From the IMG/VR virus record IMGVR_UViG_3300023112_000001: DNA of 36,684 nucleotides; one strand, written 5' to 3'. The position numbers were made by a program, and so were the translations under genes. Positions 1 through 36,684 of this stretch are shown in pieces. This DNA comes from a virus (lineage: Duplodnaviria; Heunggongvirae; Uroviricota; Caudoviricetes; Crassvirales). The notes under the pieces are model-generated. The model had not been told where the DNA came from and ran no database searches. It was given only the letters and a program-made list of their open reading frames with translations. Positions within the stretch are counted from its first letter, which is position 1. The number at the start of each line of letters is the position of its first letter.

Positions 1-1
1 C

Positions 2-277
2 AAGCGGCCTAGTTCTGAGGAAATATGGCGATTAGACGCTGGCGAAACAGGAGGTCAAACTATAGTGGAATTAATACCTCCAGAAGGATCGTCTATAGCA
101 GAGTACAGTATAGTATATACTAAAGAACTACAGCCTATTAATTTAGGCTTATCAGTGCCTTGTATATTGCACGAAGATTTACATGATGATGTTGTAGATG
201 AGGCTTTTCAAATAATGACAGGTGCTGCTAATCCTGAATTATATAATATAGCAAATAACGAAGCAAATAATAATTAA
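2..277 (+). CDS. 3' part of a crAss-like structural protein, probably a tail ring protein; 5'-truncated by the window edge
   Basis: The frame of the listed 65..277 ORF is open back to position 2 (KRPSSEEIWRLDAGETGGQTIVELIPP...), so the GTG at 65 is probably internal. The C-terminal CILHEDLHDDVVDEAF resembles the C-x-L-x3-H-x-(D/E)-(I/V)-V-D motif of crAss ring proteins. It lies directly upstream of the auxiliary capsid-like gene. Confidence 0.55.
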   Translation, partial: KRPSSEEIWRLDAGETGGQTIVELIPPEGSSIAEYSIVYTKELQPINLGLSVPCILHEDLHDDVVDEAFQIMTGAANPELYNIANNEANNN

Positions 278-300
278 GTTTAATTTAATATTTTTAAAAA

Positions 301-1515
301 ATGATTGCTCAAGCAAATGTAACAAACATTGTAATCGGTAAAGATGATGATCTAGCGACTAGTTCGGAAACTAGAAATGATCTTATTGCTGGACAAATTG
401 GCGTATTTTTAGTAGGTTCACTTACAGCAAAAACTACAGCCTTAACTGCGGGTCAAAGATTTCAAATTGTTTATAAACGTGTAGATGGTGCTCTTATTGA
501 GTCTCCTGTAATTGACTACAGTAATATTATAGACAAGCAAGATGTTGGAACACCTGTCGCTGAAGCTCAAGGAATAAAAGCTCTTGGCTTTAACGGAACA
601 TCAGGCTCTATTGATGTTGCTAATGGTGAAGACTATGTTGTTCACTATAACTGGAATGATAACACAAAAACTTTTGGTAGAGGCTTGCCAACTAAATTTT
701 TAGCTTATAGATCGAGCTCTTCTGCTACTCAAGTAGAAATCGCTGCTGGTCTTGTTGAAAATGCTGTAGCTAATAACTCTAGAGAAAAAGTTCCTGTTGT
801 TGTAGCCGACCTATTAGTTAATAGTGCTGGACTTGCTCTAGGGACTGGTGTTGATACCATTACCTTACTTAAGGGTAGTAAACTATTTACCGCTACTGAT
901 ATTGATGACGCGACTGGAAATGCTGCTCTAGCTGTAGGGGATTATCTAAGAGTTGGAACTGCTATAACTGCAGTTTGTTATGAAATCACAGCAATTGACA
1001 TTGCCACTAATACTGGAACTCTTGCATATGCTTATCAAGGAGACGATTACTCTGCCGTAGATACATCTTTTGAAAGAATAGCTGCTGCTACAGCAGCCAC
1101 TTCTGATGCTGGTGTAATTTTAACAGGTCAGATAATGCCTTTTAAAGCAGGTAAGTTAAAATACTCTCCAGTATTTTTCAACTTTTGGAAAGTAGGTGAA
1201 GGATTTGGCGCGACAACTGTATCTGAGGTAACCAAGCCTTCTAAAGGTATTGGTACTTATAAAGAGATAGCTGAAATCGAATGGTTCTTAAGAGGTAATA
1301 GAGGTGAGTCTTATCGTGTTGCTGACTATCCTGTTGATTATACAGCCGATGCTGTGTCTGGCAAGACTTATCAACAAATTACCGTATCGTATAAGGATTT
1401 AAATGCCGTAACTCTTGATAGAGAGGTTGCTTCTTTTGGAGCCTTAATGATTGCTACCGAAGATGAATCTGCAAGTACTGTTCACACAGACTTAAAGACT
1501 GTTCTAGGATTGTAA
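301..1515 (+). CDS. Probable auxiliary capsid protein (crAss001 gp36-like), 404 aa
   Basis: Beta-rich, Ala/Gly/Thr-rich structural protein. It follows a ring-like gene and precedes a strong terminator, as expected for a high-copy virion protein. The assignment rests on synteny and general resemblance. Confidence 0.55.
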   Translation: MIAQANVTNIVIGKDDDLATSSETRNDLIAGQIGVFLVGSLTAKTTALTAGQRFQIVYKRVDGALIESPVIDYSNIIDKQDVGTPVAEAQGIKALGFNGTSGSIDVANGEDYVVHYNWNDNTKTFGRGLPTKFLAYRSSSSATQVEIAAGLVENAVANNSREKVPVVVADLLVNSAGLALGTGVDTITLLKGSKLFTATDIDDATGNAALAVGDYLRVGTAITAVCYEITAIDIATNTGTLAYAYQGDDYSAVDTSFERIAAATAATSDAGVILTGQIMPFKAGKLKYSPVFFNFWKVGEGFGATTVSEVTKPSKGIGTYKEIAEIEWFLRGNRGESYRVADYPVDYTADAVSGKTYQQITVSYKDLNAVTLDREVASFGALMIATEDESASTVHTDLKTVLGL

Positions 1516-1540
1516 TAAAAAAATAGTAAATAATTATTTA

Positions 1541-1574
1541 AAAGGGTAGGATTAATTTCTTACCCTTTTTTTTT
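1541..1574 (+). terminator. Rho-independent terminator
   Basis: AAAGGGTAGGA-TTAAT-TTCTTACCCTTT hairpin (one G-U pair) followed by a long T run, 25 nt after the 1515 stop. Confidence 0.85.
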
Positions 1575-1612
1575 GTAAAGTTTATAAACAGCATTGAGCC
1601 GTACTGAGATAA

Positions 1613-1644
1613 TTTGGATTTTACAATTATTTTTTGTATGTTTG
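1613..1644 (+). promoter_or_regulatory. Bacteroidota primary-sigma-type promoter P1
   Basis: TTTG at 1613-1616, a 20-nt spacer, then TATGTTTG at 1637-1644. This is an exact match to the -33 TTTG / -7 TAnnTTTG consensus. It lies just after the terminator and 19 nt before the ATG at 1664. Confidence 0.8.
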
Positions 1645-1663
1645 TATATTAAACTGATAGAAA

Positions 1664-2056
1664 ATGTCAAACTTAAGAGATTCTAGTCGAAAAGGCTATG
1701 CAAGAGTCACTCAAAAAGAGGGACCAAACCTAAAGAAAAATTCCGTAGTTCTTGCGGGAGTAGCAAATACACCAATCGCAGTTACCAATAGTTATTCAGG
1801 AGGAATGTCTTTTGAAGTTAGTAATCCTGATTCAGATTTGTCAGCGTCTGCAACTGTAAATGTTCAGATATCTGTTAGTGGATCTGGCGACAATTGGGCT
1901 CAAGCAACAGACTCTATTGGAGAAGACCTAACCTATACCTTAGATAGTGGTGGCGTATTAATAGACGCTATATCTGGTATTCCATTAGGAACTCCACTTC
2001 GACTTATTGTAGTTGAAGCTATTACTGGAACCTTAGAAATATCTACTAGACAATAA
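1664..2056 (+). CDS. Small beta-rich virion-associated protein, 130 aa
   Basis: Basic N-terminal arm followed by an alternating beta-strand pattern. First gene after P1, coupled to the next gene by a TAATG overlap. Confidence 0.45.
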   Translation: MSNLRDSSRKGYARVTQKEGPNLKKNSVVLAGVANTPIAVTNSYSGGMSFEVSNPDSDLSASATVNVQISVSGSGDNWAQATDSIGEDLTYTLDSGGVLIDAISGIPLGTPLRLIVVEAITGTLEISTRQ

Positions 2057-3930
2057 TGAAATGGCTTGGGCGACACATATCAAGACTTCTTGGTAGAAGT
2101 CTAACTAGAGCGTTTACTATTTTATTGCCAGCATGTATACGAGATTCTGCGGTAGCTTGGTTTAAAGATTTAAACAAAACTGTTGACGATAGCTATGTGC
2201 AAGATGAGATAGGGGATCGTACAGACGATGTATTCTATGGACAATATTTAGCTGAAAATAGTGTAACAGGTCTTTTAGATTTTGATGGAATAGGGGATTA
2301 TGTTTCTTTTGGAGATACTGCGGATATTATAAGAAATAGTAAAACGGTTGCCTTTGAGATGAATCTTGAGGAGAATGCTTCTACAGATTACTTTTCTGTC
2401 CTTGCCTTTAAATCTACGAACGCAGGTGATTTTTTATCTGTAGCATATTCTCCTGGGTTGGGAATGTTTAGAACAAGATCTTCTACCTTTGCTGGAGGAG
2501 GAAGAGACTATGATATAAGTGCTTATCGAAATCAATTAATAGAGGTAGTGATAACTAAAGTTAGTACTAGTGTAATACAGTTGACTGTAAATGGAGTAGC
2601 TATAACCCCTATAGGTGATACTTCTGGAACAGAGCCGACTTTTTCTTATATCGGATATGGTGATGGTATATATGAATACGCTAATTACTTTACTATTTGG
2701 AATGTAAGGATATATGATGGAACAATAACAAATAGTTGGTTAGGGAATCCTGATGGAAATACTGATGCAGCATGGGTAGATGATACTGGTAGTTATGACG
2801 GTACTGTATTTGGTACTCCTGGTGTTACTGAGACACCTTACTATATAAATTTCTATAGAACCTCTGGAACATTTGACTATACTGACCCTTCAGATGGGTC
2901 ACTTGTAGAAGATATTTCTATACCAGGAACAGGATTATATACAATACCTGCAAATGGTGTATGTGATATAAAAGTAGACCCTTATTATCCAGAAGCTGTT
3001 GTAGGATTACTTGATTTCGATGGGGTTGATGATGTTGTCACTCTACCTGCGACGGTAGATGTTACAGGTAATAAAACAATTGACTTTAAGTGTTATATAA
3101 ATGATAGCGTTCCTGGAGAAGACGGTACTGTGACTGGTGCTTTAATGTGTCTTTCACAAGATATCACTGATCTTCTTTGGGTCAATATTAATAAAGAATA
3201 TGAAGAATTTGCTATTTATAGTATTGAGGTTCTATTAAATGCGGGGGATAATACTAACCCGAATGCTTCTTGGTCTTTTGATTTAGACTTATTATTACTA
3301 AATACAATAATTGATATTAGCATTGTAAAGACGGCAGGGCAAATATCCTCATGTAGCGTTAATGGATCACCCGTCACACTGACTTCGTCAGGAAATGGTG
3401 AGATACATACTGCAGAAAATTTAATTGGGGCGGTAACACTATTTTCTACTACTGAATACCTAAGTAGTACCAATATTGGGTATATATGGAGTTTAGGTAT
3501 AGGTAGCAGCCATTCTTACCCTGGCTCGCCTGACGGAAATACCAACACAGCTTGGGTTGATGGTATTGGTACAGACAATGGGGCTGTATCAGGCTCGCCA
3601 ACAACAATAGATTTAAATTTTGGAGATAAATCATATGTATCTTACTATCCTGTATGCGAAAGAGCAGGTACGGTACTACATGATGTAAATGAAAATTCAA
3701 TTCATATATCTGTGACTATGCCTTCTTGGTCAGAAACACTATACGGTTCAGACTATTTGAACCAATATGGATTTGCAAATAAAGCTGAAAGCGATATTGA
3801 GGGGTATGACTGGACAACTAGCGTTGATGGTAATCCAATTGCATTAGATAACAATACTTTAATCCCTTTAAAAAAAAAGAATAGCTTAGTTTCAAATACA
3901 ATAGATGGACCTTTAAATATGATAATATAA
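2056..3930 (+). CDS. Putative receptor-binding/fibre protein with two LamG/concanavalin-A-like domains, 624 aa
   Basis: Two copies of GLLDFDG(I/V)(G/D)D(Y/V)V (2269, 3004), each ending in a G(N/S)PDGNTxxAWVDxxGxxxGxVxGxP motif. FDGxDDYV is typical of LamG-like folds. Confidence 0.6.
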   Translation: MKWLGRHISRLLGRSLTRAFTILLPACIRDSAVAWFKDLNKTVDDSYVQDEIGDRTDDVFYGQYLAENSVTGLLDFDGIGDYVSFGDTADIIRNSKTVAFEMNLEENASTDYFSVLAFKSTNAGDFLSVAYSPGLGMFRTRSSTFAGGGRDYDISAYRNQLIEVVITKVSTSVIQLTVNGVAITPIGDTSGTEPTFSYIGYGDGIYEYANYFTIWNVRIYDGTITNSWLGNPDGNTDAAWVDDTGSYDGTVFGTPGVTETPYYINFYRTSGTFDYTDPSDGSLVEDISIPGTGLYTIPANGVCDIKVDPYYPEAVVGLLDFDGVDDVVTLPATVDVTGNKTIDFKCYINDSVPGEDGTVTGALMCLSQDITDLLWVNINKEYEEFAIYSIEVLLNAGDNTNPNASWSFDLDLLLLNTIIDISIVKTAGQISSCSVNGSPVTLTSSGNGEIHTAENLIGAVTLFSTTEYLSSTNIGYIWSLGIGSSHSYPGSPDGNTNTAWVDGIGTDNGAVSGSPTTIDLNFGDKSYVSYYPVCERAGTVLHDVNENSIHISVTMPSWSETLYGSDYLNQYGFANKAESDIEGYDWTTSVDGNPIALDNNTLIPLKKKNSLVSNTIDGPLNMII

Positions 3931-3931
3931 A

Positions 3932-6127
3932 ATGACAAAAATAACTCATGCAGATAAGGTTTCTGTAACAAACAATCAACTCCCAGAGGAAAATAAATGG
4001 ACTGACGATAATATAAATGAACACAAGCAGTCAGTAAACGACTTATACGACATTGTTGGAGCTGGAGCAGACTCAGACAATCTTATTGTTTATTCTATTA
4101 ATACAGTAGGTGATTTAGCTTCTGTGATTGCAGGGATAACTGATGCTGCTTCTGATAATATGTATAAGATAGAAGTAAGACCAGGTGACTATACAACGGA
4201 ACCTGTGATTCTAAAACCATACATTTATATAAACGGTGTTGATAAAGCAGCATGTAAGTTTACTGCTGATAGCGTGTCTGATACAATATTTGATTTAACT
4301 GTGAGTTCGGGTATTGAGAATCTAACTATTGGTGGAGCGACATCTGGTATAGGGGTTGATTTTACAACAGCTACTCCTGGATTTGCTTTTGCGAATAATA
4401 TTACTGTATTGGATTGTCAGACAGGATTGTTATTTGCAGGTGGTGCTACAGGAGCAATGGAGGTGGATGGTATTACGTTTAATGGGACATTTACTACAGG
4501 TGTAAATCATACTTCTGGCAATTTAACATTAAGAACTCCTGCTGTTGCAGGTACTTCTACTTTAACTACATTTTTAAATATTACTGGAGCTTCTGATATA
4601 TTAACTTTAGATAGGCCTATTTCTTTTAGCTCTAATGTTACAACGGCTTTAAGTATTGCAAATGGAGCTAGAGTATCTGCTAATGATGGTAATTTTGTGG
4701 GTTGTACTAATGGAGTTGTTATATCTGGAGATGATACTAATTTTGTTGCTAGTGGTTTCAAGGTATTTAATTGTACGAATGATGGTTTAAGAATTGATGC
4801 TACTGGAACTAGTCCTGTAGTTACATTAGTAAGTTCTATTATAGATGGTAGTACTAATTTTAATATCAATATATTAAATACAACTGCATCTATAACTGGA
4901 AATTGCATTACAGACACTAGTAAGGTTGCTACTATAGATGGGGCTTCTGTAAACTTCTATATTCTTGATGATTTAGAAGGAGATAGGGGGGTTAAGTTTA
5001 TTGGAGAAGCTGCCATAGGAACTCAATTAAGACCTTCTGAGCTCATAGCTGGAGAGGGAGATAGTCATACTTATTTGAAGTGTTATTCTCAAATATCTAC
5101 AGGAGCCTTTACAGATAGAACTACTGCAGCTAGATCTGCTTCTGGTAGTACATTTACCTTCGATGATTTATTAACCAATAGTGCTATCTATGTAGCCAAT
5201 GATATACAGACAACAGCAGGGGATTATTTAGTATTTCACGGATTAAAGATATCTATAGATACAGCATGTGTATGTAACTATGGAGATGTGATTGCAGAAT
5301 ACTGGAATGGTAGTGCATGGACAGAGTTTAATGGATCAACACAATTGAGTGGAGCTCCTCATTGGAAGTACCGAAAAGAGTATTTCGATAGAACAGGTAG
5401 CTATCATATAAAATTCGATCCAAATATATTAACAGATTGGACAGAAAATGATCCTATGTCATTGGGTTCAACTAGACATTGGATGAGGTTTAGGTTGACT
5501 GCTACAGTTACTACAGCTCCTATATTCCAACAATTCAAAGTATCTACTTCTAGAGCGGAAGTGAATGAGGATGGTAGTAGAGAGGGACATGGATTTGGAA
5601 GAAATATAAAGAAATTAACTTTAGATGCATCAGGCCCTATAGAGGGGAATATGCAGTCTAGTGATATATATGTAGATGCGAATGTAGGAGTTGCATTTAC
5701 CTTCAATAGATATACTGCTGTAGGAGACATGTATGGCTTCAGTTTTGAGCTACCAGAAGATTGTGATACATCTATACCTATTATAATAGCTTGGAAAGGT
5801 AAATTTGCAAGTTCAGGGAGTCCTCAATTCACGGTAAGAAGGAATATAGTGAGTCCAGGAGATCCCTATATCAATTCAGAGCCAGGAGCGAGTGGAAACA
5901 CTCAAACAGTACTTTCTACCATAAGAGCGGTAACTGCAAATGTAAGGGAGGATTTTAGTGTAGAGATAGATGTTAGCGATGCTATTCCAAGTAGAGCTAG
6001 TGGAGGATTTGGAGATGAGATATGGGTTACAATTCAAAATACTACTAGAGCAGGAAATTTCGATCATACAAAGTATTCAGCAAACTATGGAAGTGATTTC
6101 GATGGTAGACATTTAGAACAAGAATAA
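3932..6127 (+). CDS. Putative tailspike with a right-handed parallel beta-helix (pectin-lyase-like), 731 aa
   Basis: N-terminal KITHADKV...ENKWTDDNINEHKQSVNDL fibre-anchor-like segment, a beta-helix cap (YKIEVRPGDYTTEPVILKPYIYING), stacked G/N/T-rich rungs (FNCTNDGLRIDATG), and beta-sandwich-like C-terminal domains. Confidence 0.65.
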   Translation: MTKITHADKVSVTNNQLPEENKWTDDNINEHKQSVNDLYDIVGAGADSDNLIVYSINTVGDLASVIAGITDAASDNMYKIEVRPGDYTTEPVILKPYIYINGVDKAACKFTADSVSDTIFDLTVSSGIENLTIGGATSGIGVDFTTATPGFAFANNITVLDCQTGLLFAGGATGAMEVDGITFNGTFTTGVNHTSGNLTLRTPAVAGTSTLTTFLNITGASDILTLDRPISFSSNVTTALSIANGARVSANDGNFVGCTNGVVISGDDTNFVASGFKVFNCTNDGLRIDATGTSPVVTLVSSIIDGSTNFNINILNTTASITGNCITDTSKVATIDGASVNFYILDDLEGDRGVKFIGEAAIGTQLRPSELIAGEGDSHTYLKCYSQISTGAFTDRTTAARSASGSTFTFDDLLTNSAIYVANDIQTTAGDYLVFHGLKISIDTACVCNYGDVIAEYWNGSAWTEFNGSTQLSGAPHWKYRKEYFDRTGSYHIKFDPNILTDWTENDPMSLGSTRHWMRFRLTATVTTAPIFQQFKVSTSRAEVNEDGSREGHGFGRNIKKLTLDASGPIEGNMQSSDIYVDANVGVAFTFNRYTAVGDMYGFSFELPEDCDTSIPIIIAWKGKFASSGSPQFTVRRNIVSPGDPYINSEPGASGNTQTVLSTIRAVTANVREDFSVEIDVSDAIPSRASGGFGDEIWVTIQNTTRAGNFDHTKYSANYGSDFDGRHLEQE

Positions 6128-6128
6128 T

Positions 6129-7733
6129 ATGGCAACAGATGCAAGGAATTTAACATATAATGATTTAATCGTAGGTAGGGTAAAATATGATTTACCCTTC
6201 ACTACTCTATTAGGAGTGACGTATAGTCAATCTGCTGAAGGAGAAGACTTAGTAGATGCTTATGGAGAATCTCCAGACCTACCATATGTATCGGGATTTG
6301 GAGTAAATCAAATATTCGACCTATCTCCTTTGTCGGATGATAGATGGAACAAAAACGCATATGTAGGAAACGCCTTTACTCTACCTGAATACTACGACTT
6401 CCCATATATAAGCGAAATATACTTCGATACATCAAACCCCTACCATTGGAAGATTAGAGATTGCCACTATAGGTTCTATGAAGAACAAGCTGTAGGTCTT
6501 ACAGATATATCTTTTGCAAAACTTACTTATGAGGATTTTGGTTATGGAATGTTAACTGTAACTGATGGTACTAGTTATATAGAGAGCACTGTCGCTACAG
6601 GCTCGTGGGAATATATTATTAATATAGATGCTGCTACAGCATCTAATTCTGTAGGGCTTATAGGAGATAATATAGATACGGATAATGGGTATTTAGTAAG
6701 AATAAATTCTTCGAGAGCCCTTCTTTTAAGGAGAGGTGACGCAGGTTCATTTACTACTATATTAGGTACGGATGATAATTATATTGAAAATGGCGTAGAC
6801 TATCGTATAAGGGTAGAAAGATCTGTCTCCAATGAATTTACAATGTATATTAAAGGAGGTGCTTTTGGCACAGACTATGTTCTTGTAGATACTACTGGGG
6901 GTACGGGAACCAATCCTATTGTAGATAGCACACATACGATTTCTAATTATCTATCACTTATTTCAGATGCTGATGATGAGATAAGAGAGTTTAGAGTAAA
7001 TGATAGTTATATCAATTTTCAGGATTTTACTACAACTGCTGGTACTTTTGCTATAGACGGTCTCCGTAGTGCGGACGAACTATTGCTTTATCAAAAAGGA
7101 TATGGTTTAGAGTGTACTGATAATGGGGTAACGTATTTAGCTAATACTGAAGCATATGGGGTGCAAGAATTTGGGGTATGTAAGGTTACAGGCACAACCT
7201 TCAAGGTCAACTTTATAAATGATATTACTTCTCTTGAGGAAAATGGGTATACCATTCAGTTTACTTCTGACAACAGAGTTCGGTTAAGAGAAGCTACGGG
7301 AGGCTCATCTTCTACTATAATGTCTACTCCTGTTGGTTATATAGAAGACGATATTTGTTATGGAATAAAAGTTACAAGAAACTCTGTTGTAGATGAATAT
7401 GTGCCGGGAGCAGTAAATACATTTGCTGTATACATAAAAGGAGGGTTGTTTGGAACTGATTATGTATTGGTTGATCCTACAGGAGGTTCTGGAACGAATC
7501 CTATTATAGATAGTACTCACACAACATCTGTTTATTCATTGGTAGATTACGATGACGGTGATGTGTTAGAATATTATTATATTAATTCGATTCCAGTAGA
7601 TACTAGAAATTTTACAGACACTACAGCAGTATCTACAGTAATATCTTCTCAGGTAGATCCTAAATTGACTGAGATACAGAGCTATGTTAATTTATTACCT
7701 CCTACTTACGAATATTATAATAACGAAGTATAA
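6129..7733 (+). CDS. Structural protein with a tandem-duplicated lectin-like beta domain, 534 aa
   Basis: Internal repeat YIKGG(A/L)FGTDYVLVD(T/P)TGG(T/S)GTNPI(V/I)DSTHT at 6846-6938 and 7431-7523. Confidence 0.55.
   Translation: MATDARNLTYNDLIVGRVKYDLPFTTLLGVTYSQSAEGEDLVDAYGESPDLPYVSGFGVNQIFDLSPLSDDRWNKNAYVGNAFTLPEYYDFPYISEIYFDTSNPYHWKIRDCHYRFYEEQAVGLTDISFAKLTYEDFGYGMLTVTDGTSYIESTVATGSWEYIINIDAATASNSVGLIGDNIDTDNGYLVRINSSRALLLRRGDAGSFTTILGTDDNYIENGVDYRIRVERSVSNEFTMYIKGGAFGTDYVLVDTTGGTGTNPIVDSTHTISNYLSLISDADDEIREFRVNDSYINFQDFTTTAGTFAIDGLRSADELLLYQKGYGLECTDNGVTYLANTEAYGVQEFGVCKVTGTTFKVNFINDITSLEENGYTIQFTSDNRVRLREATGGSSSTIMSTPVGYIEDDICYGIKVTRNSVVDEYVPGAVNTFAVYIKGGLFGTDYVLVDPTGGSGTNPIIDSTHTTSVYSLVDYDDGDVLEYYYINSIPVDTRNFTDTTAVSTVISSQVDPKLTEIQSYVNLLPPTYEYYNNEV
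6846..7523 (+). repeat. Intragenic domain duplication; conserved cores at 6846-6938 and 7431-7523
   Basis: The 31-aa cores are near-identical in protein sequence but diverged at synonymous positions. Confidence 0.85.
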
Positions 7734-8155
7734 TGAGAAGTAAAGCAATAGAAATAGAGATTGATATAGATCTGATACCTCAAGAGGTTTTAGACTCAGG
7801 TATATTAGATATTGAATATTCTGCTAGAGGGATGTCAACCCCTGTAGAAGTAGCAGAAGATGAAGTTGTTGAAAGAGTAGGTTGTAATATTCTATGGATT
7901 CATAGTGATGGGTTTAAACCTTTTCTTGATGAATACTTTCAATATTTAACTGCCGTTATATCTGCGTATAATAGAACTACTAAAACCGACCATTTAAATC
8001 TTTATATAGAAGATATTGATGCGGAAGAATCAGAGTATAATTATACAGATCAAGAAGGTATAACCTATAGAAATGTAAGATTTTCTGAGTTAGGAGAAGT
8101 AAATTTAGCAGAAGTTAAGTTTAGAAGAGATCTTGGTAATGAGATAGAAGAATAA
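7733..8155 (+). CDS. Hypothetical acidic protein, 140 aa
   Basis: TAATG-coupled ORF in the operon; no motif recognised. Confidence 0.55.
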   Translation: MRSKAIEIEIDIDLIPQEVLDSGILDIEYSARGMSTPVEVAEDEVVERVGCNILWIHSDGFKPFLDEYFQYLTAVISAYNRTTKTDHLNLYIEDIDAEESEYNYTDQEGITYRNVRFSELGEVNLAEVKFRRDLGNEIEE

Positions 8156-8157
8156 TT

Positions 8158-8484
8158 ATGGCTACATTAAAATTTAAAGGGAAGGCTCCAGAACTTATAA
8201 AGATAGCAATAGCTGTAGGAGCAGAGAGTATATTCTTCGATGTAAGTAATGACTATGAACCTATATGGTTTGATAGTGAGCAATTAGAGTATTTCTATGG
8301 CTCTCAAATATTTACAGATGTTGAAAATCAGAAGAATATGATTTGGACAGATACACCTGTTACGGGAGATTGTTTACAGACTACTTATGATTTTATAGGT
8401 TATGAAATATGGTTATTAGAAACAGGATATTGGAATGACTCTGCAGGTAATGTTTGGGCAGATGAAAGTCTTTGGGTAGATTAA
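8158..8484 (+). CDS. Hypothetical phage protein with a C-terminal W-x-D repeat, 108 aa
   Basis: Ends WLLETGYWNDSAGNVWADESLWVD, a Trp/Asp tail of the kind seen in small phage tail-region proteins. Confidence 0.5.
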   Translation: MATLKFKGKAPELIKIAIAVGAESIFFDVSNDYEPIWFDSEQLEYFYGSQIFTDVENQKNMIWTDTPVTGDCLQTTYDFIGYEIWLLETGYWNDSAGNVWADESLWVD

Positions 8485-8503
8485 TAAAAAAAAATAAATA
8501 AAA

Positions 8504-8854
8504 ATGGCAACAATAAATCAAGTTAATAACGGAGATACCGCACTATTAGCACGTACAACTTGGAATGATAACGATACTGCTGTCAATGTAGAAGTTACAG
8601 CAGCTACAGCAGCTATAACTGCGTTACAAGGTAGGTTTGATAAACAGACTACTAACTTAGTAGCAGACACAGATAACACTGATATAACAAACCCCTTCGT
8701 GTTCCCTATAGTACCTAATGTGGTACAGGTAAGGGCTTCTGACGGTACGCTTATATTAGATGCTTATCAAAATGTTAATCCTGCTAATGGAAATATAACA
8801 ATACAAACTGGCGCAAATTATACTGGCGCAATAATAACTATAATAGGATGGTAA
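8504..8854 (+). CDS. Small fibre-like structural protein, 116 aa
   Basis: N-terminal MATINQVNNGDTALLARTTWNDN resembles the NGD(T/S)GxxxRxKxNxN start of many phage fibre proteins. It is followed by a short coiled coil (EVTAATAAITALQGRF) and a small beta domain. Confidence 0.5.
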   Translation: MATINQVNNGDTALLARTTWNDNDTAVNVEVTAATAAITALQGRFDKQTTNLVADTDNTDITNPFVFPIVPNVVQVRASDGTLILDAYQNVNPANGNITIQTGANYTGAIITIIGW

Positions 8855-10662
8855 AGAAGTGGTTAATAAGTCTATTGCTAGTGTGTGTGTCTATCAGCAC
8901 GTTTAGTCAAAGACAATTAGAAATTGATAGAGAGACAAATTTAAATGCAGGAGTACAAATAGGCTCCTCCGGTGATTATATTACAGATATCACTTACGAT
9001 ACGGATACAGTAATCTTCGATTTTGAAGGGACTTTATTTCAATTAGTAGATTATTCTGAAGGGAATAGTTTTCCTAGTGGAACGCAAGGAGACGTATTGT
9101 ATTACAATGGGTCTAATTGGGTAGTTTTAGCTGCGGGAACATCCGGCTATGTATTAAGCACTAACGGTGCAGGAGCTAATCCTACATGGGTAGAACAAAC
9201 TGGTGGTGGTGGTGGAGGAGAAGTTTCTTTCTCAGATACTAATACCACAATAGGAACTATCTATAATGAATCTGTATTAGAGGCACGATTAGAGGACACT
9301 ACATCATTCGACACATCCTCTGCTAGTGATTATCTAGTATTCATAAGTGACTCGGTAGGCGAATCTGCTTTGTATTGGAATCCTTTGCAGATTACACAAG
9401 CAATTGGTGAAGGTGGTGGAGGAACTTCTTATGATTCAGTTTATATATACGCAGAGCTTTACAGAATAAGGGATTCCATTAATGAAGAAATGGTAATACT
9501 GGATTCAAGGATTACTCAAAACGAAAACGACATAGTAACTCTGTATGCCTTAGTAGAAGGATTGGGAGGCGAAGTGCCACCTAGATATGATTCATCACAA
9601 GTTCCTGCATTAGACGGAACGGTATTGTATGTATTTTTATCTAAGCCTGCCGACTATGATTCAGTACCAAATGTAGCTGATTTTGCATTTACAGAAGATG
9701 GAGGTTCAATGCCTATTACAAGTGTAGCTTTCTCAGATGGAGCAGATTCACTTATTTTTGCAATGGACACAACATTTTCAGCAGGAACTACTATTTTATC
9801 TAGCTATACACCTTCTGCATACCCTAGATTGCAAGATAGCTCAGAAAATGTAAATACAGGATGGGCAGATAAGCCTGTTGTAAATAATGTATTAGCTAGT
9901 CAGTTTTCAGCGGAATATGCAGCCTACTATAATGAATTAACTGTTAAGCCATCTGAAACGATAGCGCAACATCAAGATACTTTGTTTAGAGATATAGTTG
10001 CTTACGGCTTTTATGATACAATCAAAGGTGGGTATATTTTAGCACAGGAATCAAACGCAAATGGAGAGGCTTTAGTTGATATAATCAATCCAAGTACAGT
10101 ATCAGCAGTATCGACAAACAACCCAACATTTACTTCAAATAGAGGTATTGCACATAATGGGTCAACTTCTTATACTGACTTGATGTTTAATGCAGCAGAT
10201 TACCCTTACTTACTAGATGCTATATCTATAGGTTTGTATTCTAGGACAGCTGCATCAAATAACAATGCTTCAATAGGTGCTTCAGATGGTTCATATACAA
10301 CATTCTTTACGCCACAACATACTGATAATTCAACTTACTATGGAATTAACTCAGGAGGGTTTGCAGCAGAAGTTAATGGAACTGGTGGAGATGGATTCTT
10401 TGTATTCAATAGAACAAGTTCAGGTAATGTAACGGCATATTTAGATGGCACCATATATTCAAATCAATCACAAGCCTCATCAGGATTACCAAATGTAAAT
10501 TATTGGATTGGTGGTTATAACAATAACGGTGCTTTAGGAGAACCATCTAATGGCGAAACCTCTTTGGTTTTATTTATGGGACTTTTAAATGCTACACAGA
10601 TAGCAAACTTAAATACTGCAGTTGAAAAATTCATGGATGCAATTGGGGCCGGAGTACAATAA
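8848..10662 (+). CDS. Signal-peptide-bearing fibre/adhesin-like protein with a SwmB-like repeat and C-terminal ConA/LamG-like domain, 604 aa
   Basis: MVKKWLISLLLVCVSISTFS|QRQ looks like a Sec/SPI signal with +1 Gln. It has the fibre-type motif GDVLYYNGSNWVVLAAGTSGYVLSTNGAGANPTW, Gly linkers, a coiled coil (LDSRITQNENDIVTLYALVEGL), a SwmB-like Ig repeat (~9613-9849) and a lectin-like C-terminus. Confidence 0.6.
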   Translation: MVKKWLISLLLVCVSISTFSQRQLEIDRETNLNAGVQIGSSGDYITDITYDTDTVIFDFEGTLFQLVDYSEGNSFPSGTQGDVLYYNGSNWVVLAAGTSGYVLSTNGAGANPTWVEQTGGGGGGEVSFSDTNTTIGTIYNESVLEARLEDTTSFDTSSASDYLVFISDSVGESALYWNPLQITQAIGEGGGGTSYDSVYIYAELYRIRDSINEEMVILDSRITQNENDIVTLYALVEGLGGEVPPRYDSSQVPALDGTVLYVFLSKPADYDSVPNVADFAFTEDGGSMPITSVAFSDGADSLIFAMDTTFSAGTTILSSYTPSAYPRLQDSSENVNTGWADKPVVNNVLASQFSAEYAAYYNELTVKPSETIAQHQDTLFRDIVAYGFYDTIKGGYILAQESNANGEALVDIINPSTVSAVSTNNPTFTSNRGIAHNGSTSYTDLMFNAADYPYLLDAISIGLYSRTAASNNNASIGASDGSYTTFFTPQHTDNSTYYGINSGGFAAEVNGTGGDGFFVFNRTSSGNVTAYLDGTIYSNQSQASSGLPNVNYWIGGYNNNGALGEPSNGETSLVLFMGLLNATQIANLNTAVEKFMDAIGAGVQ

Positions 10663-10677
10663 AAAACAAATCAAAAA

Positions 10678-13014
10678 ATGAAAAAGATATTATATATAGC
10701 GATTTTAATGATAATGAGTTTGGGCTTAAATGCTCAGACTTATTACGTATCTAATACAGGTAGTGATTTAGCAGATGGGTTAACTACTGGTACAGCATGG
10801 CAGACAATAAGTCATGTTAATGCACAGACAATAAGTTCAGGAGATAGTGTTCTCTTTGAAGCGGATGGTGTTTGGAGAGAAGAATTAATTATCTCTGATA
10901 ACGGTACAGCAGGGGAAGGCAATTGGGTTGCCTATTCTAGATACGGTTCTGGTGAGAATCCTAGAATAGTAGGTTCTGAACAAGCAATTACATGGACTGC
11001 CACAGGAACACCTAATGTATGGCAATCAGCCACTTTACTAACTAATTATTCATACTACGATCAATCTAGTGGCGGTTGGGATGGTTATCAAGGTAGAATA
11101 TTCTTTATTGAACAAGATGATTCTATATCATGGGGACACCATAATGTAACATCTTATCAATCTTTAGCAAGTGAATATGATTATTTTGTTACAGGTGTAT
11201 CAAATGATATAAACCAAACTTACTATGTTTATTCTACCACTGACCCTGACACAAGATATAAATCCATAGAAGTTACTCAAAGAAATACAAGCGTAACCTC
11301 TAGCGGTACTTTTGGTAATTATACCGAATTTAACGGTATAGACTTATTATTTAGTAGAACAGAGGGGTATGATTTAGGCTATCCTGCCGAGAGAGGGGCT
11401 ACAGATCAAATATATAGAAACATGAGAATTGGGTATATTGGCTCTCAACCATCAGGTAAAGCTTACGGACTTTCGGTTGGATGTAGTAATTTACTTATTG
11501 AAAACTGCGACATAGGAGATTGTGGACGTAGGGGGGTTTCTATTAATTTATATAGAGAGCCACAATCACCTGCAGAAGAAAGAGTTTATAAGAACATAAT
11601 AATCAGAAATAATACATTTCAAAGAGGATATCATACAACTTCTTTAGATATGAGTTCACAGCAAACAACTAGAGATTCAATTTATAATGTGTATTTCTAC
11701 AACAATACGGTTGATGATTCAGATTTTGATGGAGATATATGTGACGGATGTACTTCTAACCAAATATACTTTCAAGAAGGGGATGGTTATATAGATAGTG
11801 CTTATGTATTTGGAAATATGTTTGTAGGTTCTAATGCTAGGAACATATTGCTTGAAGATGGAGAAAATTTTTATGTATGGAATAACACGATATTAGGTCA
11901 CGATACTAATTTGACTATTAGTCCTTATTGGGCAATGGGAGTTAATAATTCTTTATATGTCGATTATGCTAACAATATATATTATGATCCTTCACCTGCA
12001 GTAAGATTAGCAGCAAATAGTGGGATTGGTGCGGAACATGCTACTAGTGAATTTGTTAGAAAAGATTACAATCTATATTACCAAGTTAACCCAACTAACG
12101 GTAATGAATTTACAGGAGGTTATTTTGGATATTATGCTACAGGAAATTGGGCTTTGTATCGATCAGACAATCCAACATTTGATGCTAACTCGCCAATACC
12201 TGCTGATCCAGAATTTACTAGTTGGTATAATAAGGATTATACTATAAGTGAAACATCACCTGCTAAAGATGCAGGGGTAACATTGCCTTCGATACTACTT
12301 AGCGACCCAAGGTCAGGCTCTATAGTAGACATGACACAGAAGGATGTAACAGGGGAAGATTACGAAACACCTCCTAGTTTAGGTGCATATGAATATGTAA
12401 TTGCAGATCCTACAGCTACAGATATAACTTCTTTTATATTGTCAGAGCAAACAGGTGCAGCAATAATAAATACAACAGCCCACACAGTCGATATAGAGGT
12501 CGCATACGGGACTTCTTTGATTAGTTTAACTCCTAGCATCACTGTGAGCAGAACAGCCACTATAGACCCCCTATCAGGTGTGGCTCAAAACTTCTCATCT
12601 CCTTTTACATATACGGTGACAGGTGGAGATGCAGTAACAGAACAAGATTGGGAAGTAACCGTAACTGTTGCGGACGCTGCTACAGGTGCAGATATTACAA
12701 GCTTTACATTACCACAACAAGTTAGTCCTGCTATTATTGATGCAGGCGCTCATACAGTAACCATTACAGTAGCGTACGGTAGTAATGTAGCTTTGTTAAC
12801 TCCTACGATAGGGTTATCTTCAGGAGCAACAGTATTGCCTTTGTCTGGCACGACGCAAGATTTTACAAACCCTTTCGATTATACGGTAACGGCGGAAGAC
12901 GCTATAACAAACCAAGTTTGGGAAGTAACAGTAATAGTTAAAGCGCAAGCAAGTCTATTTGTTATAGACGGAAAGTTAGTTAAGATAGCTGGAAAATACG
13001 TACTTAATAAATAA
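10678..13014 (+). CDS. Signal-peptide-bearing parallel beta-helix (polysaccharide-lyase-like) protein with two DUF5018-like Ig domains, 778 aa
   Basis: MKKILYIAILMIMSLGLNA|QTYYVSNTGSDLADGLTTGTAWQTISHVN is a signal peptide followed by the YYVSxxGxDxxxG cap of Bacteroidota beta-helix proteins. It has rungs such as NIIIRNNTF and NVYFYNNTV, and two repeats starting DITSFxL...TVxIxVAYG (~12415-12669, ~12685-12939). Confidence 0.75.
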   Translation: MKKILYIAILMIMSLGLNAQTYYVSNTGSDLADGLTTGTAWQTISHVNAQTISSGDSVLFEADGVWREELIISDNGTAGEGNWVAYSRYGSGENPRIVGSEQAITWTATGTPNVWQSATLLTNYSYYDQSSGGWDGYQGRIFFIEQDDSISWGHHNVTSYQSLASEYDYFVTGVSNDINQTYYVYSTTDPDTRYKSIEVTQRNTSVTSSGTFGNYTEFNGIDLLFSRTEGYDLGYPAERGATDQIYRNMRIGYIGSQPSGKAYGLSVGCSNLLIENCDIGDCGRRGVSINLYREPQSPAEERVYKNIIIRNNTFQRGYHTTSLDMSSQQTTRDSIYNVYFYNNTVDDSDFDGDICDGCTSNQIYFQEGDGYIDSAYVFGNMFVGSNARNILLEDGENFYVWNNTILGHDTNLTISPYWAMGVNNSLYVDYANNIYYDPSPAVRLAANSGIGAEHATSEFVRKDYNLYYQVNPTNGNEFTGGYFGYYATGNWALYRSDNPTFDANSPIPADPEFTSWYNKDYTISETSPAKDAGVTLPSILLSDPRSGSIVDMTQKDVTGEDYETPPSLGAYEYVIADPTATDITSFILSEQTGAAIINTTAHTVDIEVAYGTSLISLTPSITVSRTATIDPLSGVAQNFSSPFTYTVTGGDAVTEQDWEVTVTVADAATGADITSFTLPQQVSPAIIDAGAHTVTITVAYGSNVALLTPTIGLSSGATVLPLSGTTQDFTNPFDYTVTAEDAITNQVWEVTVIVKAQASLFVIDGKLVKIAGKYVLNK
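12415..12939 (+). repeat. Two tandem ~85-aa Ig-like (DUF5018-like) repeats
   Basis: ATDITSFILSEQ...AHTVDIEVAYGTSLISLTPSI...NFSSPFTYTVT versus GADITSFTLPQQ...AHTVTITVAYGSNVALLTPTI...DFTNPFDYTVT. Confidence 0.85.
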
Positions 13015-13030
13015 CATTATATTTCACATT

Positions 13031-13339
13031 ATGAGCACTAAAGAAGAATTGGAGGAGCAGTTAGAGATGGAAAGGTTTAAAGGCGTGTATGCTAAAATAG
13101 AATCTAATAATGAAGCTGTAAATAAAAAGATAGACAGCAATCATAATGAAACGCAACTTATATTGAGGCAAATTTTAGATCAAACCATTAAGACTAATGG
13201 TAGAGTTACAAAACTAGAAAATGAAACTCAATTTTTTAGAACAATAGGTAAATACCCTAGAATGGCGATGTTAGCTGTAGTGGGATTATGTGGATTAACA
13301 ATTATATTAGGATTAGGAACAATATTTAAAGTATTTTAA
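13031..13339 (+). CDS. Membrane protein with a coiled coil and C-terminal TM helix; holin/XhlA-like
   Basis: QTIKTNGRVTKLE coiled-coil motif followed by the hydrophobic stretch MAMLAVVGLCGLTIILGLGTIF; adjacent to a 2-TM protein. Confidence 0.5.
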   Translation: MSTKEELEEQLEMERFKGVYAKIESNNEAVNKKIDSNHNETQLILRQILDQTIKTNGRVTKLENETQFFRTIGKYPRMAMLAVVGLCGLTIILGLGTIFKVF

Positions 13340-13351
13340 AACTATAAAATT

Positions 13352-13570
13352 ATGGAATTATTAAAGATATTATTTTTTGGAGGTAATGAATTTAGTTGGA
13401 GAAAAGCTCTAACTGCGATAACTGCATTCGTATTTGCATTTGCAGTAATAGGTTTTTTGTTTGGGTTGCCAGAAATACCATCATCCTATCAGGCTATCAT
13501 AGCTGGTGTATTTGGATTTTACTTTTTTAAAGAAGTATTTAGCGGCGTTAAATTAACCAAAACAAAATAA
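13352..13570 (+). CDS. Putative holin with two TM helices, 72 aa
   Basis: TM1 ALTAITAFVFAFAVIGFLFGL, TM2 AIIAGVFGFYFF, and a basic C-terminus KLTKTK. Confidence 0.55.
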   Translation: MELLKILFFGGNEFSWRKALTAITAFVFAFAVIGFLFGLPEIPSSYQAIIAGVFGFYFFKEVFSGVKLTKTK

Positions 13571-13602
13571 TTTGTAATTATCAACTATTTTTTGTATATT
13601 TA
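13571..13602 (+). promoter_or_regulatory. Bacteroidota-type promoter P2
   Basis: TTTG at 13571-13574, a 20-nt spacer, then TATATTTA at 13595-13602. It is 28/35 identical to P1 without gaps and lies 19 nt before the ATG at 13622. Confidence 0.7.
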
Positions 13603-13621
13603 ACAAATATTTTTAAGTATT

Positions 13622-14176
13622 ATGGCAACAATAACTATATCCGTAGAAGAATCTGCAGACGGAACATATTTAATCTTAAAGGACATCACACCATTATCTG
13701 AATATACTGGTAGTGGTATAGATATAAATACAGATATTGTTTCTGTGGATTATACTCTAACCGATGCTGACGCTGTTGATTATTCATTAGATGTCACCAG
13801 TGTATTTTTAACTGAAATTAGAGAATCCAGCGGAACAATAGTAACTACTGATGAGTTGGGTTATGGGTCTACTTTTTTTGCTGATGGTCAATATACCTCT
13901 ACTCTAACAATTACAGAAGATAGTACTGGTCCAGATGTTGATCAAATTGGTGTATCAGAAGATATATTCCTATCTCAGATATTACAAATTGTAACATCTC
14001 AAGTTATAGATTCCGATTGGAAAGAATTATACAATCCACATAACAATAGATTGTCCTCAGATTTAAGAAAGAGATTATTAATCATATCAATTGTATATTC
14101 TACACAAGCTGGATTATTGGCTAATGCAGAATCACAAAGATTAGCTTTAAATAAAATATGCTCATATGAACCTTAA
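13622..14176 (+). CDS. Probable tail hub/collar protein A (crAss001 gp38-like), 184 aa
   Basis: Ig-like N-terminal part (LILKDIT...DGQYTSTLTI) with a helical C-terminus ending LNKICS. It is paired with a ~100-aa helical gene upstream of a ring gene, as in crAss synteny. Confidence 0.45.
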   Translation: MATITISVEESADGTYLILKDITPLSEYTGSGIDINTDIVSVDYTLTDADAVDYSLDVTSVFLTEIRESSGTIVTTDELGYGSTFFADGQYTSTLTITEDSTGPDVDQIGVSEDIFLSQILQIVTSQVIDSDWKELYNPHNNRLSSDLRKRLLIISIVYSTQAGLLANAESQRLALNKICSYEP

Positions 14177-14471
14177 TAGCTACCATATTAATGATACTAT
14201 AATCAAGTTTAAGGCTTATTATAGCACAATTACTTCCGACAAAGATCTAACTTATTATAAAAGTGGGGACGTGTTGTCTTCTGAAGCTATATTTAATTTC
14301 AATATGTATTTGGAATTATATATTTACTTGTTAGAATATAGCTTGGACTGGTTTGATGAAAATGACGATCTAATGGAAGACGCTCCTTTTGCATTAGCTG
14401 AATTATCAACAGTAATAGATAGGGGTAATGAATTAACTAAATCAATGATCGAACTACCAATAAATTATTAA
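14166..14471 (+). CDS. Probable tail hub protein B (crAss001 gp39-like), 101 aa
   Basis: Small helical protein overlapping the preceding gene; call based on synteny. Confidence 0.4.
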   Translation: MNLNSYHINDTIIKFKAYYSTITSDKDLTYYKSGDVLSSEAIFNFNMYLELYIYLLEYSLDWFDENDDLMEDAPFALAELSTVIDRGNELTKSMIELPINY

Positions 14472-14472
14472 T

Positions 14473-16245
14473 ATGATAGGTTTTGGAAAAAATACAAATA
14501 TAAGTTCTGCAAAATATGTACCTTACTTATATGATAGGATAAAAGCTATAGTGCTAAGCTTCACTAACAACTCTTCATTATCTAGCGCTAGAGAAGTTGT
14601 TACATTGTCCTCAGAATACGATGGTTCTAATCCAGATTATTCTGATACCGATATTACTTTCTATGTATTTTACGGAGGGATTAATCAAACTGGCTTGTGG
14701 AATGTAACAATACATGCCGTGTCTAATTGCACTGTTTCACAAGTAGGTACTACGATGTCTGTGGATACTATAACTGCGGATGAGGCTTACTATATTGTAA
14801 GGGCTTCAAGAGCGGATTACACGACATTAACTAAAAAGATTCCTGTTTCAAAGGTTAAGAATGGCGAAGATGGAACCGATGGGGCTCTTGCAAATGTTAT
14901 GTTTGCAACTAGAGAGCATATAGCAGTTCCTTCTTATGTAGGTGGTCCGCTGAATCTTTCTTATGTTGATAATATCTTTACAATATATGAAGCGGATGTA
15001 GACGAAAGTGCTTCTTGGACTATCTCTCAACATTCCGCATCAGGGGTAACTATTAATGTGGATAATCCTAGTAAAACAGTAACTATAACTAATATAGTAG
15101 GTTATGTTGCAGAATATGTTATTAAAGCTACTAAATCAGGTGAAGATACTATATATAAAACTATAAAATGTTCAATAGTATATAATGGTGAAAACGGCGC
15201 AGATGGTGGAGGTACTGTTCAAAATGGTAATCTATCTCTACAAGCTGGGGACGAAGGCTCTCCTGTAGGAGACGATAGAGGCAATAATGCTGTAGACCTA
15301 CAAACAAGTAGAGGGGCATCTACACAGGTAGCTTCTGGTAATTATACTGTTATTTCAGGAGGCTCTGGTAACACAGCTTCTGGTGATTATTCAGTTATTG
15401 GTGGGGGGCAAAGTAATGAGGCTTCTAATCTTAGGGCAACTATTGGAGGAGGCCAGGCTAATTTAGCTTCTGGCACCTACTCAACCGTTAGTGGGGGTTA
15501 TACTAATTGGGCTACTGGTTCTAGAACCGCTATAATGGGAGGTAACGGTAATCATGCTCAGACCTTTGGAGAGTGCGTTGCGGGTCTGTTCTCTAATTCT
15601 ATAAGTGGTAATCCTAATTCGCGCGTGGAGACTGATCCTTTATTTAGAATAGGAAACGGAATAGGAGATCTTAATAGATCTGATGCGTTTAGAGTTAATA
15701 AAGATGGTTCTACCTTTTTATATGGATTAAAATCAGGTAATAGTCAATTTGAATCAGGAGCGACTACGGATGAGTTATGGGTAGACACACTTCCTTTAGC
15801 GGTAGATATTACTGGAAAGAATAGAGACATAGATTCAGGAGCAGGGACATATACGGTCAATTTTCCTAAAGATTTAAGAGAAGCACCAGGTCAAGACATT
15901 ATTTTTTCAATGACCTCGCCAACAGGGAGTAGTTATTATGGGGGAGAAAGAACACATTCAACTTATACTAAAACGCCTCCGGGTGAAATGGGAGATACAG
16001 GAACAGATTATATAATTACTATAGCTTCTTATGCAGGGATATGGTCAGCAGGAAATTACTCAGAAGGAGATGTAGTGCATTATTCTCCAGATAATACGTT
16101 ATGGAGAGCAGCTTCGGCGGTTACCGCAGGAGACACACCAACAATTTCTTCGGAGTGGGATTTATATGCTAGATATGCTATTTCAGAAACAGAGTATTTA
16201 ACAAATATGGAAGTGTCTGATAATTCAATTAGAATAGGACATTAA
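14473..16245 (+). CDS. Tail fibre with two Ig-like repeats, YadA-like beta-roll repeats and a C-terminal CBM5/12-like module, 590 aa
   Basis: Two ~90-aa repeats end in KNGEDGTDG and YNGENGADG. These are followed by a ~14-residue repeat (ASGNYTVISGGSGN, ASGDYSVIGGGQSN, ASGTYSTVSGGYTN), a neck motif LFRIGNG...RSDAFRVNKDG, and WSAGNYSEGDVVHY...LWRA...W. Confidence 0.7.
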   Translation: MIGFGKNTNISSAKYVPYLYDRIKAIVLSFTNNSSLSSAREVVTLSSEYDGSNPDYSDTDITFYVFYGGINQTGLWNVTIHAVSNCTVSQVGTTMSVDTITADEAYYIVRASRADYTTLTKKIPVSKVKNGEDGTDGALANVMFATREHIAVPSYVGGPLNLSYVDNIFTIYEADVDESASWTISQHSASGVTINVDNPSKTVTITNIVGYVAEYVIKATKSGEDTIYKTIKCSIVYNGENGADGGGTVQNGNLSLQAGDEGSPVGDDRGNNAVDLQTSRGASTQVASGNYTVISGGSGNTASGDYSVIGGGQSNEASNLRATIGGGQANLASGTYSTVSGGYTNWATGSRTAIMGGNGNHAQTFGECVAGLFSNSISGNPNSRVETDPLFRIGNGIGDLNRSDAFRVNKDGSTFLYGLKSGNSQFESGATTDELWVDTLPLAVDITGKNRDIDSGAGTYTVNFPKDLREAPGQDIIFSMTSPTGSSYYGGERTHSTYTKTPPGEMGDTGTDYIITIASYAGIWSAGNYSEGDVVHYSPDNTLWRAASAVTAGDTPTISSEWDLYARYAISETEYLTNMEVSDNSIRIGH

Positions 16246-16254
16246 AAGATTTTT

Positions 16255-16836
16255 ATGAACAAACTAAATTTAATATTGTCAATAATAATACTAATCCTAA
16301 TCATAGCGTTAGGGTTAGTGTTTAATAAAATGCGAGATAATCGTGATGATGCTATTAGGTGGGAGCATAACTATGAACAATCCAGTGATACTATTAGTAG
16401 AATAAATGTAACTCTTAGAGAATTTAAGAAGACCTCTAAAGCCACAAATGATTCCCTTTTAAAAGCATTGAAGATTAAGCCAAAGCAGATAGAAACTATA
16501 ATAACTATTCATTCTGAATATAATAATGTTGATACTACACACATTACTCTAAACAAGGTTGATAGCACTAGTAAGACGCATTACTTTATGGAATCCATAG
16601 ACTGTGTTGAAATAGGAGGTATAGTTATTACAGAATACGATAGCGAGCCAGAATTAATAATTACTAATATATCATATACTAATGATATAGATTATATAGC
16701 TTACTGGAAGCGTAGGCAATGGAAGTTTCTAGGAATAAAAACTAGACTTTTTGGCAAGAAGCTTGGAGAATTAGAAGTGTCTAGCGAATGCGGTAACATT
16801 GAATTACATCAAATAGATATAATAAAGAAAAAATGA
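16255..16836 (+). CDS. Putative inner-membrane spanin (Rz-like), 193 aa
   Basis: Single N-terminal TM helix (LNLILSIIILILIIALGLVF) followed by a coiled-coil periplasmic region and a C-terminal WKRRQWKFLG segment. Confidence 0.55.
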   Translation: MNKLNLILSIIILILIIALGLVFNKMRDNRDDAIRWEHNYEQSSDTISRINVTLREFKKTSKATNDSLLKALKIKPKQIETIITIHSEYNNVDTTHITLNKVDSTSKTHYFMESIDCVEIGGIVITEYDSEPELIITNISYTNDIDYIAYWKRRQWKFLGIKTRLFGKKLGELEVSSECGNIELHQIDIIKKK

Positions 16837-17492
16837 CTTTAAGAGACTATTCATACTTATTATTAGAAGAGATTAGAAACGCTCATATTGTAGACGACGA
16901 AAGAATAGACTTACGATTTCTAGATACTCTTATTGGCATAAAGAGGGAAAAGGTTTTAAGTAAGGATAATTCTACTTCAGCTCATAATGAAACTCTAAGA
17001 CAAACAATGTGGGTTGATATGGAGCTGGATTCTTCGGGGCACAATCCTTCTATACTTCAGTCAGAAGAATTATTGCCTACCTTTATAGAGAATAAATACG
17101 GACCCCTTATAGATGAGATAAGAGGTACTAATCATATGGCTCCTCATTTTACTGTAGTTCCATTTGATAGAATAAGATGGTGTGGCAATGGTTATTTTAA
17201 TAAAAATAATATATTCGCATCCGTTCATGGTAAAAGAGTCTATTTAAAAAGTAAAGACGACGCCTTTAGATTAATTGAAAGAATTAAAATAGAAGGTGTA
17301 TTTTCTAATCCTATGGAGGTATTAGATGCTAATGGCGATCCTCAACTAACTCCTACGACTGGAACGTATCCTTTAAATGGAGATATTTTTGAATCTGTAA
17401 AAAGCTTAATAAACAAAGAGGATATCGCCTTTATGTTAAGACTGCCATCTGATGAGGTTAATGATGCTACTGGAAATATAACTTTAGATTAA
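16833..17492 (+). CDS. crAss-like tail ring protein (gp40-like), 219 aa
   Basis: MTLRDYSYLLLEEI...DDERIDLRFL start, IEGVFSNP and YPL motifs, and a C-terminal PSDEVND; ATGA-coupled to the previous gene. Confidence 0.65.
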   Translation: MTLRDYSYLLLEEIRNAHIVDDERIDLRFLDTLIGIKREKVLSKDNSTSAHNETLRQTMWVDMELDSSGHNPSILQSEELLPTFIENKYGPLIDEIRGTNHMAPHFTVVPFDRIRWCGNGYFNKNNIFASVHGKRVYLKSKDDAFRLIERIKIEGVFSNPMEVLDANGDPQLTPTTGTYPLNGDIFESVKSLINKEDIAFMLRLPSDEVNDATGNITLD

Positions 17493-17495
17493 TAT

Positions 17496-18047
17496 ATGCA
17501 TGAGAGGGATATTAAAATTACTGGAGGGTTGTATAACGCTTACGCTTTATATAAAAAAGAGTATAGCTCTAAAAAAAATATAGATAGATCTATTTATTGT
17601 AAAGTTTGTCATGAGTTTAATAAAGCTATTTCTCAAAAAATAATTAAAGAATCTTTTGAATTTAAAATTCCTTTTGGTCTTGGATATTTAAGAATAAAGG
17701 CTACAAAGCCAAAATTAAAAATAAAAGATGGCAAAGTTCAAACCCATAAAATGGCTATTAATTGGAATGAAACTTTAAAGTTATGGAAGAAACTTTATAA
17801 TTATGAGAATAAATCAGAGTTAAAAAATATTCCAGATAAAAAAATAGTTATTCATACAAATAATCATACTGATGGGCGTATAATGAGATGGTATTGGGAT
17901 AGAAGAATATCAAATGTTAAAAACCAAACCGTATATATGTTTAAGCCAGTAAAAGGTGGGATATCAAATGATGATTATTGTTATGGAAGATTAGGATTAG
18001 CTAAATGGATATTAAATCCAGATAGATTAAATGAATATTATAGTTAA
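17496..18047 (+). CDS. HU/IHF-like basic DNA-binding protein of crAss-like phages, 183 aa
   Basis: Very Lys-rich, with a HU-like core (FNKAISQKIIKESFEFKIPFGLGYLRIK) and INWNET, HTDG, RWYW motifs. crAss-like phages encode IHF-like genes among the tail genes. Confidence 0.65.
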   Translation: MHERDIKITGGLYNAYALYKKEYSSKKNIDRSIYCKVCHEFNKAISQKIIKESFEFKIPFGLGYLRIKATKPKLKIKDGKVQTHKMAINWNETLKLWKKLYNYENKSELKNIPDKKIVIHTNNHTDGRIMRWYWDRRISNVKNQTVYMFKPVKGGISNDDYCYGRLGLAKWILNPDRLNEYYS

Positions 18048-18052
18048 AAATT

Positions 18053-18928
18053 ATGGCTTACAATAAACGACATGTTGGGTTTTCTAGAATTATAGAAAAT
18101 GTATATAGAACTTCTGGATATGATGATATTGATTGGGAATCTGCTGTAGAATGGACCTCAGCTTTAATGCGTATAATAGGCGTTCCTGCAGCTTTTGTGC
18201 AGAAAAGTACTAATGGGTTAGATGGAAATAGTCTTCCAATAGAAATTTCTAACTATAGAGGTATTTTACCAAACGATATAGTTACCAGAGGATCTTGTAG
18301 AAGAATAGATATTAATGATAATATGGAGATTTATAAGTTCTCCGCAATGCAAGAGACTACAGATTTGTTTTTTCAAACCCCAGGAGCTGAAAGTATCGAT
18401 AATCCAGTATTCTTTGATCCATATTATAATACTGTATATATAGATGAAAATGGTGAATCTCAACCAGTAACATTAACTCAAAGCCCATCTTATTATGGGA
18501 CTGGAGATACGTTCACTTATAAAATAGAGGGAAATATAATCTTCACTAATTTTAAAACAGGTTATGTTGAAATGGAATATAAAGGTTTTGCTATAGACGA
18601 AGATGGTCTTCCAGCAATTCCTGATGATGAAAAATACATAAGAGCTATTGTTTGGGAGATAATTGCAAATACTGATAGAAAAACTTGGCGTAAAAATCCA
18701 TCACCTCAAAACAAATCAATATATAATGATTCCGCTCAGGAAAGAGATTGGGCTGTATCTTCAGCTAGAACTAAAGGTAGAATACCTACTGTTGATGAAT
18801 TAGAGTCAATAAAGAATATGTGGGTTAGAAGTATACCTAAGATTAATGAACATGCTACAGGATTTAAAACTCTTGGAGCTCAAGAAGTTAGATATAATCA
18901 GAATAATAGAACATGGCGCACAAGATAA
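18053..18928 (+). CDS. Tail tubular/ring protein (P22 gp4-like; crAss001 gp43-like), 291 aa
   Basis: YKIEGNIIFTNFKTGYVEMEYKGFAIDEDGLPAIPDDEKYIRAI motif; lies immediately upstream of the muzzle gene. Confidence 0.75.
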   Translation: MAYNKRHVGFSRIIENVYRTSGYDDIDWESAVEWTSALMRIIGVPAAFVQKSTNGLDGNSLPIEISNYRGILPNDIVTRGSCRRIDINDNMEIYKFSAMQETTDLFFQTPGAESIDNPVFFDPYYNTVYIDENGESQPVTLTQSPSYYGTGDTFTYKIEGNIIFTNFKTGYVEMEYKGFAIDEDGLPAIPDDEKYIRAIVWEIIANTDRKTWRKNPSPQNKSIYNDSAQERDWAVSSARTKGRIPTVDELESIKNMWVRSIPKINEHATGFKTLGAQEVRYNQNNRTWRTR

Positions 18929-21900
18929 AAAATACATTCAAAGGGCTTGACACTGATACTAGTATCAATAAATATTCTAATGATAAGTATTATGATGCTA
19001 GAAATATACGAATATTAACAAATGATTCTTTAACTTCTGGGGCAATAAGTAATTTCCCTAGACCTGATATAGAAATAAGTTATGGTGGGTCGGGTCGTAA
19101 AGTTTTAGGAACTACTATGGTTAGAGATACTTTAGTAGTTTTTTGCGTACATGAGTCTTCTGGAGAAAGCCTTATTTTAAAATCTGAGGAAGGTAACGCT
19201 AATTTTATATTAGTATATAGCGATATAAATTCAGATACTAAATTAGAATTTAACGTAGATAATCCTATTAGAGGGGTAGGTCGATATGAATCTGAAACAG
19301 TTCAAAAAGTTTATTGGTGCGATGGATTAAATCCAAACTCATATATAAATATTGCAGATACCTATGATATGGGTGTGGGAACTTCTTATGAGGCAACGTT
19401 ATTTAGATTAACCCCTAATTCAGAATTACACTCCCCAATACCACAAGAAGTAATCTCAGGAGGATCATTAGAGTCAGGGATAATATATTATACCTATCAA
19501 CTATATAGAAACTATGGTAGTGAAACTAGCATGAGTTCAAGTAGTTTTGGCGTACCATTATCTAGTAGAAACGGTTCAGAATTAAATGAATTTCGAGGAG
19601 ATGAAGTTGGGGTCAATACAGGGCAAAGCGTAGAGGTAGAATTCAATAATCTTGATTCAGACTTTGACAGGATTAAAATATATTCACTACTATTTACAGA
19701 TATAGATGCTGACCCTGTTATTAATTTAATTTCAGATAGAGAATACACAGGTGACACACTTACTATAATAGATTCAGGTGCTATAAGCCTAGAGTCCCTT
19801 ACTACTACTGAGTTCTTAGGAATGGGAGGTAGAGTGTTTAGTTCTGAAACCTTAGAGACTAAATACAATTATTTATTTCCTGGCAATATAAAAGAAAGTA
19901 GATCAGATATAGATTTTGATGCTAGAGCGTATAGATATAAGATTCAGCAATTAGATGGGGTTGTGGGTGTTGGTAATGATGTTATTACAACTGGATTATT
20001 TTTTAGAGCTACTTTCCCATCAGGTCTGAAGGAGTTGGGTAATAGTATTTATGCTACAATAACTCCTAACGAATCTACTCCTATAAACTTAACCGTTGCA
20101 GCTAAGACATATGAGGAATTAGATGAACTTATATATACATTTGAAACACCTGATCCAGGAGGAGTATGGGATGATCCAACTAACTTGGAGTTTGGTGAAG
20201 GTGAGGTAGTATACCATTCTGGAATTTTATATAGGTCTTTAGTTGATCATATTAATATTGAGCCTGGCACTAATCCTACTTATTGGCATGTCTTTTTTGA
20301 TCCTGCGTCCTCTACCGTAATAAGTGATGGAGCAGGAATTTATTCTCAAATAGAGACAGTTGGTGGAGCTCAAACCAATATATATCCAGGAGATGATTTA
20401 ACTCTTATTGCAGAGAATCATGATGCTATAAATCAATTTAATAATTTTGAAAAGGATCTTGAATGGTTTAGATCTGGTGAGAGAACTAGCGAGGACGAAT
20501 TTAAATATAACTCTGGAGGATCTATTATTGGAGGGTCAGGCTTAAATATTTCCTATTTATTCACTACTGAAAGTATTGCTGCCAACAGACAGACTGCATC
20601 TTCTGTGGCATTAAGAGATATCCTTACCAAAGATGACAGCTTCTTAAATCCTATTTTAGCAGGTAAATATAAAGGCTATAAAAGAAATGAAGTGTATCGG
20701 TTTGGTATAGAGTTTATTTTTAAAAATGGTCAAAAATCTTTTGTTAAATGGATTGGTGATATTAGATTTCCTACAATGGGGGATGAGCCATTAACTACAG
20801 ATGCTCCAAATTCTGTTGACAATGAACAGTTAGGTTTATTTTTAACAGTCAATTTAACATATTTTGAAGCGAATTATCCTGAAGAATACGCCTCGTTAAG
20901 CGGTATTAAAGTTGTTAGAGCTAAAAGAACTGATTTAGATAAGAATATTCTTTATCAAGGATTGAGCGGACCATATCAATATGTTCCTTGGGATAATGCT
21001 GATGATCCTAGTACTTATGGCTCGTATTCAGTGATACCTAATTCAACTGATATTAGAAAGGGGCTTATTGCTGTTGAAGATACAGATTATCCTGGAAGTA
21101 TTGGCACGGCAGTAGAGGTAGATTTATCAGATAATTTATATGAATTTAATTCTCCTGATTTGATAATTGGTGGGAGTATATCCCATCGTTCTTCGGATAG
21201 CGTTTACTATGCAGGAGCATTAGAAATAAATCGTCATACGGATAGCCCACACGCCACAGGAGGGTCTAACGAGCAGCCTTATTTTAATGAACGTAACTAT
21301 GCGGATCGAGGCGTTTATAATTTTGGACTCAAACAAGAGGTAAATAATATTACAGAATCAAAACTTAATTTTGATGGTTCTACAAATAATGGTCACTCTT
21401 ATTTTTCATCAGAGACTCTTAATAATAGAACTATTATGTGGAGAAGCAGTGGTGATGATGACGGTATTAGAGATAAACATCTAGTTCTAGATTTAGATAC
21501 TTCACCTGCTTTTAAAACTAAAGTAGGTAATCTTTTACCTCCTGCTTGGCTTACATCGAGAACCTATAAGCTACACGATATAGTGGCAAATCCAGGTCTT
21601 TCTATATATTATAGATCATTAGTTTCTAACAATCAAGGTAATTTACCTTCCAGCAGTCCTGCGGAATGGCAGGAGGTCAATATTGAAAAAGATACTTTTA
21701 TAGGAGATTACGTTAGAAACAAATTTGGAAGTCAATATGGAGGAAATTCATATAGTGCTAGACAGTTAACAAGTTTTATACCAACAGTTTGCAAGATTAC
21801 CACAGGAGAAGTGGTTGAGTTTATACCTATTTCAGAATTTGATAATGTTAATAAAGAGGCTGATTTAAGAGTATTTGGAGGCGATACATACGTTTCTAAC

Positions 21901-23337
21901 TTTGATTATATGCGTACAACTTCTGATAGAGAAGCTCCTCATAGTAGCGGATATACTATGCAGGAATATATAACTTTTCCTGTAGAAACTCCTTATAATT
22001 TAGATTATAGACGAGATGAAATTATAAAATACTTTACGGGGTACGCTGAAGCAGATGCTGCAAGCAATGATAACTATAAACTTCAGGTAACTAAGGAGAA
22101 AGGAGTTACCGATTACCCTACTTTATATCCAGATCAGTTAACAGATTTGAATCTGTATAATGATGCTTATTCTAGAAATAATGATATAACTACTAATACT
22201 ATACGACCTGATAATTTTCAAACAGATTTCACCTTAGATACTATGGTATTGGCTTCTAATAAGAAGTTTAATGGTGAATACATAGATAATTGGACTAAGT
22301 ATGACTTTAATACTTTCTTAGAAATAGATAGTTCGTATGGACCTATTAACGTATTAAAAAATTATAATAATAAATTATTTTATTTTCAAGATAATGGATT
22401 TGGTGTATTAGCGGTTGAAGATAGAGAGCAAATTTCTGCTAACTCAGGTATACCGTTAACTTTAGGTACAGGAGCTGTTTTAGAAAGATATGATTATGTC
22501 TCTACTCATTTTGGATGTTTAAGAGATGAGGCTGTTTTAGCCACACCTAATAATCTATACTTTGTAGATGAGCTCGATAAGTCTATTAGGGTAATTTCTG
22601 ATTCAGATTTAAATGGTAATTTAAGTAAGATTAAGGGTGTATCACATAAGCTACAAAGTAATTTACTTGCTTCGGGAAGTGACTATATAGCTCTAGGATT
22701 TGATCCTAGACATAAGGAAGTATTGTTCTCATTTGATAACGATACTATAGTGTATTCAGAATTGCTTCAGCAATTTACAAGTATGTATAGTATATTTGCT
22801 GATCAAGATAGGAGTGTAAGTCCTGATATAGATTTTAAAGCAGATCGCTATAGCGTTATAAATGATGAGTTATATTTGATAGCATTTGATGATGATCAGA
22901 TTGCAATAACTGCTTCTAGAATGGATGCTGATACGGCATATACATTTGCAGAAGATTGCTCGATAACTCTATTAATACATCCTAATGGAAATAATATATT
23001 TACATTTGATAATCTAGATATACGCTCCAATGTATTTGACGCCTTTACTGAATCTCTTCCTCATGATACCGACAATGTTGACGAAACCGTACAATACTTA
23101 CAATTTAAAAATAGCTATTTAGAACAAAACATTGGTGGTGGGCTTACACCTCCTTCAGAACTTAACAGGCTTGCTAGAGCATGGAGAGTGCAAGTGCCTT
23201 TAACTGATAATGATAATAGATTTGTAGATAGTTATTTATTAGTCACCTTAAAATATACTCATTCTGGTAGCACTGGAGATAAGTTTGTATTACATGATGT
23301 AACAACTTATGTTAGACCAACTAAGAATAACATATAG
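18913..23337 (+). CDS. Muzzle / tail stabilisation protein (P22 gp10-like; crAss001 gp44-like), 1474 aa
   Basis: NTFKGLDTD..YYDARNIRI start, VYWCDGLNP, GYKRNEVYRFGI..GQKSFVKWIGDIRFP, FGGDTY, YGPINVL...LFYFQDNGFG, and a C-terminal RAWRVQVP...RFVDSYL. Confidence 0.85.
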   Translation: MAHKIKNTFKGLDTDTSINKYSNDKYYDARNIRILTNDSLTSGAISNFPRPDIEISYGGSGRKVLGTTMVRDTLVVFCVHESSGESLILKSEEGNANFILVYSDINSDTKLEFNVDNPIRGVGRYESETVQKVYWCDGLNPNSYINIADTYDMGVGTSYEATLFRLTPNSELHSPIPQEVISGGSLESGIIYYTYQLYRNYGSETSMSSSSFGVPLSSRNGSELNEFRGDEVGVNTGQSVEVEFNNLDSDFDRIKIYSLLFTDIDADPVINLISDREYTGDTLTIIDSGAISLESLTTTEFLGMGGRVFSSETLETKYNYLFPGNIKESRSDIDFDARAYRYKIQQLDGVVGVGNDVITTGLFFRATFPSGLKELGNSIYATITPNESTPINLTVAAKTYEELDELIYTFETPDPGGVWDDPTNLEFGEGEVVYHSGILYRSLVDHINIEPGTNPTYWHVFFDPASSTVISDGAGIYSQIETVGGAQTNIYPGDDLTLIAENHDAINQFNNFEKDLEWFRSGERTSEDEFKYNSGGSIIGGSGLNISYLFTTESIAANRQTASSVALRDILTKDDSFLNPILAGKYKGYKRNEVYRFGIEFIFKNGQKSFVKWIGDIRFPTMGDEPLTTDAPNSVDNEQLGLFLTVNLTYFEANYPEEYASLSGIKVVRAKRTDLDKNILYQGLSGPYQYVPWDNADDPSTYGSYSVIPNSTDIRKGLIAVEDTDYPGSIGTAVEVDLSDNLYEFNSPDLIIGGSISHRSSDSVYYAGALEINRHTDSPHATGGSNEQPYFNERNYADRGVYNFGLKQEVNNITESKLNFDGSTNNGHSYFSSETLNNRTIMWRSSGDDDGIRDKHLVLDLDTSPAFKTKVGNLLPPAWLTSRTYKLHDIVANPGLSIYYRSLVSNNQGNLPSSSPAEWQEVNIEKDTFIGDYVRNKFGSQYGGNSYSARQLTSFIPTVCKITTGEVVEFIPISEFDNVNKEADLRVFGGDTYVSNFDYMRTTSDREAPHSSGYTMQEYITFPVETPYNLDYRRDEIIKYFTGYAEADAASNDNYKLQVTKEKGVTDYPTLYPDQLTDLNLYNDAYSRNNDITTNTIRPDNFQTDFTLDTMVLASNKKFNGEYIDNWTKYDFNTFLEIDSSYGPINVLKNYNNKLFYFQDNGFGVLAVEDREQISANSGIPLTLGTGAVLERYDYVSTHFGCLRDEAVLATPNNLYFVDELDKSIRVISDSDLNGNLSKIKGVSHKLQSNLLASGSDYIALGFDPRHKEVLFSFDNDTIVYSELLQQFTSMYSIFADQDRSVSPDIDFKADRYSVINDELYLIAFDDDQIAITASRMDADTAYTFAEDCSITLLIHPNGNNIFTFDNLDIRSNVFDAFTESLPHDTDNVDETVQYLQFKNSYLEQNIGGGLTPPSELNRLARAWRVQVPLTDNDNRFVDSYLLVTLKYTHSGSTGDKFVLHDVTTYVRPTKNNI

Positions 23338-23351
23338 AAAATAATATAATA

Positions 23352-23383
23352 TTTGCTTTTTAAATAAATTTTACTTATATTTA
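23352..23383 (+). promoter_or_regulatory. Bacteroidota-type promoter P3 upstream of the cargo/RNAP genes
   Basis: TTTG at 23352-23355, a 20-nt spacer, then TATATTTA at 23376-23383, in the 55-nt intergenic gap before the ATG at 23393. Confidence 0.6.
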
Positions 23384-23392
23384 CACATTACA

Positions 23393-24244
23393 ATGAAAAA
23401 ATCCAAATTAAATAAAAAGCCCTTAAAGAAAGCTAGTTATATACCTATGTATGTTACAGGAGGCCCTGTTATGGAATCTCCTGAAGATGCTCTTGGTGGT
23501 ATAAATAGCGGTAGCAGTAATAGAGGTTTTGGAAATGCTCTAGAAAATGCTAAGACTGGTTTTAATAATAACTATAAATCTATAGGTTCTTCTGCAGCAG
23601 ATGTACATCTTAGCGGTGTTAATAACGCAAGCAACGCTGGTATAGAAACTTATGGTGAAGATAGTTATAATCAAGTTATGGCAGGGGTATCTAAAGCAGG
23701 ACCTATCGGGGCTGCTATTGGAGGAATATCTGCTATAGGTGATGCTATAGGTAAGCCTATTAGAGCTAAAACAGAAGCTATTGATCCAGAAACAGGTGCA
23801 TACAAAGATAGCGGCAAGGCTGAGAGAATGAGAACTGTAGGAAGCTTCCTTAATCCTCTTAAATCTGGATTAGATGCTATGGGAGATCCAAATGCCACTG
23901 GTTGGGAAAAAGTTGGTGCATTCTTAGGTGGTCCTGGAGCGCAAAGATCTATTTCTCGTAGACGAGAAAAAGAACGTATGGAGGCTATTGCTAAACAGAA
24001 TGCTGAAATACAGCGTAATACTGCTGTAGGTACAAGACTTGCAGAGGAATCTATTGCAGAACCTATGCAATTTGCAGGTGGTGGGTATTTAGAAGAAACC
24101 TCTAATAATCCTGATATAACATATTTTGCTAATGGAGGAACTCACGAAGAAAATCCAAATGGAGGAATACCTTTAGGAAATAAAGGCTTAGTTGAAGAAG
24201 GGGAATTCAAATACAAAGACTACATTTTCAGTAACCGATTTTAA
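23393..24244 (+). CDS. Ejected cargo protein 1-like, N-terminal half (crAss001 gp45-like), 283 aa
   Basis: Gly/Ala-rich hydrophobic segment (AGPIGAAIGGISAIGDAIG) and the crAss cargo motif NGGTHEENPNGGIPLG..LVEEGE..YKDYIFSNR. Confidence 0.7.
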   Translation: MKKSKLNKKPLKKASYIPMYVTGGPVMESPEDALGGINSGSSNRGFGNALENAKTGFNNNYKSIGSSAADVHLSGVNNASNAGIETYGEDSYNQVMAGVSKAGPIGAAIGGISAIGDAIGKPIRAKTEAIDPETGAYKDSGKAERMRTVGSFLNPLKSGLDAMGDPNATGWEKVGAFLGGPGAQRSISRRREKERMEAIAKQNAEIQRNTAVGTRLAEESIAEPMQFAGGGYLEETSNNPDITYFANGGTHEENPNGGIPLGNKGLVEEGEFKYKDYIFSNRF

Positions 24245-24247
24245 GAC

Positions 24248-25318
24248 ATGGCTAAGAAACAAAATAAAACATTTGCTCAAAGAGCGAAAAGTATAGTTAA
24301 GAAGTATAAAAGAGCTGATTTTGATCCAATTGAAAAAGCTGCGTTAGATTCTTCTCTGCAAAAATTACAACAAGAACAAGAAGCTTATAAGCAATCTCAA
24401 GGTATAAATACAGTCACTCCTGAACAAACTGGTGGAGATAATGTATTTGCTGGGGATAAAGGAGGTAGTTATCTTCCTACAGAAACTTTTAATAGATTTC
24501 AAACCCCAATGGATGCTACAAAATTAGATGCTTCTTTGCCAACAACATTGTCAGGGAATGATCCATATGAATTTGGCAGTAATGAAAGCCCATACTCTTT
24601 TGGGAAAGAATCTCCTTACTCTTTTACACAACAAGCCGCCCCTACTCCTGTTGCCACTACCGATGCTAGTAATAATGCATCTTATTCTCCTTACAAAACA
24701 TCAATAGCGCCATCATTAATAGGTGGAGTTGCTGAAATAGCTGGCAATATGTATTTAGCTAATCAACAAAAAGGTGGCGATGATCTTAAATTAGATAGAA
24801 TATCAACGCCAAATATTAGCTTAGAACGTGGTAGGCAAGCCGCTAGCAGAGAAGCTACTAGAGCTAAACAACGCACTAAATATGCTGCTAAACAAGGCGC
24901 TCGTACTAGAGGAGAATTAATGGCTAATAGAGTGGCTGGAGAAGCTACCATCTCAGGTAAGTTAGGGGAAACCCTTTCAGCTAGTCATGAAAAAGAAGCT
25001 TTAGTAAACGCTAACATGCAAGCTGGAATGAATGCTAAAAATGCTGAAATAGCTGCTAAAGAAAAGATAATTAATAACGCTCAGAAGATTAAAAATAAAG
25101 CTGAAAGAGAAGCTTATTTGGCAGCTGCTATGGGGACTATTCCTCAAGTTATGAAAGATATTGGTCAAACAAGAAGAGATGATATGTATATAAGCTCTCT
25201 TGGGGATGATTATAATTGGATGACTGGAACAGATCCTGACGCTAAATGGTATCAAAAGAAAAAGAAGCCAGTAAAAGTTTTTACTAATAAAAAAACTGGT
25301 AAACAAACAACAAGATAA
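24248..25318 (+). CDS. Ejected cargo protein 1-like, C-terminal half, 356 aa
   Basis: Starts with KTFAQRAKSI...DPIEKAALDSSLQKLQQEQE, which in homologues follows the SNR motif. It is Ala/Gln/Lys-rich and helical, and in the same frame as the upstream ORF. Confidence 0.65.
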   Translation: MAKKQNKTFAQRAKSIVKKYKRADFDPIEKAALDSSLQKLQQEQEAYKQSQGINTVTPEQTGGDNVFAGDKGGSYLPTETFNRFQTPMDATKLDASLPTTLSGNDPYEFGSNESPYSFGKESPYSFTQQAAPTPVATTDASNNASYSPYKTSIAPSLIGGVAEIAGNMYLANQQKGGDDLKLDRISTPNISLERGRQAASREATRAKQRTKYAAKQGARTRGELMANRVAGEATISGKLGETLSASHEKEALVNANMQAGMNAKNAEIAAKEKIINNAQKIKNKAEREAYLAAAMGTIPQVMKDIGQTRRDDMYISSLGDDYNWMTGTDPDAKWYQKKKKPVKVFTNKKTGKQTTR

Positions 25319-25322
25319 TAAT

Positions 25323-27302
25323 ATGGCTACACCTATACAACATACTTCTCAGTATATACCTACAAATCTTCAGGCTATGAGTGCTCCTCTAGAAAGGATG
25401 CAATCTGAATATGATGCTGGATTTGCAGCACCATTAATGTTTGAAGATCAATTTTCGCAAATTGAAGTATCTCCTGAGAACATGGCTGGTAAACAAGCTG
25501 TGTTAGGAAATTTTCAAGATAAAATTAAAGGTATTGTTGATCAATATGGAGGCGATTATGGAGCTGCATCTAGAGATATAGCAAGAGCTATAGCCAAAGA
25601 AAGACAGAATCCATTTTATCAATTAGCTCCACAGCATTCGCAAGCTATTAAAAGGCAACAGGCTTTATTAGATAAATATGGTGCAAATGCCTTTCAAACT
25701 CAAAACGTTCCAAGGCAATTTGTTAATGAAAAAGGTGAAGTTCAGGATGTTAATCTTGATCCTAGAGTTTTAAATCAAATGGATTTAGAGAGAAAATTAG
25801 CTACTGAATTTAATAAACAAGCTTCTCAGACTCGTCAAGGCGAATTATATTCAGGAGATACTCCAGGTCTTTTACATAGAGAAACCACTAGAGGTATTAC
25901 TCAAGATGAAGTTGGAGATGTCTCCAATCAAATGCTGCAGAGTTTATATAATATGGACCCAGATTTAGCAGCAGCTATTGATGCTGGAGATCCTAGAGCC
26001 ATGCAAATTGCTCAAAATATGGCACAGCAAATGGTTCAAGGAAGCACTATTTCTGATATTAAAGACCCAAATTATTCTCCAGGTGATCCTGGAGGAATCA
26101 CTGGCGGTATGCCTCCATTGACAGTAACATCATCTTTAGGTGTAAAGTCAAACGATGCTCCTAAAGAATTAACAAGCACCAAGAGAGCTATGAATATAAA
26201 TGATTCATCAAACCCTATGGCTCAAGCTTGGAAGAATAGTTTTGATGAAAGTTTTATTAAAAGTGAGACTATTGAAAAAGAAGGTTTATCTGAAGTAATG
26301 AAGGTTAATAATATAGATAGAAAGATTATATCTAAAAAGCCAGATGGATCTATAGACTCTAAACAAACGCTAAGCAATATAAACTCAGCCGTAGAAGCGA
26401 CTGACGTAACTAATATAAAATATAATATGAATTCATTAATGTCAACCGCTAATGTTTGGTATGATGATGGTGAAAAATCTTATAATAGAGGTAAAGTTGA
26501 AAAAATGTCTCCAGAAGAATTAGCAGAGAAAGGAATTCCTGAAGACTGGGAAATTAGATATGATGGCTACTATGACAGTAATACCTTATTAATTCCGTCC
26601 GCTAAAAAAGAAGCAATGGTTAAAGGGAAGTTAGAGGAAATATCTAACGCTAAAAAATTAGGAAGATTTAAAGATTATTATGAATTATCATTGGGTAACG
26701 CTTTAGAAAGCGAAAACTCAGATTTGGGTGTAAATTTTTATGATTTTGACTTAGCTGGAACTAGTTCTGATTTAGATCCTAGAATGAAGAATTTATATGG
26801 TGACCTACAGGTTCAATTTGATAGAATGAATGCTGATGATTTTACATTTCTTACTAGCCCTGAAGATGCTAATGTTCTTGTTGACGGCAAAGAGAAAAAA
26901 CAAGATAAATATAAGAGGGAACACGGATTGCGCTCTAAAGGATCACTACAAGTTGTTGGCATAGGTTCTACTGCAAATACTGGGGTTGTGTTTAGAGTTG
27001 AGGATAAGAATGGGGAAGAGTACACTGTTCGTCCTAAAAATCCAAGCGTTACGGCAAATCTCACATCTCATTATGGAGGTGGTGGGCAAAACGATATTTT
27101 CAATCAATTTAGAATGGCTGAAGACGATTTTACTATTAAAAATAAGTTTAATAGTAATTATGATCAAATGAAAGATAATTATTCTAATTATAGAGAGTAT
27201 ATAACTAAAGAGGCTGCGTCAAAATATGAGGCGTTAAGAATAATTCAATCGTTAAAATCTAGAGGCATCTCTTTAGATGATAAGATCCAATTACTTAAAT
27301 AA
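25323..27302 (+). CDS. Probable ejected cargo protein 2 (crAss001 gp46-like), 659 aa
   Basis: SQYIPTNLQAMSAPLERMQSEYD N-terminus, helical and Gln-rich; lies between cargo 1 and the RNAP gene. Confidence 0.55.
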   Translation: MATPIQHTSQYIPTNLQAMSAPLERMQSEYDAGFAAPLMFEDQFSQIEVSPENMAGKQAVLGNFQDKIKGIVDQYGGDYGAASRDIARAIAKERQNPFYQLAPQHSQAIKRQQALLDKYGANAFQTQNVPRQFVNEKGEVQDVNLDPRVLNQMDLERKLATEFNKQASQTRQGELYSGDTPGLLHRETTRGITQDEVGDVSNQMLQSLYNMDPDLAAAIDAGDPRAMQIAQNMAQQMVQGSTISDIKDPNYSPGDPGGITGGMPPLTVTSSLGVKSNDAPKELTSTKRAMNINDSSNPMAQAWKNSFDESFIKSETIEKEGLSEVMKVNNIDRKIISKKPDGSIDSKQTLSNINSAVEATDVTNIKYNMNSLMSTANVWYDDGEKSYNRGKVEKMSPEELAEKGIPEDWEIRYDGYYDSNTLLIPSAKKEAMVKGKLEEISNAKKLGRFKDYYELSLGNALESENSDLGVNFYDFDLAGTSSDLDPRMKNLYGDLQVQFDRMNADDFTFLTSPEDANVLVDGKEKKQDKYKREHGLRSKGSLQVVGIGSTANTGVVFRVEDKNGEEYTVRPKNPSVTANLTSHYGGGGQNDIFNQFRMAEDDFTIKNKFNSNYDQMKDNYSNYREYITKEAASKYEALRIIQSLKSRGISLDDKIQLLK

Positions 27303-27307
27303 AATTT

Positions 27308-30300
27308 ATGGGAGAGACTAATAATTTAGATCTAGACGCATTATATAATCAAGTAGAAAGCAGTGCGCCACAAGAGAACTCCGCTTCACCAGAAATGGAT
27401 TTAGATAGTTTATATGAAGCTTCTTCAGCGGAAAATACTTATACTGGAGGTAAGGTTTCAGGATTTGATTACGATCATGCTAGGAGGTTAGTGAAAGGAT
27501 CTATCGATCCTATTAATAATAACTTAGAAAAAATATACGCTCAAAACCAATCTGGAATTGAACAATTTGGAGCTGCTGTAAATCAGGCTGTAGTTGGAGA
27601 AGTTTTAGGAGGTACTATAGAAGGTATTGGACACCTTGTTAACATAGACGATACACTTAATTTAATGAAAGAAGGGGAGTTAGGCACAGGTAATACTATT
27701 GCTAATGTAGGACAATCCCTTAAAGAGTGGACTAAAGAAGCTACTCCTATTCATCAAAATTATGAACCTGGACAATTTCGACCTGATAAATGGTCATGGT
27801 GGATGACTAACGCACCATCTGTAGCATCAACATTAAGTTTAATGCTTCCTGCTGGAGCGGTGACAAAAGGGTTATCATATTTAGGGAAAGGTTCTAAATT
27901 AGCCTCACAATTCAGTAAAACTGGAAAGTTAATAGCTAAAGGCACAACTCAGGCAGTTGTTTCTCGGCAGATGGAGAATATGATGGAATCTGCAGGAACT
28001 TACGAAAGCACATTAAGTAGCTTGATGAGTCAAGGGGTTTCTCATAATAAAGCTGTCGAATTAGCAGGTGCTGCGGCAGCAGATAATTATAAAGCTAATT
28101 GGGCTATGTTAGCTCAAGATATATTACAATATACCACTCTTACTAAACCTTTTGGCAAAGCTACTTCTGATTTATCGGTTAAAGCTGCTAAAAAACTTGG
28201 TAAAGATGTAACTCCAGTTATTACCAATAAATTAGCCTCTATTGGATCTGATATGGTTGGTGAAGCCGCGGAAGAAGGTTATCAATATATTGCAGGGGAA
28301 AGAGCTAGAGAAATGGCTGAATATAAAGCAGGATTGCGATCTAAGCGAGGTTTAGGTGAAGCGGTTGGTGATTATATGGGCGATGGTGATTTCTGGACAG
28401 GAGCTTTCTTTGGTGCATTAGGCGCAGGTTTTATGCAGACTGCAGGAAAAGGGCTTAATTTAGCTAAAGAAAGAGTTCGAGATATAGAAAACGCAGACAC
28501 TAAGCGTATGCGAGATATTGACTCTTGGGGGCAAAGCATTCAAGGTTTAGGCAATCTTGACGCTACAGGTGAAGCTATGGGAACGCCCTCTTTCAATGCT
28601 AAGAATCGTCAATTGGCTCAATTTGGAAATAAATTAGCACAAAATGGAAATTTAGGTTGGTTCTTGGAAACTGCTGATAATTTTCAAAATATGTCAGAAG
28701 AAGACCAGCAGATGTTTGGGTTTACCCAAGAAGAATTAAAGGCTTCTAAAGAGCAATTTCCAACGCTTAAACAAGATTTACAAAAAATTGGAGATATATA
28801 TGAAGGTGTGGTAAATAATAAAACACTTTCTCCTATGGCTGTTGATATGTTAGTTCAAGAGCAGTTTATAGCTGATAAAACATTAGAGCAATATAATAAA
28901 GAAAATGGAAAATATTCTTCTGATGTAAATAATATAACTGGATTATCTAATTTAAATGTACCATCATCTACTAAGGATTTAATAATCAAAGAAAAACTAG
29001 AGCTTAATAATTTACTTAAAGTACGCAAAGATCTTAAGTCTAATAATGCATCTAGCGAAGTTATATCTGAATATGATTCTCGCATAAAAGAATTGCGCGA
29101 AGAGATTAAAGAGGATAAAAAGAATCTTTCTACTTTTGCAGAGCATAAATATAAGACATTTAATAATAGAGCTACTGATTTTCAAGCTGCCTCGTCATCG
29201 TTTAGAAAAAAAGAGTTTCTATCAGCAGAACATAAGTCTGCCATGGAAGCTGTTGATTATTTTTCTAATCCAGAAAATACAACCGAGCTTAATAAGAAAG
29301 TAGCTGAAACTCAAAAAGAACACGCTCAAGAAGCTTCAGATAATGCTACAACAGCTCAAGAAGTAAACAATATTCAAGAAGAAGCTGCTAATATACCAAC
29401 ACCAGAAACTCTTGCTGAAGATTCTGACGAGGTTGCTCAAGGTGGAGCTCCAATTGATTTAACTAATATGGGTAAGAAATCTAAAGATCCAAAAGATTTG
29501 TTATCTGTGCAAGAAACATTTGAAGGTGAAGGTCAACCAGAAATTGCCCCTACTGCCTCTGCTGTTGATTTAACTAGCTTTAATAAGAAGAAAGCTAAGC
29601 AACAAGCCGAAGAAGCTACTACTGATCTAGAATCTAAAGGTAAAACTGAATATAAAGATATAGTAGATGCCGTAGAAAATAAGTATAGCGGTAAGCCACA
29701 TTTATTAAATGAGGATATAAACAAAATACTTAATTATGTAAAGAAAGGCGTTATAAAAGATTTCTCTAAAGAGGAAGTTATAGAGTTAATAAGCGATCTC
29801 AAAACAATTGAAATAAATTTAAACTCAAGAAATGAAGAGGTTTTAAAAAATGTTTTAGTAGACTTATATCTTGGTGGCGACATACAAAGAAAACTGTACG
29901 ACAAGTTAATGGATATAGTTAATTCCGATGCTAAAGAAGCTTCTACTAATAAATCTATACAGGCTACACAAAGCAGTATGGATTCATCTGTTACGACTTC
30001 TGTTGGAACTAATGAGGAGAAATCTGGCATATCTATATCTGAAATAAATAAAGAAACTGGGCAGCGTCGCATAAAAGATAACTCTGTGCCAAATTTTGCT
30101 GCCACAAATGAGGTTAGATATACAGACAAAAAAACTGGCAAAGAGGTTTACGTATCAACTAAAAAACTTGGCATAGACCAAGAAGCTTTAAATAATGGTA
30201 AAGTTAAAATAGGCGATAAAATAACTTTTAGAATAAATAAGGAAGATTCGTTTGACAAAAAGAATAGAAGTAATTCTCAAATTAGAGGATTCGATATGGT

Positions 30301-33300
30301 TTCAAATGGTATCATTGTAGGTAAAGTTCCTTCTGAGTTTAGTGTTAAAAGTGAAGTTGAAAAACAATACATAAGAGATTTAAGAGAAGTTCTTCAAGCT
30401 CAAATAGAATCTAAATATGATAAGTCTAAAAAATATGTAGAAGCTGATTTCGCTAGCAAGGTAGCTGGAGCACTTTATGACTATACTAAATCTGAATCTA
30501 CTGGTACTCCATCTGAAGTTATATCTAAAAAAGATCAAGTTGGACTTAAATCTGTAGGCGGATTTGCTTTAGACTTTATAGAATTAAAAGGCGATGAATA
30601 TTATCTTTCTGGTAAATCTGGATTAGATAATTTAAATATAAATATTGAAGAAAAATTTACTCAAAAGGGAAGCTCTAAGATTGATGGTGGATTAATATTG
30701 ACAGTCCCTCATCCAATTGAGCCAAATGAGCATTTATTTTTAAGAGGATTTTTAAACTCTCTTAGTCAAATTGAAAAGAATAATCCAGATCTTTATAATG
30801 GTATAACATCTGGAGTGATTGATTTATTTAACAAACATGTTTCAAATAAGTCTAAAAGATCTGAAACTAAAGATAGTATAAAAGAAATTATCTTAAGAGA
30901 TTTTGAAGTCAAAGGAGATAATATAGTATTGTCGCGACGTGATAATTCAACATTAGTACTTCCTATAGATAGGCTTACTGAAAATCCTGAATTTTTAAAC
31001 TGGCTAGGTGATTCTAAAATTAGAATTGACAAGAATAAATTAAATCAAGAATCTGAAAGACATATTATAGGTAATTATGAATCGCCTTTAATGCCTTATA
31101 ATAGCATTATAAGCGATATGATATCTATGACTACTATAGAAGGTCAGTATCTTAATAATGTAAGGATTCTTGCTGAAAGATCTGATTTAACTTCTCAACC
31201 TAAACCTGAGATTAAGCCTGTATCAAGTGATACTAATATTAAGGAGCGTAATCCATTAGAGTTAACGGAAGATCCTTCTTCTATAGAGAAAAAGGTTGAA
31301 GAAAAGCCTGTTAATAATCCAGTCTCTCAATCTAGCACTCCTATAAAAAAGAAAGAGCGTAAATCTAATATTGACTCTAAAAAAATTAAAGCTGTTGGTA
31401 ATTATAGAGGGCTTCCTGTAAAAGAATCTAATAATATTATTACTGGCGAGGGAACTAAAGGGGCTGCTAAATACGATAGAGTTAACAATGAAATACTTGT
31501 AGATAGATCGGTTTTAAAGAAATTGTTTGATGTAAAAAAATGGACAAATCCTAGAGATTTAGTTGAAAAGATTCATGGCGAAAAAATAGTATCAAAAGTT
31601 GTTGCATTGCCAGAAAATCAATTTAAAACTTATGAAGAGTTTGAAAAATTTGTTATAGAGCATGAATATCAACATAGCCTTTTAAGCAGAAAGGAATTTA
31701 ATGATAAAATAGCTTGGAAAACTACTAAAGGTGATTACGAAACCGAAATAAACAATCTTGCTCTCAAAGAATTATATGGTAAAAAAGAGTCAAAGCCTTC
31801 TAAAAAAACTTTTAATACAATAGAGACTAAAACTAAATTAGATAATAGCCAAGCTCTTAAAGATCAAATTAGAAACAATAAGAATAATACAAGGTATAGG
31901 TCTATATCTGATATAGGTGGAGATAATTGGAATAAATCCGAGGAAATGTCTTGGATGAAAAAGAATTTTCCAAATGTTCCTGTGTCTGTATTGGGTAATT
32001 TACAAGAAGTTGTTGCTAACGGTAGAGAATCTTGGGGTGTATTTCATAACGCTGCTATATATGTAGCTGAAAATGCTGCGTCTGGAACTTTATATCATGA
32101 AGCTTTCCATGCATTATTTCATTTATTTAATAATCAAAATCAAAGAGAAGCTCTTTTAAAAGAAGCCTCTAGTAGATATAGCATCAACAAATCTAAATAC
32201 GACTCCGTAGAGGATTACAATATAGCCTTGGAAGAAGCTATGGCTAATGAGTTCATGGAATACATTGTATTAGATGAAGCACCTAAGTCACTACTTAAAA
32301 AAGTAGGGGAGTCTATATCTAATTTTTTCAAGAAGATACAAAGTGTAATCAAAAGCTTATATAGTAATCCTACATACTCTATAGATGAACTATTCTGGAG
32401 AGGCAATAATGGTTTTTATAATAAATCTACTATAGATCCAGGAAGTTTTTCTGATCCAGTTTCTAGATACAGGGTTAAAGATTGGTCTAATAGACAAGAA
32501 AAGCAAGCAATTGCTGCTGTTAATGGTCATATGGTAACTCAAACAATACCTAGTATTAGAAAAGCTAATACTCAGTATTCTAATTTATCCGATACGGATA
32601 TTATTAATGAAGTTGGGTTAGAAGATGTTTACCTAAATACTTACAATGATTTTGTTCGTACTTATAATACTGATGAAAATTTAACTCAAGAAGAAAAAGA
32701 TAATATAGCTGAACTTCTTGTAAATTTATATGAAGATGGCGAATTCAAAGACTTGTATAATGGATTGCTACGCGGATTAGAATTTTATGATATAAAGATA
32801 GATTTTAAATCTTATAAAGCTGAAGATGTTGGTCGGTTTGATGCTGAAGATGCTCAACAAGATGATCTTAGAGAGTCTGATGAAAAAGCTCAGGATAAGT
32901 TAGAGAGCGTTTCTGATTCTGCTACTGAAAGATCTACTAAGGATAATGCTTTAGGTGAGATCAAGGTCTTTATACGCAATATGAAGATTCCAGGATCTAA
33001 AAATATTTTTGGGTTAAACGCTCTTGTTGATTATCAAGAAACATACGATACATTGCTTAAGAATTTAGCTGGAACTACTCATATTGAAGATATGATGGAT
33101 ATGTTAAATCAAGATGTTGTGTTTCATCCAGAATATCAACAAATACTTGATATGTTTGAAGTAACTCCAGAGTTTAAAACAAAATTCTTCAATGCATTTA
33201 ATAAGAACCATACTAAATATAATATAGTATCATATATAAATGGCAATTGGGCTGTATATCAAGCTAACAGGAAAGGTTTATCTAATACTATCATTTCTCA

Positions 33301-36300
33301 ATGGACTGAAAGCATATTGAATAATAAAAATGTAATATCTATTAACTCAAAAGGCGAGACGATAGTTAACCCTGAAGTTAAAAAAATAGTTGAAGATATT
33401 AGAGAAAATATTACAAATACTATAGAAAATTGGAGTAGCGATAAAGACGTAGAGTACTATAAGCCGTTATCTGAATCTATAAGTAAGCTAGGTATAGCTA
33501 TAGATCCTAAAGTTTTATATTATTTAGGTTCGACTAATAATAAAAAAGTTAATGGTAAAGGAGCTTTAAATCAATTTTTTAATACAACTGGTAAGTTTCA
33601 TTATATATTAGATAAATTTTATGATTTAAAAAATCCTTTTGACGCAGAAGGTGGTTTAAGTACTGGTGAGTCAGAAGCTATTAAAACTGCAGCTAATATT
33701 GTTGCTAAAGCTTCGCCTGATTTATATGAAAGCTCTTTTAGAAATTTAGGAGGCAAAACTGTTTATGCTCACTTAGAGCAAAACTTTTTAACTAAATTAA
33801 CTCATAAATTACAGAATCCAAATAGAAGAAATGATATTTTAGATAATTATAAAAAAGATCAATTCTTTTATACTGTAGATGTTAATGGTGAGAAAGTGTT
33901 TACTAATAGAATATTAAAAGGATTACAGTCTGGCAAGAGTGTGTTTGATATAATGGTTACTGAAGGTATTACTGACGATCAAGGTAACAAAACAGCATAT
34001 CAAAAACTAGACTCTATTGGATTAAGTTTATATAGTGTTCATAATTACTTTAATAATAACAATAAAACAGAGGCTTGGTATAGAGGTCCTGTATTATCTG
34101 ATGCTCCTAACGGTGTTGTATTTAAACATCTTAAGTCTAAGAGGTCTGATGTATTGAACTCTCTAGTTGATTTGGCTGGATCTGAATACAATAGAATTAA
34201 ATCTGTTAAAAAGCAGATGCAATCTTTAGATAAATCAGAACATATTAAAAACTATCACACGAAAGAAAACTCTTCTACTGATACTGGATATCATATTGTA
34301 TCTGGAATGAGAGGTAATTCTTTTGATCCAAATAAAGAAAGATCTAAAACATCTAAAGTTATAGAGAAGTGGTTATTAGATCAAGCTAATACTTATTTCA
34401 ATTTTATGAAAAATGAAGGTGTATTAGATAGATTAGATGATAGATTAAAAAAGAAATACTCTACTGAGGAATCATTAAGGGGCTTTATTCAAGACTTTTA
34501 TATTAACGATTTTGCAGCAAGGGCTGAATTCTCTTTAATGACTACCGCTGATCCTGCTTTTTACAAAGCATTTGACCCTAAAAGCAATAATAAAACTGTA
34601 GATTTCGTTAAAAGAGCTAAAGAGATTTACTCCCCTAAATCCATACTTGATATAGAGGCATCATTTAAAGATTCTGACACTGGTGAAACTATTAAAGTTG
34701 GAGGATCTTATAGAACTGTTTATTTAAAAGATAATGAAATACAAGCCCCATCATTCAAGGAGATTGAAAAGGCTATAAATAAAGTTAAATCTATTTCAAG
34801 TCAAAAGAAAAAAGAGATCTTAGCGTCTTACGGAGAGGTAAATCAAACTGATGCCCAGGCATATGTTACGCTTCCGTTCTATCGTAAAACAATGATAGGT
34901 ATGGGTTCATGGACTCAGGCTCATCAAGAGGCTTATAAGAGGCTTGAAAAAGGTTTAGGGACTGGCTCAGATATTGCTTTAATGATGCAGCCTTTAAAAC
35001 CATTTGCTTATGGTCAAATATATGCAGATAAAATAGGTAGATTGGTTCCAGTTCAAAATAAAAATTCTGAGTATTTATTATTACCTCAAATGGTTAAGGG
35101 TAATGAAAAACTAGAGAACTTATATAATTATCTTATTGACAATAAAATAGATTCTGCTAACTTCGATTCTGCTGTAAAAGCTGGATTGAGTAAAGTTATA
35201 GATCCAAATGCTTTACCTGAATTCAATAAAGATCAGGTACATGTTTTAAACATGGAGGACAGAGGTATACAACAAGAGGTTCCAGAACATTTTGTTGATT
35301 CTAATAATTTATTTGGTACTCAAATACGTAAGCTTATAATGAGTGACTTGTTTGAAGGTACTACTTACTTTAATGGTAAATCAGCTAAAGAATTACGTCA
35401 AATGTATGAGGATATACTTATTGCTGATATTGAAGAGGCTTTTGATGAAACAGCTAAAGAGTTTAGAGATAAAAATGGTAATATAAAATATAAAGAAGTT
35501 TACGATCTGTTGTTAGATGAATCTCGTAAAAGAGGTAAAGGCGAAGAGTTTGAAAAAGCTATACAGTATGATGAAAAGAATGATAGATTAAAGTTACCTT
35601 TATATAATCCTATTACTTCTCGATCAGCTCAAAACTTAATTACATCTGTATTTAAGACACGTATAACAAAGCAAAAGATTGCTGGTGGAGCATTTGTCCA
35701 GTTAAGTGGTTATGGTCTCTCAAAAGAGCTTAAATTAGTTTTTGATACTGAGGAAAACAGAATTGCTTATGAAGAGTCAGGTAAGGGAATTGATAAGTCA
35801 ACTCAATTACAACCAAAGGCTAAAGGTCTTCAATATGCAGAAGTAATGCTGCCAGCCTGGAGCAAATCATTCTTTAAAGATTTTATGAATGAATCTGGAG
35901 ATGTTGACTTTGAGGCGATAAAAAATAAAGTTCCAGAAGCGTTAGAAATGATAGGTTATCGTATTCCTACGGAAGATAAATACTCTATGCTTCCTATGAA
36001 AGTGATTGGATTTTTACCATACACTGCTGGTGGAGCCATTATGCTTCCTGCAGAGATTACCAAAATATCTGGATCTGACTTTGATGTAGATAAGATGTAT
36101 GTTATGATGAAGTCTTTTAATGATAAATTAGAAATCCATAAATATGATGATGAAAAATCAGCTAAAGAAAATTCTAAAAAAGCTAGAGATAATCGTAAGA
36201 TAGATTTAATGATGTCTGTATTACGGAATCCTGAAACCCTTGAAGCTATAATGAGTGGTGGAACATTTAAACCGCTGCAAGATATTGCTGAAATAACATT

Positions 36301-36684
36301 GAATAAAATTGGTAAAGCTGATAGAGGTCTAGATCCTATTAGTTTAATGAGCATGGATAGAATGCATAAGGATAATATGACTGGTAAATCTATGGTTGGT
36401 ATTGCCGCTAACGAAAATGCGTTCCATGCGATTGCTCAACATGCTGATTTATCTTTAAGTAAATCTGTTAATTTTGATAAGAGTAATTTAACTTCATTAA
36501 GTAATACTGAGGCTGCAGCTTATTTTGATTTAGAAAGCTTAAGTTTTAATAACAAAATAAAGCAAAGAATATCTAAAAATAAAGCTTATTACTTAGCAGC
36601 TATTGTTGATAATGCTAAAGATCCAGTTGCTAGTTATATTAACTACAATTCGTATACTTCTGGTATAGTAGGATTACTTACTCA
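27308..36684 (+). CDS. Giant virion-packaged RNA polymerase polyprotein (double-psi beta-barrel type) with zincin-like domains; >3125 aa, 3'-truncated
   Basis: ATG at 27308 (MGETNNLDLDALY...). The frame has no stop in the regions I translated and none is reported by the ORF track. In-frame motifs: HEYQH (31661), HEAFH (32096), DPAFYK, TDAQAY, PLKPF, GTQIRKLI, GYRIPTEDKYSM (35954), GSDFDVDKMY (D at 36077), VDNAKDP. Confidence 0.92.
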   Translation, partial: MGETNNLDLDALYNQVESSAPQENSASPEMDLDSLYEASSAENTYTGGKVSGFDYDHARRLVKGSIDPINNNLEKIYAQNQSGIEQFGAAVNQAVVGEVLGGTIEGIGHLVNIDDTLNLMKEGELGTGNTIANVGQSLKEWTKEATPIHQNYEPGQFRPDKWSWWMTNAPSVASTLSLMLPAGAVTKGLSYLGKGSKLASQFSKTGKLIAKGTTQAVVSRQMENMMESAGTYESTLSSLMSQGVSHNKAVELAGAAAADNYKANWAMLAQDILQYTTLTKPFGKATSDLSVKAAKKLGKDVTPVITNKLASIGSDMVGEAAEEGYQYIAGERAREMAEYKAGLRSKRGLGEAVGDYMGDGDFWTGAFFGALGAGFMQTAGKGLNLAKERVRDIENADTKRMRDIDSWGQSIQGLGNLDATGEAMGTPSFNAKNRQLAQFGNKLAQNGNLGWFLETADNFQNMSEEDQQMFGFTQEELKASKEQFPTLKQDLQKIGDIYEGVVNNKTLSPMAVDMLVQEQFIADKTLEQYNKENGKYSSDVNNITGLSNLNVPSSTKDLIIKEKLELNNLLKVRKDLKSNNASSEVISEYDSRIKELREEIKEDKKNLSTFAEHKYKTFNNRATDFQAASSSFRKKEFLSAEHKSAMEAVDYFSNPENTTELNKKVAETQKEHAQEASDNATTAQEVNNIQEEAANIPTPETLAEDSDEVAQGGAPIDLTNMGKKSKDPKDLLSVQETFEGEGQPEIAPTASAVDLTSFNKKKAKQQAEEATTDLESKGKTEYKDIVDAVENKYSGKPHLLNEDINKILNYVKKGVIKDFSKEEVIELISDLKTIEINLNSRNEEVLKNVLVDLYLGGDIQRKLYDKLMDIVNSDAKEASTNKSIQATQSSMDSSVTTSVGTNEEKSGISISEINKETGQRRIKDNSVPNFAATNEVRYTDKKTGKEVYVSTKKLGIDQEALNNGKVKIGDKITFRINKEDSFDKKNRSNSQIRGFDMVSNGIIVGKVPSEFSVKSEVEKQYIRDLREVLQAQIESKYDKSKKYVEADFASKVAGALYDYTKSESTGTPSEVISKKDQVGLKSVGGFALDFIELKGDEYYLSGKSGLDNLNINIEEKFTQKGSSKIDGGLILTVPHPIEPNEHLFLRGFLNSLSQIEKNNPDLYNGITSGVIDLFNKHVSNKSKRSETKDSIKEIILRDFEVKGDNIVLSRRDNSTLVLPIDRLTENPEFLNWLGDSKIRIDKNKLNQESERHIIGNYESPLMPYNSIISDMISMTTIEGQYLNNVRILAERSDLTSQPKPEIKPVSSDTNIKERNPLELTEDPSSIEKKVEEKPVNNPVSQSSTPIKKKERKSNIDSKKIKAVGNYRGLPVKESNNIITGEGTKGAAKYDRVNNEILVDRSVLKKLFDVKKWTNPRDLVEKIHGEKIVSKVVALPENQFKTYEEFEKFVIEHEYQHSLLSRKEFNDKIAWKTTKGDYETEINNLALKELYGKKESKPSKKTFNTIETKTKLDNSQALKDQIRNNKNNTRYRSISDIGGDNWNKSEEMSWMKKNFPNVPVSVLGNLQEVVANGRESWGVFHNAAIYVAENAASGTLYHEAFHALFHLFNNQNQREALLKEASSRYSINKSKYDSVEDYNIALEEAMANEFMEYIVLDEAPKSLLKKVGESISNFFKKIQSVIKSLYSNPTYSIDELFWRGNNGFYNKSTIDPGSFSDPVSRYRVKDWSNRQEKQAIAAVNGHMVTQTIPSIRKANTQYSNLSDTDIINEVGLEDVYLNTYNDFVRTYNTDENLTQEEKDNIAELLVNLYEDGEFKDLYNGLLRGLEFYDIKIDFKSYKAEDVGRFDAEDAQQDDLRESDEKAQDKLESVSDSATERSTKDNALGEIKVFIRNMKIPGSKNIFGLNALVDYQETYDTLLKNLAGTTHIEDMMDMLNQDVVFHPEYQQILDMFEVTPEFKTKFFNAFNKNHTKYNIVSYINGNWAVYQANRKGLSNTIISQWTESILNNKNVISINSKGETIVNPEVKKIVEDIRENITNTIENWSSDKDVEYYKPLSESISKLGIAIDPKVLYYLGSTNNKKVNGKGALNQFFNTTGKFHYILDKFYDLKNPFDAEGGLSTGESEAIKTAANIVAKASPDLYESSFRNLGGKTVYAHLEQNFLTKLTHKLQNPNRRNDILDNYKKDQFFYTVDVNGEKVFTNRILKGLQSGKSVFDIMVTEGITDDQGNKTAYQKLDSIGLSLYSVHNYFNNNNKTEAWYRGPVLSDAPNGVVFKHLKSKRSDVLNSLVDLAGSEYNRIKSVKKQMQSLDKSEHIKNYHTKENSSTDTGYHIVSGMRGNSFDPNKERSKTSKVIEKWLLDQANTYFNFMKNEGVLDRLDDRLKKKYSTEESLRGFIQDFYINDFAARAEFSLMTTADPAFYKAFDPKSNNKTVDFVKRAKEIYSPKSILDIEASFKDSDTGETIKVGGSYRTVYLKDNEIQAPSFKEIEKAINKVKSISSQKKKEILASYGEVNQTDAQAYVTLPFYRKTMIGMGSWTQAHQEAYKRLEKGLGTGSDIALMMQPLKPFAYGQIYADKIGRLVPVQNKNSEYLLLPQMVKGNEKLENLYNYLIDNKIDSANFDSAVKAGLSKVIDPNALPEFNKDQVHVLNMEDRGIQQEVPEHFVDSNNLFGTQIRKLIMSDLFEGTTYFNGKSAKELRQMYEDILIADIEEAFDETAKEFRDKNGNIKYKEVYDLLLDESRKRGKGEEFEKAIQYDEKNDRLKLPLYNPITSRSAQNLITSVFKTRITKQKIAGGAFVQLSGYGLSKELKLVFDTEENRIAYEESGKGIDKSTQLQPKAKGLQYAEVMLPAWSKSFFKDFMNESGDVDFEAIKNKVPEALEMIGYRIPTEDKYSMLPMKVIGFLPYTAGGAIMLPAEITKISGSDFDVDKMYVMMKSFNDKLEIHKYDDEKSAKENSKKARDNRKIDLMMSVLRNPETLEAIMSGGTFKPLQDIAEITLNKIGKADRGLDPISLMSMDRMHKDNMTGKSMVGIAANENAFHAIAQHADLSLSKSVNFDKSNLTSLSNTEAAAYFDLESLSFNNKIKQRISKNKAYYLAAIVDNAKDPVASYINYNSYTSGIVGLLT

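Follow-up and report, generated by a model that had tools for sequence, protein, structure and literature searches.

The 604-aa and 778-aa proteins encoded side by side in the genome of a crAss-like phage both begin with predicted Sec signal peptides, and together with the leaderless 116-aa protein encoded before them they can be read as an exported receptor-binding module of a phage with a Bacteroidota host. The fibre would be matured in the periplasm and would dock onto the particle at lysis, a proposition that we regard as evenly balanced. The genes lie in a stretch of 36,684 nucleotides (the window), which is the structural region of a Crassvirales genome with auxiliary capsid, ring 1, ring 2, muzzle and cargo proteins (crAss_AuxCP; CrAss_Ring_1, E 1e-43; CrAss_Ring_2; crAss_MUZ, E 2e-181; crAss_CARG1). 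The five open reading frames on which the original prediction was built are all present (Table 1), and the genes are placed inside the late structural operon. As had been stated, the 116-aa gene overlaps the 604-aa gene, the stop of the former and the start of the latter sharing 7 nt as ATGGTAA. A 35-nt direct repeat (83% identity between its two copies) carries a TTTG and a T-rich element and, from its resemblance to Bacteroidota promoters, is probably promoter-like. The interpretation first given to these genes, that the phage exports two fibre or depolymerase proteins, was supported in part.

Table 1. Features of the predicted export module and its surroundings (positions in the window)
Feature	Position	Strand	Remarks
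Promoter-like 35-nt repeat, copy 1	1609..1643	+	Upstream of the operon whose end is the module
108-aa protein without leader	8158..8484	+	Domain fusion in P0159; weak PHROG match
116-aa adaptor without leader	8504..8854	+	Variable N-terminal anchor; conserved C-domain, about 47-116
604-aa fibre-like protein, predicted exported	8848..10662	+	Fibre motif, linkers, coiled coil, Ig-like repeat, C-terminal domain
Predicted signal peptide of the 604-aa fibre, residues 1-20	8848..8907	+	Predicted cut Ser20/Gln21
Mature N-terminal docking motif of the fibre, residues 21-34	8908..8949	+	Conserved motif; predicted interface
778-aa predicted beta-helix glycanase	10678..13014	+	Two DUF5018 Ig-like domains; 20-residue C-terminal hairpin-like tail
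Predicted signal peptide of the 778-aa enzyme, residues 1-19	10678..10734	+	Predicted cut Ala19/Gln20
102-aa protein	13031..13339	+	Coiled-coil N-part; one C-terminal transmembrane segment
72-aa small membrane protein, holin candidate	13352..13570	+	From size, topology and position only
Promoter-like 35-nt repeat, copy 2	13567..13601	+	Directly 3' of the 72-aa gene

The leaders were called with our own n-h-c, -3/-1 and +1 rules and by conservation across relatives. The 604-aa protein starts with a basic MVKK, a 13-residue hydrophobic core and T-F-S before Gln21 (Thr at -3, Ser at -1, Gln at +1), and the 778-aa protein with MKK, a 14-residue hydrophobic core and L-N-A before Gln20. Neither has an acidic residue ahead of the predicted cut, and the predicted Sec-type leaders with Gln at +1 are upheld at the level of sequence. 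Their best 10-residue hydropathies (2.97 and 2.99, respectively) are the highest of the window ORFs bar one membrane anchor; among the 24 ORFs of the coding strand such an N-terminus is otherwise present only in an N-terminally anchored protein of 193 aa. The architecture is that of the Bacteroidota Q-rule substrates of signal peptidase I, in which Gln is exposed at +1 (PMC10653852). In the model of the 778-aa protein the leader is a separate helix ahead of the beta-helix, and in 76 of 95 relatives a strongly hydrophobic N-terminus immediately precedes TYYVSN, the conserved motif with which the beta-helix starts. The phage copies of this protein keep the leader, the case being ambiguous for P0008, a truncated call. 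The 604-aa protein has four full-length relatives, all of them with a leader and an invariant Gln (in the alignment of all five, M1 and Q21 do not vary).

Tailed-phage virions are assembled in the cytoplasm, in the textbook view wholly so. This established knowledge favours a reading in which the leaders are not used for export, either because the hydrophobic N-terminus is kept, because translation begins at a downstream start or because the adaptor binds beside the leader as the fibre is being translated and holds it back in the cytoplasm, and in which assembly is the conventional cytoplasmic one. The internal Met11 and Met13 of the 778-aa leader could yield a leaderless form, and coupled translation would bring the adaptor near the nascent fibre. 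Moreover, in the near-identical strain L010 a deletion of 1 nt within the fibre leader leaves only a GTG start and a weaker hydrophobic stretch, which can indicate either an assembly error or a dispensable leader. Nevertheless we consider unused leaders improbable, as the basic N-end and full n-h-c build with the host-specific Gln at +1 recur in dozens of proteins of unrelated phages, the leaders of relatives such as P0004 contain no internal Met, and in the tree described below the T9SS domain was lost and the leader kept at least six times.

A further argument against unused leaders comes from the O-glycosylation sequon of the Bacteroidota, D-[ST]-[AILVMT] (PMC8550257). Ten sequons are present in the 604-aa protein where 3.1 would be expected (p about 0.003), whereas the 778-aa protein shows no enrichment (4 observed, 4.1 expected). 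Pooled over 23 leader proteins the count is 283 against 91 expected (3.1-fold), compared with 39 against 44 in 13 leaderless structural proteins from the same phages. The bias is specific for Asp (Glu 0.70, Asn 1.06), and D-[ST] with any other residue in third place is depleted (0.64). The leader proteins of Cellulophaga phage phi10:1, which is discussed below, show no sequon enrichment. As the enrichment is confined to leader-bearing proteins, it is hard to explain without residence in the periplasm. The conserved leaders, their recurrence in nine phage genomes and this bias are independent, if indirect, indications of the export that had been proposed.

The 116-aa adaptor belongs to a small family (10 representatives among 1.8 billion proteins) whose members swap their N-terminal anchors while the C-domain stays conserved. 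One member, P0160, has an anchor of the T4 gp9/10 N type, as has an analogous 118-aa protein of phage L001; the 116-aa protein of the window gave no profile match to the T4 gp9/gp10 N-terminal connector PF07880 at E values up to 1. In every context read (the window, L010, L022, L023/24, L026 and L027) a Q-rule leader protein is encoded directly after the adaptor, and in the window, L010, L026 and L027 the two genes overlap by ATGGTAA. The 108-aa protein encoded just upstream has a weak PHROG match to a virion structural protein, and P0159 (182 aa) combines in one chain a domain 53% identical to the 108-aa protein (E 8e-27) and the conserved adaptor C-domain. From these similarities the 108-aa protein is likely to be the virion-side partner of the adaptor.

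The mature fibre is predicted to begin with a docking motif of about 14-15 residues (Gln, a basic residue, then acidic-hydrophobic-Asp/Asn-Arg), which starts exactly at the predicted cleavage site and is common to five otherwise differing proteins encoded after adaptors (237 to 1094 aa). When three copies of the adaptor were co-folded with three copies of fibre residues 21-100, as the original prediction had suggested for these proteins, the scores were 0.88, 0.88 and 0.89, the best control giving 0.00. Of 80 solved complexes 58 reached the mark used, as did 2 of 110 mismatched pairs, a calibration that holds only roughly here because of our own alignments and the multi-copy chains. The adaptor is predicted as a confident trimer (pLDDT 96) bound to the fibre, the pLDDT of the partner is at least 84 and contacts agree between runs to at least 96%. 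The predicted interface joins adaptor residues 54-57, 85-88 and 101-104, which are invariant columns of the family, to fibre residues 21, 22, 24-28, 30, 33 and 34. As the leader was left out of the co-fold, a need for cleavage does not follow from it. The adaptor and the docking motif offer a concrete and testable, if predicted, interface.

The arrangement resembles the T4 gp9/gp10-like attachment (PF07880; phrog_677, 'baseplate wedge tail fiber protein connector'), where a small trimeric connector likewise joins receptor-binding proteins to the tail. In the window, unlike in that system, the connector is a separate protein (the family has roughly 100-120 aa), its partner bears a secretion leader and the predicted contact is made by the N-terminus of the partner that would arise on cleavage. 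That such fibres can fold after Sec export is indicated by the MAT fibres of Bdellovibrio bacteriovorus, phage-tail-fibre-like trimers with a signal peptide that work outside the cytoplasm (Caulton et al. 2024, PMC10769870). They are likened to the 604-aa protein by description, and they are cellular adhesins of the predator and not parts of a virus particle.

The fibre architecture that had been attributed to the 604-aa protein is borne out by several sequence features. Besides a widespread phage-fibre motif (residues 76-114) the protein has Gly-rich linkers, a stretch of coiled coil, a repeat of Ig type (about 245-350) and, at 350-582, a C-terminal domain that is common to phrog_26223 and to proteins of Sinorhizobium phages; the monomer model is poor (pLDDT 35). 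The closest relative, P0122, is 67% identical, with a divergent region that follows the docking site, and the pair of fibre and enzyme genes is also found next to other head genes in another phage, a mosaicism of the kind that is usual among virion fibres.

For the 778-aa protein the AlphaFold2 model (pLDDT 84) and Foldseek agree on the beta-helix that had been proposed, the lyase activity staying a candidate. The beta-helix runs in the model from residue 21 to about 575 and is followed by Ig domains (583-755) and a disordered tail (759-778). The Foldseek matches are GH120 XylC (E 5e-12), GH136, GH110, BT_1002 and PL9 Pel9A, with phage tailspikes matching more weakly. The predicted fold is that of a right-handed beta-helix glycanase, and invariant Asp, Arg and His columns are present in the family alignment. 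Pfam finds only PF16410 and PF22243, which confirms the two DUF5018 Ig-like domains, and no T9SS sorting domain (PF18962 or a type A or B CTD).

The 181 relatives of this protein are mostly T9SS-sorted enzymes of Bacteroidota, many of them with PF18962. In the sorted beta-helix proteins PF13229 is combined with PF18962 and in many cases also with DUF5018 or discoidin domains. They are 40-48% identical to the 778-aa protein over the beta-helix and alike in leader position, motifs and DUF5018 domains; the phage copy, unlike them, ends in the 20-residue hairpin-like tail in place of the sorting domain, so passage through the outer membrane by the T9SS should not occur. The T9SS domain PF18962 is present in none of nine phage copies and in 37 of 86 other relatives. 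The nine phage genomes are of several unrelated types and include the crAss-like L002 and L021, a podovirus with a P22-type portal (L003), a 35-kb phage (L001), the 74.8-kb L008 with terminal repeats, and L006, L019 and L020. In the tree the phage copies are scattered among the T9SS copies, with at least 6 forced changes.

These relationships might also be explained by the recent capture of a host cassette (a moron) without a phage-specific role, in which case the leader would be an ancestral relic and the genes would lie in the tail module incidentally. The nearest cellular relatives are indeed T9SS proteins (44-48% identical), the G+C content of the cassette is locally higher (0.38-0.40 against about 0.34) and the cassette is present in phages with different head genes. 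We hold such a capture to be very improbable. The phage copies are only 39-70% identical to each other, yet they lack the sorting domain, keep the leader (ambiguous for P0008) and end in short hairpin-like tails, which points to long persistence under selection in phages; moreover, no cellular relatives of the partner fibre and the adaptor were found in the searches run. In annotation, genes with a leader that lie in a phage tail module are readily set aside as morons.

A more serious, although in our view still unlikely, explanation is that the proteins are exported and never enter the particle. The fibre-like lectin and the glycanase would be soluble or periplasmic helpers that may strip capsule, exopolysaccharide or receptor glycans from the infected cell and from its debris, and would be set free as enzymes at lysis, and the benefit could be that release is aided, that progeny are stopped from sticking or that superinfection is excluded. 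The family of the 778-aa protein consists mainly of cellular secreted enzymes, the phage copy has no recognisable particle-binding domain, N-terminal or other, and its mature part begins with the same motif as the cellular relatives. Given also its lack of sequon enrichment, the 778-aa protein may be a free enzyme. In L021 the counterpart of the 604-aa protein is cut down to a leader and a C-terminal lectin-like domain (293 aa), with no shaft, and the sequon bias marks adaptation to export and not residence on the virion. Against helpers stand the position of the genes in the structural operon, the co-fold result with its controls and the conserved, translationally coupled adaptor, which has no leader, an anchor of the tail-fibre-connector type and a partner with a docking motif at the mature N-terminus.

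The record of a cultured phage also bears on this point. In Cellulophaga phage phi10:1 (NC_021802), a siphovirus of Cellulophaga baltica, gp090 has 116 aa and no leader, gp091-gp095 all have a leader with Gln at +1 and include beta-helix 'pectate lyases' and a 'tail fiber protein', and gp096-098 are small multi-pass membrane proteins. The layout is that of the window, although gp090 has no BLASTP similarity to the adaptor and a siphovirus is compared with a crAss-like podovirus. The GenBank record lists gp091-gp094 as structural 'based on experimental MS/MS proteomics analysis', which argues against helpers, but detection in a virion preparation may be compatible with a co-purified free protein. 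Neither this record nor the searchable papers remark on the leaders. With the co-fold and the conserved interface, the phi10:1 record makes virion docking through the 116-aa adaptor the best supported of the roles originally considered for the fibre, on the model prediction, while a free-enzyme role may apply to the 778-aa protein. Within the searchable papers the system can be called undescribed, as had been claimed. However, cultured examples exist in GenBank, and Q-rule leaders have been noted on genes of Porphyromonas gingivalis prophages in a paper that already ascribes to phages of this phylum proteins adapted to general secretion of the host (Matrishin et al. 2023, PMC10367356). Those prophage genes have no assigned function and the paper treats them as possible modifiers of the host envelope, whereas the fibre and glycanase genes of the window lie in a virion operon with a dedicated adaptor.

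In the preferred reading, the leaderless adaptor would form a trimer in the cytoplasm and be built into the tail by its N-terminal anchor. The fibre, translated from the overlapping start, would be carried across the inner membrane by host Sec and cut by signal peptidase I before Gln21, which would be cyclised as in the Q-rule proteins of the host, and the general O-glycosylation system of the host would decorate it. The glycanase would take the same export route. As neither protein has a T9SS sorting domain or a lipobox, both should remain periplasmic until lysis opens the inner membrane and about 14 residues at the start of the mature fibre can dock onto the C-domain of the adaptor on finished particles. 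Late phage proteins that wait outside the cytoplasm are known from the endolysins that are exported by Sec or released from a signal anchor (PMC6116005), such as Lys44 of fOg44 and Lyz of P1. They similarly use host Sec and wait until lysis, and differ in being lysis enzymes with no part in the virion or in receptor binding. The window proteins have no peptidoglycan hydrolase domain.

We also put forward, more tentatively and aware that it could well be wrong, that Bacteroidota tailed phages in general complete their particles outside the cytoplasm, with fibres and glycanases that are exported by Sec, cut, capped with pyroglutamate, O-glycosylated, held in the periplasm by loss of the T9SS domain and attached by their new N-terminus to an adaptor already in place on the particle when the holin opens the membrane. 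If this is true, the passage of host-recognition proteins through a secretion pathway would be a new step in virion morphogenesis. Fibre attachment would then be licensed by cleavage of the signal peptide, and the virion would carry host glycans. It would also explain the recruitment of secreted host enzymes with disulfides and glycans as tailspikes, and would make the host genes for secretion, signal peptidase, glutaminyl cyclase and O-glycosylation phage dependency factors. Moreover it is relevant to the engineering of receptor-binding proteins of gut and marine Bacteroidota phages, the crAss-like ones included.

The two genes after the 778-aa gene had been described as holin-like. They do encode small membrane proteins, but holin identity was not borne out, since neither product matched a holin family in Pfam, PHROGs or NCBIfam and no endolysin adjoins them in the window. 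In the 72-aa protein at least one transmembrane segment passes the threshold, and by eye there are probably two; the protein is hydrophobic from residue 18 and has a Lys-rich basic C-terminus, which agrees with holin topology (small, transmembrane, charged C-terminus). The Atlas clusters closest to it consist of small viral proteins without a name (score 0.90, to be taken only as a lead). The predicted association of signal-peptide fibre genes with such genes is seen again in many loci. Genes for small membrane proteins or lysis genes are directly downstream in the window, L002, L003, L008, L020, L021 and phi10:1, whereas L001 and the closest relative, L006, lack this adjacency. This adjacency would also suit helpers outside the particle. 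The equivalent small genes are followed by endolysin genes in L003, L008 and L020, and in L020 the gene of a protein built like the 102-aa one is flanked by the enzyme gene on one side and a CHAP endolysin-like gene on the other.

All genes of the window lie on the plus strand and, with identities taken from Pfam, they belong to the structural region of a Crassvirales phage. The five open reading frames considered here (116, 604, 778, 102 and 72 aa) are present as first described, the first of them ending in GGATGGTAA, and the ATG within GGATGGTAA is the start of the 604-aa gene. No match to the 5-kb module region was obtained in a nucleotide search of 50,697 phage records. A promoter-like direct repeat, both copies of which contain TTTG and a T-rich element resembling Bacteroidota promoters, brackets a 12-kb stretch of fibre-region genes, and one late operon therefore probably closes with the module and the two small membrane genes. 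The same operon holds a 624-aa gene, whose product begins with an Arg-rich and in part hydrophobic stretch that does not qualify as a classical leader (predicted Sec/SPase-I signal peptide), together with three more large leaderless fibre-region proteins (731, 534 and 590 aa). As these stand beside the leader genes, the phage has appendage genes of both kinds, leaderless and leader-bearing.

Positions of the features discussed (nucleotides of the window, or residues where stated)
Feature	Position	Strand	Basis or remark
crAss001-type auxiliary capsid protein	301-1515	+	Pfam
35-nt promoter-like direct repeat, copy 1	1609-1643		83% identical to copy 2
Gene run between the repeats	1664-13570	+
624-aa protein	2056-3930	+
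108-aa protein	8158-8484	+
116-aa adaptor	8504-8854	+
604-aa fibre	8848-10662	+
778-aa enzyme	10678-13014	+
Leader helix of enzyme	residues 2-16		AlphaFold2 model
Right-handed beta-helix of enzyme	residues 21-~575		AlphaFold2 model
Two Ig-like domains of enzyme	residues 583-755		AlphaFold2 model
C-terminal tail of enzyme	12952-13011 (residues 759-778)	+	disordered in model; also in relatives P0002, P0004, P0008, P0019, P0024, P0027, P0037, P0057
102-aa protein	13031-13339	+
72-aa protein	13352-13570	+
35-nt promoter-like direct repeat, copy 2	13567-13601		83% identical to copy 1
193-aa protein	16255-16836	+
Ring protein 2	16833-17492	+	Pfam
Ring protein 1	18053-18928	+	Pfam
Muzzle protein	18913-23337	+	Pfam
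Cargo protein 1	23393-25318	+	Pfam

The leaders with Gln at +1 that the original prediction had placed on the 604- and 778-aa proteins are borne out. Both N-termini have 2-3 basic residues ahead of a 13- to 14-residue hydrophobic core, the predicted cut falling between a small residue (-1) and Gln (+1), and among the 24 coding-strand ORFs scanned in the window a leader-type N-terminus was found only in these two and in the N-terminally anchored 193-aa protein. In the near-identical strain L010 a C-to-T change and a 1-nt deletion lie within the fibre leader (3001-3060, equivalent to 8848-8910 of the window); the ATG frame terminates early and the start chosen by the gene caller is a GTG, with a shorter and weaker hydrophobic N-terminus. 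Either the assembly is in error at this point or L010 is a naturally occurring variant with a defective leader.

The AlphaFold2 model of the 778-aa protein, built from a 20-sequence alignment, had a mean pLDDT of 84. Its best Foldseek matches were beta-helix glycoside hydrolases (GH120 XylC, GH136 lacto-N-biosidases, BT_1002 and GH110) and the PL9 pectate lyase Pel9A, phage tailspikes and capsule depolymerases being weaker matches, and the Ig-like domains matched surface glycan-binding proteins of Bacteroides utilisomes. The polysaccharide-lyase-like beta-helix first proposed thus stands as a beta-helix of glycanase-type fold; the modelled structure supports a putative glycanase and does not establish a lyase. 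The segment at 12001-13000, which encodes the two DUF5018 Ig-like domains of the enzyme, has a G+C content of 0.40 against about 0.34 window-wide, and this fits a horizontal origin of that segment.

The family of this enzyme comprises 181 matches, mostly from Bacteroidota metagenome bins. Among the best 95 of the 181 relatives, 76 have a strongly hydrophobic N-terminus and 37 carry the T9SS sorting domain PF18962. Moreover, in the family alignment the end of the leader directly abuts the conserved TYYVSN with which the helix starts, and together with the frequency of hydrophobic N-termini this indicates that the leader is an ancestral and conserved trait of a secreted enzyme family. No relative from a cultured phage was found by tblastn, which gave only a weak Ig-domain match, and single-protein scans of viral contigs returned few matches.

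The contexts of eight further phage copies of the enzyme were examined, which makes nine with that of the window. They occur in crass-like phages (L002, L021), a 62.9-kb podovirus with a P22-type portal and terminal repeats (L003/L007), a 35-kb phage (L001), a complete 74.8-kb phage (L008) and three other phage loci (L006, L019, L020). The sorting domain is absent from all nine copies, each of which ends in a short hairpin-like tail, and the leader is kept, aside from relative P0008, where the called start is truncated and the leader ambiguous. In a maximum-likelihood tree built on the beta-helix domain, copies from phages lie dispersed among the T9SS copies, the starred branches forcing at least six label changes. 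This scatter indicates that the combination of a kept leader and a lost sorting domain arose or was selected repeatedly, which argues against the leader being a decaying relic. In the closest relative locus, L006 (enzyme 70% and fibre 67% identical), the pair has a prohead protease gene and a capsid gene as neighbours, the latter without a match in either the L003/L007 phage or L008; the fibre/enzyme pair therefore moves between phage backgrounds.

The C-terminal tail of the phage copies consists of about 20 residues, made up of short strands with Gly, Asn-Gly or Asp-Gly turns between them, at the position of the T9SS domain in the cellular copies. Tail types are not congruent with the enzyme phylogeny, and no clear link was seen between tail type and the phage head genes or the C-terminal domain of the neighbouring protein; the relatives P0002 and P0019 share a tail type, yet the capsid genes of their phages are unrelated. 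Two readings of the tail were considered, that it might be what is left of a reduced T9SS domain, as suggested on MAFFT alignment, and that it is a candidate foldon-like trimeriser. In the complete and unrelated genomes of L008 and L003 there are four consecutive leader-bearing genes each (L008, 836-9752, products of 158, 1233, 653 and ~929 aa; L003, 4340-12313, products of 1310, 91, 478 and 770 aa), followed by a small membrane protein and then an Amidase_2 endolysin. The L008 enzyme has an additional N-terminal domain of ~370 residues ahead of the beta-helix.

Full-length relatives of the 604-aa fibre are few (P0121, P0122 and the proteins preceding the enzyme in L001, L003 and L008), and all of them have a leader, with Met1 and Gln21 invariant. 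Residues 76-114 hold a motif that stands at the very start of leaderless fibre proteins in unrelated phages, for example Pelagibacter phages, and they are followed by Gly-rich linkers, a coiled-coil stretch and an Ig-like repeat common to L001 (E 6e-14). The C-terminal domain matches phrog_26223 and Sinorhizobium phage proteins, and the gene preceding the enzyme in L021 encodes only a leader and this same C-terminal domain. The monomer model of the 604-aa protein was poor (pLDDT 35).

The 116-aa adaptor family is small, with only 10 representatives in an exhaustive HMMER search; a search of viral contigs with the adaptor profile gave no match and a metagenome scan gave one locus, already among those examined. 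Residues 47-116 are conserved and the N-terminal 40 residues vary in type, that of P0160 having the T4 gp9/10 N motif and that of P0157 being of the type of the analogous 124-aa protein in L003. In the metagenomic 182-aa member P0159 the anchor is replaced by a domain 53% identical to the 108-aa protein encoded upstream of the adaptor in the window, fused to the adaptor C-domain. From sequence, this fusion points to the 108-aa protein as a putative structural neighbour of the adaptor and suggests that the two may touch or substitute for each other.

In all the adaptor contexts examined (window, L010, L022, L023/L024, L026 and L027) the gene directly 3' of the adaptor encodes a protein with a leader and Gln at +1, and in the window, L010, L026 and L027 the two genes overlap at ATGGTAA. 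These proteins, of 237-1094 aa, are dissimilar apart from the mature N-terminus, which reads Gln, basic, acidic-hydrophobic-Asp/Asn/His-Arg and then hydrophobic-x-hydrophobic-Asn. Analogous leaderless proteins of 116-124 aa precede the leader blocks of L001, L003 and Cellulophaga phage phi10:1; BLASTP showed no similarity of the window adaptor to them, and their equivalence is one of position and build only.

Co-folding of three adaptor chains with three copies of fibre residues 21-100 gave scores of 0.88, 0.88 and 0.89, against 0.00 in all three controls, with partner pLDDT no lower than 84 and with 96% or more of the contacts recurring between runs. Of the solved complexes in the calibration set of the tool 58 of 80 attain the mark used, as do 2 of 110 mismatched pairs, a calibration only roughly valid here because our own alignments and multi-copy chains were used. 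The predicted interface involves adaptor residues 54-57, 85-88 and 101-104, overlapping family-invariant columns, and fibre residues 21, 22, 24-28, 30, 33 and 34, which are those of the conserved motif. The model supports binding of the adaptor to the mature fibre N-terminus and, being run without the leader, is no proof that cleavage is required. Synteny, co-conservation and the strong co-fold prediction thus support docking of the 604-aa fibre on the adaptor.

A cultured precedent is provided by phi10:1 (NC_021802), in which a leaderless gp090 of 116 aa precedes gp091-gp095, each with a leader and Gln at +1. In its GenBank record gp091, gp092, gp093 ('pectate lyase') and gp094 ('tail fiber protein') are structural 'based on experimental MS/MS proteomics analysis', so that virion preparations from a cultured phage are on record as containing leader proteins of this sort. 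Full-text literature searches found no paper describing secretion leaders on tailed-phage fibres or tailspikes. The nearest published precedent among these searches is that of Matrishin et al. 2023, who reported leaders with Gln at +1 on five function-unknown genes of Porphyromonas prophages and suggested that they modify the host envelope (PMC10367356). In addition, the Bdellovibrio MAT fibres illustrate that phage-like trimeric fibres can bear a signal peptide and function outside the cytoplasm (PMC10769870).

The two genes directly downstream, first described as holin-like, encode a 102-aa coiled-coil protein whose C-terminal part holds a membrane segment and a small membrane protein of 72 aa that ends in Lys-rich sequence. 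Neither has a match in the libraries searched, and the reading of them as holins, though reasonable, is putative. Small membrane proteins lie directly 3' of the module in the window, L002, L003, L008, L020, L021 and phi10:1, where gp096-gp098 are multi-pass membrane proteins, and there is none in L001 or L006; in L003, L008 and L020 an amidase or CHAP gene comes next. The small membrane proteins share no sequence similarity across loci, except that of L002 (89 aa) with that of L008 (88 aa), and the adjacency may be mere late-operon order.

Bacteroidota O-glycosylate exported proteins at D-(S/T)-(A/I/L/V/M/T) (PMC8550257). With expected counts taken from residue shuffles, this sequon is enriched in the window only in the 604-aa fibre (10 against 3.1) and in the membrane-anchored 193-aa protein (4 against 0.8). 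Across the loci studied, 23 leader-bearing proteins have 283 sequons (91 expected) and 13 leaderless structural proteins of the same phages have 39 (44 expected). Only Asp shows the bias (Glu 0.70, Asn 1.06), and D-[ST] ahead of a residue outside the permitted set is depleted (0.64); the 778-aa enzyme and the phi10:1 proteins are not enriched. The bias would be an independent sign that the fibre-like proteins evolved in the compartment of host glycosylation. Export of the leader proteins by the phage is thus well supported, indirectly, and the interpretation first offered is supported in part, for export and for the docking of the 604-aa fibre. The 193-aa protein, encoded just 5' of ring protein 2, combines an N-terminal membrane anchor with a coiled coil; its sequon enrichment may indicate that its bulk faces the periplasm, and a spanin-like or lysis-related role is possible.
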